A stretch of DNA of 64,000 nt from Nitrososphaerota archaeon. GTDB taxonomy: Archaea; Thermoproteota; Nitrososphaeria_A; Caldarchaeales; Calditenuaceae. Where the stretch lies: the NCBI GenBank assembly GCA_038845265.1, contig JAWBQR010000003.1:64001-128000 (forward strand), written 5' to 3'. Shown here piece by piece: positions 1-64,000 of this stretch (positions are counted from its first letter, which is position 1; each line of letters begins with the position of its first letter). The notes below the pieces were generated by a model that saw only the letters and a program-made list of their open reading frames with translations, searched no databases and was not told the origin of the DNA. The translations under genes and the position numbers were made by a program.

Positions 1-477
1 CTCGCATTGGATTCCAGCCTTGAGTGAGGATAACGGCAGACAGCTTTCATCGAAGACCTTTCCACTCTCTGTTGGGATTGGATTGCCATGTGGACAAGTC
101 TTAGGATGATTTAGTGCTTCATCTAACAGCCTGGCGATCTCCTCGCTAATACTATGCTCCAGCCTACATGCAGCATTGTGAGATTTTTCCCATTCTAACT
201 TTAAGAGGTCGGTAAGTAGCCGCTCAGACAAGCGATGCTTCCTTATCACATCTATTGCAATCTTGCGTCCTTTCTCAGTGAGCCTAACACCTCTATATGG
301 GTGATGAATTATGTATCCCATCCTCCTCAATCTCCTTAACGTATTGGTTACAGTTCCCGGCGAGAGTTCTAACGACTTAACGATTTCACTAGTCCTAGCT
401 ACTTTGAACTTTTCCTCAAGCTTGTAAATACACTCTAGATATTCCTCTAAAACCTCGTCACCACTTCTCTTTTTCAT
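1..477 (-). CDS. DtxR/MntR-family metal-dependent transcriptional regulator (runs off window edge, probably into a FeoA/SH3 domain)
   Basis: Not in the ORF track; my translation gives MKKRSGDEVLEEYLECIYKL...GTVTNTLRRL...PYRGVRLTEKG...RKHRLSERLL...ACRLEH...PKTCPHGNPIP, the DtxR signature motifs. Confidence 0.92.
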   Translation of the reverse strand, partial: MKKRSGDEVLEEYLECIYKLEEKFKVARTSEIVKSLELSPGTVTNTLRRLRRMGYIIHHPYRGVRLTEKGRKIAIDVIRKHRLSERLLTDLLKLEWEKSHNAACRLEHSISEEIARLLDEALNHPKTCPHGNPIPTESGKVFDESCLPLSSLKAGIQCE

Positions 478-494
478 CGTATCCCTGAAATTAA

Positions 495-516
495 AAATTA
501 CGACTAGTCGTAATTT
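495..516. promoter_or_regulatory. Perfect 22-bp palindrome AAATTACGACTAGTCGTAATTT, candidate DtxR autoregulatory operator
   Basis: Exact inverted repeat about 18 bp upstream of the DtxR start codon; partial second copy CTAGTCGTAAATT at 526-538. Confidence 0.65.
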
Positions 517-560
517 AAGTTTTTTCTAGTCGTAAATTGACTACTGTTAAAAACGATTGT

Positions 561-1547
<987 letters not shown>

Positions 1548-3527
1548 TCATGCACCCCGGTTCATGACGACCCTCTTAGCGTCTTTTTGCAATACTTCAA
1601 TTAGTCCGTCTCTTATCTCTGTTGAAGAGAAGGGTCTTCCATTGTATTTCAGGATATAGTTTGTCGGCTTCAAACCGGTAGCCATTGTTAGAAGCTTACC
1701 TATCTGTCCACTGTAGTTCTGCTCAATGTCTATGACCTTTCTGCCGTCTTTGAGAATGTCAGATACGGGCTGGCCTGGGAACGGATGCAACATTCTAACC
1801 TGTAGAAAACCGATGGAATACTTTTCTGGAAGCATTTCAAGCGCATCGATTATTGGTCCCTTAGTTGATCCCCAGCTGATCACCCAAATATCTGACGATC
1901 TATCGCCGTAAATCGAGATCTTCTCGTCGCTCGGAACAGTCTCCTCTATGAGTCTGAGCTTGCCCATTCTCTTATTCATCATTCTTGTCCTATTGGTGGG
2001 GTCTTCGTCGATGTGGCCATACTCGTCATGCTCGTCGCCCGTGTTCCAGAAGATAGTGCCTGGGCTTCCTAGAATTGCTCTTGGCGATACACCAGTCTCC
2101 GTGAATTTGAATCTCCTGTACTTCTCTCCAGGCGCCGCCTCATATGCGAATTCACCTCTCTCAATTACTACATCGCCGATATCTGAAAGTTTTATGGTCT
2201 GTGTAGCATTGGCGATCGCCTTGTCCAATAAGTGAATAACTGGCACTTGGAACTTCTCAGCATAGTTAAATGCACGGACAGTATCGTAAAAGGCCTCCAA
2301 CATGTCTCCTGACGCAATCACGATTCTTGGAAACTCGCCGTGGCCGGCGAAGACGGAGAATAAAAGATCTCCTTGTTCATGCCTAGTTGGAAGACCTGTG
2401 CTTGGTCCTGCTCTTTGATAATGTGTCACCACTACTGGGACTTCATTCATCCCTGCCCATCCAAGTCCTTCGACCATTAAGGAGAAACCTGGCCCAGAAG
2501 TAGCCGTGGCTGATCTTACACCAGTCAATGCCGCGCCTATCGCCATGTTGATCGCCGCTATCTCGTCCTCAGTCTGCATTACAACGATGTTTCCTTTATC
2601 GATCAGCGTGTTCGTCTCAGCTATGTGGGGATATTCGAGCTCGGGTGAAGTGGCTATCCTAAACGTCATCTTGTCCTCAAGATAGACACTCTCATCTGCT
2701 GCCGGCGTTATTGGATAATATGTCTGGAACCTGCAGCCAGAGTATATCTTCGCAATACCGACTATGCTTGTTCCACTGAATAGTAATACCTCATCGCTTC
2801 TCGAGCGATTAGGCAAGCTATATGCGAAATCCTCACTGAAGTTTGTCCTGACGTAATCATATACAACCTCGCAGGCCTTAACGTTCATATCAACTACTTT
2901 CTTCTTTGCTCTAAAGGAGTATGAGAGACCCTTGTAGAGATTGCTGGGGTCAGCTCTCAATACGGCAAAAGACGCTGCAACTGCCATCGTGTTTAACATT
3001 CTTACAAGTGCGCTTAACTGTGTTTGTCCTATGAGTTCTCCGGTCTTCTTGAGTAATTCCATGTATGGTATAGGAAATAGCTTTACGTTCCTTGACTGGG
3101 CAAGAGTGAGGACGTCTTTTAAGGTGTCTCCGAGCCCATTCTTCTCAAGTTCTTCCCTAATTTCATCTGATATCCTCTGCTCTATGGATGGAATATTTTT
3201 TAGACGCTCACCCTCTAGGTCCTTGTCATAGATAATTCCTCCTCCCGGAACAACCTCAAATGCATGCCTAAAAACAGTCTCCGCGTCAAAAGAGACAAGC
3301 AGATGAACATCATCAATGATACTATTTATCGGGTTATCAGAAGCCACCACGCAGAAATAACTATGACGACCCTTTATATTGGAATAGTACTCCCTTTTAC
3401 CATAGACATAGTATCCAGCAGCCGCCGCAGCATAGGCATATACATTCGCAGATGTATCGACACCAGTGCCCTGAGCACCTCCAATCATCCAGCTAAACAA
3501 AAATTTTCTATTTCTGAATAAAGCCAT
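1548..3527 (-). CDS. 2-oxoacid:ferredoxin oxidoreductase alpha subunit (gamma-alpha fusion)
   Basis: GGAQGTG N-terminal gamma domain, YYPITPA, EDEIAA, ATSGPGFSLM, QRAGPSTGLPT; 3 bp from the beta subunit. Confidence 0.95.
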   Translation of the reverse strand: MALFRNRKFLFSWMIGGAQGTGVDTSANVYAYAAAAAGYYVYGKREYYSNIKGRHSYFCVVASDNPINSIIDDVHLLVSFDAETVFRHAFEVVPGGGIIYDKDLEGERLKNIPSIEQRISDEIREELEKNGLGDTLKDVLTLAQSRNVKLFPIPYMELLKKTGELIGQTQLSALVRMLNTMAVAASFAVLRADPSNLYKGLSYSFRAKKKVVDMNVKACEVVYDYVRTNFSEDFAYSLPNRSRSDEVLLFSGTSIVGIAKIYSGCRFQTYYPITPAADESVYLEDKMTFRIATSPELEYPHIAETNTLIDKGNIVVMQTEDEIAAINMAIGAALTGVRSATATSGPGFSLMVEGLGWAGMNEVPVVVTHYQRAGPSTGLPTRHEQGDLLFSVFAGHGEFPRIVIASGDMLEAFYDTVRAFNYAEKFQVPVIHLLDKAIANATQTIKLSDIGDVVIERGEFAYEAAPGEKYRRFKFTETGVSPRAILGSPGTIFWNTGDEHDEYGHIDEDPTNRTRMMNKRMGKLRLIEETVPSDEKISIYGDRSSDIWVISWGSTKGPIIDALEMLPEKYSIGFLQVRMLHPFPGQPVSDILKDGRKVIDIEQNYSGQIGKLLTMATGLKPTNYILKYNGRPFSSTEIRDGLIEVLQKDAKRVVMNRGA

Positions 3528-3579
3528 AACAATATAATTGCTCCAGGGCGCTATATAAATATCCTTTAACTAATCAGAA

Positions 3580-4161
3580 TCATTCGATCTTTATACTCTT
3601 TGCAGGTCTCTCGGCCTTCTTTTTCTTGAGAATTACTTCGAGGACACCATTTCTGTATGAAGCCTTTGCAGAGTCTGGGTCAACCTCCTCGGGCAGGTCT
3701 ATTTCCTTGTAGTATTTTCTCTGTTCAGTGTCCACCTTTATCCTGAGACTGTTATCGATCACTGATAGGTTTATGTCTTCCTTATTGACCCCTGGTATTT
3801 CTGCGACCACTCTTATCTGCTCTTCTTCATTTAGCACATCCACTAGTGGCTCCCTCTCCGTCCTCACCTCGAGCATTTCTCCCCGTCTGCCGGGCCTGAA
3901 ATTCCCGAACTCTCTTATGATGGGTTTTCCATCAGGACCTATAGTTATCGAGTATCCCCATACTAATGGTCCGACCTCACGCCTTACTCCGCCAGGTGTC
4001 CTGATCTCCCTGATAAGCTCCCTCGGAATATTCTTCTCAAAGAACTTCATCTCTTCATCAAACCATCTCTCCATTTCTCGAATCATGTCTTCAAAATAGT
4101 CGATGAAAAAAGGAAATCTACGCCTCCTAAACCATCTATCTATTGGATGTTCATCACCCAT
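3580..4161 (-). CDS. hsp20: Archaeal small heat shock protein Hsp20
   Basis: GPLVWGYSITIGPDGKPIIREFGN, REPLVDV, AEIPGV, ASYRNGVLEV alpha-crystallin motifs. Confidence 0.93.
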   Translation of the reverse strand: MGDEHPIDRWFRRRRFPFFIDYFEDMIREMERWFDEEMKFFEKNIPRELIREIRTPGGVRREVGPLVWGYSITIGPDGKPIIREFGNFRPGRRGEMLEVRTEREPLVDVLNEEEQIRVVAEIPGVNKEDINLSVIDNSLRIKVDTEQRKYYKEIDLPEEVDPDSAKASYRNGVLEVILKKKKAERPAKSIKIE

Positions 4162-4342
4162 AAACTACACCGACCTATAATTGTGCAATTCTCCATATAT
4201 ATCTTTTATTGATGTTATTTGCCGAGACAACCGCTCAGTAAATTCCAGTACCTCAACAAATCCATAAATAATTGATGAGCCTAGAAATAGATGGAGCCTG
4301 TAAAGCGTAGGTTGACTAAGTTAAGGGACGCATCAAGAATTG

Positions 4343-5482
4343 ATGGGAAGATTCAAAATTGAAGAGAGATATGACCTCTGGAAATTAGCGACGTTCATCC
4401 CAAACAAAAACATACCAATTCATAGATGGTTTTATTTTAAGGAAGGCTTTTCACGTGACTTAGTCGAACTATTATGCAAAGAATTCAAATTAAACAACGA
4501 CAAATTAGTGTTAGACCCTTTCGTGGGTTCTGGAACAACGACCCTTACATGCATGGAGCTTGGGATAAGATCGATAGGCGTTGATGCCTCGCCTCTAGCT
4601 GTCTTGGTCGCGAGCGCTAAGACAAGGATTTATTCAGCTAAGGAGCTAACCGATACTCTGCAGAGACTTATAAGTTCACCCATGAAGGATTTATCTGGAA
4701 TAGATAATCTATCTCCGCTTACTCGCCGTGCTTTTCCACCTGAGACCCTTAAGCTAATCATCTCAATTAGGAATTGCATAAAGTCGCTTGATAATCCTGA
4801 CCATAGACTATTCTTCACGCTGTGTTTGATGAATGCTGCAATGAATTCTTCATACATCCATAAGGACGGCTCAGTCGTCAGGATAGTTAAGAGACCTAGG
4901 CCGAGCCTATTGAAGACCTTCAAGAAAACCGCGAATGAGATGATTAATGATGTCGTTAAGGCAAGATTGAAGACAGGGCCGGCCGAGATTTATCTCGGAG
5001 ATGCCCGTCGACTCAGCCAGATACCAGAAGAGTCTATCGACGCGATAATCACTTCTCCACCCTATCTCAACAAGATTGAATACACGAAGGTATACGCTGT
5101 CGAGTTTGACCTGTTCATCTCTGGACATACATCCAGCTTAGTTAGGTCTTACATAGGCATGACCCCGCGGGACAGGTCTGACATAATTATTGACGCGGGT
5201 GATCTGCCCGACTCAGCTATTGCCTACCTTAGAGATATCGAGGATTCATTAATCGAGATGTATAGAGTCCTTAAGAAAGGCGGTAGAGCGGCAATAGTTG
5301 TTGCCGGCGGAGTATATCCAGACAGGATAGTAGAAACTGACATACTGATCTCAGAGATTGCTGAAAAAATAGGGTTTAAGGTCGATAAGATACGCTTCAT
5401 AAACAAGAGAGTAGCAACCACTGGGCGAATAAGGAGAATAGGAGAATCGAGAGAAAGCATACTCTATTTCACCAAGGAATAA
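4343..5482 (+). CDS. Amino (N4-C/N6-A) DNA methyltransferase, orphan
   Basis: PIHRWFYFKEGFS, motif I VLDPFVGSGTT, motif IV IITSPPY. Confidence 0.85.
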   Translation: MGRFKIEERYDLWKLATFIPNKNIPIHRWFYFKEGFSRDLVELLCKEFKLNNDKLVLDPFVGSGTTTLTCMELGIRSIGVDASPLAVLVASAKTRIYSAKELTDTLQRLISSPMKDLSGIDNLSPLTRRAFPPETLKLIISIRNCIKSLDNPDHRLFFTLCLMNAAMNSSYIHKDGSVVRIVKRPRPSLLKTFKKTANEMINDVVKARLKTGPAEIYLGDARRLSQIPEESIDAIITSPPYLNKIEYTKVYAVEFDLFISGHTSSLVRSYIGMTPRDRSDIIIDAGDLPDSAIAYLRDIEDSLIEMYRVLKKGGRAAIVVAGGVYPDRIVETDILISEIAEKIGFKVDKIRFINKRVATTGRIRRIGESRESILYFTKE

Positions 5483-5520
5483 AGCTAATAGTAAGTTACA
5501 TTCTTTCAAAATTTTATCAA

Positions 5521-5646
5521 TGGTCCCGGCGGCAGGATTTGAACCTGCGGCCCTCCGGTTTCTGTACGCCCGGTAGGCTGAAATAGGCCACAGCCTCTTG
5601 GCTGGCCTCTACAGCCGGACGCTCTACCAGGCTGAGCTACGCCGGG
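5521..5646 (-). tRNA. tRNA-Tyr(GTA) with 49-nt intron at 37/38 (intron 5560-5608), CCA encoded
   Basis: Acceptor CCCGGCG/CGCCGGG-A-CCA, anticodon stem TCCGG/CCGGA with CT-GTA-G loop, T arm GGTTCAAATCC, CTGT/ACAG central helix of a BHB motif. Confidence 0.93.
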
Positions 5647-5712
5647 ACTCCGAATGATGAAAATATTGACGAATATTTAAAATCTATTTCGTATAAGCAT
5701 ATAGGGAAAACG

Positions 5713-6012
5713 CTATGCGCCATTTCTCCTGGCTTCCTTTTTAATAATTCCTGAGAATAAAGCATAGGTAATAACTGCAGCCACCACTATTACTAAAATT
5801 GTCACTGAAAGTCCTATGGGGTCTGTTAATCTTGTAAGGACGCCGGTATATAGATATCTCGGCGAATTATTACTACCCAACAATAACGTCATGATTAGTG
5901 AGATAAGAGTTATGGCGAAGTAGTCAAGCGCTGCCAAAATTATGAAGAATGTAACTACGATCAATATTAACGTGAGTGGATTAGCATTAATTATGTGGAT
6001 TCTATGATTCAT
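5713..6012 (-). CDS. Small hypothetical membrane protein
   Basis: 99-aa ORF with 2-3 hydrophobic helices, same strand as MarC. Confidence 0.6.
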   Translation of the reverse strand: MNHRIHIINANPLTLILIVVTFFIILAALDYFAITLISLIMTLLLGSNNSPRYLYTGVLTRLTDPIGLSVTILVIVVAAVITYALFSGIIKKEARRNGA

Positions 6013-6060
6013 CCTTTTTCCCAGTAATTCAGCATTTAGGCTACTACTTAATTCTTCGGT

Positions 6061-6654
6061 TCAGAGAATTCCTGACTGTAATCCTTTGATGATATATTCT
6101 ACTGCGATGGCGGCTAAAAATACCGCCATGACTTTCGCGACAACATCAAGTCCAGTCTTCCCCATAAATTTGTAAATAATGCTGGTTGACGTGACAATTA
6201 TCCAAGTTATAATCATTACCAGAATAATCGATATGACCGCTATTATTGGTCCGTAAGCATTTATCGCGATCATCGTCGTGGTTATCGCTCCGGGACCCGC
6301 TAGGAGTGGAAAACCAATTGGAAAAACGCCCACATCCCTCTTAGCACCGTAAAGCCACCTCTCACCTCCCTGGATCAGTATCTGAAGGGATATCAAGAGG
6401 AGGAGAATGCCACCAGCTATCATGAAACTATGAAGTGAAATTCCAAAAAGCAGGAGCAGTTGATGTCCAGCGAATGCAAATACCAGTAAGAGGATGGTCC
6501 CACTCATGACGCCGGTATTGAAGACTCTTTTACGCTGTTCAGAGTCAAGAGAATTGGTGAGCTCTACAAAGATGGGAATGTTTCCAAATGGGTCTACAAC
6601 GACGAAGAGCGCAACAGTTGCTCTGAGCAACCCATCAATGAATACGTCCATCAA
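6061..6654 (-). CDS. MarC family membrane protein
   Basis: LFVVVDPFGNIPIF, FGISLHSFMIAGGILL, PIGFPLLAGPGAITT. Confidence 0.93.
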   Translation of the reverse strand: MMDVFIDGLLRATVALFVVVDPFGNIPIFVELTNSLDSEQRKRVFNTGVMSGTILLLVFAFAGHQLLLLFGISLHSFMIAGGILLLLISLQILIQGGERWLYGAKRDVGVFPIGFPLLAGPGAITTTMIAINAYGPIIAVISIILVMIITWIIVTSTSIIYKFMGKTGLDVVAKVMAVFLAAIAVEYIIKGLQSGIL

Positions 6655-6742
6655 GCTATAAAAGTCTCAACACATCATTAATATGTACTCTCCTTGATAG
6701 TAGTAGAGCCTAAAATATTCCCTCTTCATAGTGCTGACCGAG

Positions 6743-6814
6743 GCCCCGGTAGCTCAGTGGTAGAGCGGCCGCCTCGTAAGCGGCAGGTCGCGGGTTCGAC
6801 CCCCGCCCGGGGCT
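6743..6814 (+). tRNA. tRNA-Thr(CGT)
   Basis: GCCCCGG/CCGGGGC acceptor, GCCGC-CT-CGT-AA-GCGGC anticodon arm, GGTTCGA T loop. Confidence 0.95.
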
Positions 6815-6844
6815 CCTCATTATTCTACATCTTTATCTCTTGGC

Positions 6845-8110
6845 TTGCAATGTTTTTGTAAAGGTGATTTGTCCACGCTCGGAATTAGGGGAAGCTATGG
6901 ACATGAGCTTAAAGGTAAGAAGATTGCTCTCTGCATCACTTCTAGCGTCTCTTGCTACAGAGCTCCAGATATTGCTAGATTATTGATTAGACATGGGGCC
7001 GAAGTGATTCCAGTAATGACAAGAGATGCGGCGAGACTTATCAGTCCAGAGATACTTAAGTGGGCAACTGGGAACGAGCCAATAGTCGAGATAACCGGAA
7101 AGACGGAACACGTCATGCTAACCGAGACAGAAAGTAGAGTAGACCTCGTACTGATAGCTCCCGCCACAGCAAACACGATAGGAAAAATTGCTAGTGGAAT
7201 CTCTGACAACTCAGTAACGCTACTCGCGTCATGCGCATTAGGTGCAGGAATACCAATAATCATTGTGCCAGCGGCTCACGAAACTATGATTTTTAATCCA
7301 CTACTAACTCGAGCTATCAGGATACTGAGGGACGCAGGGATAAAGATTATTGAGCCAGCCATGGAGGAGGGAAAAGCAAAGCTCCGATCTCCTGAAGATA
7401 TAGTTGAGACAGTTATGGAAACACTAATGCCTAAGCCACTAATTGGTAGAAGATTCATCGTGACAGCAGGCCCTACGAGGGAAAAAATTGATGACGTCAG
7501 ATTCATAACTAACGCGAGTTCAGGCAAGATGGGGATCGAGATTGCCAGACAGTTAAAATACCTAGGAGCAGAGGTAACGCTAATCCATGGACCAATCACT
7601 GAGAAGGTACCGCCTGGAATAAACACTATAAAGATTACTTCGGCGGAGGAACTCACATCCAGATTAGTAGAGGAGACTATGCGAGTGAGGGCGGACGCTG
7701 TATTCGCCGTGGCAGCAGTCACTGATTTTAAGCCTATAGAGTCAATGCGGGGAAAACTTGATAGTAGAACCTCAGAGATAATTAATCTCCAGCTAGTCAG
7801 GAATAGGAAGGCGATTCAAGAGCTAAGAAAAGCAAGTCCCACCGTAGATATCATTGCCTTCAGAGCAGTTTATGGCGATGTAGAGGACCCGGTGGCGGAG
7901 CTAAAGAAACTACAATCAGAGGCAGGCGTCATGATGGTTGTCATAAATGACATTTCGAGAAAAGAAGTCGGCTTCGGCTCAGATCTCAACGAAGTCACAA
8001 TAGTTACTTCTTCACAAAAGATAATCAAGACAGGTCTCAGGCCTAAGAGAGATATAGCTAAGGTTATTGTTGAGACATATATCGAAGAGAAGGCAAAAAC
8101 CCCAGCCTAG
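6845..8110 (+). CDS. coaBC: Phosphopantothenoylcysteine decarboxylase/ligase CoaBC (likely start TTG 6869 after AGGTGA)
   Basis: LIAPATANTIGKIASGISDN, VTAGPTREKIDDVRFITNASSGKMG, AAVTDF. Confidence 0.93.
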   Translation: MQCFCKGDLSTLGIRGSYGHELKGKKIALCITSSVSCYRAPDIARLLIRHGAEVIPVMTRDAARLISPEILKWATGNEPIVEITGKTEHVMLTETESRVDLVLIAPATANTIGKIASGISDNSVTLLASCALGAGIPIIIVPAAHETMIFNPLLTRAIRILRDAGIKIIEPAMEEGKAKLRSPEDIVETVMETLMPKPLIGRRFIVTAGPTREKIDDVRFITNASSGKMGIEIARQLKYLGAEVTLIHGPITEKVPPGINTIKITSAEELTSRLVEETMRVRADAVFAVAAVTDFKPIESMRGKLDSRTSEIINLQLVRNRKAIQELRKASPTVDIIAFRAVYGDVEDPVAELKKLQSEAGVMMVVINDISRKEVGFGSDLNEVTIVTSSQKIIKTGLRPKRDIAKVIVETYIEEKAKTPA

Positions 8111-8113
8111 AAA

Positions 8114-9520
8114 TTAAGCAGAATCTCCTTTATCGGCCTCTATTATCTTTTCAGGATCATCTCTTACAGGCAGATATATCTTCTCAAAGAAATCCTTCTG
8201 ACTCTCAATCATCGATCTGGGAAAACTCTGTAAATATTTAATCGCTTTTTCCCAGTATTTCTCGAATGCTTTTTCGCTTCCAAACCTGCTGGCTATCTGT
8301 CTGTCAAAATCCTCTGGACGCTGTTCTTCGCCCCCAATAGTGTACCAACCACCAATTCTTCTATAGACTGTCTCATCTCCGACTACTTCCTCGACCTCGT
8401 TTTTCTCAACAGCTTCGGTCTTGACTATCGGCCTAGTTGTTCGCATCCTATGAGTAGGTCTAACTCCTCTCTTCTTTGCCCATGCATAGAAAATAGCCCT
8501 GTTCAGCCCAAACGATTTCGCCGACTCAAGATCGCCCTTAATCAAGTAGTATCTAGCGGCCTGTAAAAGCGCCATAACTTGAAATCTCCCTATCTTTGGC
8601 CTCGAGAAAGAATCATTTTCCGAGCGCGGCCTAGCCATCAATGGCTCCTCGCGACTTATTTCTGTTCTTTCCAGCTCGTATATATTAATTGAGCCGAGCG
8701 CCTCGCTAACTAATTTGTCAGCCTCTCCCTGAATGTATCTGTCCCAGTTCTTCCAGTATCTGTAATTTTCGATTCTCGCCCAATCGATGCTGAATGACTC
8801 TAGGTCCTCTGGACTAATGGTGACTGCGACTATGTCTAGTTCTCGATGGATGCTCAGGGGAGCAGTAAATACTCTCTGCACATCCATTAAGTTCTCAATC
8901 TTCAGCCTCCTATCCATTGCCTTTGACCTATTACATATCTCGCTCAACCTCTCTCTACATCTTCTCAACACGTACTCGACGACTACGTGTCCCACTCTAA
9001 CTGGGTCCTTCGTCCAGTAGGCCTCGCTGACCGCCTTCTCATTAATATGTAAATGTATTCCCCTCCCAGACCATACAAGATAGACCGATTCTGATAATCC
9101 ATTACTGCTCATCTCCTCAATGATCGTCCTTGCCGCTTCTATCGCCAACTCCACTTCTCCTAATGAGCAGTCAATATCTATGCTCGGAGTAACCATCGAA
9201 ATATTCTCCAGCCTGGCTACGTCATCCTTATCCTTAAGTTCTCTATACAGATTAGCAGAAGCATAAATCGTCCTTAGAACCCTCCGGCCAAGCCTCATAA
9301 CTATCTTTTTAATATCTCCCGGCTCCCTAATCGTGATTGGCTTCTCATCAAAATACCTATAGAACGTCCTCCTGCCGCCTCTCGACGTGCCCTCCACAGC
9401 AACCCATCTATCCCTACAAAACCTAGAAATCTCATCCTGAACATCCTCCCGGAGATAATGCCTCAAAACACGATCATCAAGACTCAAAACCTGCTCCAAA
9501 AAAACCCACACAAAAACCAT
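8114..9520 (-). CDS. Archaeo-eukaryotic primase (AEP)-like domain fused to an uncharacterised C-terminal domain
   Basis: AEP motifs: SIDID (I), VYLVWSGRGIHLH (II), MDVQRVFTAPLSIH (III); C-terminal GRFQVMALLQAARYY...SFGLNRAIFYAWAK domain. Confidence 0.7.
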   Translation of the reverse strand: MVFVWVFLEQVLSLDDRVLRHYLREDVQDEISRFCRDRWVAVEGTSRGGRRTFYRYFDEKPITIREPGDIKKIVMRLGRRVLRTIYASANLYRELKDKDDVARLENISMVTPSIDIDCSLGEVELAIEAARTIIEEMSSNGLSESVYLVWSGRGIHLHINEKAVSEAYWTKDPVRVGHVVVEYVLRRCRERLSEICNRSKAMDRRLKIENLMDVQRVFTAPLSIHRELDIVAVTISPEDLESFSIDWARIENYRYWKNWDRYIQGEADKLVSEALGSINIYELERTEISREEPLMARPRSENDSFSRPKIGRFQVMALLQAARYYLIKGDLESAKSFGLNRAIFYAWAKKRGVRPTHRMRTTRPIVKTEAVEKNEVEEVVGDETVYRRIGGWYTIGGEEQRPEDFDRQIASRFGSEKAFEKYWEKAIKYLQSFPRSMIESQKDFFEKIYLPVRDDPEKIIEADKGDSA

Positions 9521-9570
9521 ATTTATTCATTTAAAGAATCTAAGCGATGAACAATTTCTAAGAGCTATCA

Positions 9571-10401
9571 TTATGCTTGTCTGCTTATTTGGCGGGTTAG
9601 TGTTTTGTATCCCCATGTGACGAGTATGGTTATTGCGGTGGCGGCGTTGAGGATTAGTAGGTATAGTCCGCCCAGAGTGGTCTCGAGTGTCGGGATTATT
9701 AGGAATGATAGGTTGTTCATTGCGTGGAGTATCATGACTGCGAGTATACTGCGTCCCGTGTTGTTGTATATCCATGTGAATAGAATTGTTCCGCAGATTA
9801 TTAGTGTCATGAAGCCCCATAGAGGGGTTTGGGACTGGATTGTTCCGGAGATGTAGAAGAGTGGTAGGTGCCAGGCTCCCCATATGACTCCGAGAATCAG
9901 GCTTGAGACGAGTGCGTTCCATCTTGACTGTAGTCTATCGAGTGCATAGCCTCTCCAGCCCCACTCCTCCTGAAACGGTCCGCCAAGAAAAAATATGTAG
10001 AGAAAGGCAATCAATATAAATAATGGATTCGACAGCATAGACAACTCTGGCATAGATTCGCCGCTGATCGCTGCCAATATTAGGGCACCCCCATTCATGG
10101 CTGGGAATAGAAGGAAGATGGGGACAAGCCATATTTTCCCGAACCTGTAGTTTATCCCTCTTCTAAGCAGGTCCTTCACACCGTCGCTTCCTTCATATAA
10201 ATAAGTCAAGGAGAAGGCTGATACAAGTGGGCCAAAAGCAGCCGGATTGAAGGGGCTGAATAGGAAATCGACGAGTGTTACGGGAGCAGATAGTAGTCCC
10301 GCTGAAATTAAGGCCTGAGGAACCCAAAAAATCCAAGAAAATGCAAAGGCGACCGAGAAGTATAGCCATAAATTACCTCTACGAGAATCAAGATGTGTCA
10401 C
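9571..10401 (-). CDS. CPBP (CAAX/Abi-type) intramembrane metalloprotease
   Basis: EEWGWRG, WGAWHLP, ILHAMNN motifs; multiple TM helices. Confidence 0.92.
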   Translation of the reverse strand: MTHLDSRRGNLWLYFSVAFAFSWIFWVPQALISAGLLSAPVTLVDFLFSPFNPAAFGPLVSAFSLTYLYEGSDGVKDLLRRGINYRFGKIWLVPIFLLFPAMNGGALILAAISGESMPELSMLSNPLFILIAFLYIFFLGGPFQEEWGWRGYALDRLQSRWNALVSSLILGVIWGAWHLPLFYISGTIQSQTPLWGFMTLIICGTILFTWIYNNTGRSILAVMILHAMNNLSFLIIPTLETTLGGLYLLILNAATAITILVTWGYKTLTRQISRQA

Positions 10402-10584
10402 TCTTAGGCACTCCTGCTTGATTCATACTTCTTTTGGCTATAAATGTTTTGCATATCTAAAAGAGATTAAGCGAGACCGTGGCGTATGCATTAATTAATC
10501 CTATTTAAGCTGGGCTGCTATCATTTTCCAAATTCTCTGCATTTCTGGAGTTCTCTCTGCGATAACCCCTTTCGTAGAATTTAG

Positions 10585-10669
10585 TGCGGGGGGTGGGATT
10601 TGAACCCACGAACCCCTGCGGGACAGGAGCCTCAGTCCTGCGCCTTTGACCAGGCTTGGCGACCCCCGC
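10585..10669 (-). tRNA. tRNA-Leu(GAG)
   Basis: GCGGGGGTCGCCAAGCCTGGTCAAAGGCG, CAGGA-CT-GAG-GC-TCCTG anticodon arm, long variable arm, GGTTCAAATCC. Confidence 0.95.
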
Positions 10670-10717
10670 GTCTGTTTTGTCTTCCCCGTTTTTCAATTTT
10701 TTATGCTCTATACTTAA

Positions 10718-11428
10718 ATGTTATCCTTGTTGGGGTTTAATAGGGAGTATTTGGTGCGGAAGTTTATTTTTTGGCTGAGCATTGCGTTGGTTATTGTCTT
10801 CTTAGTGTTTTTTGGGATGTGGATGGATTTTAACGAGGCTCAGAGCTCTATCTTGAGATGGATGAGGAGTGATCAAGGACTGCTTGATGGATTGTTCTGG
10901 ATTGCTGATAATACTGGTAGCGACGTGGTGATTATTGCTTGGTGGGACTACGGGGTGGGAATAGAGGAGATAAGTCATAGAAGAGTAGTGATTAGTGAGG
11001 CCTCTAGGGAGATTAAGTGGACGATTGCTGGAATGAGGAAATATCCATGGAGTTGGATAGAGTATGAGTTGTGGTATCCATTCGAGTCTGATGAGAGGGT
11101 AAGAGACGTGGGCAGATTCTTTAGTGCGGAAGACGCATCAGAGGCCATAGAGATAGCGAGGAAATACGGCTCTGAATATGTCTTCGTCGTCTATCCAGAC
11201 GATATAATGAAATTTTACGCAATGGTTATGGCAGCCGGCAAGCAGCCAAGTGAATATCTCGGAGAGTCTAAGGCAGATACAGAGGAAGAAATGATCAGGG
11301 AGATAGAGAGCCGCGAGATAATAAAAAAGGAGACCATCGGTATAAGACTGATATATGGAGACGATACGGAGGGCTTCGAGAAAGTATTTGATAATGGCAG
11401 AGTTAAAATATACAAGATAATAGAATAA
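10718..11428 (+). CDS. Stand-alone AglB/STT3 C-terminal globular domain with single N-terminal TM anchor
   Basis: VIIAWWDYG motif, DIMK (DxxK motif), AIEIARKYGSEYVFV, FEKVFDNGRVKIYKI C-terminus; only 236 aa. Confidence 0.75.
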   Translation: MLSLLGFNREYLVRKFIFWLSIALVIVFLVFFGMWMDFNEAQSSILRWMRSDQGLLDGLFWIADNTGSDVVIIAWWDYGVGIEEISHRRVVISEASREIKWTIAGMRKYPWSWIEYELWYPFESDERVRDVGRFFSAEDASEAIEIARKYGSEYVFVVYPDDIMKFYAMVMAAGKQPSEYLGESKADTEEEMIREIESREIIKKETIGIRLIYGDDTEGFEKVFDNGRVKIYKIIE

Positions 11429-11434
11429 GAATGG

Positions 11435-12064
11435 CTACTCGATTATGAATCTTTTTGGTTTGGGTATGAGGAAACTGGGCATTTTTTCCTCGAATTTCTT
11501 TATCTCGTCATCATATAGTGAGAGCGTGATTGATATGTCATCCAGACCCTTAACCAAGCGCTCCTTTATGTGCTGTTCAATCTCGAATCTAATTGATTCG
11601 CCTGTCGAGGTTGTTATCGTCTGTTCGGATAGATTAATGGTGAGGTAGAGCCTGCCCCCACGCGCCAGCTCTCTAAGGTTCCTAACCTTCTCTTGAGGCA
11701 GCCTAATGCATAGTAGCCCATTCTTAGAGGCATTGACGTAGAAGATGTCTCCGAACGATGAGGCGATTATGCTCTTGATTCCGAAATCCATGAGCGCCCA
11801 GACCGCGTTCTCCCTAGAGGACCCGATGCCGAAGTTCTTTCCAGCTATCAATATGGATGCGTCCCTGAATTCTGGCTCATCGAGGATAAAGCCGGGCTTC
11901 TTCGAGCCATCTTCATTATACCTCCATCTATAGAAGAGATACTTACCTAGCCCTTTCTTCTCTATTATCTTGAGGAACTCGGCTGGAATTATTTGGTCAG
12001 TATCGACGTCGTCAGCCTCTAATGGTGCAGCCTTTCCATGAATTACTCTTATTGGTTCGGGCAC
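11435..12064 (-). CDS. leuD: 3-isopropylmalate dehydratase small subunit (start GTG 12064 after GGAGGTGA)
   Basis: DVDTDQIIPAEFLK, NFGIGSSRENAVWAL, SFGDIFYVN, GLDDISITL. Confidence 0.93.
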   Translation of the reverse strand: MPEPIRVIHGKAAPLEADDVDTDQIIPAEFLKIIEKKGLGKYLFYRWRYNEDGSKKPGFILDEPEFRDASILIAGKNFGIGSSRENAVWALMDFGIKSIIASSFGDIFYVNASKNGLLCIRLPQEKVRNLRELARGGRLYLTINLSEQTITTSTGESIRFEIEQHIKERLVKGLDDISITLSLYDDEIKKFEEKMPSFLIPKPKRFIIE

Positions 12065-12071
12065 TGGTATT

Positions 12072-13526
12072 TCACCTCCACGGCTCCTCCAGCCTTGCGT
12101 TATGCTCGATCTCGCATAGGTCTGCCGGCTCAATCTCTCGAACATCGATGAATCTCCCCTCTATTGCCGCTGCAGCGGCCATTGCCGGGCTGACTAGGTG
12201 GGTCCGCCCACCTGGGCCCTGTCGGTTCTCGAAGTTTCGGTTCGAGGTGCTGGCGCACCGCTCGCCAGGCCTGAGCCTGTCGGGATTCATGGCGATGCAC
12301 ATCGAGCAGCCGGGATACCGCCATTCGAATCCTGCCTCGATGAAGATTCTGTGGAGCCCAATCCTCTCCGCCCTCCTCTTTATCAGCATGGAGCCCGGCA
12401 CGACCATCGCCCTGACGCCCTGCTTAACCCTTCTGCCCTTCACGATCCTCGCGGCATCGATTAGGTCTGAGAGCCTCGCGTTAGTGCATGAGCCTATGAA
12501 TACGACGTCTATCGGTATCTCGGTTATCTTCGTTCCGGGCCTGAGCCCCATGTAGCTCAGCGCCCTCTCGACCAGCAGTCTCTGAGCCCTGTCCTCATAA
12601 TCTTCCGGCGAGGGAACCTCGCCCGTGATGCCTGTAGTCATTGCTGGATTTATCCCCCAGCTAACCTGCGGCTCGATTCTCGAGGCATCAAAGACATACC
12701 TGGCGTCGTATTCGGCGGATGAATCTGTCTTAAGACTTGACCAGTACTTGACTGCTTCTTCCCATTCTTCTCCGTCTGGCGCGTATGGAGCTCCCCTGAG
12801 GTATCTGAAGACTTTCTCGTCTGGCTCGATGATTGCTGTCCTTGCTCCGCCCTCTATCGACATGTTGCAGAGCGTCATCCTGGACTCGACTGATAGCCTC
12901 CTAGTGAGTTCTCCTGTGAATTCTACTACGTGTCCAATCATGCCTCCTGTTCCTAGGTGTTTGATTACGTAGAGGATTACGTCCTTTGCTGAGACTCCTC
13001 TCTGTAGGTTTCCCTCGAGTCTAATCTCCATCTTCTTCGGCCTCTTCAGCCAGATTGTCTGCGTCGCGAAGACGTGTTCTCCCTCGCTCGTGCCTATTCC
13101 GAATGCAAGCGCCCCAAGCGCTCCATGCGTGCTTGTGTGGCTATCTCCGCATACCAGCGTTATTCCTGGAAGCGTCAGTCCCAGCTCCGGACCTATGACG
13201 TGTACGATTCCCTGCCATGGGCTGTGGTAGTCAAAGAGCGTTATGCCGTGCTCAGCTGCGTTTCTAGCGAGGGCCCTCATCTGCGCCGCTGAGAGCTCGT
13301 CAGTCACTGGGTGTGACCTATCAGTAGTGGGGACGTTGTGGTCCATCACGGCGAAGGTCAGGTCCGGCCTCCTTACTTTTCTCGACTTTTCTCTAAGTTC
13401 CTCGAAGGCTACTGGCGAGGTCACTTCATGTGTCAGGTGTCTATCAATGTAGAGTAATGCTTGTCCATCTTCCCTCTCCGCGATTACGTGTCCCTCCCAG
13501 ATCTTCTCAAATATGGTCTTAGCCAT
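12072..13526 (-). CDS. leuC: 3-isopropylmalate dehydratase large subunit (bacterial-type)
   Basis: LYIDRHLTHEVTSP, DHNVPT, CGDSHTSTHGA, GSCTNAR, PGCSMC, STSNRNFENRQG. Confidence 0.95.
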   Translation of the reverse strand: MAKTIFEKIWEGHVIAEREDGQALLYIDRHLTHEVTSPVAFEELREKSRKVRRPDLTFAVMDHNVPTTDRSHPVTDELSAAQMRALARNAAEHGITLFDYHSPWQGIVHVIGPELGLTLPGITLVCGDSHTSTHGALGALAFGIGTSEGEHVFATQTIWLKRPKKMEIRLEGNLQRGVSAKDVILYVIKHLGTGGMIGHVVEFTGELTRRLSVESRMTLCNMSIEGGARTAIIEPDEKVFRYLRGAPYAPDGEEWEEAVKYWSSLKTDSSAEYDARYVFDASRIEPQVSWGINPAMTTGITGEVPSPEDYEDRAQRLLVERALSYMGLRPGTKITEIPIDVVFIGSCTNARLSDLIDAARIVKGRRVKQGVRAMVVPGSMLIKRRAERIGLHRIFIEAGFEWRYPGCSMCIAMNPDRLRPGERCASTSNRNFENRQGPGGRTHLVSPAMAAAAAIEGRFIDVREIEPADLCEIEHNARLEEPWR

Positions 13527-13594
13527 GGACAGACCACCAAGGCTTCTCTCCTAAATATAAATCAGTCATTGCCTCGAACCTCTCTGTCAATGCT

Positions 13595-13741
13595 TTAACT
13601 CGATGCGTAGCGCTTGGGGTCTTTCTCGAATATTTCCTTGCATGCGGCTGAGCAGAAGTAGTATTTTCTGTGCTGGTAGTCCGAGACATATTTTGCTGTC
13701 TTCTCATTTACCAACATGCCGCAGACTGGGTCCCTAGCCAT
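13595..13741 (-). CDS. YHS/TRASH domain metal-binding protein (48 aa)
   Basis: Below the ORF-track cutoff; my translation is MARDPVCGMLVNEKTAKYVSDYQHRKYYFCSAACKEIFEKDPKRYASS (DPVCGM...YYFCS..C). Confidence 0.9.
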   Translation of the reverse strand: MARDPVCGMLVNEKTAKYVSDYQHRKYYFCSAACKEIFEKDPKRYASS

Positions 13742-13782
13742 GCCTAGGGGCATCCCCGCATCGTTTATTAAGGATTAATTAT

Positions 13783-14388
13783 TTACGTCTTTCTGTTGGC
13801 TGGCTCAAGCTTCTCGGCCAGCCTAGTCAGTATCTCCCTTATCTTTCTGAGCTCCGTCAGAGTCTCTTCTGGCTGTCCGAACAATGGCCTCGTCCGCACC
13901 CTGCTCAGTATCTTCTCCCTGAGTTCCTCCGGGTTGGTGACGTGGATTAGGCTGGCTTCTGCTCTTCTTGTCCCCGGCCCTGAGGTGCCTCCTGCCTGGC
14001 CGGTGTAGCCCGCGGTATGGACATCGACGGTTGCGTGTCCAAGCTTTCTCGAGATTGGCCCTTGTATTATGTCGACTGACATTACCCTAGAGTATGGGAC
14101 TGTATGCTTCATCTTCCACCAGACTCCACGCTTGACGACGATCTCGTCACTAGTTAGCTCGTATATAATCGAGTCATAGTATTTTGGCGCCCAGTAGGCG
14201 ACGAAGACTGCGGCGACCAATGATGGCAGAAAGAAGATTATTGCTGGGATAAATGCGAGTTCCGGTGCCTCTATCTGGACTAGCCATGTAACGATTATTC
14301 CTGCCACTAGTATCGGTGCTAGGACTATTGAGAGATAGATGTAGTACAGCGTCACCATCCTTCTGCTCGGCTTAAAAGTCTCGGACAA
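13783..14388 (-). CDS. Membrane protein with bacterial PH domain (bPH_2/YdbS-like)
   Basis: 2 TM helices followed by YELTSDEIVVKRGVWW..TVPYSRVMSVDIIQGPISRKLG. Confidence 0.85.
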   Translation of the reverse strand: MSETFKPSRRMVTLYYIYLSIVLAPILVAGIIVTWLVQIEAPELAFIPAIIFFLPSLVAAVFVAYWAPKYYDSIIYELTSDEIVVKRGVWWKMKHTVPYSRVMSVDIIQGPISRKLGHATVDVHTAGYTGQAGGTSGPGTRRAEASLIHVTNPEELREKILSRVRTRPLFGQPEETLTELRKIREILTRLAEKLEPANRKT

Positions 14389-14526
14389 CTACCCTACACC
14401 GAGTGTCAATGGTTCATCTTGCTTATCTACGTTGCTTTTTATCTAGTTTTATTATGCTGTTTTGATGAAAATTTACATAAACATGCAAGTATTGATTTAT
14501 TTACTGGGACAACTCGGGGTTTTTAC

Positions 14527-14739
14527 GTGAGTCTTCCATTACCATATCCTCAGTTCTTCCAGCTGATAATCGTCATTGATGGCTTGTTGACTTTGGGGTT
14601 TTATTTGTGGCTTAGGAGGCTGAGTAGGAGTAGTAGTTACTATGGGTTTGTTAGGGGAATGACGTTCTTCATGGCCGTCGTCTTGGTGGGCCTCGTCATC
14701 TCATACGTGGCCCAGGCAACATTCATGGGGTGGTTTTAG
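14527..14739 (+). CDS. Small 2-TM membrane protein heading the ECF operon (start GTG 14527)
   Basis: Two hydrophobic helices; stop 1 bp before the next gene. Confidence 0.6.
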   Translation: MSLPLPYPQFFQLIIVIDGLLTLGFYLWLRRLSRSSSYYGFVRGMTFFMAVVLVGLVISYVAQATFMGWF

Positions 14740-14740
14740 G

Positions 14741-15331
14741 ATGAGCGAGGTCGCGACAGAGGCAAGTGTAAAGATGAGGCTCGCAGTCATCTCTGGACTA
14801 TTCGGAGGTGTCTGCGCAACTGCCGCCCTATTCTCGATAATAATTATTCCGCTGCCGGGTATTCCTGGAGGATCTGGGTTCTGGATACCAGCCGCTCTGT
14901 ACTTTGCCTTGACGCTGTGGTTCGGCGTGTATGGGGCATTAGCTGGGCATATAGGCACCTTCATTGGGATGGGACCATTCTTCGGCTGGACCTTCCAGGT
15001 CTGGGCAGACGGGGCTCTCGGAGACTTTATCGCTCCGCTTATCTGCAGGGCATTCTTCCTGGCGTTCAAGGCAGACCCAGAGCTAAAGACGAGGAAGGAC
15101 TATGCCGTGTGGCTAATCTCAGTCCCAATAGCGACATGCCTGGCCGCTATGTGGATACACTTCGTTAACTACTCATTCGGCACTATTACCTTTGGGGCAT
15201 GGGTCTGGGGAGTCATTGCATACACGATTGGTGATTCGCTCGCAGTATTTACGCTCGGCACCGTGCTGCTCAAAGTCGCCTCCAAATGGGTGAAGACAAG
15301 TCCATTCTACGTTAAGGGCCGCCTCCTATAG
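14741..15331 (+). CDS. ECF transporter substrate-specific (S) component
   Basis: About 196 aa, 5-6 TM, FWIPAALYFALTLWFGVYGALAG motif; directly precedes T and ATPase genes. Confidence 0.75.
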   Translation: MSEVATEASVKMRLAVISGLFGGVCATAALFSIIIIPLPGIPGGSGFWIPAALYFALTLWFGVYGALAGHIGTFIGMGPFFGWTFQVWADGALGDFIAPLICRAFFLAFKADPELKTRKDYAVWLISVPIATCLAAMWIHFVNYSFGTITFGAWVWGVIAYTIGDSLAVFTLGTVLLKVASKWVKTSPFYVKGRLL

Positions 15332-15340
15332 TGCTCAAAA

Positions 15341-16162
15341 ATGAGTCAAAAAACTTTTTTTACATATGTTACTAGTGAGTCACCCCTAGTCAGGATTCAT
15401 CCTCTTCCCAAAGTGGCGCTCCTACTCTCGATCAATCTTGTAGCCTTAATAATTGAGGCGCCCATTCCCTTCATCGCGTTAATAACACTCTTGGCATTAA
15501 GCTTCAGAATTATGCGTGTCCCCCTCATTGGACTAAAGAAATTCGTAGTTGTAGTCATCATTGCGAGCCAGGCAGTCCTGATTTCGTATCTCCTCGGCAG
15601 CTCCATTCCTGGCAACCATATTTACATCACGTATCCATGGGGTACGTACGTCTCAGAGATGACGCTTCTCTACGCCTCCGCGATGATTATGCGATACACA
15701 ACTATGCTACTTGGCTCGACACTAGTATTAGCGACGACTAGTGATAGAGACATTGTTTACGGCGCAGCGGCGCTCAAGCTTCCCTACACGTTGGGACTAA
15801 TGATGAGCCTCGCTTTCAGGACCGCTACAATATTTGCAGAAGACTTCATGAAGGTCAGAGACGCGATGATTCTTAGAGGAGCGAGCTTTCACGAAGGCCC
15901 GTTACTACAGAGGGCGAAGAAATACGCAAACGTCTTTACCTCAATGATAGTTATAGCGCTTAGAAGACTGATGGAAGTATCATATGCAATTCAGGCAAAG
16001 GGATTCGGGGCAGCACCTAAGAGAACCTTCTATAGAGAATACAGCCTCAGAATCAGAGACATAGTAATTACTGCACTGCTAGTAGCGACAATCCCCTCGG
16101 CATATATCTTAAGATACTATTTAGGCATCTTCGCATTTCCGGGATGGATTCCTCAAATCTAG
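15341..16162 (+). CDS. ecfT: ECF transporter transmembrane (T) component
   Basis: IHPLPK, SLAFR, AMILRG and AIQAKGF (variants of the two Ala-Arg-Gly motifs). Confidence 0.9.
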   Translation: MSQKTFFTYVTSESPLVRIHPLPKVALLLSINLVALIIEAPIPFIALITLLALSFRIMRVPLIGLKKFVVVVIIASQAVLISYLLGSSIPGNHIYITYPWGTYVSEMTLLYASAMIMRYTTMLLGSTLVLATTSDRDIVYGAAALKLPYTLGLMMSLAFRTATIFAEDFMKVRDAMILRGASFHEGPLLQRAKKYANVFTSMIVIALRRLMEVSYAIQAKGFGAAPKRTFYREYSLRIRDIVITALLVATIPSAYILRYYLGIFAFPGWIPQI

Positions 16163-16172
16163 GAGATGAGAT

Positions 16173-17882
16173 TTGGTGGACGAGGTTATAAGAATTCAGG
16201 ACCTATGGTGGAGGTACGAACTCGGAAAAGACTGGGCACTCAGAGGGATAAACCTCACAGTAAGAAGGGGAGAATTCCTCGTAATAGTTGGCCCAAGCGG
16301 AGCCGGAAAATCAACACTATGTCTCACGCTCTGCGGCATGATTCCACACTTCTCGCGGGGATACTATAAGGGAGAAGTTCTGATAAATGGCCAGGAGACG
16401 AGAAAGATGAGGCTGAGCGAGATAACAAAGAAGGTCGGGATAGTCTTCCAAGACCCCGACACACAGTTCGTCACGATGTCTGTAGAGGATGAGATAGCCT
16501 TCCCACTCGAGAATCATGGAGTCCCTAGAGAAGAGATGATTAAGAGGGTTAGAAGGACGATGGAGATGACGAGGATACTTGAGTTAAAGGATAAGTATCC
16601 ACATGAGCTCTCCGGAGGCCAGAAGCAGAGAGTCGCGATAGCCTCAATACTCGCCCTGGAGCCTGAGATACTCGTCCTAGATGAGCCGACCTCTGACCTC
16701 GATCCAGTTGGAAAGACAGAAGTATTCTCAATGCTGGCAGACCTAAAGAAAGCGGGGAGAACAATTATCCTAGTCGAGCATAATACTGAGGAAGCCGCGA
16801 AGTATGCGGATAGAATTGTCCTCCTTAAGGATGGACAAATAATCAGCGAGGGCTCACCGAGAGAGGTATTCAGAGACGTAGAACACATAAAGTCTACAGG
16901 CGTATACCCGCCACAAGTGACTGAGCTAGCTTATCTCCTTTCGTTAAGACATGGCTTGAACGGCAAGTTACCAATAACCCTAGAAGAATGCATCGAGTGG
17001 CTCCGGGAGATGAACGCGAAGATCATCAAATCTCTCCAGTCCAAGCCATCACCACAGAAGACGGAGGGAGAACCAATTATATCGTTCAGGAGAGTCTCAT
17101 ACAGGTACCCAGACGGCACGCTTGCCTTGAGTAATGTAGAAATAGGCTTCTCTAGGGGCGAGTTCATCGCTATAATCGGTCAGAATGGCTCAGGAAAGAC
17201 TACGCTGGTAAAACACATAGTCGGATTGCTGAAACCAAGTACTGGAGAAGTGAGGATATTCGGTAAGAGGACCTCTGAGACAAGCATTAGGGAGCTTGCA
17301 ACAAAGGTTGGATACGTCTATCAGAACCCTGATCATCAGCTCTTCTGTCAGACAGTATATGAAGAGTGCGCATATGGTCTCCGTAACCTCGGAGTCAGGG
17401 AGGATGAGATTAAGTCCCGTGTGAGGGAAATCCTCAGAATGGTCGGCCTCGAGGGAATGGAAGATGTCGATACATTTCTACTGGGAAAGGGACAGCGCCA
17501 GAGATTGGCGATTGCATCTACACTCGTAATGAATCCAGAGGTAATAATCGTTGATGAACCGACCACAGGCCAGGATATGGCCCAGTCATCAAGCATAATG
17601 AAGCTCCTCCAAGCCCTGAACAGGGAGGGAAGAACAATAATAATCGTCACACATAATATGCGCCTCGTTGCTGAATATGCCGAGAGGGTTGTGGTGATGC
17701 ATGCAGGTAGAATAATTCTTGACGAAGACGTCAGGACAGTCTTCTCGCAGCCCGAGAAGCTGAAGGAAGCATTGATCACTCCTCCCCAGATAACGCAGCT
17801 TGGACACATCCTGGCAGGAGAGCAGTTCAGCCCACTCACAGTCGAGGAGGCAGCAGAATCGATTAGGATCGGTGATGCGTAG
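16173..17882 (+). CDS. ECF transporter ATPase, duplicated domain
   Basis: Two Walker A (GPSGAGKS, GQNGSGKT), VFQDPDTQF/VYQNPDHQL Q-loops, LSGGQKQR, DEPT twice. Confidence 0.93.
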   Translation: MVDEVIRIQDLWWRYELGKDWALRGINLTVRRGEFLVIVGPSGAGKSTLCLTLCGMIPHFSRGYYKGEVLINGQETRKMRLSEITKKVGIVFQDPDTQFVTMSVEDEIAFPLENHGVPREEMIKRVRRTMEMTRILELKDKYPHELSGGQKQRVAIASILALEPEILVLDEPTSDLDPVGKTEVFSMLADLKKAGRTIILVEHNTEEAAKYADRIVLLKDGQIISEGSPREVFRDVEHIKSTGVYPPQVTELAYLLSLRHGLNGKLPITLEECIEWLREMNAKIIKSLQSKPSPQKTEGEPIISFRRVSYRYPDGTLALSNVEIGFSRGEFIAIIGQNGSGKTTLVKHIVGLLKPSTGEVRIFGKRTSETSIRELATKVGYVYQNPDHQLFCQTVYEECAYGLRNLGVREDEIKSRVREILRMVGLEGMEDVDTFLLGKGQRQRLAIASTLVMNPEVIIVDEPTTGQDMAQSSSIMKLLQALNREGRTIIIVTHNMRLVAEYAERVVVMHAGRIILDEDVRTVFSQPEKLKEALITPPQITQLGHILAGEQFSPLTVEEAAESIRIGDA

Positions 17883-18652
17883 TGTCGAGAGAGGAGAAGG
17901 CTGGCTACAGGCTGAATGTCTGGGAGACACTCAGAAAGTACGCACGACCAGACTCGAGGTTCCACTGGGACTTCTCCAAATTCATCCCAGACTTCAGGGG
18001 AAGCACGAGGTGCGCTGAGAGGATCAGACGCCTACCAGCATATAGGAGGGCAAAACTACTGTTCATAACTCCTGACAACTGTCTCGAGTACTTCAGGGAG
18101 CTCTGCATAAGGGATGGGAAGCGATTCCTCATGACGCCCTACGCTATTCGGAGAGACTTCTTCTACCTCGACCCGAGGAGGGTGCCGCGCGGAATGGAGG
18201 CCCTCGCATCGACGCTAGACGGAATCGAGCGATACGCTAGGCCAGTCAGTCTTAGAAAGATGATGAGGCTTGGACGCGTCGATATGTTGGTGACGGGCGT
18301 CTCGATCGTGAATACTAAGGGCGTAAGGTACGGCAAGGGTACTGGCTTCTTCGACATAGAGTGGGCAATCTTCAGAGAGCTCGGAATGGTTGATGACGAG
18401 ACTCCGATAGTTGCGGTTGCCCACGATTGTCAGGTCGTCGAAGTGGATTTTCCCTATGCCTCGCACGACACTATTGTTGACTACATTGTGACGCCGAGGA
18501 GGACAATCAGGGTCGAGAGGACTGAGAAGAAGCCACTGGGCATCGACTGGAGAATACTTCCACGAGAGCTGTTTGAGACTATTCCTCCACTCCAAGAGCT
18601 GGCGGAGCTCAAGGGTGTCAGGTACCCAGCCTCCAGTCCTGGAGATACTTGA
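17882..18652 (+). CDS. 5-formyltetrahydrofolate cyclo-ligase-like protein (COG0212 paralog)
   Basis: IPDFRGS, FITPDN, DMLVTG, GVRYGKGTGFFDIEW, HDCQVV, HDTIVDYIVTP. Confidence 0.85.
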   Translation: MSREEKAGYRLNVWETLRKYARPDSRFHWDFSKFIPDFRGSTRCAERIRRLPAYRRAKLLFITPDNCLEYFRELCIRDGKRFLMTPYAIRRDFFYLDPRRVPRGMEALASTLDGIERYARPVSLRKMMRLGRVDMLVTGVSIVNTKGVRYGKGTGFFDIEWAIFRELGMVDDETPIVAVAHDCQVVEVDFPYASHDTIVDYIVTPRRTIRVERTEKKPLGIDWRILPRELFETIPPLQELAELKGVRYPASSPGDT

Positions 18653-19931
18653 CCTGTCTCTCTGTCAGCTCCTCGATCTCTATCCCCATGCTCCTGAGCT
18701 TCGCCTTTGCTACTGCCTTGTCTATCTCTTCTGGGACGTCGTAGACCTTCTTCTCCAGTCTATCGGCGTTTCTTGAGATGTATTCGATTGAGAGCGCCTG
18801 GAGTGAGAAGCTTAGGTCCATTACTTCTGACGGATGTCCCTCGGCCGCTACGAGGTTCACCAGTCGGCCCTGACCGATCAGCAAGAGCTCCTTTCCGTCC
18901 CTCAGTATGTATTTCGTGACCAGGGGGGTTAATTCCTCGACCCTGACCGCCATCGATGCGAGGTCCTTGACAGATATCTCGACGTCGTAGTGCCCCGCGT
19001 TTGCGAGTATTGCTCCGCTCTTCATCTCTTTGAAGTGCTCCGCCCTTATGACGTCTATGTCTCCTGTCGCCGTTATGAATATGTCTCCGATCCTCGCGGC
19101 CTCCGTCATTTTTGTTACTCTGTAGCCATTCATCACGGCCATCAGTGCCCTCACTGGGTCCGCCTCGACCACTATTACCTCTGCTCCCATTCCCCTGGCC
19201 CTCATGGCTATTCCCGAGCCGACCCGCCCATATCCGGCGACGACGACTCTCTTTCCGGCGAGGAGTATTCCAGTGGCCCTGATTATTCCGTCGAGGGCTG
19301 ACTGTCCCGTGCCTATTGGGTTGTCGAAGAGAGACTTTGTCGGCGATTCATTGACGGCGAAGACTGGGTAGAGCAGCAGTCCCTGCCTCATCAGTGACTT
19401 TATTCTTACGACGCCCGTGGTGGTCTCCTCTGTCCCGCCCTTTATCGATGAGTATATCTCGAGGTCTCCGCCGATGGCCGCGGAGGCGTTCTCGACGTCA
19501 GGCCCATCCATCTTCCTCGCAATCTTGTGGACGATGACTGTTAGGTCTGCCCCGTCGTCGACCGTGATTGTCGGCTTAATCCTGAGGGCTCTCCCGATGC
19601 ATTCGTAGTACTCTCTCTGGTTCATGCCCCTGGCCGCGTATACTTTTATTCCGCTCCTTGCGAGTGCCGCCGCTACGTCGTCCTGGGTGCTGAGCGGGTT
19701 GGATGCGCATAGGGCGACTTCTGCTCCTCCCGCCCTGAGGGTCTCGACGAGGACTGCGGTCTCCTTCGTGACGTGTAGGCACGCGGCTATCCGCTCATCT
19801 CTGAGCGGCTTCTCCTCCATGAATCTCTTCCTGACCATTAGGCAGACAGGCATGAATCTCTCGGCCCACTCAATTTTTCTTCTACCCTGTCCTGCCAGGC
19901 CGATGTCTCTTACCCAGTAATCCATGCTCAT
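18618..19931 (-). CDS. ahcY: S-adenosylhomocysteine hydrolase
   Basis: ACLHVTKETAVL, SNPLSTQD, DDGAD, EETTTG, FDNPIGTGQS, GYGRVG, GHPSEVMDLSF. Confidence 0.96.
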   Translation of the reverse strand: MSMDYWVRDIGLAGQGRRKIEWAERFMPVCLMVRKRFMEEKPLRDERIAACLHVTKETAVLVETLRAGGAEVALCASNPLSTQDDVAAALARSGIKVYAARGMNQREYYECIGRALRIKPTITVDDGADLTVIVHKIARKMDGPDVENASAAIGGDLEIYSSIKGGTEETTTGVVRIKSLMRQGLLLYPVFAVNESPTKSLFDNPIGTGQSALDGIIRATGILLAGKRVVVAGYGRVGSGIAMRARGMGAEVIVVEADPVRALMAVMNGYRVTKMTEAARIGDIFITATGDIDVIRAEHFKEMKSGAILANAGHYDVEISVKDLASMAVRVEELTPLVTKYILRDGKELLLIGQGRLVNLVAAEGHPSEVMDLSFSLQALSIEYISRNADRLEKKVYDVPEEIDKAVAKAKLRSMGIEIEELTERQVKYLQDWRLGT

Positions 19932-20014
19932 CGATGACTCTCTCTATCGGCGGCTTAATAAAGAAGCTCTGGGGCAGTGTAGGGATTAATAGGAGGCATG
20001 GAGACCTATTTCTC

Positions 20015-20440
20015 GTGGATATTAGGTCGAAGGAAAGCTACCTGATGATGCTTGACTATGTCTACTCGAGGCTGGGGAGCAGGGCTGGGAAGGGTGGAGA
20101 CAGGATGATAGAGCTGGTCCCGACAGTCCTCCACGAGCAGAAACAGACAATCATTACTAATTTTAGACAACTCGCCGAGTCCATGAATAGGGAGCCTGAG
20201 CATCTCGCAAGGTTCATCTTCAAGGAGACAGGAAGACCTGGAACAGTAGAGAAGGACAGGCTGATAATCAGCGGAAAGATGACAGACGCTGAGATCGTGA
20301 GGCTACTACAGCTCTACTTCAGAGAGTTCGTCAGATGCCCAGTCTGTGGAGGAGTAGACACAGAGATAACGAGCGAGAAGAGGTTCAGATTCCTAGTATG
20401 CGAGGTATGCGGGGCCAAAAGCTCAATAAGAAAAATCTAA
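20015..20440 (+). CDS. eif2b: Translation initiation factor aIF-2 beta subunit (start probably GTG 20015)
   Basis: TIITNF, NREPEHL, FVRCPVCGGVDT, CEVCGAK zinc finger. Confidence 0.92.
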   Translation: MDIRSKESYLMMLDYVYSRLGSRAGKGGDRMIELVPTVLHEQKQTIITNFRQLAESMNREPEHLARFIFKETGRPGTVEKDRLIISGKMTDAEIVRLLQLYFREFVRCPVCGGVDTEITSEKRFRFLVCEVCGAKSSIRKI

Positions 20441-21351
20441 ACCAAAAACACATCACTGGTACTAACACCGAACTGCAGTAACAATCGTTTACTATATCTA
20501 AAAATGTCCGGAATGCCATAATTACATTCAACATAAAACCCAGAAACTTCTTTCGGGTCTTTAAACCTCTCCCCCGTTGAGTGTGTAGGCTTATCATTTA
20601 CAAGATATCTTTTACTTCTTTGTCCTGCTCTTATGGGAATATTGCTGCTCGTTATTCTTTTAGTCTCGACCAGCCATTCAACAGTCCTTAATAATATGTC
20701 TCGCCATCGCTTAAGCATGTATCTTCTCCCATCGGGAAATACTATCTCGCTAAACTTCATCGGAGAGCCTTGCTTAGGCTTAATGCTACTTAGCGATACA
20801 CCTCTTTTTTCAGGTGGTTTTGGAATTACTTTTGTCTCCTGAATCGTTAGTGGTTTAGATGCCTCACTGACGAGGGGCGAGTACCTAAAGAGTATGAAGG
20901 CCTTTCTAAGGACTTCTCCCGGCTCGTCCTTAGTTATGTCCCATTCAGCAATCTTCTTCTCTGGTAGCGGCTTGAGCGCATAAGTATCATAGACCTCCCA
21001 CTTGGCGCCATCAGTCGCGATAAAGTATTTCACACCCTCAGCGACGCAGTAGGAGATGTATTGCTGAAGGTCTTCCTGTTTTCCGAGACTCTTCGCCCCT
21101 ATGAAAACGAGCGGCCTCTCACCGCCATGCAACAGTGCGTAATCCGGGCGTCCAGCCTGAGTAGAGAACTCAGGCCTCACCTGCTCTGGGTCTTCTAAGT
21201 CCCAGCCCAATAGCCTAAGGAAAGGGTCAATAAGGACATAACGAGTCAATAACTCATTTTTCGCCAACTGATCCCTATATCTATCCACTCGCCTCTGCAA
21301 CTCGGCAATTTTATCAATTAATGTCTGAAACAACTCAAAGATAATAGCCAT
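20437..21351 (-). CDS. Type I restriction enzyme HsdR N-terminal-like PD-(D/E)XK domain protein with a second C-terminal domain; catalytic Glu appears replaced
   Basis: NELLTRYVLIDPFLRLLGWD, VRPEF, RPDYAL, FIGAK (expected IEAK), QYISY, IATDGAKW. Confidence 0.75.
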   Translation of the reverse strand: MAIIFELFQTLIDKIAELQRRVDRYRDQLAKNELLTRYVLIDPFLRLLGWDLEDPEQVRPEFSTQAGRPDYALLHGGERPLVFIGAKSLGKQEDLQQYISYCVAEGVKYFIATDGAKWEVYDTYALKPLPEKKIAEWDITKDEPGEVLRKAFILFRYSPLVSEASKPLTIQETKVIPKPPEKRGVSLSSIKPKQGSPMKFSEIVFPDGRRYMLKRWRDILLRTVEWLVETKRITSSNIPIRAGQRSKRYLVNDKPTHSTGERFKDPKEVSGFYVECNYGIPDIFRYSKRLLLQFGVSTSDVFLV

Positions 21352-21398
21352 ATAAACTATAAAAATTTTATCTAAATCATCAATGAAATAAAGACAAT

Positions 21399-22625
21399 TT
21401 ATTGACAGGCTGTTTCATAGAAGTATGGTATCGAAGATATTGTAGGCCTATCGATTAAATAATCACATGCATCAAACGAGTAACCAGACTGGAAAAGCCT
21501 AATAGTTCTCAACAGATAGAGAACAAATTGTATTAGGAATGAAAAGATAACAAAGTTACACAGATACTTATTCTTTGATCTTAATTCTTTTAATCCCTGA
21601 CCAACCATGTATGGCATTACTGGCAATAAATATGCTGTATGCCTAAAGAAGTCAATGTCACCTTTCAAAAATAAAAGTCCTACTGCAATAAATAATCCCA
21701 GAATAAACTGATACTTAACCGTGCTGTCCAGCGAATTAAAACGCTTAAGTACAAAAAATATCGGTAACAATATTGCAAACGCAATTAGATTTATTGCCAC
21801 TCTGAGAATAATCGTAATCTCGTTTGTAGCAATTACTGGTAATTTTACAAATGATAGATAAGAAGCGACATCATGAGCAGTAATCTCCCATGGGAGTATA
21901 GATGATAATACTGTCATGACTGCTCTATAACTTTCAATTGGCGTAGGAATGTGGGGCTGAAAATCAGAATAAGAATTACCTTCACTCATTGCAATATATG
22001 AATAATAAGTTAGTAATCCAATTATCCATCCACAAAACATTAACAATGTTGCCATTCTCAGCGACCTATCACCTTTGATATGATGTAAAACGATGAGGGT
22101 GGTAACGAGTAAGGGGAGGAAAACAAAAGCCGTCTCTCTGGTGAGGACCATTAAAAGAGGCAACAAAAGTAACAAGATATTCATAGATTTATTTCTATTC
22201 CTAAAAAGAATCAATAATAATGCCGTATTTAATAATGCAGTAAGAGCATCAACATAGGTACGTGAAAACAACAAATAAATCGGGGGCCATAATAAACCAA
22301 CTAAACCAATCCGAGAAACAGTGTCTCGAATCATATGTACTTGAAGAAAAATGAAAATAATTAGTAAGCATGCAAGAATGACTTTATAGTAATTCCCTGT
22401 TATAGCTAACAAAAAATAATATAACGGAGCCCTTACGCATAAAGACATAGAATCTTTGGTACAGACTGGGTCGTAAGCAAAGCCAGTCTTCCGCATAACC
22501 TTACTCGTCCAATAAACAACAGCTGGGTCACCATATAGAGGAGAAACAAAAATCAGAAATATAACACTGATAATGTAAGTAAATAATGTGAATACTTGAT
22601 AAATATTATCGTGGCTAAGCCGCAC
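21399..22625 (-). CDS. Polytopic membrane protein, possibly GT-C fold glycosyltransferase
   Basis: About 10-11 TM; GDP in first loop, RAPLY, SRTYVD, TRE, FFRH..YLLP motifs typical of ArnT/PMT-like proteins; visibly AT-rich. Confidence 0.5.
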   Translation of the reverse strand: MRLSHDNIYQVFTLFTYIISVIFLIFVSPLYGDPAVVYWTSKVMRKTGFAYDPVCTKDSMSLCVRAPLYYFLLAITGNYYKVILACLLIIFIFLQVHMIRDTVSRIGLVGLLWPPIYLLFSRTYVDALTALLNTALLLILFRNRNKSMNILLLLLPLLMVLTRETAFVFLPLLVTTLIVLHHIKGDRSLRMATLLMFCGWIIGLLTYYSYIAMSEGNSYSDFQPHIPTPIESYRAVMTVLSSILPWEITAHDVASYLSFVKLPVIATNEITIILRVAINLIAFAILLPIFFVLKRFNSLDSTVKYQFILGLFIAVGLLFLKGDIDFFRHTAYLLPVMPYMVGQGLKELRSKNKYLCNFVIFSFLIQFVLYLLRTIRLFQSGYSFDACDYLIDRPTISSIPYFYETACQ

Positions 22626-22698
22626 GTAGTTTATCGTATCTATTCGATTTTTAAACTTTAATCATGCAGAAAGTGTTTGATTATCCAAAAAGTTAGAC

Positions 22699-23121
22699 TT
22701 ACTTTATTTTTTCTAGTATTATGGCTGGGCAGACCCTTGTGACGCCGTCTAGTTTGTTTATTTTTTTTACAAATTCTGATAGTTCCTGCGAATCCTTAAA
22801 CCAGCACTCAGCAAGCATCATGTGGTCGCCCGTTGAAGTATACAGGTTGATAACCTCCTCTATTTTCTTCAGTTCATCTACTATGTAGAGAAATTTCTCC
22901 GGAGACGCATCAATCCCTATGAGGACATGAACATTATATCCAAGCTTACGCAAATCAACCACCACTGTATACTTCTTTATCACGCCTTCCTCCTCGAGTT
23001 TTCTAATCCTCTTCCTGACAGCCGCCTCAGAAACTCCAAAAACTCCTGCTAACTCTGTGTATGACCTTCTGGCGTCCTCTCTCAGTAGCTTTATTAAGTC
23101 ATGGTTCGTTATTCGAACCAT
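22699..23121 (-). CDS. Lrp/AsnC family transcriptional regulator (LrpA/Ptr-like)
   Basis: [53 protein letters not shown]. Confidence 0.93.
23101..23121. promoter_or_regulatory. Inverted repeat ATGGTTCG-TTATT-CGAACCAT, candidate Lrp binding site
   Basis: 8-bp arms, 5-bp AT spacer; covers the Lrp start codon and lies just upstream of the AT-rich TATA-like element (about 23140-23150) of the divergent peroxiredoxin. Confidence 0.55.
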
Positions 23122-23175
23122 AAAACATTAATAATCGTCTTATTTAATAAATATTACGAACAGGTGAAGAAAAAA

Positions 23176-23844
23176 ATGGGAACCAATGTTGAGGTTGGAA
23201 AGCTTCCACTAATCGGCGATAAGATGCCGAGCTTTAAGGCAAGAACAACCAAGGGAGTGATCAATTTCCCAGAAGACTTAAAGGGAAAATGGATAGTACT
23301 GTTCTCTCATCCAGGAGACTTTACGCCCGTATGCACGACGGAGTTCCATGCCTTCCAGAAGAGATATAACGAGTTCAAACAGCTAAACTGCGAGCTCGTC
23401 GGCCTAAGCATCGACCAAGTATTCAGCCATATACAATGGGTCAGATGGATAAAGGAAAATCTGAATACCACTATTGAGTTCCCCATTATTGCTGATAGTG
23501 CTGGACAAATCGCATCCATGCTCGGAATGATACATCCAAAGAAGGGAACAAACACTGTGAGGGCAGTCTTCATAATAGACCCAGAAGGAGTAGTCAGAGC
23601 AATCTTCTACTACCCACAAGAACTCGGAAGAAACATCGACGAGATACTCAGAGCCGTCAGAGGCCTACAAGTTGCTGACAAATCCAAGGCCGCCCTACCT
23701 GCAAACTGGCCCAATAATGAAATCATAGGAGATAAAGTAATCGTGCCACCCGCAACAGACGAAGCAACCGCAGAAGAACGCCTAAAACAATACAAGGGAT
23801 TCGACTGGTGGTTCGTCTACAAAGAACCAAGCCCAACCACCTAA
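23176..23844 (+). CDS. Peroxiredoxin (Prx6/archaeal TPx type); start ATG 23176 after AGGTGA
   Basis: [50 protein letters not shown]. Confidence 0.95.
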
Positions 23845-24113
23845 AAATAAAACCTAATCAAAATTTTTTATGCTATCTAACCATCAAATAACATAATATA
23901 CTAAACAACCCCTACCATAACCAAATACATCCCACAAATAATAAATAATTAATTATATCACAGATTTAATATCATTCCTCAACATATAATATCAATGGAG
24001 GAGCACAAATGAAGGACAAATCAAACAAAAAATAATAAGAAAACAACTACAACTCCACAGGTCAAAATACTACACACACCACTACTAGCAAATACATAAA
24101 CAAAACCAAGAAC

Positions 24114-24151
24114 TGTTAAGCAATTTTTGACAAAAAACCCGCCGCTTAACA
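24114..24151. terminator. Inverted repeat (TGTTAAGC...GCTTAACA) with internal T/A tracts just downstream of rpl2
   Basis: 8-bp arms; TTTTTT run on the minus strand within about 25 nt of the rpl2 stop. Confidence 0.4.
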
Positions 24152-24161
24152 ACCAAACAAT

Positions 24162-24881
24162 TCAGCGCTTCCTACGACCAGTCCGACGAGCAGCAATAAG
24201 CCCAACCTTCTGACCAGGCGGAGCCGTACGCTTCACCGGCTCAGGACGACCAATCCTCTTATGACTACCCCCACCAAACGGATGCCTCGCAGGAACCATC
24301 GCAACACCCCTAACACGCGGATAAGGACGATGACGAGCCCTCATCAAATGATACCTCTTACCAGCCTTCAACATCGGCTTATCAGTACGACCACCACCAG
24401 CCACAATACCCACGACAGCCAACGCCTTACTACTAACCTCGGCAAGCTTCTTCGACGGAAGCTCAATAATCGTCCTATCACCAAGCTGAGAGACAACAGA
24501 GGCATAAGCACCCGAAGACCTCACAAGCTTACCACCATCACCAGGAGAATGCTCAATACAAGAGACAAGACCACCCTCAGGAACCTTACCAATCGGCACA
24601 ATGTTCCCAGTAGCAACGCTAGCATCAGCACCAGCCTCAATCACCTGACCAACATACAGCCCCTGAACAGCCGGAAGATAAAACACATGACCATCCATCT
24701 CCACCTCAGCCACAGGAACACCACGACCAGCATCATGAACAATGTCCCTCACAACCCCCCTCAACAAACCAGCAGAACCAATAACACTCGAAGGATAACC
24801 AACCGCATACCTCCTCTGAATACTACCGACATAAGTCGGCGAACCCCTACCAATCCTCTGAGCCCTAATCCTACGCGGCAA
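24162..24881 (-). CDS. rpl2: 50S ribosomal protein uL2
   Basis: RIRAQRIGRG, HDAGRG, GDGGKLVRSSG, GGGRTDKP, VRGVAM, HPFGGG, GLIAARRTG. Confidence 0.96.
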   Translation of the reverse strand: MPRRIRAQRIGRGSPTYVGSIQRRYAVGYPSSVIGSAGLLRGVVRDIVHDAGRGVPVAEVEMDGHVFYLPAVQGLYVGQVIEAGADASVATGNIVPIGKVPEGGLVSCIEHSPGDGGKLVRSSGAYASVVSQLGDRTIIELPSKKLAEVSSKALAVVGIVAGGGRTDKPMLKAGKRYHLMRARHRPYPRVRGVAMVPARHPFGGGSHKRIGRPEPVKRTAPPGQKVGLIAARRTGRRKR

Positions 24882-24893
24882 ACACCACCACCC

Positions 24894-25160
24894 CTAAAAC
24901 ACACCAAGCCTCACAGCAAGATCCGAAGCCCTATACTCAGGCCTAAGCTTCACATACGCCTTCTTCACACCCCTCGGCGTAATCAACGTATTAACCTTCT
25001 CAACCCTAACACCATAAAGACTCTCAACCGCACGCTTCACATCACTCTTCGAAGCCCCCAAAGAAACAATAAAAGTCAACTTATTCTCCCGCTCAATCAA
25101 CGAAACCGCATCCTGCGTAATCACAACACCCAAAATAACCTCCTCAGGCCTCAACGCCAA
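24894..25160 (-). CDS. rpl23: 50S ribosomal protein uL23 (start TTG about 25160/25154)
   Basis: [39 protein letters not shown]. Confidence 0.93.
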
Positions 25161-25965
25161 AGACACCCCCAAGAACACCAAGAGCAGAAGAAGAAAAAAC
25201 CACAAGCCTACCAGGATGACCTCCAGGCGCCAAATGAAGAACACTCAAATCCCTCACATCAACAACCTCAACGCCGGGAACACTCCCAGCAGCCCTAGAT
25301 ATGCCCTCATCACGAGAAACAACAATTAGAGGACCAACACGACGCTTATACCTCCTTCCCCTCCGCTTGCCCTTACCAGACCTCACCTTCCTCTCCCTGC
25401 ACCTCTCCAACTCTTCTCCAAGCCCAAGACGCACCAAGAAGTCGACCAAGTCCTTCGCCCTCGAGACACGCTCAATCTCATCCACAACAACGATCGGAAC
25501 ATCCAGGCCATCCGGGACTCGATGCCCCCTCTTCCTAACCCATTCAAGATTAGCAGTAAATGCAAGCGCAGAAAAAAGCGCCGACCTCCTCTCCTTATCA
25601 TTCACATCCTTATGAATCCGCTTCTCAGGAACAGGAGGATGCGTCGGCCTCCCACCGACCGCAGTAGGGACAAACCCACCCGCATTACTCTTACCCGTAC
25701 CAGTCACCCTCAGCCTAGAAATCCTCGCCAAGCCATAACCAGCACCAAGAGACTCAACAGAATACTTATGCCCAGAACCCCTCCACGCACCTTTAGGCTG
25801 AACCCGATGAGAAAAGAGAGCATTAAAGACCCTCTGCACAAGCAATGGCCTAAGAGGAGCATTAAAGACCCGGGGAAGAATCGTCCTGCCCTTCTCCACC
25901 CCATCTAAGCCGTAGACCCTGACCTCTCTCGGCTCAGAGACGCTGATACGCGTTAAGATACTCAT
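25144..25965 (-). CDS. rpl4: 50S ribosomal protein uL4
   Basis: [47 protein letters not shown]. Confidence 0.95.
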
Positions 25966-26960
25966 GATGCAAGCACCTCTCCTCCATAAATGTACGAGAC
26001 GATCTTTGGCGGACTCACCGAATGGCTGGGTGGCTTCGCAGGCATCCTGAGCACAACCGGTCTCTTAGGAGTGCCGAAAACTGATCCAAGTACCACGATG
26101 CATGGGGACTTCAGAACTGTGAAGTGCTTGAACCCGCCGCTCGGAGTCAGCTTGGCGCCGTCGTCAATCACGGCCATCACTCTTTTGTTGAACTCTGTTC
26201 TCCTATGATAACCCATCTGCCCAGCACGGGGGACAAATCTGGTGACATAAGTAGGTTTCCGCCCACCGATTGCGCCGACCGCTCTACGAGTCTTTCTCTG
26301 CTTTCTTGGGAGAATCTTAACGCCAAATCTCTTTACAACGCCCTCGAATCCATGTCCCTTTGTGACGCCTATGACGTCTACGTATAATCCAGGAGTAAAC
26401 ACTTCTGAGGCACTTATCTTACTCCCAAGCTTAGACATAACGTATTCAAGGGCTGAACGTACCTCTCCACCGACCTTGATTTCAAGGAGGAATGGGCGTT
26501 TCTGTGATAAGCCCGCCTCGCTTGGGAATGATGCGACAATTGCTCTTACCTCTACTGCCTTGTCAAGTAGGCTTTTAATCTCTTCTTTACCAGCGCCGGG
26601 AGATATGCCCCTGACTTTCTTGAGTAATGCTTCTGGCAGATTATCTGCATACATTCTTCCAAGCTCGATTAGATTGCCGTTTTCCTCGCCCATTAAGACC
26701 ACGCCTATGATGTACATTGGTGGTGCAGCCAAGACAGTCGCAGCCGTCTGCACCTCAGTTCCGAATGTAGGAGAGCCTGGCAGATCATCTACATAATGCA
26801 AAGTTAACGTACCTGCTTTATATGCAATGAATCCCATTAGCCCCTTTACACCATCTCTACTTGGCCAGTACCTTACGCTTGGAAGCAGTTCTTTAGCCCT
26901 CTTCCTCGGGCTATATGCTAATGACCCATGCCTCGGTGCCGAGTATTTCCTATGTCCCAT
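25962..26960 (-). CDS. rpl3: 50S ribosomal protein uL3
   Basis: MGHRKYSAPRHGSLAYSPRKRA, YKAG, DVIGVTKGHGFEGVVKRFG, AGQMGYHRRTEFNK. Confidence 0.96.
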   Translation of the reverse strand: MGHRKYSAPRHGSLAYSPRKRAKELLPSVRYWPSRDGVKGLMGFIAYKAGTLTLHYVDDLPGSPTFGTEVQTAATVLAAPPMYIIGVVLMGEENGNLIELGRMYADNLPEALLKKVRGISPGAGKEEIKSLLDKAVEVRAIVASFPSEAGLSQKRPFLLEIKVGGEVRSALEYVMSKLGSKISASEVFTPGLYVDVIGVTKGHGFEGVVKRFGVKILPRKQRKTRRAVGAIGGRKPTYVTRFVPRAGQMGYHRRTEFNKRVMAVIDDGAKLTPSGGFKHFTVLKSPCIVVLGSVFGTPKRPVVLRMPAKPPSHSVSPPKIVSYIYGGEVLAS

Positions 26961-27169
26961 CCAGCATCACTATGATTAGCTGAGAGCAAAAGTTCTTTCA
27001 AAGTTATAAACCTAATCTATAGTGATGACTGGGACGAATAGTGAGGATTAGTGAGCTATGCCTGGTTTTTATTTGTGTAATTATTTAGTGTGAATAGTTT
27101 CTCTTTCTTATAAGTCTTTTTGTTGAGAAAACTAAATTAGCAGAGCAAGAGATGAATAATTTTGGTTAG

Positions 27170-27457
27170 ATGTCTGAGCAGACTCAAAGGACCACCATCG
27201 TCAGATTAGTATTAGATGTATTAAAGCCCCATAATCCAAACATTATTGATTTCAGTAGAAGTATTGCCCAAATCAGAGGAATAAGAAGAGTAGATGCATC
27301 GGTTATAGAGGTTGATGTGGAGACGGAGACAATTAAATTGATAATAGAAGGAAGTGAATTAGATGTCTCAAAAATCGAGGAGGTAATTAAAAAATTGGGA
27401 GCAGCAATTCATAGCATAGATGCTGTAGTAATAGAGAAATCTGATGTAAAGAAATGA
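27170..27457 (+). CDS. DUF211 family protein
   Basis: RLVLDVLKPH.P, EVDVETE, GAAIHSIDAV. Confidence 0.88.
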   Translation: MSEQTQRTTIVRLVLDVLKPHNPNIIDFSRSIAQIRGIRRVDASVIEVDVETETIKLIIEGSELDVSKIEEVIKKLGAAIHSIDAVVIEKSDVKK

Positions 27458-27471
27458 TGTGGATACTTTAA

Positions 27472-28074
27472 ATGTTGTTAGAGAAACTTGTTCGTCGCAT
27501 CAGGTTGATAATGAGTCTGACGGAAACAAGTGGAATAGCTAGACGTTACTTTGCACTTAATGCTTTCGATGGCGCGCTGATCGGACTGGGCGCAATCTTT
27601 GGTTTTTATATTTCGGGGATGTATGACTACAGAGTAGTCCTTTTGACAATAATGGCGATAGCTGTTGGGTCGGCAATCTCTGGTTTTTCCGGTGCCTTTA
27701 TATCAGAAAAACTTGAGCAAGAGGCTAGGGTAAAGCGACTTGAGGAGGCCATTCTTACTAATCTTAAGGATAGCATTCATTACCAAGCAAGTTTAACAAG
27801 TTCTATTATAGTTTCCATAATTAATGGTGTTAGTTCATTGATTTCTATTTTTAGTGTCTCTGCTCCATATGTTATTTGTATCTACTTATCACTAAGTGAG
27901 GTTGTTGGAATATTAAGCTCCATAACGGCATTTTTTGCCGTGCTAACCATATTGGGATATTTTTTCGGAAGAGAACTGAAGATAAGGACGATAAGTGTTG
28001 TTTCAAGAATTTTATTAGTTGGAATAGTAGCAATAGTTATTTACTTTTTAATTGAGTTAGTATTTCGGCTTTAG
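27472..28074 (+). CDS. VIT1/CCC1-like (TIGR00267-type) membrane protein
   Basis: IARRYFALNAFDG, SGFSGAFISE, LEEAIL; usual neighbour of DUF211. Confidence 0.8.
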   Translation: MLLEKLVRRIRLIMSLTETSGIARRYFALNAFDGALIGLGAIFGFYISGMYDYRVVLLTIMAIAVGSAISGFSGAFISEKLEQEARVKRLEEAILTNLKDSIHYQASLTSSIIVSIINGVSSLISIFSVSAPYVICIYLSLSEVVGILSSITAFFAVLTILGYFFGRELKIRTISVVSRILLVGIVAIVIYFLIELVFRL

Positions 28075-29088
28075 GCTCAATAATTCTTCTGGCCGATGTA
28101 TTCCCACTTCCGTTATTATTCTTGTAATGAGTTCGGGTGGAGTTATGTCGAATGCATAATTTATAGCTCTTGCCTTTCGTGGTGTTATTCTTTTTCCAGC
28201 AAAATATAAAACTTCATTTGGATTACGTTCTTCTATGATGACCTCATCTATGGTTTTATCAAAATCTATTGTACTTGTTGGGGCTGCTACGTAGAGTGGG
28301 ATTTTGTAGTAGTTAGCGGATATTGCTAATTCTAATGTACCTACCTTGTTTATAACGTGTCCTGTCTTAGCAATAATTCTGTCTGCTCCTACGACTATGC
28401 AGTTCACAAGGCCTCTACTCATAAGAAATGGCGCCATGTTATCTGTTATGACCCTATATTCTATTTTGGCGGTTTCTAGCTCATATGCAGTCAGACGCGC
28501 ACCCTGCAGCTTAGGCCTAGTCTCCGGCACGATGACTGATATTTTCTTTCCCATCTCTACTGCTGCTTTTATCACGCCCAATGCTGTCCCGTACCCAGCA
28601 GTTGCTAGAGCACCTGCATTGCAGTAGGTCATGACCACCCCCCTATCAGGTAAAAGCCTAGCCCCGTTCTGACCAATTTTTCGATTCATCTCAACATCCT
28701 CCATAGATATTTTTTCCGCCTCCAACAATACTGTTTTAGCTACATCATCGTTCTTTATCCATGCTGATTCCGCGGCTTTGAGCACTCTATCAATGGCCCA
28801 ATATAGATTAACCGCTGTGGGTCTTGTCTTTCTTAAAATATTCGCTGCCTTTTGGAGTGATTTGAGTACGTCTTTCTTATTTTTTCTAGCATGGACTGCT
28901 GCAAGGGCTAATCCATATGCAGCGGCTACTCCAATCGCTGGAGCACCTCTCACCGTCATGTCTCTTATGGCCTTTGCGACTTCAAGATAATTTTTACATC
29001 TCACATATCTCAGCTTATGCGGAAGTACCTTTTGATCTATTAGGTATAGTGAGTTATTCCGCCAGTATAAGGTTCTTAGCTCTCTCAA
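28057..29088 (-). CDS. mtnA: Methylthioribose-1-phosphate isomerase
   Basis: DQKVLP, MTVRGAPAIG, RPTAVNL, TYCNAGALATAGYGTALG, ETRPKLQGARLT, VGADRI, FDITP. Confidence 0.92.
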   Translation of the reverse strand: MRELRTLYWRNNSLYLIDQKVLPHKLRYVRCKNYLEVAKAIRDMTVRGAPAIGVAAAYGLALAAVHARKNKKDVLKSLQKAANILRKTRPTAVNLYWAIDRVLKAAESAWIKNDDVAKTVLLEAEKISMEDVEMNRKIGQNGARLLPDRGVVMTYCNAGALATAGYGTALGVIKAAVEMGKKISVIVPETRPKLQGARLTAYELETAKIEYRVITDNMAPFLMSRGLVNCIVVGADRIIAKTGHVINKVGTLELAISANYYKIPLYVAAPTSTIDFDKTIDEVIIEERNPNEVLYFAGKRITPRKARAINYAFDITPPELITRIITEVGIHRPEELLSLKPKY

Positions 29089-29120
29089 TTCAATTATGTG
29101 TTTAATGAGCGAAATTTAAG

Positions 29121-30098
29121 CTATAGCCCGTACTCGCTAAGGATGTCTGATACACATATTGCTTTCTTTGTATTTATTGATTGGAGGATGGCCTCCGCCA
29201 CAGCCGTGGCCCTAGCACCTTCTAGACACCCCGGAGATAAATCCTCGTTTTTTCTTAAAGAGGCTACAAAATATTTCAACTCGTTTTTTAGAGGTTCTGA
29301 GTTTGGCGTCATTGGCATATAAGTTCCCTCCGATTTTTCTATGACTACCTCTCGACTTAGAAATTCTAAGTGAATTACACCTTCGGTCCCCGTGATTCGG
29401 AGGTCTCTTTTTTTCCGTGGCGTCAGCCAGTTAGCCTCAATGATGGCAGATCTCTCCTCCTTAAAGGTGATTAATGCCTGTATATAGTCTTCGTTAGAAT
29501 GTCTCAGAGAGCCTCCAGCAGCGTATACAAAGATGGGCTGAGGACCGAAAAAATACATCGATAAGTCGATATCATGTATTGATGTATCCTTTAATACTCC
29601 AATATCACCAATTCTCTCTGGCCATGGGCCGATTCTCCGTCCATAGATAAGTAGTGGTCTTCCAATTATACCACTCTCTAAAGAATCTTTTGCGACCTCC
29701 ACTGCAGGATTAAATCTCTCTATAAATCCAACCATAAGACGCCTACCAGACGATTTAACAGCATCGATGACTCTGATTGATTCATTAAGCGAGGATGCCA
29801 TCGGCTTCTCCACAAATACGTCCTTACCCATCAACAGTGCATTAATGCTGATCTCGGCATGGGTGTTGGAAGGGGTACAAATTGTCACCGCGTCTACATC
29901 ATCGCTCCGAAGGATGTCAAGATAGTTCTGAAATATTTTTGACACACCATATCTCTTAGCAATGTTTTTTGCACGTTCAAGATTTATATCGCACACCGCA
30001 GTCAAAGTAGCTCCCTCAAGCTCGGAAATTACCCTCGCATGATTAGCGCCCCAAAAACCTGTCCCAATGATGCCTATCCTGATGGGGCCGCTGTCCAT
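29121..30098 (-). CDS. Gfo/Idh/MocA oxidoreductase (nucleotide-sugar 3-dehydrogenase-like)
   Basis: IGTGFWG, VEKP, VGFIERFNPAV, DTSIHDID, ANWLTP.K.R. Confidence 0.9.
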   Translation of the reverse strand: MDSGPIRIGIIGTGFWGANHARVISELEGATLTAVCDINLERAKNIAKRYGVSKIFQNYLDILRSDDVDAVTICTPSNTHAEISINALLMGKDVFVEKPMASSLNESIRVIDAVKSSGRRLMVGFIERFNPAVEVAKDSLESGIIGRPLLIYGRRIGPWPERIGDIGVLKDTSIHDIDLSMYFFGPQPIFVYAAGGSLRHSNEDYIQALITFKEERSAIIEANWLTPRKKRDLRITGTEGVIHLEFLSREVVIEKSEGTYMPMTPNSEPLKNELKYFVASLRKNEDLSPGCLEGARATAVAEAILQSINTKKAICVSDILSEYGL

Positions 30099-30101
30099 TT
30101 T

Positions 30102-31226
30102 TTACTCACCAACTCCTACGTAGTCGCAGAGATTAATCACTACGACGCTCTTCCCCATAATAGACTTTACAGTATTTGCTACATATTTATTCCTAGTCGT
30201 TAATAAGACCACATCACATTTACCAGCATATGTCTTTATTCTTTCTTCAAACACCTCGGGCTTTGACCTTTGAAGTTGATGAATCACAAACTTCCTTGAA
30301 GAGAGCTCGCTCAATATTTTCAATCCATCCCCGACCACGAGTATTCTAAGCCTCTCCCTGCCTTTTCTAAGCCCATCCAGCAAATTTATGAGGTCCATCT
30401 CAGCCATCCTTGACATTCTATGAAGAGTCCGCATGATGCCTTTTCCCATCAAGAAATTTGACTCAACACTATCAATTATTTTGAGAACTGGATGCCCACG
30501 CCTCGCTATAAAAGAAAGCCTAACACCCCTACCAAGAAGACCCTTCAAGACTGCCTTAGGTGAGACCGATAATCTCCTAGTCAATAGGAGACTCTCGACT
30601 GTAGAAATTTCTATAGATAATTTCCTAATAAGTAGACTAATTGACGCGATCTCAGCCTCCAAGAGACTTAGACCGGAGACTATTCGTTTTCCATCAACAA
30701 TAGCCCTTACAATCTGAGCAGAACCCTTTGTTAGCCTCCCACCGACCGGTATACGGCCATCCAGCAGCAACGGCAATGGAAGATAAAGGAGAGTCCCGCC
30801 AGACGATGCGTCAAGATCAACCTCTCTCGTGACGAATTTAAAGAGTCTATCCATGAAGCCGGGAAAAGTAAGCCCAGTAACTATAATGGTCCCCCCTCTA
30901 TGAAAATTCTTTGCAACACTTTGGACCAGTCTTAACACGTCCATGTCTTTAAGATCGTTTCTCAACCCAGCCACGTATGAAATCAATAATGTCCCAGTTG
31001 TCCCAGCATCAATGTATCTGTTTGACTGTCTAAGTCTATTGCTATTTATTGAGTCCGCGATAAGCCTCACATAAGCAGGACTCAAGCATCTTTCCGCTAG
31101 ACGCGTTATTCTATATTCTCCACCTATAGAGTAGTACGTAACAGTGAAATCTTTCTTCAATAGCTTTATGGTTGGATATATCCCAGCACCATCAATATCT
31201 AATACCTCGACCACTCTTCTCTTCAT
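30102..31226 (-). CDS. Degenerate UDP-glucose/GDP-mannose dehydrogenase-like protein (start ATG 31226, ATGA overlap)
   Basis: Colinear but eroded family segments: DIDGAG (GxGxxG), TIIVTGLTFPG (ESTVPPG), PVGG, EAEIASI (AEmvK); no GGxC. Confidence 0.55.
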   Translation of the reverse strand: MKRRVVEVLDIDGAGIYPTIKLLKKDFTVTYYSIGGEYRITRLAERCLSPAYVRLIADSINSNRLRQSNRYIDAGTTGTLLISYVAGLRNDLKDMDVLRLVQSVAKNFHRGGTIIVTGLTFPGFMDRLFKFVTREVDLDASSGGTLLYLPLPLLLDGRIPVGGRLTKGSAQIVRAIVDGKRIVSGLSLLEAEIASISLLIRKLSIEISTVESLLLTRRLSVSPKAVLKGLLGRGVRLSFIARRGHPVLKIIDSVESNFLMGKGIMRTLHRMSRMAEMDLINLLDGLRKGRERLRILVVGDGLKILSELSSRKFVIHQLQRSKPEVFEERIKTYAGKCDVVLLTTRNKYVANTVKSIMGKSVVVINLCDYVGVGE

Positions 31227-31459
31227 TTCTCTCTCCTCGTTAAAACTCTGTAAAACCAGTAGTAAGCGAGCGCAGCCCACCAGGCAAGCCATAATCCAAA
31301 CAGCAACAGCGATGCAGCGACCCTCATTATGCTTGCCATTAGGTTTTCATAGACACCGCTAATTATTGGAAGAACGATAAAGCCGATAACTGCCAAGACA
31401 GCGATGAATGAGACCCAAATGATCGATATAAGGAGAATCGTGAAAAAGAGCGTTCTCAA
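31223..31459 (-). CDS. Small 2-TM hypothetical protein
   Basis: 78 aa, two hydrophobic helices, translationally coupled within the operon. Confidence 0.65.
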   Translation of the reverse strand: MRTLFFTILLISIIWVSFIAVLAVIGFIVLPIISGVYENLMASIMRVAASLLLFGLWLAWWAALAYYWFYRVLTRREK

Positions 31460-31463
31460 AGAG

Positions 31464-32447
31464 TCAAACCACCTGGTCGATGAACTGAGTCAAGACGGCA
31501 AGTATCGAGGAGTATAAGCAGACTATTCCCATGTAGATGGCGATCTGAACCTCGCTTCTAGGCCTATCAGCTGCAAGCATTCTGACTAATGTGAGAGGAG
31601 CGGCTGGGCTTAGATTTGACAATATTAAGTTGCCTGAGACCTTAATAGGTCTAGTAATGACTTGTTTACCTGATTTAAGGCCCCTCAATGAGACAAGGAC
31701 ATAAAACTCATTCATTATATGTGGAATTAAGGCAATGATTGCCACTACTTCAAGCCTAGAGGTGATAGCGATTCCAGCAATAACCGCTCCTATCAAGTTG
31801 CTGCCAGCGTTTCCACTAAATGCCCTCGCAGGGCACCAGTTGTATTTCAGGAAACCCAGCATAGAGGCGACAAGAATCATTGCCATCAATGAGACATCTG
31901 TTTTATTATTCATTATTGATAGTCCTGCCAACGTTAATAGTGGTGGAAGACTTGTAAGGACAAGTGATCCGTTGACGACGTCTAGACTATTAACAGCGTT
32001 CGTTACGATTGTATAGGCAACTAACACAAGTAATGGATAGAGTATCGTGATTCTGACCTGTCCTATGAACGGAAGGATCGGCCTAGGTTCATAGAGCCCG
32101 AGAAACACTATGGGAAGACCCGGCAATATGAGCAATAATGGTTTTAGGATCGGGTTTAGTTCTCTAAAATCCTCAATTAATCCTATGATTGCAGCTATTG
32201 CAGGCGCTATTAAAAAAGGTACGATAAGGTCGTTTCTTGATAATATGAGGAATATTCCTGAAGCTGCTAGGTAAGTGATTACTATTGCGAGACCCCCTAT
32301 GCGGGGAACTAAGGGGTGTCCGGGCTTATGCACATCTCTACCCAGTATTCCCCGTGAAAAAGAGAACTTGATAATTAATTTAGTTAATAATAGAGATGAG
32401 ATAAATGAGAGAAGGAATAAGCCCGCGAGTAGTATGATGTTCTCCAT
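31464..32447 (-). CDS. MraY/WecA-family UDP-GlcNAc:dolichyl-phosphate GlcNAc-1-P transferase (AglH/Alg7-like)
   Basis: GRDVHKP..P.VPRIGGLA, IGLIEDF, NAVNSLDVVNG, FLKYNWCPARAFSGNAG. Confidence 0.85.
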   Translation of the reverse strand: MENIILLAGLFLLSFISSLLLTKLIIKFSFSRGILGRDVHKPGHPLVPRIGGLAIVITYLAASGIFLILSRNDLIVPFLIAPAIAAIIGLIEDFRELNPILKPLLLILPGLPIVFLGLYEPRPILPFIGQVRITILYPLLVLVAYTIVTNAVNSLDVVNGSLVLTSLPPLLTLAGLSIMNNKTDVSLMAMILVASMLGFLKYNWCPARAFSGNAGSNLIGAVIAGIAITSRLEVVAIIALIPHIMNEFYVLVSLRGLKSGKQVITRPIKVSGNLILSNLSPAAPLTLVRMLAADRPRSEVQIAIYMGIVCLYSSILAVLTQFIDQVV

Positions 32448-32546
32448 GCATTATCCCATCTAAGATTGGCTTAATATATGGTTAATTCTAATATCTTGAT
32501 AAGCATTGCGGATGCCATTAATCTTAATGATAGGAGGAGTGAATAA

Positions 32547-33599
32547 ATGGACGTTTGGGTAGACATCCTCACACCGAAACAAGTATTGTATTTCTGGCCA
32601 GTCGTAGAAAAACTTAGAGACAAGGGCCATGAAGTATTAGTTACCGCACGGAGGTATGAACAGCTTGACTGGCTGATCAGCAGAATTAATCTGGATATAA
32701 AGGTAATAGGCGAGTTTGGAGGAGAGACACTATACGGCAAGCTCCTATCAAGTACTAGGAGACAACTCGAACTACTAGAATTATTCAGAGAAGATAAGCC
32801 TAGAATTGTATTATCGAGCGGCTCAATAGAAGCCTCCAGGATTTCATATGGATTGGGAGCGCGGCATATATTGGCTTCAGACACTGTTCACTCACCAGTG
32901 AATAGAATATGTGTTCCACTATCTGAATTAATCCTGACTCCACGCTTTATTCCAATAAAGGAGTGGCTGAGATATGGTGCAAAAAAAGGAATGATTAAGA
33001 GATATAGATCTCTCGATCCAGTCGCATGGATGAAGAGAATAAGTACTTTTCAGGAATCTTATATGGAAATTGACTTGCCGGAAAATTATATATTGGTAAG
33101 GACGCCGGAGAGTAAGGCATCATACATTCTTGGTAAAGGACTAGAGGAGGTAATTAAACTAATTAACATTATTACAAAACTTGAAGAATACAGCATAGTA
33201 GTGTTGACAAGATACAGAGAAGAAGCTAACCTTATTAGAGAAAAATTGCCCAAAGGCATAATTATAATTGAGAAGCCTATATTAGCTATTCCATTAATTA
33301 AAAAAGCGAGCCTTGTTTTATCAGGAGGCGGAACAATGACTCAAGAAGCAGCGCTCCTAGGTAAACCTACAATAATGTTTTATCCTGGAAAACTTCCAGC
33401 CGTGCATAGATTCCTAGCTAGGTTAGGACTAATAAAGAGGATTCCACCAAGCATGCTTCATAGGGTTCCCTATATTGCTGCTCAACTATTATCCGAAAAA
33501 TCGAAAAGTAAACTCGCCGCAAAAGCTGAAAAATTAATGAGGACACTCGAAGACCCAGCTGAGTTTATTTATCGATATGTTAATTCACTTCTGACATAA
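32547..33599 (+). CDS. DUF354 family GT-B-fold protein
   Basis: VWVDILTPKQV, GHEVLVTAR, VIGEFGG, VLSSGS, VRTPE, SGGGTMTQEAALLGKPTI. Confidence 0.88.
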   Translation: MDVWVDILTPKQVLYFWPVVEKLRDKGHEVLVTARRYEQLDWLISRINLDIKVIGEFGGETLYGKLLSSTRRQLELLELFREDKPRIVLSSGSIEASRISYGLGARHILASDTVHSPVNRICVPLSELILTPRFIPIKEWLRYGAKKGMIKRYRSLDPVAWMKRISTFQESYMEIDLPENYILVRTPESKASYILGKGLEEVIKLINIITKLEEYSIVVLTRYREEANLIREKLPKGIIIIEKPILAIPLIKKASLVLSGGGTMTQEAALLGKPTIMFYPGKLPAVHRFLARLGLIKRIPPSMLHRVPYIAAQLLSEKSKSKLAAKAEKLMRTLEDPAEFIYRYVNSLLT

Positions 33600-35213
33600 T
33601 TCTCTGAGAGTATCCTCTATGCTTAATAACTTGTCATAAGCGTATCTCAAGTCTTTTCTGAATGAATCATATATCTTCTTGTAGCTTTGCTGGCTTAATT
33701 CACCTTTCTGAAAATCTGTATAATTCCTCAGAATTACTCTCAATGCCTCACTAAGCACACCTAACGATGAGTTTATCTCCTTTGTTGTTTCCTGTATCTC
33801 GATTGTTTTTTCCTCTAGTTTTTCAATCGAGTTTATAACTTCATCAGCAATTCTGCGCACAACGTGTACCTTATCAGTCATAACTTGCGGTCTCGTCTTT
33901 ACAGCCGTGGGGGATAACCCATTCTCGATCTCCAGTAATATTGATCTCAACTTTTGTAATTCTTGTATAGCTTTTGAAATTGTCTGTAAATCCTTTTGAC
34001 TTATTATCTTAGTCCGCGGAAACTTACCGCGGATTACCTGCAATACGATGGCACTTAATATTATGACTACAAAGCCTCCGCCTATGATCCAAGAGGCAAG
34101 AGAAGCTGAGCTAGACGACTTGACCAATGGAAGAGTGATGTAATTGTTTTGATAGATATTTAGTTCTCTGCTCTCGATTCTTGCGATAGCTGCTCCAGCC
34201 TCGTCGTGATGATATTCAGCAACATTTGCATTTGTCATATCAACTTCGTATCCGGCTGGAAGAATTACAGAAATACTCAATGAACCGACTGTTGCATTTA
34301 TTGGTGTGAAGAGTAATATCTTCACTTCATCGTCATTTATGTACATTGTTTCTGGTGTCTGGCATTTTGCCAAAATTGTGAATGTGTATCTCCACGAGTT
34401 TTGGAGGGCATATCGTGACTGTTCAAGATTGACAGTGAGTATATTTTTTTCTTTGCTCCATGAGTAGGACAGCTTACCTAGAGTGTCTCTTACTTCCTTT
34501 ACTTCAATTCCATTGGGAAAATTTAGGTCCAACTGTCTCAGCAAGCTATTAGCTTGGTTCTTTATCCTCATCGTTATGACTATAATTGATTCTGAAGGCT
34601 CATAAGTCATGTCAAGACTTTCAACATGAATTAGAGATATTCCACTCGAGATTAGCCTAATTCTTATCGGATCTGGAATCGTATCACCAGAAATCGTGAT
34701 GTTGTTTTTCTCTAATCCACGATTAGTTAGTGTCCAGTCTGAGGGGGCACCCGGATATCTAACGTAACTCGTTGATGAGAAGAGTATATTTGCATGGACA
34801 GTCTGTCCCTGAATTAAGGGCTCAGCATTTATGACTAACTCGTAGTTATTTCCTCCCGCATCATATATTAATTCTCTATAAATTGCTGTAATTATCAAAT
34901 CCGTCGACTTGGGGTTTATCTCATAAATGTATAGTCCCGACGGTGACTTTTCTATGAATTTGCTTTCCCCGCCATTAACTACGAGTTGAACAAGTCGGTT
35001 ATGCATCTCTTCAACTATTCCAAACCTAAAGCTATCATCCGCTCCGTGAATCTTATCTACCACATATACCAGGCCACCGTTCTCCGGAATGATAGTCCTA
35101 TCAACCATAAGAACATTTTCCGGCCTAGCAGAGATAGGCATCAAGAAGATTAGCAATACCGCCAAGACCACGATGATCGGAATCCTCAATTTCTTATCCA
35201 AAGCTATAATCAT
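33585..35213 (-). CDS. Ribophorin I/Ost1-like type I membrane protein
   Basis: Signal peptide, beta-rich ectodomain, one TM (about aa 372-394), C-terminal helical bundle; motifs [24 protein letters not shown] and [11 protein letters not shown] match recalled RPN1 motifs in order. Confidence 0.65.
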   Translation of the reverse strand: [542 protein letters not shown]

Positions 35214-35310
35214 CTAGAATAAAGAGATATTCTATTGTCGTTTAGAAAAGCCTCCTTTCATTATTCAAAGATATAGGGCGTTGTGATGACCTAAAGAAAT
35301 GATTTTCATA

Positions 35311-36474
35311 TTAATATGTTTCTGCCAGCCTCTCAATTATCTCGACTCCATATGGATATCTCATTGCTAATTCCTTCGACATTATTATCTGCCTCTCTAT
35401 CCTATCAAGCGCCGTCCTTGCGGCTAGGTCCGGCGTCCATCCCTCGCCAACCCCGACAAATTGGTATTTATCAGTCTTCAACCGAGCTCTACAATGAATT
35501 AAGTGGCGCTCGCCATGTTTCTCCTTATGCTCCTTAAAATGTAGTGTGAGTACACCTTTACCTATAGTCTTCCTTAGCCTATTTATGAAACGCCTAGACA
35601 TGAGCGACACTCGTTCTTTTGACGATGTGTCAATGCTTCCCAGCTTATAGATTACTTGGACATCAATATCCTCAACAAATTGAGAACCAAGTCTTGCTAT
35701 CGGCGCCAGTATATCGATCAAAGTTAATATTCCGACTACCTTTCGATCCTCAACGACGACAAGACTACTGATATCGTACTGCTCCATTCTATCTAAGGCT
35801 CTCTGAACTGGCTCCCATGGATACGCCGTATGAACGGGGACAGTCATAATGTCTCTGACCCTATTACTTAACGTTCTTATTTTTTCACCCATCATGTCTC
35901 CTATACTTGATTTTTCTCTCGGAAGTATTATCTTAGTAATTAAATCATGAAGAGTTAGAATGCCTCTAAGCTCACCATTCTCGACTACTGGGAGCCTCGA
36001 GACGCCCATATCACGCATAACACTAACAGCCTTTCCTATCGTATCATCCACATTTATGACCACCGGGTCTCTAGTCATGACCTCTCTCACCTTAATCCCA
36101 CGGAGAAACCTACTGCAAGAAGACACAACATCTCTGACCGTCAGTATTCCTACCACTTTCTCGTCCTGTAGTACCGGAATGGCTTTAAGGCTATTTTCAA
36201 TCATGAGTCTCGCAGCCTTACATACATTATCATCTGGGCTCAGCTTAGGGGGTCTTAAGGCAACCGAGGCTGCCTTAACGACAAGCGGGTTTAGACGAGG
36301 CTTCAGAAGAACCCTCTCAGTAATTATCCCAAAAAATTTCTCTCCCTCAACAACTACTATTAATGGAGGATGCTCAGTCTCAAAGACACCCTTCGCCCTT
36401 GTTAGAGACTCATCGGCAGCTATCGTGACAAATGACGACGACATATAATCCTTAACTAAAGGCAGCTCTGACAT
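35311..36474 (-). CDS. 4xCBS + C-terminal HPF/RaiA-like domain protein (Hib/Dri-like ribosome hibernation factor)
   Basis: Four CBS repeats, then LTLHFKEH...HCRARLKT...FVGVGEGW...ARTALDRIERQI. Confidence 0.75.
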   Translation of the reverse strand: MSELPLVKDYMSSSFVTIAADESLTRAKGVFETEHPPLIVVVEGEKFFGIITERVLLKPRLNPLVVKAASVALRPPKLSPDDNVCKAARLMIENSLKAIPVLQDEKVVGILTVRDVVSSCSRFLRGIKVREVMTRDPVVINVDDTIGKAVSVMRDMGVSRLPVVENGELRGILTLHDLITKIILPREKSSIGDMMGEKIRTLSNRVRDIMTVPVHTAYPWEPVQRALDRMEQYDISSLVVVEDRKVVGILTLIDILAPIARLGSQFVEDIDVQVIYKLGSIDTSSKERVSLMSRRFINRLRKTIGKGVLTLHFKEHKEKHGERHLIHCRARLKTDKYQFVGVGEGWTPDLAARTALDRIERQIIMSKELAMRYPYGVEIIERLAETY

Positions 36475-36595
36475 AGTTAGCTCTGATAGTAATAATGCGC
36501 GGCGTGAGATTTAAGCTATTTTATTCGAGCCGCCCATCCAATATTCTTATCCGAGTCAACGCTTTATACTGGACGATTAAAGAATTAGAGATGAA

Positions 36596-37486
36596 ATGAG
36601 TGGCGAACAGTTGATATACATAGATGGTGAGCTTGTTCAGCGATCAGATGCAAAGATTTCAGTACTGGACCACGGTCTACTCTACGGCGACGGCGTATTT
36701 GAGGGAATAAGATGCTATAATGGCGTAGTATTCAAGCTTAAGGAACATATTGACAGGCTTTACAGGTCTGCAAAAGTCATAAAGCTGGATATACCAATGA
36801 CTAAGGAAGAGATGATTAAAGCCGTGATCGATACGCTGAAATCAAACGGCTTAAGAGACGCCTATATCAGGCTAATCGTGACTAGGGGTGTTGGAGACCT
36901 AGGACTCGACCCAAGAAAATGCTCAAAGCCATCAATAATAATAATTGCAGAGAAGCTTGAGCCGATTCTTGGAAAAATTGCAAGAGAGAAAGGAGCAAGA
37001 GTAATCATTAGTTCTGTTCGCAGAGACCCGGTCTATGGCACAAGCCACGAAGTTAAGAGCCTCAATTATCTTAACAGCATCCTAGCAAAGCTTGAAGCAA
37101 TTAATGCCAATGCAGATGATGCAATCATGCTTGACTCAAGAGGGTTCGTATCTGAAGCCTCAGCCGCAAACCTCTTCATTGTTAAGGAAGGCACAATAAT
37201 AACACCCCCAGTCACGGCCGGCATACTACCTGGAATAACTAGAGCATTTGTGATGGAGCTTGCGAAATCTCTGGGAATAAGTGTTTATGAGAGAGACATA
37301 ACTCCAGTAGAACTCATGACTGCTGATGAGGTTTTCCTGACAGGTACTGGCGCAGAGATCGTGCCAGTCACAGTGATTAATGGCATCAAAATTGGAGATG
37401 GTACACCCGGCAGGTTAACAAAATTACTGATCGACGAGTTTGATAAGAGAAAGAGTCTACCCTCAGAAGGTATACCAATCAGTTAG
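36596..37486 (+). CDS. ilvE: Branched-chain amino acid aminotransferase
   Basis: DHGLLYGDGVFEGIR, YIRLIVTRG, KSLNYLN, ILPGITR, ADEVFLTGT. Confidence 0.95.
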   Translation: MSGEQLIYIDGELVQRSDAKISVLDHGLLYGDGVFEGIRCYNGVVFKLKEHIDRLYRSAKVIKLDIPMTKEEMIKAVIDTLKSNGLRDAYIRLIVTRGVGDLGLDPRKCSKPSIIIIAEKLEPILGKIAREKGARVIISSVRRDPVYGTSHEVKSLNYLNSILAKLEAINANADDAIMLDSRGFVSEASAANLFIVKEGTIITPPVTAGILPGITRAFVMELAKSLGISVYERDITPVELMTADEVFLTGTGAEIVPVTVINGIKIGDGTPGRLTKLLIDEFDKRKSLPSEGIPIS

Positions 37487-37529
37487 ATAAAATATCACCA
37501 GTTGTTTTTCAGATTAATTAATTGGCTTT

Positions 37530-38735
37530 TTGCTAGAAGATGTAATGCGATTAAAAATTTATCATAAGGTTTGGATCACCGTAATTTTTATCTGGATATC
37601 AATCTACACAGTCAGGATAACTCTATCACCAGCCCTTCCATTTATAATTTCTGAATTCAAGCTTAGCTACACTGAGGCAGGAATAGCCGCTTCCGTCATA
37701 TTCTATACCTATACATCTATGCAGTTTATTGCTGGCTTTCTAGGAGCTCGCTTCGGCAGAAAGAGACTTTTGATAATTGGGACCCTATTGAATGGTTTTG
37801 GTGGCTTCTTGACAGCAATTTCTAATAGCTTCTCACAGCTTTTACTGGCAAGAATTCTCACAGGAATTGGTGCCGGACTAATCTTCAGTAACGATAGAGC
37901 AATTGTTGCTTCATACACTCCCATTGAGATGGCTGGAATGGGTCAGGGCTTATCTTTTTCAGGGGTGGGTATAGGAATGACTCTTGGAATACTCGTAGGT
38001 GGATTAATCACCGTCAATTTAGGATGGAGATGGGCCTTCATTGTCTTCTCTATTTTCGCAGCAATACCAATACTGATGGCGGCAACAATGTTTTCAGAAC
38101 CAATTATAAATAAGAGCGAAGACTCCTCTTCTAGTTCAATCCGTCAATTATTTCATAACAAGGACTACTTAGCAGTTATATTTGGAGGATTCCCGGTTCA
38201 ATATTCATTTTGGGTAATGGCAACATGGTTACCGACAATATTGATTGAGTCAGGTCAAGCCGATGCAGCACTATCCTCAGGAATCACGGCGATATTAGGG
38301 ATATCAGTACCATTTGGTTTAATAGTCCTCGGTAGGCTGGCAGACATGAGAGCTTTAAAAGGCGGCGATAGCAGAGCCATCCTAGTTTATAGTAGCTTGT
38401 CACTCTCTGCAGCAATACTTGGCATAACAATGCTTGTCATCTATAAAGCATACGTATTTCTGCTTGCTCCATTAATATTCCTTGCCAGCTTTCTGATATT
38501 CGGCATAGGCGCTGTACAGATGAGAATAGTTTCAAGAATTGTGGAAAATAAAAACTTGCTACCAATTGCCTTTGGATACTTGAACGGTGTTTCATTTTTG
38601 GCTCCAATTATTTCGCCATACGTAACTGGCTTTCTAAGAGACGTTACCGGAGACTTCACTTGGGGATTAGTGCTGTCATTCATGGCTCCCTTAGCTTCTT
38701 TTATCCTCTTCAGATATATATCTAAGAAAATTTAG
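37530..38735 (+). CDS. MFS transporter (start probably ATG 37545)
   Basis: GFLGARFGRK motif A, about 12 TM, GWRWAF. Confidence 0.9.
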   Translation: MLEDVMRLKIYHKVWITVIFIWISIYTVRITLSPALPFIISEFKLSYTEAGIAASVIFYTYTSMQFIAGFLGARFGRKRLLIIGTLLNGFGGFLTAISNSFSQLLLARILTGIGAGLIFSNDRAIVASYTPIEMAGMGQGLSFSGVGIGMTLGILVGGLITVNLGWRWAFIVFSIFAAIPILMAATMFSEPIINKSEDSSSSSIRQLFHNKDYLAVIFGGFPVQYSFWVMATWLPTILIESGQADAALSSGITAILGISVPFGLIVLGRLADMRALKGGDSRAILVYSSLSLSAAILGITMLVIYKAYVFLLAPLIFLASFLIFGIGAVQMRIVSRIVENKNLLPIAFGYLNGVSFLAPIISPYVTGFLRDVTGDFTWGLVLSFMAPLASFILFRYISKKI

Positions 38736-38746
38736 TTGAGATTGTT

Positions 38747-40198
38747 CTATATACTGATTGATGAGTTTATGATGATCAGTATTGGATTAACAAATATGGC
38801 GAGGGTAGATATTAGGACGACAAGGATCATCATTGATGCTAACATGCTTATAGGAGCCTCCGACAACTTCTTAGCCTCACCAAGTTGGAATGCATACATG
38901 AAAGCCCTTAAATAATAACCAGCCGTCAATGCAGTTGCAAGTATTGCTAAAAATGTGTAGAGTATTTGGTTAGCATCGATACCGCCCTTAAAAATCATCC
39001 ATTCGCTGAAGAATCCAGCCAAAGGTGGTGTGCCTGCTATTGACAATCCACCTACTAAGAATGCCATAGACGTAAGAGGCAGCGCGCTGAAAAGCCCGCC
39101 CAGCTTTCTTATGTCTCTTTCACCCGTCACATGCATAACTGAGCCGGCAGTCATGAAGAGGAGGGATTTTGCGAGCCCATGTGTAAATACATGCAATAAT
39201 GCTCCTGAATAACCAGTCGACATCAGCGAGGAGAGCCCAAACACAATGTATCCAACTTGGCTCACAGAGCTGTAAGCGAGAATTCTCTTTATGTCAGTCT
39301 GGACTAGTGCCATTAGGCCTCCCCAAAACATCGTGAGTACCGATACGAAAAATATTCCAGGAGTCATTATTGAAAAAACACCTGGCATAAAACTGATTAG
39401 AAGTCGTGCTAATGCGTATACCCCTGTCTTTATCATGACGCCGCTTAGAAGGACACTAATCGGCGTTGGCGCCTCAGCATGTGCATCCGGAAGCCAAGTA
39501 TGTAATGGGAAGAGGGCCATCTTTACAGCCGCCCCGATAAAAATGAGAATAGCAATGTAAAGAAGCTCCGGCCTGTATGTCTTCACGGCCATCGATAACA
39601 CATCATACTCGACACTTCCATAAATTGCGTTCAGCCACGCGATACCAGCTAAGAGAGACACTGCACCCACATGAGTCATGGCAAAGTATTTGAAGCCTAT
39701 TATCCTAGCATTCCCAGTTCCCCAATACGCAATGAGGAAATAACTAGGAATAAGCATCAACTCCCAAAATATATAGAAGAGAAAAAGATTGGTAGATAGG
39801 ACAACCCCAATCATGCCTGAGACGAATAACATTAGTAATGCATAATATGCTTCGATGTTATGTTCATGCTCCATGTATCTCCAAGAGTAAATACTCGCAA
39901 GAAAGCCAATGAGGGTGATGAGAAGAAGGAAGGGATAAGAGAGCTGGTCTAGCCTCAGTGTAAATGTAAGCCCTAACTGTGGAATCCAGTCAAGAGATTC
40001 CCTAATCTCTCCTCCATTATAAATAGTTTGAAAATTAATCAGCGTCAAGATAAACGGAATTGCAAGGACAGTATGAGAAAATACTCCAGCAGTCTTCTTC
40101 TCAGTTAACTTACCGAATAAGTAAGCAAAAGGCGAGAGCCCAAGCGGTATGAAAAGGGACACCAGCAATGGAGGGGTGCCGGCCGGGACACTCATCAT
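38747..40198 (-). CDS. Proton-conducting antiporter-like subunit (NuoM/MrpD/HyfB family)
   Basis: FYIFWELM, AVKMALFPLHTWLPDAHAEAPTP, DIKRILAYSS, HGLAKSLLF. Confidence 0.9.
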   Translation of the reverse strand: MMSVPAGTPPLLVSLFIPLGLSPFAYLFGKLTEKKTAGVFSHTVLAIPFILTLINFQTIYNGGEIRESLDWIPQLGLTFTLRLDQLSYPFLLLITLIGFLASIYSWRYMEHEHNIEAYYALLMLFVSGMIGVVLSTNLFLFYIFWELMLIPSYFLIAYWGTGNARIIGFKYFAMTHVGAVSLLAGIAWLNAIYGSVEYDVLSMAVKTYRPELLYIAILIFIGAAVKMALFPLHTWLPDAHAEAPTPISVLLSGVMIKTGVYALARLLISFMPGVFSIMTPGIFFVSVLTMFWGGLMALVQTDIKRILAYSSVSQVGYIVFGLSSLMSTGYSGALLHVFTHGLAKSLLFMTAGSVMHVTGERDIRKLGGLFSALPLTSMAFLVGGLSIAGTPPLAGFFSEWMIFKGGIDANQILYTFLAILATALTAGYYLRAFMYAFQLGEAKKLSEAPISMLASMMILVVLISTLAIFVNPILIIINSSISI

Positions 40199-40264
40199 TA
40201 TTCATACGCTCTCCAGTAGGAGGATTATAAATAGATAAGTCGGGCAGTAGCAATAGTAGAGTTA

Positions 40265-40831
40265 TCATAGCTGCGATAGGAGGACTTTATAGGCCTCTGC
40301 TAAACTCCTTATTCTTCTTATAAACTTGTTGGGCTCCACGTGCCTATTCCACGGCTGGTCTCTCAGGAGAAAGATTCTCCCGATGGATGATACCTCCAAC
40401 GCCTGTATTGGTGAATCATCTATATAGACGTCGTACAAGTAGCTGCTTTTTTTCTCTACTCCAATTAGAAGTCTCCTATACTTAATTCCATGCTTGTTTA
40501 GCCACTTGACTATGTATGGCCTATTTCTGTTAGGTCTCCCTGTGACTATATCTACGACGCCAATTTCATTAAGCTTATCTACGGCCTGAGCCACGTCTTG
40601 TTCTAATGGCTGAAGTTTCTCCCAATTGCTCCAAACCTCATCAAATATCTCGGAAAATCTTTTCTCGTCTAGGCCGAGACGGCGCCAGAAATCCCACTCT
40701 GATATGTCTTCATAATTCAATTTAGGGTAGTTAGAGGCGTTCCATATCTGTATCCAAAGGCCCATAGAGTCTGATAAAACACCATCAAGGTCTATCGATA
40801 TCCGCATTCCCAACCTAAACAATTGCGTCAT
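40265..40831 (-). CDS. HAD-family 5'(3')-deoxyribonucleotidase (NT5C-like)
   Basis: IDLDGVLSD, IVTGR, YIDDSP, PWN. Confidence 0.85.
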   Translation of the reverse strand: MTQLFRLGMRISIDLDGVLSDSMGLWIQIWNASNYPKLNYEDISEWDFWRRLGLDEKRFSEIFDEVWSNWEKLQPLEQDVAQAVDKLNEIGVVDIVTGRPNRNRPYIVKWLNKHGIKYRRLLIGVEKKSSYLYDVYIDDSPIQALEVSSIGRIFLLRDQPWNRHVEPNKFIRRIRSLAEAYKVLLSQL

Positions 40832-40878
40832 GGATATCTATAAAGCATACGTATGAGTGGTTAAAATTTAGTAGGATC

Positions 40879-42477
40879 TTGCAGGAGAAGCCCATAATTG
40901 GTCGGGGTACCTGGATAGACAAGGTAGCAGCAAGAGTAATTGAAAGAGAGAAAGCACTCAATAGAAGCCTAGACCTCATTAGGACAGAAAGTGGTCTCGG
41001 AGCAAGCGGGATACCCCACATAGGAAGCATGGCTGATGCTGTAAGGGCACACGCAATAACCTTAGCACTCAGAGACATGGGATACGACTCCGAACTAATG
41101 GCATTCAGCGATGATATGGATGGGCTGAGGAAAGTACCAGCAGGAATGCCGGACTGGCTAAATGAATATCTACTAAAGCCAGTTAGCAGCATTCCGGATC
41201 CCTTCGGAAACTATGACTCATATGCTGACAGAATGAGCAGCATGCTAAGAGAAGCGCTAGACATCGCTGGTATAGAATATACACACAAGTCGGGAAGAGA
41301 ACTCTACTCATCCGGAGAACTAGCAAGCATAATCCATGAAATTCTGAAAAATGCATCAATAATAGGCGACAAGATTAAAGAGATAACTGGACAGGAGAAA
41401 TTTCTAAGAATACTTCCATACTTCCCCATCTGTAAGAACTGTGGAAGAATATACACATCGGAGGCATATGGGTACGATGAGTCAAGACGCAAAGTAACTT
41501 ATCGATGCGTCGGCATCGAGATGAGGGGAAAGTTCTTTGATGGCTGTGGATACGAAGGTGAAGCAGATATTACGAGGGCTGACGGAAAGCTTCCATGGAA
41601 AGTCGAGTTTGCTGCCCGTTGGAAACTGCTTGATATTAGATTTGAGGCGTATGGAAAGGATATAGCCGACTCGGTCAAGATAAATGATTGGGTATCAAAA
41701 CACATACTTAACTTTGACCCACCCATGCATGTCAAGTATGAAATGTTTCTAGACTCTCTTGGCAGAAAGATCTCTAAATCGACTGGAAATGTCTTTACGC
41801 CACAGATGTGGTTTAAGTACGCGACACCTCAGAGCCTAATATTGTTGATACTTAAGCGTTCAGTAGGTACTAGGCATATTTCTCCATTGACCATTCCTAG
41901 ATTGATGGATGAATTGGACTATCTTGAAGATGTTTATTTCAACAAAGTTAAGGTAAATGATAAGAAAGAAGAGGCCAAGCTTAAAGGGCTCTACGAATAT
42001 TGCCATAACTTGAAGCCGCCAAAGAATCCAAGCATTCATATCCCATACCGATTGTTGATCGAGCTCGCACACTACTCTCCGGTTGGCTCTAAATTAGAAT
42101 ACATATTATCAAAACTCCAAAAATATGGATATAAGATTGATGAAGATGTCAGAAAAAGAGTGATGTTTGCAATAAACTTCGTAGACGATTTTGGAGCTAA
42201 AGAACGACGAAAAACAAAAATCGAGCTCTCGGAGAACGAGCGAAGAGTCATAAATGATGTCTTGGCAGCGCTAAAGGCCTCTAAGACTCCGGACGAGGTA
42301 CAGGCCAGCATATTTGACTCGTGTAGAAGAAATGATATCAATCCGCCTGAAATTTTTAGAAAAATGTATATGATTTTATTTAACAGGCAGAGCGGACCGA
42401 GGCTGGGGACATATTTATTTGATGTTGGATATGAGAGGATAAAAGAGATTTTGAGCCCCTACTTGGAAAATAAATGA
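40879..42477 (+). CDS. lysS: Lysyl-tRNA synthetase, class I
   Basis: GASGIPHIGS, FSDDMDGLRKVP, KLPWKVEFAARW, FEAYGKD, KISKSTGN, SGPRLG. Confidence 0.96.
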   Translation: MQEKPIIGRGTWIDKVAARVIEREKALNRSLDLIRTESGLGASGIPHIGSMADAVRAHAITLALRDMGYDSELMAFSDDMDGLRKVPAGMPDWLNEYLLKPVSSIPDPFGNYDSYADRMSSMLREALDIAGIEYTHKSGRELYSSGELASIIHEILKNASIIGDKIKEITGQEKFLRILPYFPICKNCGRIYTSEAYGYDESRRKVTYRCVGIEMRGKFFDGCGYEGEADITRADGKLPWKVEFAARWKLLDIRFEAYGKDIADSVKINDWVSKHILNFDPPMHVKYEMFLDSLGRKISKSTGNVFTPQMWFKYATPQSLILLILKRSVGTRHISPLTIPRLMDELDYLEDVYFNKVKVNDKKEEAKLKGLYEYCHNLKPPKNPSIHIPYRLLIELAHYSPVGSKLEYILSKLQKYGYKIDEDVRKRVMFAINFVDDFGAKERRKTKIELSENERRVINDVLAALKASKTPDEVQASIFDSCRRNDINPPEIFRKMYMILFNRQSGPRLGTYLFDVGYERIKEILSPYLENK

Positions 42478-42551
42478 AAATAATATCTTTGAAATAGCTT
42501 TATTAGCTGCCATACGCTATTAATGTTACACATAAAGCGGTTGAAACGTGT

Positions 42552-42998
42552 TTGGAAAGATTAGATAAAATAGGAAACCTAACTCCTCACTCGAGGGGCA
42601 TAAACCTAGTTGCAAAGGTTATATCCAAATCGGAGCCAAGATCTGTTGGAAGCCAATACGACCAAACGCAGCATCAATTATCAGACCTACTGATAGCAGA
42701 TGATACAGGAGCGATATCTTTAGTGTTATGGGACGAAAACATACCTAAGGTGAATGCCGGAGACACCGTAAAGGTCTCAAATGCCTTTGTAAAGATATTC
42801 AGAGGAAAGATGCAGCTTAATCTGGGAAGGTATGGGAAGATAGAAATTTCAGATGAGCCTATAGGCGAAGTAAATACTGAGAACAACCTTTCTGAAAAAG
42901 AGAGCTTCCAGCAAGGCGGATTCAGAAGATTCAGTGGCCCAAGAAGAGGCGGAGAAAGAAGAGGCAGGCCTCAATTTAGATCAAGACAAGAAGAATAA
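42552..42998 (+). CDS. ssb: Crenarchaeal-type single-stranded DNA-binding protein
   Basis: Single OB fold (ADDTGAISLVLWD, LNLGRYG) with Gly/Arg-rich tail ending in acidic residues. Confidence 0.88.
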   Translation: MERLDKIGNLTPHSRGINLVAKVISKSEPRSVGSQYDQTQHQLSDLLIADDTGAISLVLWDENIPKVNAGDTVKVSNAFVKIFRGKMQLNLGRYGKIEISDEPIGEVNTENNLSEKESFQQGGFRRFSGPRRGGERRGRPQFRSRQEE

Positions 42999-43009
42999 GA
43001 ATACTGATA

Positions 43010-44317
43010 CTAAGGCTGCTCCCGATAAGGCTCCACTATTAAGTAGTTATTTTTTTGTCCAATAACTCTTACTCGTTGGTTTTGCTTTATTTCTTCTCGC
43101 GCTATTACTCGTCGGTATTCCCCTGCTATTATAACGTATCCCTCGGCACCTGCTGGAATATCCTCGACTGCCCTCCCTATCTCAGACTGGGGAACTAAAC
43201 TGTATGTTTTTCTCCTAATTGTCCTCAGGCCCTTCAATAATATGAAGGAAAAAATCGCGCCACTACCGATTGCCACTATTATGATTATGCTCATTACTTG
43301 GTTTAGCCACTCTTGTGCAACGTATATGGTGCCTGGAGGAGCTCGGACAATGAGTATTAGGCCTAATCCGATAAGGACTACTCCACTTATCATGGCAAGA
43401 GCTATACCCCCTGAATAAAATTCATACAAAACTAGTATGGAGCCAAGTATAATTAAGGCTAGCCCAGCCCAATTCAAATTAAATCCCTGCCCAATTAAGC
43501 CCAGAATAATCATGATTCCACCTACAAGCTCAGCACCAAAGCCAGGAGTGGACAGCCCAACTATTAAAACAAGGACACCAAGCGATAATAGGAGCCCAGA
43601 TACTAGGGGATCGCTCAGGAAGCTTAGCAAATGATATCTAATCCCGGGATCAGCCCGTATTATCTCTACATTAGAGAGGTCTAATGTCCTCTCTCCTCTA
43701 ATCGTCTTTACTGTCCTGCCATTAGCCTTCTGTAACAGTTCTGTAATATCTTTTGCTATTATCTCTATTATGCCTCTCTTAAATGCATCTTCTGGACCAA
43801 GATTATCATTATGCGTCACGAACCTAGCAGCCTGTGTTTCATTTCTGCCGTGCATTCTAGCTAGCGTATGCATCTTCTCAACTAGGAAATTTATCAACTT
43901 GGTATCATTGCTAGGAACTCCATTGACTACTGGTTGTGCCGACCCTATTATTGTGTAGGGAGCCATCGCAGCAAGACTAGAAGCCATGAGGATATAGGTA
44001 CCTGCAGATAACGCCTGTCCACCTTCTGGATAAACATACACTATTACCGGCGCATCGCTATATGTTATAGAGTCAATTATTTGGAACATCGAGTCACCTA
44101 AGCCGCCAAAAGTATCTATAGTCATAATGACAGCCTCAAAATTTCTTGTATCTTCTAAGTATTCTCTGACATATTCGGCTACGGAGGGACCTATATTTCC
44201 CTTAATCTCTATTAAGAGGACTCTTTTTGATTCACCAGAAGCTACGAATGTCCCTAAATTAAGAATTAATAATAGCGAAAATACTATACCAATCACTACT
44301 AGAACTTTATTCCTCAA
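43010..44317 (-). CDS. nfeD: NfeD (STOPP) membrane serine protease (start probably TTG 44317)
   Basis: IDTFGG, ALSAGTYI (catalytic Ser), IGSAQPV, HGRN, TM block, C-terminal OB domain; coupled to stomatin. Confidence 0.9.
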   Translation of the reverse strand: MRNKVLVVIGIVFSLLLILNLGTFVASGESKRVLLIEIKGNIGPSVAEYVREYLEDTRNFEAVIMTIDTFGGLGDSMFQIIDSITYSDAPVIVYVYPEGGQALSAGTYILMASSLAAMAPYTIIGSAQPVVNGVPSNDTKLINFLVEKMHTLARMHGRNETQAARFVTHNDNLGPEDAFKRGIIEIIAKDITELLQKANGRTVKTIRGERTLDLSNVEIIRADPGIRYHLLSFLSDPLVSGLLLSLGVLVLIVGLSTPGFGAELVGGIMIILGLIGQGFNLNWAGLALIILGSILVLYEFYSGGIALAMISGVVLIGLGLILIVRAPPGTIYVAQEWLNQVMSIIIIVAIGSGAIFSFILLKGLRTIRRKTYSLVPQSEIGRAVEDIPAGAEGYVIIAGEYRRVIAREEIKQNQRVRVIGQKNNYLIVEPYREQP

Positions 44318-45107
44318 CTTTTTTCTTCTTTGTTGCACCAATGGTTGTGCCGAGAACCGTGGCTAACGAGCCTCCCTCAGTCACTATGATGAGGTTTCTT
44401 TCTCTCGCTATTTCCGTCCAAGTTTGCAGCTCTCTAAGACGCATTGCCTGCGGCATAGACGCATAAGCTGCAGCCGCTTCAGCCATCTTCTGTGCTGCCT
44501 GTAACTCACCCTCAGCCATTATTATTCTACTCCTCCTCTCCCTTTCAGCTTCAGCCTGCTTTGCTATCGCTCTCTGCATACTTTCAGGAATAACTACATC
44601 TTTTATTGCAACTGCCGTAACTTTTATGCCCCACGGGTCCGTCGCTTCGTCGAGTATAGATTGTAAACGTTTATTTAGTTCATCTCTCTTTGCAAGTAAA
44701 TCATCAAACTCCACCTGCCCTATTACGTCCCTTAGTGTTGTTTGAGCTAGTAGACTGGCTGCGGTTAAATAGTCTCTAACGCGCATTACGGCGGCTAGCG
44801 GGTCCTGAACCCTCATATACACCACGGCATCAACATCAACAGTCACGTTATCTTTCGTAATTATCCTCTGTTTAGGTACATCGAAAGTCAATATCCTCAT
44901 GTCTATTACTCTTGGGGAATCAATTATCGGAACGATGAATACTAGCCCAGGACCCTTCGCACCTAATAATCTGCCAAGTCTAAAAACTACTATTCTTTCA
45001 TATTCCTTCACTATACGAATAGCAGACCCCAGAATAATGAGCAGGATAATTACTAGGAAAAATAATCCGATAATCTCGCCTATGCCTACCTGAAGAGTTA
45101 AAACCAT
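44307..45107 (-). CDS. Stomatin/SPFH (slipin) protein
   Basis: EYERIVVFRLGR, ITKDNVTV.VDAVVY, AQTTLR, TDPWGIKV, AKQAEAERERR. Confidence 0.95.
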   Translation of the reverse strand: MVLTLQVGIGEIIGLFFLVIILLIILGSAIRIVKEYERIVVFRLGRLLGAKGPGLVFIVPIIDSPRVIDMRILTFDVPKQRIITKDNVTVDVDAVVYMRVQDPLAAVMRVRDYLTAASLLAQTTLRDVIGQVEFDDLLAKRDELNKRLQSILDEATDPWGIKVTAVAIKDVVIPESMQRAIAKQAEAERERRSRIIMAEGELQAAQKMAEAAAAYASMPQAMRLRELQTWTEIARERNLIIVTEGGSLATVLGTTIGATKKKKVEE

Positions 45108-45328
45108 ATTTACCCCACTTTTAGTTAAAGATACTGTATGGGCCCTATTATATTTTTGCTTATTGCTGTAACCAGAATTAATAATTAGGCAGAAACGTAT
45201 CGATAATGCTCAAACAATTGATGTAATACATAGACATCATTTGGATAACCCCAAGGCAATATCTCAGGATAGAAGGCTGAGATAGAATTTTCTCTAACCA
45301 TTTATTCAGTTACAATCGGTGTCTGACC

Positions 45329-46189
45329 CTGAATAATGGAGAACAACAAACAGAGACATTTATTCCCTACACATACATAGGTGAATTACTCAAAGAAATT
45401 GAAAAAATTGGAATAACGCCTCAAGAGACTGTAGAAATACTGAGAACATTAGAAAAACATGGAATATTCAATGATAGAGAGCATAGCCCATGTAAGGCAA
45501 TTGAAGATATACTAGTAAAGAGCAGAACAAGTGAGGAAAATATTTCAAGTATAGAGAAGATTCGTGAATTAGCTACGCTCGGCGAGGTTTTCATAAAAGC
45601 AATTTCTTCGCCCTCCCTGTGTAGCTCGGCTGATTTAGAATTGTTGGTCGAGACCATAAAAAATGTCTCCCGGTTAAGAAAAGAAGATTTTGACCATAAA
45701 AGCGGTGATAGCGCTGCTTTGAAAGTAAAGGAATTGCTAATACGAATAATGATGCCAAGCATCAAAGATCTTGTGATTCCCAAATGGTTATTTGACTCTC
45801 TAGAAAAAAGGCTGGTAGATATGCGTGAAAGATTAAGACATAAAGAGCTAGAACTTGAAAGAATTAAGAGAATGCTTAAGGACCGCGGACTGAGCCCAAA
45901 TACATTGAGACTATATATAGTTACGGGTCTACTTGAAGAGACACCGACTATACAGTCAGGGGAGACTGCTAAATTGATATGTCCCTGGTGCAACGAGATT
46001 AATCTGGTCTCTCTACCCTTAATAGAGATAATCGAGGAAGCACAAAAAAAGCACTGGATCTTCAGAGCTCATTGTCAATATTGCTCAAAAATAATTGACG
46101 TAGAGCCACATAGGCTTCTCTCAATGTTGGAGCTGAAGAGAAGGGATTTGAATATAGCTAACAAGATTATTAGTAACCCATCAACCTAA
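45329..46189 (+). CDS. Hypothetical protein with coiled coil and C-terminal CxxC...CxxC zinc ribbon; probable CTG start upstream of the track's 45641 start
   Basis: Frame is open from 45281; GGTG at 45318-45321 precedes CTG 45329; CPWC and CQYC motifs. Confidence 0.55.
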   Translation: MNNGEQQTETFIPYTYIGELLKEIEKIGITPQETVEILRTLEKHGIFNDREHSPCKAIEDILVKSRTSEENISSIEKIRELATLGEVFIKAISSPSLCSSADLELLVETIKNVSRLRKEDFDHKSGDSAALKVKELLIRIMMPSIKDLVIPKWLFDSLEKRLVDMRERLRHKELELERIKRMLKDRGLSPNTLRLYIVTGLLEETPTIQSGETAKLICPWCNEINLVSLPLIEIIEEAQKKHWIFRAHCQYCSKIIDVEPHRLLSMLELKRRDLNIANKIISNPST

Positions 46190-46233
46190 GTAGTCTATTT
46201 ATTAAGCCCATAATAAAATTTACGCGAACCAAG

Positions 46234-46995
46234 ATGAGGAAAAATCCATTAAAATCTAGGCTTCGAAATGGTGAGAACGTAATCGGCACCTTCCTCTGCA
46301 TAAATAGCCCTGCAGTCGTTGAGATCTTTGGGTATGCTGGATTTGACTTCGTCATAATAGACATGGAGCATGGCCCATTTAACTTTGAAACCGTTGAAAA
46401 TATGATAAGAGCAGCGGAAGCATCAGGAATCACACCTATAGTTAGGACGCCATCAAGCGAGGAGACCTATATCCTCAGGGCTCTAGAATGTGGAGCTGCT
46501 GGTGTTCAGGTACCGCATGTAGATGAAGTTGAGACTGCAAAGCAAGTAATTGAGGCAGCAATGTACTATCCACGGGGATTGAGAGGAGTCTCACCATATA
46601 CTAAAGCTGCCCAATACTCAGCCATCGATCCTAAGACACATATGGATACTTCTAATATGGAAGTTATGACGATTATACATATAGAGAGTCAAAAAGGCAT
46701 TAATAATTTGCCGGCAATGCTTGACTCCGCACCGGTAGATGTAGTCTTTTTAGGACCATACGACCTCTCACAATCACTCGGAATACCAGGAATGGTAGAT
46801 GATCCTAGGGTAATAGAGAGCATAACAAAAGGACTCAAAATCTGCAGAGAAAAAGGCGTAGCCGTAGGTACATTCGTGGAGAGCCCGGAAAGAGCTAGGA
46901 GATGGATGAATTCAGGAATACAATACATAGCCTACTCGGTCGACATTGGAATATTTATGAGAACAGCAAAGCAGATAATTCAAAACTTTAAATAA
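46234..46995 (+). CDS. HpcH/HpaI-family class II pyruvate aldolase
   Basis: GFDFVIIDMEHG, VRTP, YPRGLRG, HIES, FLGPYDLSQSLG. Confidence 0.92.
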   Translation: MRKNPLKSRLRNGENVIGTFLCINSPAVVEIFGYAGFDFVIIDMEHGPFNFETVENMIRAAEASGITPIVRTPSSEETYILRALECGAAGVQVPHVDEVETAKQVIEAAMYYPRGLRGVSPYTKAAQYSAIDPKTHMDTSNMEVMTIIHIESQKGINNLPAMLDSAPVDVVFLGPYDLSQSLGIPGMVDDPRVIESITKGLKICREKGVAVGTFVESPERARRWMNSGIQYIAYSVDIGIFMRTAKQIIQNFK

Positions 46996-47130
46996 AAATT
47001 ATTTATTTTGAAAACCACTAAAATTAACAGCACGGCAACTTCTTTATTACTCATGAGGTCTGAGTAAAAATTGAGCAATATACTGTAAGAAAAATTTATC
47101 TTTAGGAGAACTATGTAACTAGATAACTCT

Positions 47131-48024
47131 ATGAAGAGAATACCAAAAGAAATGGGTATTTTCAAGTTTAGTAGAAATAATAAACCCGTTGAATATGTTG
47201 ATCTAGGAGAAATAGTTGTCTTAGAGCTAGAGGACGCAGTAGGTGGACAGGTGCAAAGCGAAGATACTCCCCTAGAAAAACTTGATTGGAATAGAGTTAA
47301 CAAAGCCACTGGACCCATCTATATTAACGGAGTAAATAAAGGAGACACACTAGTTGTCGACATACTCAAAATAGAGGTCGCCTCAAAAGGAGTAATTCTA
47401 GTTGTTCCCGGTGCAGGCGCATTAGCAAAAAAGAACTTTAAGCCAAGAGCTAAAATAGTCAAGATAGAAAATGGCTTCGCTTATTTCGACAAGTTTAAAC
47501 TTCCAGTGAGACCCATGATAGGCACCATTGGTGTCGCTCCTGATGAAGAAGAATATCCCACAGGCACTCCATATAAGCATGGTGGAAATCTTGACTGCAA
47601 AGAAATTCGCAGTGGAGCGAAGTTGTACTTGCCTGTTTATGTAGACGGCGCATTATTTGCGGCTGGCGATCTGCACGCATTCCAAGAAGACGGTGAATTA
47701 TGTGTATCATCTATCGAGGTAGAAGGAAAAGTATTACTGAGATTTAATGTCATAAAAAATATGAGACCAGAGTGGCCAATAGTCGAGACACAAGATAACT
47801 ACTCTATCCTTGTAGCAGATGATGATTTAGATAAAGCAGTAGAAATAGCGACTGAAAAAGCTGTTAATGCATTAATGAAAGCTAATAACTGGAGCTTCGA
47901 GGAATCATACATGTTCAGCAGCCTAGGAGTAAAAATAGCAGTAAACCAAGTCGTAGATCCTAAAAAAGGAGTTAGGGCAATGATTCCGAAAGAATTTATA
48001 TCTATTCAACACCTACTTTCATGA
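47131..48024 (+). CDS. Acetamidase/formamidase family protein
   Basis: ATGPIYING, PMIGTIGVAP, HGGNLD, GDLHAFQEDGE. Confidence 0.9.
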   Translation: MKRIPKEMGIFKFSRNNKPVEYVDLGEIVVLELEDAVGGQVQSEDTPLEKLDWNRVNKATGPIYINGVNKGDTLVVDILKIEVASKGVILVVPGAGALAKKNFKPRAKIVKIENGFAYFDKFKLPVRPMIGTIGVAPDEEEYPTGTPYKHGGNLDCKEIRSGAKLYLPVYVDGALFAAGDLHAFQEDGELCVSSIEVEGKVLLRFNVIKNMRPEWPIVETQDNYSILVADDDLDKAVEIATEKAVNALMKANNWSFEESYMFSSLGVKIAVNQVVDPKKGVRAMIPKEFISIQHLLS

Positions 48025-48050
48025 TTACCAAATAGGGTGGCAAAATAAGA

Positions 48051-48863
48051 TTGAGGGTAGAACTAACGGATGAAGAGATAATCTCCGAAGCCACGGGGAT
48101 CGTAAAGAAGGCAGAAGAAAAGGGAATAATATTAAGAATACTGGGTGCATTAGCCATTAGGATGCACTCTGAGAAACTAAAAGAGCTACATAAGAGACTT
48201 AGCAGGCTCGGAGAAAATACAGATAGATCCTTTACCGATATAGATTTAGTTGGATATTCGTCTCAAAGAGCTGAAATTAGAAATCTAATGGAAAAAGAAC
48301 TTTCATTTAGCATCTCTAAGCAGTTTCTATTTCTATATGGTAAAGAAAGACTCATCTACTATCATCCATCAAACCTATATCACGTTGACATATTTTTTGA
48401 TAAACTCAATTTTAGCCATACGATTCCCTTCGGTAAAAAAGGCAGCGGACGATTAGAGCTTGACAACCCAACAATAACGCCTACAGATTTACTTTTAGAA
48501 AAATTACAAATTCATCAAATAAATGAAAAAGATATCAAAGACTTAATCATACTTATAAGAGGACACGAATTAGGAGATGATGATAATAATAAAATAAATC
48601 TACAATATATTTCAAAACTTTTAGGAGATGATTGGGGATTTTGGATGGATGCTACTGAGAATCTTAAAAAGACTATGAATTATGCTGAAAAATATTTTGA
48701 AGAATCTCTAATCACTGAAGGAGACTTAAGAGATGTTTTAGAAAAATGTTCAAAGATTCTTGATCTTCTGGAAAACTGTCCAAAAACAAAAAATTGGGAA
48801 AAAAGGGCGAAGAAGGGAATAAAAGAAAAGTATTGGCAAGATGTTGAAGAACTTTATAGATAA
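48051..48863 (+). CDS. Uncharacterised pol-beta-superfamily nucleotidyltransferase-like protein
   Basis: LRILGALA, TDIDLVG, HVDIFFD acidic triad; LLLEKLQI..INEKDIKD helical C-terminal part. Confidence 0.65.
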   Translation: MRVELTDEEIISEATGIVKKAEEKGIILRILGALAIRMHSEKLKELHKRLSRLGENTDRSFTDIDLVGYSSQRAEIRNLMEKELSFSISKQFLFLYGKERLIYYHPSNLYHVDIFFDKLNFSHTIPFGKKGSGRLELDNPTITPTDLLLEKLQIHQINEKDIKDLIILIRGHELGDDDNNKINLQYISKLLGDDWGFWMDATENLKKTMNYAEKYFEESLITEGDLRDVLEKCSKILDLLENCPKTKNWEKRAKKGIKEKYWQDVEELYR

Positions 48864-48867
48864 CTTA

Positions 48868-49827
48868 TTATCCTGATGTGAAGATATAGTCTTTTACCTT
48901 GTTTTTATCAATCTGGATTAGTACACCTCTCAGAATACCTTCATGATATTCGCTTCCAGGATTAAAACAAAGCGTCTTATTTATCCTTGAGAAACCTCTA
49001 GCTTCATGGACATGTCCGTGCAGTCCAAGTAATGGTCTGAATGTTTCTATGCATTTTCTTACGGCTCTGCTCCCAACTGGTATTAGCACTAATTGGCCAC
49101 CAGGACCGACTTTGGGCCTCATATTCTCATTAAGTTCTGGAGCAGAATCTATACCTGAGTCATAAGGAGGAACATGAATGTTAAATATTACATCAACGCC
49201 TGCACTAATATTGCTCATCAATTTAATAATCTTAGACTCAAGTTCTTCCTCAGATATGTCTCTAGGACATTTCCATGGTGTAATATTTGAGTAACCTAGG
49301 CTTAGCATCTCCAGTTTATCAGAAAGCTGAACGATTTTTTCATTTGGATTAATTATTATGTCGGAGGAGCTCAATATTGGGTCAATTGCATAGCTATCAT
49401 CGTTTCCAGGCATGATGTAACATTTCACATTCTTTCCATTTAGTTTCTTCTCAGCATAATTAATCCATCCACGCACTGACTCAATTACCAACTCATTAAA
49501 AATCTCGTCCATTTTATCTCTATCCTGTACGAGGTTCCCCCAAACCTCCTTAGTAGTAATGTATGGATATGAGCCCGAGTCTTTTATTTTCTGAATAGAT
49601 CTTTCAAGCTCCTCTCTGTTTGTTATTAATTGTTCTTCTTTATCTATTCTAAGTTTGTAGTAGTTTCCGTAGTCATATATAGGTACTATGAATTTTCCAG
49701 TAATGTCTCCACCTAGGATTATGACGTCTGATTTATAGACATCTACAGAATTTATGAATTTCTTGAAGCATACCTCGCTTCCATGGATATCTGATATAAA
49801 AAATATCCTGAGTTTATTGTTTGTCAT
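48868..49827 (-). CDS. Calcineurin-like metallophosphoesterase (COG2129/Icc-related)
   Basis: SDIHGS, GGDITGK, PGNDD, HVPP, GLHGHVHE, NPGSEY. Confidence 0.9.
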   Translation of the reverse strand: MTNNKLRIFFISDIHGSEVCFKKFINSVDVYKSDVIILGGDITGKFIVPIYDYGNYYKLRIDKEEQLITNREELERSIQKIKDSGSYPYITTKEVWGNLVQDRDKMDEIFNELVIESVRGWINYAEKKLNGKNVKCYIMPGNDDSYAIDPILSSSDIIINPNEKIVQLSDKLEMLSLGYSNITPWKCPRDISEEELESKIIKLMSNISAGVDVIFNIHVPPYDSGIDSAPELNENMRPKVGPGGQLVLIPVGSRAVRKCIETFRPLLGLHGHVHEARGFSRINKTLCFNPGSEYHEGILRGVLIQIDKNKVKDYIFTSG

Positions 49828-49836
49828 TTTTGTGAA

Positions 49837-51399
49837 CTACTCCGGTGGAAGTTCCTTGAACGATAGTTCGAGAGGTATTCCTGTCTTGCGGTGGTATAGC
49901 GAGGATATGAGGTAGATCACGATGCCTATTATGAAAAGCCCGATAGTGAATGCCATTATTGATGGGTCGAGTTCTCCGACAAATGCTGGCGATATACTTG
50001 CGTAGCCTAGGTATATTGATAGTATTATCGCTATGATTGACAATATATGTAAAACATATATCGGTCCGATTCTTGTCTTGACAATTGATGGAGACCTTTC
50101 CCAAATGTCTTTTCTCCTGGAAGGGAACAATAAAGCAGCGATAGAGGTTATTATCTGCATTATCATCCATCCGAAGACAATATATGCGAAATATTGTAAA
50201 AGCGGAGTCCAGAGCCATAGTGCTTGGAATATTATGGCCACTATTGTTACAAAGATTAAAGCTGCGTATGGTGTGTGATATCGTACATCGACATTCGACA
50301 AAAAAGTCGGTACTACTCTGTCGAAAGCCCATGCAAATACAAATCTTACACCAGAGGCGACGTAAGTCAATATCGCGGCTAAGACCATCGCTCCCCATCC
50401 AATCATCATTATTGTAAAGACTCTGGGATCGACAGAGTACTGGAATAACCACATAAAGAAGGGTTCCCTCGCTAGTGGATAGTTGCTGCTTCCAATTGCA
50501 TAGAGGTAGGACAATGCGCCAAGAAACTCTCCACCCATTCCAACGTATGAAACTTCGTATGCTAACCAGTCAATAAATCCGAAGAGCAATACCGCTCCGA
50601 CTATGGCAATTATCTGAGACTTCTGAACCTCTTTAATCTCTCCAGCGAGATATATTGAAAAATTGAATCCAAGGAAGTTGATGTATGTAAATGTTAACCC
50701 AAGTAGAGTTGCTGATAACAAGAATGTGCCTGGATAACCCTCTTTTACGGCTTCACTGATTATAGATTCATAAGAAACACCGGTGGCCTTGGTGAAATTT
50801 TCTGCAAAGCCTGCTTTACCAATCATGAGTAGCCCTGCTACATAGACGACTAAGCCTATCAAGACCAGTATGAAGAACGCCCATAAAACTTTAGTTGTAG
50901 CTTTCGCCCCTCTAGAAATTATCAATGCACATATCAAATAGTAGATGACCGCAAAGATGAATGTAAATTCGTTTGATGAAACGAGAGCCGCTAAGTCTGT
51001 CATGCCGTTGACCTCAAAAATCGGTGCCAATGTATATTGAGTAAACCAAGGAATGTATGCGCCAGCAACACTCAATACCGTCATGAATAGAAAGAAGTTA
51101 ATGGCGTAGCCCAATGAGGGATGAAGTATCCTGCTGACCCATATGTAGTCTCCTCCTGCTCTAGGCATAGCTATCGAGAATAATGCGTAGAATAATCCAA
51201 TGACCAAGCTTATGGGTATAGCTAGTAGTGCGGTGGCGGGGAGATGTGCGCCTGGATATATTACAGAGGCCCATACGCCGTATACCAAGATTGCCATAGG
51301 CGCCATGACCATAATGTTAAAAATCATGGCATCGAATGCAGAGATGTTTCGTATAAGCCCTGACGCCCTCCTTACGTAAACATCCCTACTCATTCCCAA
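49837..51399 (-). CDS. APC superfamily amino acid/polyamine permease
   Basis: YVRRASGLIRNIS, AMPRAGGDYIWVSRILHP, YLAGEIK, RFVFAWAFDRVVP, YHTP. Confidence 0.92.
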   Translation of the reverse strand: MGMSRDVYVRRASGLIRNISAFDAMIFNIMVMAPMAILVYGVWASVIYPGAHLPATALLAIPISLVIGLFYALFSIAMPRAGGDYIWVSRILHPSLGYAINFFLFMTVLSVAGAYIPWFTQYTLAPIFEVNGMTDLAALVSSNEFTFIFAVIYYLICALIISRGAKATTKVLWAFFILVLIGLVVYVAGLLMIGKAGFAENFTKATGVSYESIISEAVKEGYPGTFLLSATLLGLTFTYINFLGFNFSIYLAGEIKEVQKSQIIAIVGAVLLFGFIDWLAYEVSYVGMGGEFLGALSYLYAIGSSNYPLAREPFFMWLFQYSVDPRVFTIMMIGWGAMVLAAILTYVASGVRFVFAWAFDRVVPTFLSNVDVRYHTPYAALIFVTIVAIIFQALWLWTPLLQYFAYIVFGWMIMQIITSIAALLFPSRRKDIWERSPSIVKTRIGPIYVLHILSIIAIILSIYLGYASISPAFVGELDPSIMAFTIGLFIIGIVIYLISSLYHRKTGIPLELSFKELPPE

Positions 51400-51478
51400 T
51401 TACATCTCCTTTTGGATATTTTTCAATCTTTTGCAATTTTTAAAATAAATTTATTGTATAAAAACTTTACTATTGATT

Positions 51479-52750
51479 CTATTTCTCATGATAAATCCAG
51501 CCTTCCATCTTTTCCCATTCCCAATGATAACTGGTCGGAACAGCATAGCCATAGACTATGCATCCCCGCCATACGGCATACTGTGGTTCTGCTGATAACT
51601 TTACGTTGACGTTCTCTAATCCTTTATTTCTCAACATGTATTGAAGTTTTGTTTGTGAATCTACTGTAATTCCTTTGAGTAAGGATAAAGGTTTCCACAT
51701 AAAGTTACCGCCCGACAAAATTATATGTGCATATAAGTGGGGCTGTAACTCCACTGGGCACCTCTCTACAGCCCTTATTATTGTCTCAGCCATGTCTAAG
51801 GTTCCATAGAAAGTAATATCTCCTATCCTAGTGTCAGATGGTCTCGGCATGCCCCTCTTAAAGTAGCTCTGAAAGACCTCATGGTTGGGATTGAAAACAT
51901 ACTCTCCTATCAAGAAACGAGTCCATGAATACTCAGCCAAGTCAATCTTAATTCTCGTTCCCGGCACTTGGTAGACCGCTCGGACCTGTTCAGGGTTACG
52001 CTTGGCGTAATTGATAGCCTCGTCAAGCTCGAGGGGGAGTAGCCCGATGTTTTCCTTAACTTTTCTGACTAGATTCTCTTCTCTTGCGAGGTCACCATAC
52101 CCTGCATCTTTTAGTATCTCTGCAGTAATTGCATTTGCCTCACTTCCACCTCTATTCAAGGCAACTATGGCGTCTCTAATAGGCGCCCTAGATATTGGTG
52201 CGACCTGCGTATTCCCATGGCCGCTTTCGACGACGACACAAGATAGCTCTTTATGAGCTATCGCAACAGCTAATGGCTGAGGTATAATTGTTGATGCATA
52301 GACCAGTTTACTTTCCTTAGCTATGCTATCGTATATGTTTATTAAATTTTCATACATATATCGAGGAGCTACGGCAGATAATGATGCAACAAGATAAAAT
52401 CCTTTAAAGCCAAAACCACTAGGTTTAAACTCCTCAAGTGCAAACATGGTTAATTCCTTAATAATTCTCCATGCGTTCTGATCGCCTTTTGGTATTACTC
52501 CATCCCTCATTGGATATATTAATCTCGATGAAAGATCAGCCCCACTTTCAAGAAAATACGATACTTCTTTTCCTACTACTATGTCTTTTTCGACACCCAA
52601 AATCTTAGATACCATTGACTTCTCTGGGAGATATCCACGATTCTCAATAATTGCGGGCCTCTCACCTAAAGTAATCGGTCCATATTTATAATCACTAGTT
52701 CCATAATCACTACCAAATACGAACCTGCGCTTGTAATCCTCCTCAAACAA
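51479..52750 (-). CDS. Crenactin (archaeal actin)
   Basis: SDYGTSDYKYG (phosphate 1), YPMRDG, IIPQPLAVA, VESGHGNTQVAPI (phosphate 2), IILSGG, PQYAVWRGCIVYG, WEWEKMEGW. Confidence 0.92.
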   Translation of the reverse strand: MFEEDYKRRFVFGSDYGTSDYKYGPITLGERPAIIENRGYLPEKSMVSKILGVEKDIVVGKEVSYFLESGADLSSRLIYPMRDGVIPKGDQNAWRIIKELTMFALEEFKPSGFGFKGFYLVASLSAVAPRYMYENLINIYDSIAKESKLVYASTIIPQPLAVAIAHKELSCVVVESGHGNTQVAPISRAPIRDAIVALNRGGSEANAITAEILKDAGYGDLAREENLVRKVKENIGLLPLELDEAINYAKRNPEQVRAVYQVPGTRIKIDLAEYSWTRFLIGEYVFNPNHEVFQSYFKRGMPRPSDTRIGDITFYGTLDMAETIIRAVERCPVELQPHLYAHIILSGGNFMWKPLSLLKGITVDSQTKLQYMLRNKGLENVNVKLSAEPQYAVWRGCIVYGYAVPTSYHWEWEKMEGWIYHEK

Positions 52751-52785
52751 TCCTACTAGAGAGTCGAGAACACGTAATTATTAAG

Positions 52786-53463
52786 TTAAGTCTTCTCGGA
52801 GAGTAAGTCAACCCATGGATTTTCTGCAATAAAGGACGGCAGATTATCAGTCTTGCTCTTCTTAACTTTCTGTTCACTTCTTTTTTGATATATTTCTATT
52901 TTCGGCTTCTCTGAATTACTTGTCTCAACTGTTTTAATGTCGATGTGATTCATCTTTTCATAAACGACCTGCTCTAAGAATTCTAATCTCCTATTTAATT
53001 CATCAATCATGCTTAGACTACTAATTAATTCTTCAACTCTTTCCAATCTTGAGGATAAAGAATCGATCAATGTCTCTATTTTTTCGAGTTCATTTATATT
53101 ACCCTGAGTTTCGCCGAATGAAACTATACTGCCGCCCACAAGCTCAGTTATCTTTTGATCGCTATAAACAATGAGCCCTATTTTATGAAGTCTAAAAGCA
53201 TGGTCTCCAATTCTCGATAGTAGTTGCATCGGTAATGCGACATATGCGATCTTTCCCGAAGCGGCATCAAATGCCGATTGAATTACTGCGGAGAGTAAAT
53301 CTCCTCCATTGGCTTCTTCATCAACAATACGGATGATTGCCTCTATACCACCATTACTAAACCTAATAATATTTTCAGAGAAATCTTTTTCTAAAATTCT
53401 GTATCCTTGTTTAGATATGTAACTAGCAATTTTGTCTAACGTATCCTTTCTCGTTACGTGCAA
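52786..53463 (-). CDS. Arcadin-2-like crenactin regulator
   Basis: Directly upstream of crenactin; coiled coil; C-terminal FIAENPWVDLLSEK resembles the recalled arcadin-2 crenactin-binding helix (ENEWVKIL). Confidence 0.7.
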   Translation of the reverse strand: MHVTRKDTLDKIASYISKQGYRILEKDFSENIIRFSNGGIEAIIRIVDEEANGGDLLSAVIQSAFDAASGKIAYVALPMQLLSRIGDHAFRLHKIGLIVYSDQKITELVGGSIVSFGETQGNINELEKIETLIDSLSSRLERVEELISSLSMIDELNRRLEFLEQVVYEKMNHIDIKTVETSNSEKPKIEIYQKRSEQKVKKSKTDNLPSFIAENPWVDLLSEKT

Positions 53464-53544
53464 TTGCCACTGATAATAATTCTTGGTCTCGGATATAAAT
53501 AATCTCTGCCTTTTATAGCTGCTAATTTATTAGACAATCCATGA

Positions 53545-54033
53545 ATGGATTTATCCATGATATCCCTCGATGTTGTAGGATATGTAAGAGTAAATTACAC
53601 CGATGAATATGTAAAAGAACATTCAGGTGAAGTTGAAGGAATCGTCGAAGTATTGCCTAAATTTACTGATGCACTTGAAGGAATCGAAGAATATTCACAT
53701 ATTTTTCTAATATCTTATCTACATAAACAAGCAGATGCTTCTAGGAATGTTTTGAAGGTTAGACCTAGAAGGCTCCTGAGAATGGGGTTAGAATTTAAGG
53801 ATCTACCGATTGTAGGAGTATTTGCAACGGATTCGCCCACCCGCCCTAACCCGGTAGGATTAACATTAGTCAAACTGCTGGGTAGGAAAGAGAATTTACT
53901 TCATGTATGGGGATTAGATCTTTTTAATGAGACTCCCATCATAGATATTAAACCGTATTCGAGTAGTTACAGGGCAAGTGAATATAAAGTGCCACTCTGG
54001 GCCTCAAAGTTTGATGAGCGTAAACCGATTTAG
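53545..54033 (+). CDS. TrmO/TsaA-like tRNA m6t6A methyltransferase domain protein
   Basis: LEGIEEYSHI, GVFATDSPTRPNPVGLT, GLDLFNETPIIDIKPY. Confidence 0.88.
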   Translation: MDLSMISLDVVGYVRVNYTDEYVKEHSGEVEGIVEVLPKFTDALEGIEEYSHIFLISYLHKQADASRNVLKVRPRRLLRMGLEFKDLPIVGVFATDSPTRPNPVGLTLVKLLGRKENLLHVWGLDLFNETPIIDIKPYSSSYRASEYKVPLWASKFDERKPI

Positions 54034-54037
54034 TAGT

Positions 54038-54895
54038 TTATAGTGCACGTATTACCAAATATATGCCGACGAGAACAACTGCGGCTCCAAGAATAAAAGG
54101 AGGAGCCGGGATCTCATTTAAGATAATAAATGCTAATACAGTGGCTGTTAATGGTTCTAGGAGAGTAAGTATAGAAGTCTGATAAGGTCTAAGAGCCTTC
54201 ATTGATGAAAAATGTAAAGTATGACCAATCGTTGTTGGAAAGATCGATAAGCCGATCAAAGGTGCCCACTGATCAAGAGTAGGAAACATGAATACTCCAG
54301 AAATCAACGATAGGATCATTAACGCAATACAGCCTATGAAGTATATGACGGGCATTATCGATAATACGTCACTTTTCTCCCTGATCGGCTTACCGACCAC
54401 GAGATAAATGGCCCATAAAATGGCCGCTGACAAGGATAAGAAATCACCTATAATGTTAGATAATGAGAACTTAATATCGAGAGCCGAAATTATAAAAATA
54501 CCAGTCATACTCATCAATAATCCAAAAGTCGCAATATTTGACGGTCTCTCTCTATTTCTGATACAATAAATGATCAAAGCTATGGCAGGCGTTGTGTTAA
54601 CTAGTACAGTCGCATTAATCACAGTAGTAACTTTGACAGAGTATATAAACATTGCAAAGTGAATTCCTAAAAGTAGACCCAAAATACCTACTCTCCATGG
54701 CGAAACACCTTGTAAGGCAACTTTTTTCCTCTTTAGAAGTAGGTTAGCTAGTAGCAGGATAGATGAGGCAATAAGTAACCTGTAAAAACCTATCGTGATG
54801 GCATCCAATCCACTTATGAATCTTATAAAAATTGAGGCAGTTCCAAAAAAGAATCCAGCCATTAATGCTTGAACTACGTAAATTTTGTTTTGCAT
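54038..54895 (-). CDS. EamA/DMT family transporter
   Basis: Two EamA repeats, FYRL, GDFLSL, LLEP, LNEIP. Confidence 0.9.
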   Translation of the reverse strand: MQNKIYVVQALMAGFFFGTASIFIRFISGLDAITIGFYRLLIASSILLLANLLLKRKKVALQGVSPWRVGILGLLLGIHFAMFIYSVKVTTVINATVLVNTTPAIALIIYCIRNRERPSNIATFGLLMSMTGIFIISALDIKFSLSNIIGDFLSLSAAILWAIYLVVGKPIREKSDVLSIMPVIYFIGCIALMILSLISGVFMFPTLDQWAPLIGLSIFPTTIGHTLHFSSMKALRPYQTSILTLLEPLTATVLAFIILNEIPAPPFILGAAVVLVGIYLVIRAL

Positions 54896-55198
54896 CTACA
54901 AGTCGAGAATACCGTAATACAATTATTTATGAATATTTTCGGTTAAGTGGTACTCAAGATATGTTAATAGAATTTTTATACTATGACGGATAATTTCTAA
55001 AGAGCAGTGCATGCATTATTTTTAGAAATATTCGCAGTTTTCGGCCTAGTACTCTCTTTGAAATATAACTGCATTCTTTACAAATGAAGTATAGTCCTCC
55101 CTTTAAGGAGCCCAACTTAACTATCGCTAAGTGAAGAAAATCTTGATTTTCTTAGCTTTAATAAATTTTTAATGTTTTAAAAACTAACAATAGTTTTA

Positions 55199-55270
55199 TG
55201 GACCGGGCGGGATTCGAACCCGCGGCCTCCCGCACGCCAAGCGGGCGATCTACCACTGATCTACCGGCCC
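55199..55270 (-). tRNA. tRNA-Ala(GGC)
   Basis: GGGCCGG/CCGGTCC acceptor with G3:U70, CCCGC-TT-GGC-GT-GCGGG anticodon arm, GGTTCGAATCC. Confidence 0.95.
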
Positions 55271-55362
55271 ATTCATCGATATTTTCTTAGTCCCTTATTT
55301 AATCATTGCTCAACCAAAAAATGCTTATCTATATACTAAATTGTTAAGTTAATAGAGTTGCA

Positions 55363-55662
55363 TTGAGTATACCTATTCTGACCGGCGAAGAACTGTTAGT
55401 GAATTTTATTTTATTTATAGCGGGCTTTTTGGTTGGGTTAGGGATAGGAAAGCTCCTAAAGGGCTTCCTACTCATCATTGCTGGGTTAGCAATATTGATA
55501 TTAGGGGGTTTCACAATTGCAGGAATAATTAATCTCGAAGAACTCTGGAACCTGTTTGGGCCACTGAAAACAATGGTTGCAAATGCCGCAGGCATGTTGG
55601 CGAGGTATCCTGCACTATCGTTCGGATTGATTATAGGAACTGTTATAGGAGCCATAAAGTGA
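55363..55662 (+). CDS. Small membrane protein, FUN14-like
   Basis: FIAGFLVGLGIGKLLK...GIINLEEL...FGLIIG glycine-zipper pattern. Confidence 0.6.
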   Translation: MSIPILTGEELLVNFILFIAGFLVGLGIGKLLKGFLLIIAGLAILILGGFTIAGIINLEELWNLFGPLKTMVANAAGMLARYPALSFGLIIGTVIGAIK

Positions 55663-55746
55663 CTTATTTTTATGCTACGTATCTTACGTAATTTGTTGAA
55701 AAAATAAGTATTTTTGAATGGGCGTAGAGGGATTTATGGGTACTAA

Positions 55747-56625
55747 ATGAGCGTAATGCACGATGAATTTGTAAAATTACCTGTCCATATTACTGGTTTC
55801 TTCAAGCCCTACTACTCAGATGACCCCACAACTACTGGATCGGTAGGTGCAGGGCTAATACTTACTCCTGGCATAGAATTCCGATTTCGACGTGGAAATG
55901 GGAAAGTTATGTTTAATGGCGAATATTGCAAGATAAGGCCTGCTCTTAATCTTTCGACGAAGCTCAAAGAAGCATTTGTAGAAATATTTACGTCATTAAA
56001 ACCCGGTGTTGGCTATGCAATCAGCGCCGCATCAACACTAGCCGTAGCTTTATCATATGCGTGGCTGTCAGGCACTTCAGTAAGAAAACTTGCCATGGAT
56101 GCACATATTTCAGAAGTCGAACATAGGACGGGGCTGGGCGATGTTATTTCAATTTTAGAAGGAAGTGGTTTAGTTGTCAGGGAGAAACCCGGTGGGCCAG
56201 GCATCGGAAAGACGAGAAGCTACGAGAGGGCAGTGAACATGACAGTAGTAACTACTGACCTTGGTTCAATGGAGACAGAAATAATGTTGAGCACCATAAA
56301 TTACCGCCTCCAAACGTATGGAGAAATGGCAATGCGAATCTTCGAGGCACAGCCCTCACTAGAGGGGTTCTTAGAGGCATCTAGTTGGTTCTCCGAGAAA
56401 GTCGGCTTTATGACCCCTGAAATAAGTGAGCTACTCAAGCCGATCAAGCATATGATTATTGGATCATATATTAAAAAGAAAGTCTTATTAGTTGTACCCG
56501 AACCCGACCTTGTCTATGAAGTAAAAGAATACTTGAAATCAGTATTCGGACATGCTAGAATCTTCAGGATAGGTGATAATAGTTGGATGAAATCCCTAGA
56601 ACTCATCCAAGGTATCATTCACTAA
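55747..56625 (+). CDS. pok: Pantoate kinase (GHMP family)
   Basis: PVHITGFF, TGSVGAG, GVGYAISAA, AHISEVEHRTGLGDV, REKPGGPG. Confidence 0.88.
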   Translation: MSVMHDEFVKLPVHITGFFKPYYSDDPTTTGSVGAGLILTPGIEFRFRRGNGKVMFNGEYCKIRPALNLSTKLKEAFVEIFTSLKPGVGYAISAASTLAVALSYAWLSGTSVRKLAMDAHISEVEHRTGLGDVISILEGSGLVVREKPGGPGIGKTRSYERAVNMTVVTTDLGSMETEIMLSTINYRLQTYGEMAMRIFEAQPSLEGFLEASSWFSEKVGFMTPEISELLKPIKHMIIGSYIKKKVLLVVPEPDLVYEVKEYLKSVFGHARIFRIGDNSWMKSLELIQGIIH

Positions 56626-57353
56626 TCATTAGGAAAAAACTTGTAGAGGCATTCAGACAGGGCATCGTAGTACCTGAGGGATTAATCGCTCACGGAAGAG
56701 GCGAGGCGCTCGACTACATACTAGGCGAAAAAACACTCGAACCTGCATATAGAGCCATTAAAGCAGCATCGGCACTACTATTGACATCAAAAAATCCAGT
56801 AATATCAGTAAATGGAAATACAGCTGCACTAGTGCCAAAAGAACTTGTAGAACTTTCAAAAATAGTTAAAGCTAAGCTAGAGGTCAACCTGTTTCACAGA
56901 ACTATCGAGAGAGAAATTAAGATTGGTGAATTTTTAAAGTCTTTTGGCGCAGAAGAAGTATTAGGCATTGGTAGTGATGCATCTGAAACGATTCCCGGTT
57001 TAGAAAGTAAGAGGAGATTTGTAAGCAATCGTGGAATCTATTCGGCAGACACGGTATTAGTGGCCCTCGAAGATGGCGATAGGACAGAACAGCTAGTTAG
57101 AATGGGGAAAAAAGTAGTAGCAATCGACCTTAACCCCTTCTCGAGAACTGCTAGGGCCGCAAGTATAACTATTGTTGACAACGTAACGAGAGCATTACCA
57201 ATATTGATCGAAGAGTGTAAAAATCTATTGAATAGTAAGAGAGATGAGCTTAAAGAGATCGTCACGGGATTTGATAATGAAAGAAATCTAAAGGATATGA
57301 TTAGAGAGATTAGAGATAGATTATCCACGCTAAGTTCTTTAGAAGATGAGTAG
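56583..57353 (+). CDS. pps: Phosphopantothenate synthetase
   Basis: IPRTHPRYHSL, GLIAHGRGEALDY, SVNGN, EVNLFHR, LEDGDR, IDLNPFSRTA. Confidence 0.95.
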   Translation: MDEIPRTHPRYHSLIIRKKLVEAFRQGIVVPEGLIAHGRGEALDYILGEKTLEPAYRAIKAASALLLTSKNPVISVNGNTAALVPKELVELSKIVKAKLEVNLFHRTIEREIKIGEFLKSFGAEEVLGIGSDASETIPGLESKRRFVSNRGIYSADTVLVALEDGDRTEQLVRMGKKVVAIDLNPFSRTARAASITIVDNVTRALPILIEECKNLLNSKRDELKEIVTGFDNERNLKDMIREIRDRLSTLSSLEDE

Positions 57354-57355
57354 CT

Positions 57356-58201
57356 ATGGAAAGACATCTTTCTGCACTAGATATTCAGAAAATTAAGCGT
57401 ATAGGAAGAAAAATAGTAATGGTGACTGCATATGACTATACCTCTGCACGATTAGCAGATAGCGCCGGCGTAGACATTATACTCGTAGGGGATTCAGCCT
57501 CAATGGTCATGATGGGGATGAAAGATACACGATACCTCACTCTTGAAGAAATGATTGTATTTTGCAAATCAGCTGCAAGAGGAGTTAAACATGCAATGGT
57601 TGTTGGAGACATGCCATTCATGAGCTATCAAGTATCTGTAGAGGAGGCAGTTAGAAATGCGGGCAAACTAGTCAAGGAGGGGTTGGTAGATGCCGTAAAG
57701 ATTGAGGGAGGGACAGAATATGCCGATACCGTAAGAGCAATAGTGCGCGCAGGGATACCAGTAATGGGACACATTGGCCTTACACCTCAGAGCGCATCTA
57801 TGGAAAGTGGCTATAGATTAAGAGGGAAAAGAGCTGAAGAAGCAAAATCAATAATCCAAGATGCTTTACAATTGGAAAGTGCAGGGGCATTTGCAATTGT
57901 TCTTGAGTACACCACATGTGAAGTAGGTAAAATACTATCCGAAAGGTTATCTATACCAGTCATTGGAATAGGATCTGGGCCCTATTGTGATGGACAAGTA
58001 CTTGTATTTCATGATATTGTTGGATTATATGAAGAACCTCCTCCATTCGCTAAGAAATACATAGACGCCGCTTCATTAATAAAAGACGCATTAATACGAT
58101 ACAGAGAAGAAGTCTTAACTAATAGATTCCCATCAGAAAGCCAGTATTGGAACATGGACCCAATTGAGTATAGTCGACTTTTAGAACTGATTAGTAAATA
58201 G
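57356..58201 (+). CDS. panB: Ketopantoate hydroxymethyltransferase
   Basis: TAYD, ILVGDS, DMPFMSY, VKIEGG, GHIGLTPQ, IGIGSG..CDGQVLV.HD. Confidence 0.96.
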   Translation: MERHLSALDIQKIKRIGRKIVMVTAYDYTSARLADSAGVDIILVGDSASMVMMGMKDTRYLTLEEMIVFCKSAARGVKHAMVVGDMPFMSYQVSVEEAVRNAGKLVKEGLVDAVKIEGGTEYADTVRAIVRAGIPVMGHIGLTPQSASMESGYRLRGKRAEEAKSIIQDALQLESAGAFAIVLEYTTCEVGKILSERLSIPVIGIGSGPYCDGQVLVFHDIVGLYEEPPPFAKKYIDAASLIKDALIRYREEVLTNRFPSESQYWNMDPIEYSRLLELISK

Positions 58202-58211
58202 GTGTGATTCG

Positions 58212-59123
58212 TTGGAAATACTTGTAGTCGGTGCGGGGGCCTTAGGACTTTTAATATCTGGACTTATTGCACATAATGGAGGACACGTAACACTTTACAG
58301 TAGGAGACCAGAAGCCATAGAACATATATCGAAAAAGGGAATAAGAATAATCACCGACAACGAAGAATATGTAGTAAGAGTAAAATGTATAGCTAGCATT
58401 CAAAAAGATAACTATTATGAGCTTGCTATTGTAACTGTCAAGTCATATGACACAGAAACTATAGCAAAATTACTCGCTGAAAAATTGAACAGCCAGACAT
58501 TTGTCTTGAGTCTTCAGAACGGACTAGGCAATGCTGAAATACTAGCTAGCCATCTAGGAAAGGAACGAGTATTTCCTGGAATAACAACACAAGCATCAAC
58601 ACGACTAGGCATAAACGAAGTATACCATGCATTTAATGGACTTACGATAATCGGGGAGTATGATGGCCCACCTACAGAAAGAGTCAGAAGAATAGCCGAC
58701 TTCCTTTCCAACAATGGAGTCACATGCATAGTTTCAGAAAACATATGGCGAGAAATATGGTTTAAAGTTATGGTTAATTCGGTGATAAATCCCTTAACCG
58801 CCATTATGAAAATAAAAAATGAAGGGTTACTAAAAATTTCGTCTATAGAATTGCTAATCAAAGATATTTTATCAGAGATAATTTCTGTCGCTAAGTTATA
58901 TGGATATGAGTTTAATCTAAATGAATGCTATGAAAAAATTATAAAAATAATTCAGGACACTAGAAATAATAAGTCATCCATGTTGCAAGATATTGAGAAT
59001 AAAAGAAGAACAGAAATAGATAGCCTTAATGGAATGATAACCAAGCTAGCCGAGATGCACGGCTTAGAAACACCGCTTAACAGGGCATTGACCATATTTG
59101 TGAAAGGCATTGAAGAAAGATAA
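58212..59123 (+). CDS. panE: Ketopantoate reductase
   Basis: VGAGALG, VKSYD, LQNGLG, WFKVMVNSVINPLTA, SSMLQD, TEIDSLNG. Confidence 0.94.
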   Translation: MEILVVGAGALGLLISGLIAHNGGHVTLYSRRPEAIEHISKKGIRIITDNEEYVVRVKCIASIQKDNYYELAIVTVKSYDTETIAKLLAEKLNSQTFVLSLQNGLGNAEILASHLGKERVFPGITTQASTRLGINEVYHAFNGLTIIGEYDGPPTERVRRIADFLSNNGVTCIVSENIWREIWFKVMVNSVINPLTAIMKIKNEGLLKISSIELLIKDILSEIISVAKLYGYEFNLNECYEKIIKIIQDTRNNKSSMLQDIENKRRTEIDSLNGMITKLAEMHGLETPLNRALTIFVKGIEER

Positions 59124-59181
59124 GGCAAAGTAGTTTCTTAACTCAAGGATTAATAACCAGAAATATTTGAATAAATAGTGA

Positions 59182-60219
59182 ATGTCGAATAAAATCTCAG
59201 ATTTGGGAGAATCATGGCTATTAAAATTCATTATCGACAGGATTTCTAAAATTGAAGACTCAATACTAATTCCTGGCGACGATGCATTTGATTTCATCTG
59301 TCATGGAAGAATTATCTGTTCTGGTGATATGTTAGTTGAACACACTGATATTCCACCAGGCATGACTCTTAGGCAAGCTGGAAGAAAAGCGATAGTAGCA
59401 GTTATAAGCGACTTAGCCGCGAAAGGAGCCCATCCTAGATATATCGTAACTCAGTTGGGACTTAGACGGGACATGATGATCGATGAATTTATAGAGCTCT
59501 GGACCGGACTCGAGGATGCATGCAATGAATATCGCGTTAAGATTGTCGGAGGAGATACAAACGAGTCTAACGAGCTCGTAATAAGCGTGTTTGGAATAGG
59601 TTTCTCAGAAAAACCTATACCGAGAACAGGCGCCCGTCCCGGGGATATAGTGGCCACTACCGGTCAATTCGGAACAACCTATACAGGGCTACATGCATTA
59701 TTTAACTCGATAACTGATAAAAAATGGGATAGGCTGAGACAAAGCGTTCTATATCCAAGAGCCAAACTATCTGAGGGAATTACAATTGCGAGGTTAGGAC
59801 TCGCAACCTCCTCAATAGATTCGAGCGATGGACTCGCAGCTTCACTTCAGCAGTTATCGCAAGCCAGCAATGTAGGATTCATGATTGATAAGCTACCCAT
59901 AGATCCTCTCGCAGCCGAATATGCCTATCGATATGGACTTGATGTGTTTGATGCTGTAATGTTTGGAGGAGAGGAATATGAACTAGTCGTAACACTTCCA
60001 GAGTCAGCAATCGACAAAGTAAACGCGGAATTATCAAAAATTGGCAGCAGATTAATACCTATTGGCACAACGACTGAAAAAAAAGAATTAAATGTAGCTT
60101 GGCAAGGATCTATCAGAAAAGTGATTAGTGGTGGGTGGGAACATTTTACATCAAAAGGACTTGATAGAAAGCGAATAATTAGTGACAGCTTAAATCGAGC
60201 TACTACTCACCAAAAATAA
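59182..60219 (+). CDS. thiL: Thiamine-monophosphate kinase
   Basis: LGE, GDDA, SDLAAKGA, VGGDT, RTGARPGD, IDSSDGL, GGEEYELV, GWEHF. Confidence 0.93.
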   Translation: MSNKISDLGESWLLKFIIDRISKIEDSILIPGDDAFDFICHGRIICSGDMLVEHTDIPPGMTLRQAGRKAIVAVISDLAAKGAHPRYIVTQLGLRRDMMIDEFIELWTGLEDACNEYRVKIVGGDTNESNELVISVFGIGFSEKPIPRTGARPGDIVATTGQFGTTYTGLHALFNSITDKKWDRLRQSVLYPRAKLSEGITIARLGLATSSIDSSDGLAASLQQLSQASNVGFMIDKLPIDPLAAEYAYRYGLDVFDAVMFGGEEYELVVTLPESAIDKVNAELSKIGSRLIPIGTTTEKKELNVAWQGSIRKVISGGWEHFTSKGLDRKRIISDSLNRATTHQK

Positions 60220-60280
60220 TGAAAACAAAAATATCTTTATTGTGGTATAATTAATGAAATAATCAAGGGGGACGTCTCCT

Positions 60281-60736
60281 GTGAAAAAATATTTGTTCAA
60301 ATGCAGAGAATGTGGACATGAATTTAGACTGCAGGCTTGGAAAGCAGTATGTCCTAACTGTGAAAAAAGCTATTCACTCGTTAAAGTTGTTGAGCCGGCC
60401 AGAAGTCTTAGGATCAGGCCTCGAATATTCATTAGCATTCTTTTACTCATATATGCTGCATACTCGATTATTACAGTAAACATTGAGCCTGCTCTGCCTC
60501 TGACATATTTCTATCTTTATCAAGTCTTTATTATTGGAGGAGCATTGTTCGCGCTCAGTGGAAGTCTTCCCTCGAACGCGTTATCTGTATTCTTAGGAGG
60601 GTTGATAGCGTATAGCCACATAGCTTCTTTATCGACTAATTACTATAGCATCATTTTCATAATTCTTGGAGTCATAATAGCAATTCTCGGTACATTAGAT
60701 GAGCTGATAATTAGACATAGCCGAAAAGAAATATAA
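60281..60736 (+). CDS. Hypothetical membrane protein with N-terminal zinc ribbon
   Basis: CRECGHEF...CPNC followed by about 4 TM helices. Confidence 0.7.
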   Translation: MKKYLFKCRECGHEFRLQAWKAVCPNCEKSYSLVKVVEPARSLRIRPRIFISILLLIYAAYSIITVNIEPALPLTYFYLYQVFIIGGALFALSGSLPSNALSVFLGGLIAYSHIASLSTNYYSIIFIILGVIIAILGTLDELIIRHSRKEI

Positions 60737-60828
60737 TAGGAAGAAACGTCTATTTATTTTCAAATTGTTAATTTCAACCCTTAAATAAAGGCTCAGCAAT
60801 TCTACAACTTGTGGAGGTTTAGCAGCAT

Positions 60829-61863
60829 ATGGAAAAAGTAGTAACTTTCGGTGAAATAATGCTACGGCTTGCGCCACCAGGATTTCTACGAATCACACAA
60901 GCAAGATCATTTGACGCAATATACGCTGGAGCCGAGGCAAATGTTGCGATAGCCCTCGCTAATCTAGGAATACCTGCAGATTTTGTCACTAGACTGCCGG
61001 CAAATGATTTAGGAGATGCATGCATCAACTATTTACGACAATTTGGAGTGGGCACCGACAAAATAATTAGAGGAGGCGATAGACTAGGAATTTATTTTGT
61101 TGAGATCGGTGCGGCTCAAAGACCAAATAAAGTAATCTATGACCGTGCAAATTCATCAATCGCAACAGTCACGCCAGGAATGTTCGACTGGGATAAAATA
61201 TTTGCTGATGCTATTTGGTTCCACTGGACTGGGATAACACCGGCCCTTAGTCAAGGAGCAGCTGAGACTTGTTTGGAGGCGGTTAAGGCTGCTAAAAAGA
61301 AGGGAGTCACTGTGTCATGCGACCTAAACTACCGTGCTAAACTATGGAAATGGGGAAAGTCAGCCGGCGAGGTCATGTCGGAGCTAGTAAAGTATGTAGA
61401 TATTTTGATCGGTAATGAAGAAGACGTAGAGCAAGTATTCGGAATCAAAGCGCCTGGCGTAGATGTAGTGAGAGGCGAAGTAAAAGCTGAACCATATGAG
61501 TTTGTTGGAAAAGAAATAATGAAGAAATTCCCAAACGTTAAGCTCTTCGGCGTCTCGCTTAGGGGCAGCATTAGTGCTAGCCATAATACTTGGTCGGGAG
61601 CCCTATACGATGGCTCAAAACTCTATGTAGGACCAACTTACGACATAATCCCAATCGTTGACCGTGTCGGCGGTGGAGATGCATTCAATGCCGGACTTAT
61701 CTATGGACTATTAAAATTCAAGGATGATAAACAGAAGGCGCTAGACTTTGCGGTTGCACTATCTTGCCTAAAACACTCTATTTACGGCGACTCTTGCCTA
61801 GTCAGACTAGACGAAGTAGAAACACTAATGAAGGGAATAACTACTGGAAGAATTGTGCGTTAA
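60829..61863 (+). CDS. kdgK: 2-keto-3-deoxygluconate kinase (PfkB family, bacterial-type)
   Basis: TFGEIMLRL, GAEANVA, YDRANS, HWTGITPA, DLNYRAKLW, NEED, DRVGGGDAF. Confidence 0.9.
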   Translation: MEKVVTFGEIMLRLAPPGFLRITQARSFDAIYAGAEANVAIALANLGIPADFVTRLPANDLGDACINYLRQFGVGTDKIIRGGDRLGIYFVEIGAAQRPNKVIYDRANSSIATVTPGMFDWDKIFADAIWFHWTGITPALSQGAAETCLEAVKAAKKKGVTVSCDLNYRAKLWKWGKSAGEVMSELVKYVDILIGNEEDVEQVFGIKAPGVDVVRGEVKAEPYEFVGKEIMKKFPNVKLFGVSLRGSISASHNTWSGALYDGSKLYVGPTYDIIPIVDRVGGGDAFNAGLIYGLLKFKDDKQKALDFAVALSCLKHSIYGDSCLVRLDEVETLMKGITTGRIVR

Positions 61864-61878
61864 GAAGGTGAGAGGAAT

Positions 61879-62898
61879 ATGCCGAAATTTTTAAAACATG
61901 AAGTTGTGGCGAAGCTCCTCGAAGTAGGGGTTTTACCAACTTTTTACGAAGGGGATCTTGAGACTGCTAAAAAAATTCTTATTGCATGTGCTGATGGTGG
62001 CGCAAAAGTAGTGGAATTCACTAATAGGGGAGCACTGGCTTATCAAGTCTTCTCCGACTTAATAAGATGGCGTGACAAAGAGCGGCCGGACCTAATATTG
62101 GGAGTCGGTACTGTGATAGATCCAGCAACTGCTTCCCTGTTCATAAACAGTGGAGCCGACTTTGTCGTCGGTCCTGTCTTTAATCCAGAGATAGCGAAGA
62201 TTTGCAATAGACGTAAAGTAGCCTATATCCCAGGATGCAGCTCGCCGTCTGAGATCTCAGCAGCAGAGGAGTCTGGCGCTGATATAATTAAGGTATTTCC
62301 AGCAGATGTTTTAGGACCTCGATTCATTAAAGACATGATGGGACCATCTCCATGGTCTCGATTAATGCCTTCAGGCGGCGTTGAGCCTACGCGTGAAAAC
62401 ATATTTGAATGGATCAAGGCTGGTGCAGCAGCACTTAACATGGGGTCAAACCTCATAGTGAAGGATCTGGTTAAGGCTGGAGACTTTGAGGGAATTAGGA
62501 AAAAAGTAGAGAATAGCATTATGTGGGTTAAAGAGGCAAGGGGGACACCTTTATTCCTGGGAGTTGAACACATAGGACTATATCCAACAGCAAAGGCTAC
62601 CGCTGCTGAGATTGCCGATTGGTATGCGAATACTTTTGGCTTTGCCAAGAAGGAAGGCGCTAGTTCAATCTTTGTCTCTGGACCAACGCATGGAAGGATC
62701 GAGATAATGAAGAGCGAAGAAAAAGGAGTACAATGTCACGTAGCCGTGCTGGTCTCAAACTTTGAGGCTGCCTGTGAGTATCTAAGAAATAAGGGGATAG
62801 AGCTCGAAGAACCATCAATAAAACCGGGAGTAAAGGCTGTCTATCTCAAGAACCCCGATCCTGCTGGAAATAGGGTACACCTGCTATACCGGTCATAA
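61879..62898 (+). CDS. eda: KDPG/KHG aldolase (Eda type) fused to a C-terminal VOC/glyoxalase domain
   Basis: VEFTNR, GVGTV, FVVGP, PG..SPSE, IKVFPA, MPSGGV; then EHIGLY...WY...IEIM...HVAVLV...DPAGNRVHL. Confidence 0.85.
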   Translation: MPKFLKHEVVAKLLEVGVLPTFYEGDLETAKKILIACADGGAKVVEFTNRGALAYQVFSDLIRWRDKERPDLILGVGTVIDPATASLFINSGADFVVGPVFNPEIAKICNRRKVAYIPGCSSPSEISAAEESGADIIKVFPADVLGPRFIKDMMGPSPWSRLMPSGGVEPTRENIFEWIKAGAAALNMGSNLIVKDLVKAGDFEGIRKKVENSIMWVKEARGTPLFLGVEHIGLYPTAKATAAEIADWYANTFGFAKKEGASSIFVSGPTHGRIEIMKSEEKGVQCHVAVLVSNFEAACEYLRNKGIELEEPSIKPGVKAVYLKNPDPAGNRVHLLYRS

Positions 62899-62945
62899 AA
62901 CCTAAAAATCCAAGGCTATTTTTTGGACAATAATCCAGTCTACAT

Positions 62946-63824
62946 TTACTTTATATGATAATAACATTTTCTGCCAATTCTTTCTTTTTCTACTATGCCC
63001 AGATTTAAAAGTTGATTTAGATATACACTCTCTATTGCCCTAGTTCTTCCTGTCTGACTAGCAACTTCCATAGCAGTGGCTTTTCCTAAAAATCTAAGCG
63101 CCTGAAGTGTTTTATCTAAATGTGCCGGTAGTGTTTTCTGAACCGCCTCATCAGACTTTTTAGAAATGTATGACGCGGTAGACTCAATCTGGTAAATCTT
63201 TCCTAAGTAGTTGCTTAGGACTTCATCCATTTTTTGGAGAAAGCCCTCTAACGTTGCCTTAAGGTTTTTGGTTAATACATCAGAAATGTGAAGTCTACCT
63301 GTTAGTACTATCTCATTTGTAGCTTCCTTCATTATATCCGTATCCTCAGAAATTAGGTATGAAAATAGTGGTTTCGACCCTGCCTGACTTGCATCAAATG
63401 ATTTATTACATTTTTTACAAACTAGTGATAGCTTAGGGCTCATGAATATAGCAGAACATGAATCACATCTTAATTCATGATTTATTCTAGATATATTTTT
63501 AGACCCACATCCTGGACATACATGCTTAATATCGATTAATGGTGAATCACAATATGGGCATGTCTTTATTATGTCAAGTAAAAGTTTATTGAGTACACCC
63601 ATTGACGTTAGATTTTCGAGTATTTTTTCAGTCTCTCTGCTTTCTGTTCCAAAGAGTAAGTCTGCATCTTGGAAGACTATTCCTTGTTGTATGTGTGGAT
63701 CAATTGTAGGCCTAATGTATGTTACTCCTGCATATCTAAGAATTCTTTTAATAAGGGATATATCCATAAGAGTTGGTTTTATTTGTTGCCCACTCGCTAT
63801 GTTTTTATTACTACTTTTTATCAA
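62946..63824 (-). CDS. TackOD1-like multi-zinc-ribbon protein with C-terminal winged HTH
   Basis: LENLTSMGVL..., CPYC, CPGCGS, CDSC, CKKC; ATAMEVASQTGRTRAIESVYLNQL...RIGRKCYY. Confidence 0.7.
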   Translation of the reverse strand: MIKSSNKNIASGQQIKPTLMDISLIKRILRYAGVTYIRPTIDPHIQQGIVFQDADLLFGTESRETEKILENLTSMGVLNKLLLDIIKTCPYCDSPLIDIKHVCPGCGSKNISRINHELRCDSCSAIFMSPKLSLVCKKCNKSFDASQAGSKPLFSYLISEDTDIMKEATNEIVLTGRLHISDVLTKNLKATLEGFLQKMDEVLSNYLGKIYQIESTASYISKKSDEAVQKTLPAHLDKTLQALRFLGKATAMEVASQTGRTRAIESVYLNQLLNLGIVEKERIGRKCYYHIK

Positions 63825-64000
63825 TTCTTATCTCCCTCAGATGATGCGTATTAATTCCCAACCTACGTGATTAACAGATTCTTATGCAAACTTTATATGC
63901 GTTATTTCATTAAGGATTATTATTTTTCCGTTTAGGGAGAAAACCTGCCGAATAGTTGGGAAATTGAACAAATGGAGAAGTTAATTTGAGTTATTATCGA

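Follow-up and report, generated by a model that had tools for sequence, protein, structure and literature searches.

The gene at 33585..35213 (minus strand) of the window, a 64,000-nucleotide stretch of contig JAWBQR010000003.1, encodes a genuine archaeal homologue of Ost1/ribophorin I. Its host is a hot-spring archaeon of the Nitrososphaeria/Aigarchaeota branch of TACK. The homology extends to both halves of the protein, as follows from the Pfam match, from separate profiles of the ectodomain and the tail, and from fold matches. Our preferred reading, to which we give a probability of roughly 0.65, is that this Ost1/ribophorin I orthologue acts as a non-catalytic partner of the single AglB of the organism, with a tail that docks ribosomes at SecYEG. 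The AglB of archaea is commonly regarded as an enzyme with one subunit, and Ost1/ribophorin I is usually listed as a eukaryotic signature protein of Asgard archaea.

Architecture of the Ost1-like protein

The 542-aa open reading frame opens with ATG. Full-length relatives (514–576 aa) are found in 71 of the 76 genomes of the class, and the frame is therefore not a product of chance. An AlphaFold model built from 32 sequences (pLDDT 88.0, pTM 0.64) supersedes a poor earlier model from 9 close sequences (pLDDT 64). It displays, over the same reading frame, the layout described in the initial annotation: a signal peptide, a beta-rich ectodomain, one transmembrane (TM) helix and a cytosolic bundle. 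The protein is divided as follows.

33585..35213, minus strand: Ost1/ribophorin I homologue, whole ORF (542 aa plus stop); ORF, Pfam PF04597 and fold matches
35127..35213, minus strand: signal peptide or N-terminal hydrophobic helix, residues 1–29; modelled helix 7–23
34644..35126, minus strand: first beta-sandwich domain, external and membrane-distal, residues 30–190; pLDDT >90 and Ost1/RPN1 alignment
34110..34643, minus strand: second beta-sandwich domain, membrane-proximal, residues 191–368; Pfam match at 218–322 and yeast Ost1 profile match
34032..34109, minus strand: single TM helix, residues 369–394; helix in the AlphaFold model
33588..34031, minus strand: basic cytosolic four-helix bundle, residues 395–542; modelled helices and profile match to 8whn_A

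Helix 7–23, seen in the 32-sequence model, is followed in the sequence by ISA/RP, and the signal peptide is likely cleaved after ISA. Relatives carry similar small-residue sites at this putative cleavage point. Beta strands spanning residues 35–188 and 194–365 form two beta-rich domains. In Ost1/RPN1 chains, the counterpart of the membrane-distal domain is the N-terminal lumenal domain, with the alignment starting at residue 28–30, and one relative (L035) covers positions 5–228 of the Pfam Ribophorin_I model. The membrane-proximal domain harbors conserved DxLG and R267 motifs, with D243, G246, and R267 as conserved columns. The TM segment is hydrophobic and keeps its position in all 16 relatives examined. 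In the tail, the model places long helices at residues 406–433, 442–464, 471–502, and 508–541. This cytosolic domain has a pI of 9.0 and is basic in 16 of 16 relatives, while the ectodomain is acidic. The model thus has a type I topology, with two non-cytosolic beta-sandwich domains and one C-terminal TM helix. Short RNA-Seq contigs from a single study map to the gene (X19 at 33598–33758 and 34901–35164, X20 at 34567–34784), which, at low depth and without a silent-stretch control, is only a hint of expression; uncovered stretches of the cluster carry no information.

Sequence relationship to Ost1 and ribophorin I

Among the checks proposed in the initial annotation was a search with Pfam Ribophorin_I (PF04597). 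The window protein scores above the cut-off, with 25.9 bits against 25 (26.6 bits in the genome scan), although its own score is marginal. The aligned stretch comprises residues 218–322; it encloses all four segments that had been compared with RPN1 when the sequence was first read. PF04597 matches 12 of 32 family members at E<=0.01. Of 13 members from other classes, 11 score 30.6–52.6 bits, another relative reaches 39.7 bits, and none of the 14 control genomes shows a match.

Full-length profiles searched against PDB sequences did not find Ost1 or RPN1. Profile A1 gave 0 matches at E<=10, profile A2 returned only coiled-coil noise, with 8whn_A at E 0.016, and phmmer with the protein of G029 gave 0 matches. 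Splitting the family into an ectodomain and a tail profile revealed the Ost1 links that the full-length profiles had missed. With the ectodomain-only profile, yeast Ost1 is the sole match below E 0.08 among 177,635 PDB sequences (E 5e-5). The two meet at yeast residues 288–395 through the motifs LLPxGA, DxLGxxS, RxxxxxGxxxxFTV, and LPxG, and this region is the counterpart of the Pfam-aligned region of the family profile (218–322 in the window protein). The cytosolic-domain profile aligns end to end with 8whn_A (E 1.9e-19, 73 bits; runner-up 1.2e-6). This entry, 8WHN, is the cytoplasmic domain of OST1 from the Lokiarchaeon Ca. Prometheoarchaeum syntrophicum MK-D1.

Fold comparison

In a Foldseek search of the PDB, the top eight matches of the model are eight Ost1/RPN1 chains of OST complexes (E 8.9e-23 to 2.0e-15), and the next fold, the N-domains of M1 peptidases, follows at E 5.9e-7. 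This comparison, too, had been suggested at the outset, and it ranks Ost1/RPN1 far above the peptidases. All eight Ost1/RPN1 chains give Z scores of 22.0–25.0, compared with 13.9 for LTA4 hydrolase. A second structure search, run without Foldseek on 48,161 chains, returned 6s7o_E (Z 24.9, 481 residues aligned) and 6c26_1 (Z 22.0, rmsd 5.5 over 348 residues) as its top two. The match to whole Ost1/RPN1 chains spans 344–491 residues and that to peptidases 163, and the model superposes better on solved Ost1/RPN1 than on any other solved protein. Unrelated four-helix bundles reach Z 15 against the tail, whereas the RPN1 tail reaches 11.3. Since the four-helix bundle is a common fold, the link of the tail to OST1 rests on sequence. 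The original assignment as a ribophorin I (Ost1)-like protein is borne out by the Pfam score, by the top-ranking fold matches, and by the profile matches to yeast Ost1 and 8whn_A.

Gene neighborhood

The genes next to the Ost1-like gene are listed below.

32547..33599, plus strand: DUF354 protein of GT-B type, weakly UDP-GlcNAc 2-epimerase-like; Pfam DUF354 at 6.9e-49 and a weak wecB match (NCBIfam)
31464..32447, minus strand: AglH-type polyprenyl-phosphate GlcNAc-1-phosphate transferase (Glycos_transf_4); Pfam PF00953 at 8.1e-30
31223..31459, minus strand: small two-TM protein of the AglH cluster; ORF with conserved position and sequence
30102..31292, minus strand: conserved cluster protein (374–396 aa) with a nucleotide-sugar dehydrogenase-like predicted fold; Atlas structure matches
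29121..30098, minus strand: GFO/IDH/MocA oxidoreductase, UDP-GlcNAc 3-dehydrogenase-like; Pfam and NCBIfam NF040723

The Ost1-like and DUF354 genes converge and share 15 nt at their 3' ends, with the AglH-type gene adjoining, in agreement with the overlap at the aglH cluster first described for this locus. The same convergent arrangement is present in L013, L014, and G029. NCBIfam matches of MraY/WecA type to the AglH-type protein lie under their cut-offs, and the oxidoreductase reaches 282 bits with NF040723, whose cut-off is 450. The protein at 30102..31292 has no Pfam family at significance; its Atlas matches to the UDP-glucose/GDP-mannose dehydrogenase family have TM scores of 0.74–0.80 over 343–370 residues. 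The small two-TM protein, which has no Pfam or NCBIfam family match, has counterparts in three further genomes and is 29% identical between families.

The order Ost1-like, DUF354, AglH, small TM protein, dehydrogenase-like protein, oxidoreductase is common to four genomes from at least two families, between which the Ost1 proteins are about 22–24% identical (window versus G029). Outside the class, STT3, AglH, or DUF354 lies within about 6 kb at none of 13 Ost1-like loci, and the neighbors are unrelated to glycosylation (glycine cleavage genes, DNA polymerase D, DUF2095).

The idea that DUF354 corresponds to the Agl24 family was discarded, as the DUF354 protein begins MDVWVDILTPKQ and has no GGH motif. 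Agl24, an archaeal Alg13/14-like chitobiose synthase, carries an N-terminal GGH motif with an essential His14 (PMC8993221). The Agl24 paper gives no Pfam family for Agl24.

Distribution and relatives

Within the class, the Ost1-like gene is present as a single copy in 71 of 76 genomes. Across the phylum it was found in 215 of 401 sampled genomes, and the other 186 gave no match. The control genome of Sulfolobus acidocaldarius encodes STT3 and has no PF04597 match, from which it follows that AglB can function without Ost1. One family, f11 (about 415–450 aa), retains the external domains and the TM helix and lacks the tail, which implies a separate function for the external part. Conservation within the Ost1-like family covers the external domains no less than the tail.

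A 16-sequence tree groups the class of the window together (96/97), with long branches meeting at that join. A homologue search with the phylum-wide alignment A8 recovered the same 9 close relatives, and a related-locus search with A1 gave 2 loci only. Every member with a real name in a public database is listed there as 'hypothetical protein'.

Predicted complex with AglB

The genome encodes a single AglB (704–705 aa, contig 12) with an STT3 match at 3e-38 and a WWDYG motif. The Ost1-like gene is never found beside AglB, and the two are far apart wherever they share a contig. Complex prediction was performed for AglB with residues 190–402 of the Ost1-like protein, which comprise the membrane-proximal domain and the TM helix. 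The score was 0.74, against 0.00 for the best of three controls. Among solved complexes, 58 of 80 reach the mark for this score, as do 2 of 110 mismatched pairs, a calibration that is only rough here because our own alignments were used as input. The runs share at least 63% of contacts, with a partner pLDDT of at least 76.

The predicted AglB-contact residues are 216, 243–247, 267–268, 274–277, 320, 337–339, and 341. Of the eight most conserved columns of the domain, three fall in this 17-residue interface, where 0.64 are expected (P 0.019). An AglB interface, which the initial annotation had put forward as a further point to check, is thus predicted, and the Ost1-like protein probably binds AglB, judging from the modelled contacts. 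The score of 0.74 may reflect the model's memory of solved eukaryotic OST structures.

Other candidate OST subunits

A TM-only Ost3/6-like protein of about 125 aa adjoins AglB divergently on contig 12. The TM region of PF04756 matches all nine members of this family at E<=1 (best 8e-6). The copy in the genome of the window scores 12.7 bits against a cut-off of 27 and has no thioredoxin domain, and a profile of the family gave no match at E<=1 among PDB sequences. This protein is a possible Ost3/6 remnant. It is a better candidate subunit than the two that had been suggested from the window alone, neither of which is supported as an OST part: the small TM protein at 31223 proved to be a conserved member of the AglH cluster, and the WWDYG protein encoded at 10718 represents the core domain of AglB as a free-standing copy. 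The former was also considered as an Ost5-like subunit and rejected, as it matches no family and the genome has no Ost5 match. Likewise, a 24-bit OST3_OST6 match on contig 5 is an ordinary soluble thioredoxin, and the same search matches 12 of 14 control genomes.

Ost5/TMEM258 (PF05251), Ost2/DAD1 (PF02109), and Wbp1/OST48 (PF03345) gave no match at E<=1 in the genome, which is 93% complete and in which short TM proteins are hard to detect. The multi-subunit, eukaryote-like OST envisaged in the initial annotation is therefore retained in part. A predicted AglB interface speaks for it, but the complex would consist of three parts at most and not of the full eukaryotic set.

Proposed mechanism and alternative explanations

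In the reading that we prefer, the protein is a type I membrane protein with its two beta-sandwich domains outside the cell and its basic four-helix bundle in the cytoplasm. The membrane-proximal domain would pack, through the surface around DxLG and R267, against external loop 1 and the pre-WWDYG stretch of AglB. The cytosolic bundle would dock ribosomes at the SecYEG channel during translation, which would allow glycosylation of the nascent chains as they emerge. In a pull-down reported by Carilo et al. 2024 (PMC11417166), the cytoplasmic domain of MK-D1 OST1 captured human ribosomes; by analogy, we give the window protein an even chance of binding ribosomes through its tail. We infer that it affects N-glycosylation.

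The protein may also be a true Ost1 homologue that acts without AglB, as a ribosome receptor or chaperone at SecYEG for nascent secreted proteins, the tie to glycosylation having arisen later in the Asgard–eukaryote line. We regard this as unlikely, albeit worth serious consideration: the strongest single sequence link is that of the ribosome-binding-type tail (E 1.9e-19), the gene never adjoins AglB, and its neighbors outside the class have no relation to glycosylation. Such a role leaves unexplained a predicted AglB interface (0.74 versus 0.00) that uses the most conserved external residues of the family. Moreover, the external domains are as conserved as the tail, family f11 dispenses with the tail while keeping the external domains and the TM helix, and the gene resides within a glycan-precursor cluster in the class of the window. 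This last location could instead indicate that the protein takes part, with AglH, DUF354, and the sugar-nucleotide enzymes, in the assembly or flipping of the lipid-linked glycan, not in its transfer. The overlapping 3' ends of the Ost1-like and DUF354 genes would fit this role, as would a gene order with DUF354 and AglH kept in four genomes despite the low identity of their Ost1 proteins. However, none of the 13 loci beyond the class shows the linkage, the bulk of the protein is either extracellular or part of a ribosome-type cytosolic bundle, and the literature consulted describes no role of Ost1/RPN1 in lipid-linked glycan synthesis, which together make this role improbable.

Least probable by far is the absence of any Ost1 kinship, with a generic beta-sandwich surface or S-layer-type protein resembling Ost1 and M1 N-domains by fold. 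The marginal Pfam score and the matches of M1 peptidase N-domains to each beta domain (Z 13–14) are compatible with it. It is opposed by two independent sequence profiles that specifically match OST1 proteins, by the extent and strength of the Ost1/RPN1 superposition (Z 22–25 over 344–491 residues, against 163 for the peptidases), and by an order of domains, TM helix, and tail that is the same as in RPN1.

Implications

The view of Ost1 as chiefly an Asgard protein, adopted in the initial annotation, agrees with the usual listing, but TACK OST1 is already in print: in one sentence, Carilo et al. 2024 (PMC11417166) extend the range of OST1 and OST3/6 to TACK archaea. In the relevant passage, Eme et al. 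2023 mention prokaryotic Ost1 and Ost3 only as earlier reports from Asgard archaea. The present analysis adds that nearly every genome of one TACK class has OST1, as a single copy, and that roughly half of the genomes sampled from the phylum encode it. The protein retains an RPN1-type tail, the type that binds ribosomes in a Lokiarchaeon; its predicted contact with AglB involves its most conserved residues, and a possible Ost3/6 remnant lies beside AglB. These data suggest that OST helper subunits have an earlier origin and a broader distribution in archaea than the usual account allows.

More tentatively, many Thermoproteota, including the whole class, might run a three-part OST of AglB, Ost1, and TM-only Ost3/6, in which the Ost1 tail docks ribosomes at SecYEG; we consider this broader proposal a minority possibility. 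If it is true, co-translational N-glycosylation and the core architecture of OST-A predate the Asgard–eukaryote lineage, and Ost1 ceases to be a eukaryotic signature protein specific to Asgard archaea. A real complex would provide a minimal multi-subunit OST as a model that is open to experiment, and would shift the origin of the accessory subunits deeper into archaea.

Comparison with known systems

Human ribophorin I (RPN1; OST-A/OST-B; 8B6L, 6S7O, 8PN9, 6S7T) shares its architecture with the Ost1-like protein throughout, including the order of domains, TM helix, and tail. Human chains align with the model over 356–491 residues (Z 24.7–25.0) at an identity of only 12–14%, and residues 438–607 of chain 6fti_1 align with the TM helix and the bundle. 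The human OST chains were taken as RPN1 on the basis of their residue ranges (28–607) and of the 607-residue human OST1 given in PMC11417166. The Ost1-like protein resides in the cell membrane, whereas human RPN1 resides in the ER, with partners (Ost5/TMEM258, DAD1, OST48) that were not found in the genome of the window.

Yeast Ost1 (6C26, 6EZN, 7OCI, 8AGB) superposes on the model with Z 22.0–24.4 and an rmsd of 5.2–5.7 over 344–351 residues. The PDB names it 'Dolichyl-diphosphooligosaccharide--protein glycosyltransferase subunit 1'. The solved yeast chains stop near residue 476, soon after the TM helix, while the window protein adds a bundle of about 148 aa; the short archaeal f11 forms (about 415–450 aa) resemble yeast Ost1 in layout. 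The N-domains of M1 aminopeptidases (LTA4 hydrolase, ERAP1/2, IRAP) have the fold of each beta domain (Z 13–14, rmsd about 3.1–3.5 over about 160 residues). In contrast to Ost1/RPN1, they match one domain at a time, and the Ost1-like protein has neither a catalytic domain nor an M1 sequence match.

The closest prokaryotic comparison is with OST1 of MK-D1. The window organism belongs to TACK (Nitrososphaeria/Aigarchaeota) and MK-D1 to Asgard, and ribosome binding has been shown for the MK-D1 domain, but both proteins are prokaryotic OST1 with an RPN1-type tail, and their cytosolic domains are clearly homologous.

Gene and predicted structure of the Ost1-like protein

The Ost1-like protein is encoded by an open reading frame of 542 aa with an ATG start (33585..35213, minus strand), the 3' end of which overlaps by 15 nt that of a convergent DUF354 gene (32547..33599, plus strand). 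The next gene beyond DUF354 is an AglH-type Glycos_transf_4 gene. Both the reading frame and its overlap with the end of DUF354 in the aglH cluster are present as described in the initial annotation. The gene is single copy in a genome of 1.37 Mb that is 93% complete. An alignment of 32 diverse relatives gave a confident structural model (pLDDT 88.0, pTM 0.64, with 346 of the 542 residues scoring at least 90), and the anatomy previously read from the sequence, namely a signal peptide, a beta-rich ectodomain, a single TM segment and a cytosolic helical bundle, is seen in it.

Elements of the modelled Ost1-like protein
Residues 7-23: N-terminal hydrophobic helix, followed by ISA|RP
Residues 35-188 and 194-365: strands of two beta-rich domains
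Residues 369-394: the one TM helix
Residues 406-541: four long helices

The ectodomain is acidic (pI 5.0). A single study provides short RNA-Seq contigs, from two runs, that map to the gene with at least 98% identity and low depth; obtained without a control for DNA carry-over, they give only a hint of its transcription.

Relationship to Ost1/ribophorin I

The Pfam Ribophorin_I model recognizes the window protein narrowly (E 6.7e-6, 25.9 bits against a cut-off of 25). This score is too marginal to stand alone, and independent support was therefore sought. Within the protein's own family, 12 of 32 members match Ribophorin_I; so do a relative assigned to a different taxonomic family (39.7 bits, with the match reaching the model end) and, in other classes of the phylum, 11 of 13 members (30.6-52.6 bits), one of which aligns to the model's N-terminal half. 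The 14 control genomes contain no match. The segments aligned with human RPN1 in the initial annotation all fall within residues 218-322, which is the stretch aligned by Pfam; in the family profile, it is the equivalent region that aligns to yeast Ost1.

Full-length profiles searched against PDB sequences returned coiled-coil noise only. An ectodomain-only profile (10 sequences) gave four matches at E<=10 among 177,635 PDB sequences, the first being yeast 'Dolichyl-diphosphooligosaccharide--protein glycosyltransferase subunit 1' with E 5e-5; the second stands at 0.081. The cytosolic-domain profile A5 (16 sequences across the phylum) matches 8whn_A over the whole domain at E 1.9e-19. Carilo et al. 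2024 (PMC11417166) describe 8WHN as the OST1 cytoplasmic domain of the Lokiarchaeon MK-D1, in which four helices are bundled as in human OST1, and report that this domain pulled down ribosomes. Following 8whn_A, A5 also matches the archaeal cell-division protein CdvA (9s9g_A, E 1.2e-6; 9s9i_A, 3.3e-6), which may reflect coiled-coil composition or a true relationship.

The fold of the model was compared with M1 peptidase N-domains and S-layer proteins in mind as alternatives, and neither matches better than Ost1/RPN1. The top eight PDB matches by Foldseek are human and yeast OST-complex chains (8b6l_O, 8pn9_E, 6s7o_E, 6s7t_E, 7oci_A, 8agb_E, 6ezn_A and 6c26_1; E 8.9e-23 to 2.0e-15). The next fold is the N-domain of M1 aminopeptidases, from E 5.9e-7, and a poorer first model gave the same ranking. 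A search of 48,161 chains by a method other than Foldseek placed 6s7o_E first (Z 24.9, 481 residues aligned, chain 29-594) and 6c26_1 second (Z 22.0, rmsd 5.5 over 348); all eight OST chains score between Z 22.0 and 25.0, and LTA4 hydrolase 13.9 over 163 residues. The yeast chains are identified as Ost1 by the PDB sequence match of the ectodomain profile; from their residue ranges and the 607-residue human OST1 given in PMC11417166, we infer that the human chains are RPN1. Helical bundles are common, unrelated ones reaching Z 15 and the RPN1 tail in 6fti_1 11.3, so the identity of the cytosolic domain rests on the sequence match and not on the fold. We consider the window protein a true orthologue of Ost1/ribophorin I, belonging to the long form that resembles RPN1, with a probability of about 0.97.

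Distribution in the phylum

The closest named records ('uncultured Nitrososphaeria archaeon' and 'Aigarchaeota archaeon') uphold the assignment of the organism to the TACK archaea, and the DNA of the window has been seen in hot-spring metagenomes from eight studies. Within the class, 71 of 76 genomes carry the Ost1-like family (41 of the 43 of high quality; 15 of 15 genera), in nearly every case as a single full-length reading frame of 514-576 aa; in the phylum sample it occurs in 215 of 401 genomes and 98 of 158 genera. All members bearing a real name are annotated 'hypothetical protein'. Four members of the window's class cluster (96/97) in a tree of 16 sequences, to which a long-branch caveat applies.

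The tail after the TM helix measures 148-160 aa in 15 of 16 loci examined and is basic in all 16 (pI 8.6-10.7). The exception, of 25 aa, comes from family f11, whose other reading frames are about 424-454 aa long. Short forms in this family (about 415-454 aa, e.g. L036:6010-7254 in genome G082) keep both external domains and the TM helix, which is followed by only about 25 residues, and are closer in layout to the solved yeast Ost1 chains than to RPN1.

Predicted contact with AglB

AglB, the archaeal STT3, is single copy in 42 of the 43 high-quality genomes of the class. A complex of full-length AglB (alignment of 30) with Ost1-like residues 190-402 (alignment of 32) was predicted with a score of 0.74 (runs 0.72, 0.76 and 0.74), against 0.00 for the best of three controls. 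Of 80 solved complexes, 58 came up to that mark, as did 2 of 110 mismatched pairs; these calibration counts apply only roughly here, since the prediction used our own alignments. At least 63% of the contacts agree between runs, and the partner pLDDT is at least 76. An interface with the genome's own AglB, proposed earlier as a check, is thus predicted, and it supports binding of the Ost1-like protein to AglB. The score may also come from the model's memory of solved eukaryotic OST complexes and so reflect likeness only. The 17 residues of the predicted interface include D243, G246 and R267, three of the domain's eight most conserved columns across the phylum, where 0.64 would be expected (P 0.019); the columns were listed before the prediction, and this enrichment is independent of the model's confidence. 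On the AglB side, the predicted contact comprises residues 50-52, 72, 112-124 and 494-538, flanking WWDYG at about residue 528.

The Ost1-like protein would most likely be a non-catalytic partner of AglB, a reading we hold at somewhat better than even odds, and the chances are about evenly balanced that it would tie AglB to translating ribosomes.

Genomic neighbourhood

The order Ost1-like gene, convergent DUF354, AglH-type transferase, small two-TM protein, 374-396-aa protein, GFO/IDH/MocA oxidoreductase and MtnA-like gene is common to the window, two close relatives (L013, L014) and genome G029 of another family. Between the window and G029, the identity of the Ost1 proteins is only about 22-24%.

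Cluster proteins in the window
30102-31292, minus strand: 374-aa cluster protein, predicted nucleotide-sugar dehydrogenase fold (TM 0.74-0.80 to UDP-glucose/GDP-mannose dehydrogenases)
31223-31459, minus strand: small two-TM protein immediately following the AglH-type gene, place and sequence conserved across families

The 374-aa protein has no significant Pfam match, and its relatives begin about 22 codons downstream of the longest-ORF start. The oxidoreductase resembles UDP-GlcNAc 3-dehydrogenase (282 bits, under the cut-off), and the DUF354 protein is weakly like UDP-GlcNAc 2-epimerase. The idea that DUF354 is Agl24 was examined and dropped, the GGH motif being absent. Because of these nucleotide-sugar-type neighbours and the conserved order, we place the Ost1-like gene at the edge of a glycan-precursor cluster in the class. 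Outside the class, AglH, DUF354 or STT3 was found within about 6 kb of the gene in none of 13 loci. AglB is never adjacent to it and is distant wherever both share a contig.

Elsewhere in the window, positions 24001-26000 have an odd composition (GC 0.506, GC skew -0.40, AT skew +0.34), and GC is raised to 0.54-0.55 at 12001-14000 and 18001-20000 over a background level of about 0.40-0.45. The window yielded no rRNA. A tRNA match at 5524-5646 (minus strand) spans 123 bases against a 71-position model, which suggests that the gene contains an intron.

Other candidate subunits

Searches of the genome for Ost5, DAD1 and OST48 gave no match at E<=1, and an OST3_OST6 match on contig 5 was ruled out as a subunit, being a plain thioredoxin. 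The two additional subunits proposed in the initial annotation found no support as OST parts. The small two-TM protein has no family match and belongs to the AglH cluster, where it is conserved (invariant W15, P31, E38, R46, W57, W61, W68 and Y70). The WWDYG protein is a single-TM copy of the AglB core domain that stands alone.

Proteins considered as subunits
10718-11428, plus strand: WWDYG protein, 236 aa, one N-terminal TM helix, AWWDYGVG motif
L042:3724-4101 = L004:1429-1809, plus strand, contig 12 of the window's genome, outside the window: mini Ost3/6-like protein, divergent from AglB

The WWDYG protein matches AglB residues 499-552 (BLASTP E 3e-5), and the 13-TM catalytic domain is absent; its neighbours in the atlas are archaeal and 220-300 aa long, and some of their clusters carry STT3-PglB_core.

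The mini protein (about 125 aa, very hydrophobic) is kept beside AglB in three of the class's four families. Its invariant positions are G, FxP, QT, E and YY, and it is without a thioredoxin domain. The TM region of Pfam OST3_OST6 is matched by all nine members tested at E<=1 (best 8e-6); the copy of the window's genome reaches only 12.7 bits against a cut-off of 27, and the mini-protein profile has no match among PDB sequences. This protein may be a minimal Ost3/6 subunit. Within the class, 59 of 63 genomes carry it, and in the phylum sample 129 of 401. Among 30 itemised families, 17 have it, and each of these 17 encodes the Ost1-like protein as well; both proteins are missing from f6, f19 and f20. 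In family f5, the Ost1-like protein occurs in 2 of 61 genomes and the mini protein in none of them; in f10, Ost1 is present in 13 of 14 and the mini protein is undetected. This co-occurrence is supportive only, the genomes being related rather than independent and the short profile insensitive. In genus g7 of family f4 (L052-L056, L058, L060, L061), the divergent neighbour of AglB is a secreted protein of about 446 aa, with the mini gene at a distance of about 2 kb in G021 and G030 and about 32 kb in G024.

Comparison with known oligosaccharyltransferases

Lombard 2016 (PMC4973528) reports finding no homologues of the non-catalytic subunits in prokaryotes. In Eme et al. 2023 (PMC10307638), prokaryotic Ost1 and Ost3 are mentioned only as previously reported in Asgard archaea, for which the authors add further subunits, and Meyer et al. 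2022 (PMC8993221) cite the Asgard reports. One sentence in Carilo et al. 2024 (PMC11417166) puts OST1 and OST3/6 in TACK archaea; our literature searches found no further treatment of non-Asgard Ost1, though published supplements may list TACK sequences. Beyond that sentence, our analysis adds how widely the family occurs among TACK archaea, its conserved ribosome-type tail, a predicted AglB interface on conserved residues and a candidate Ost3/6 remnant beside AglB. The Ost1-like protein is a well-supported addition to the known OST1 proteins rather than a new kind of protein.
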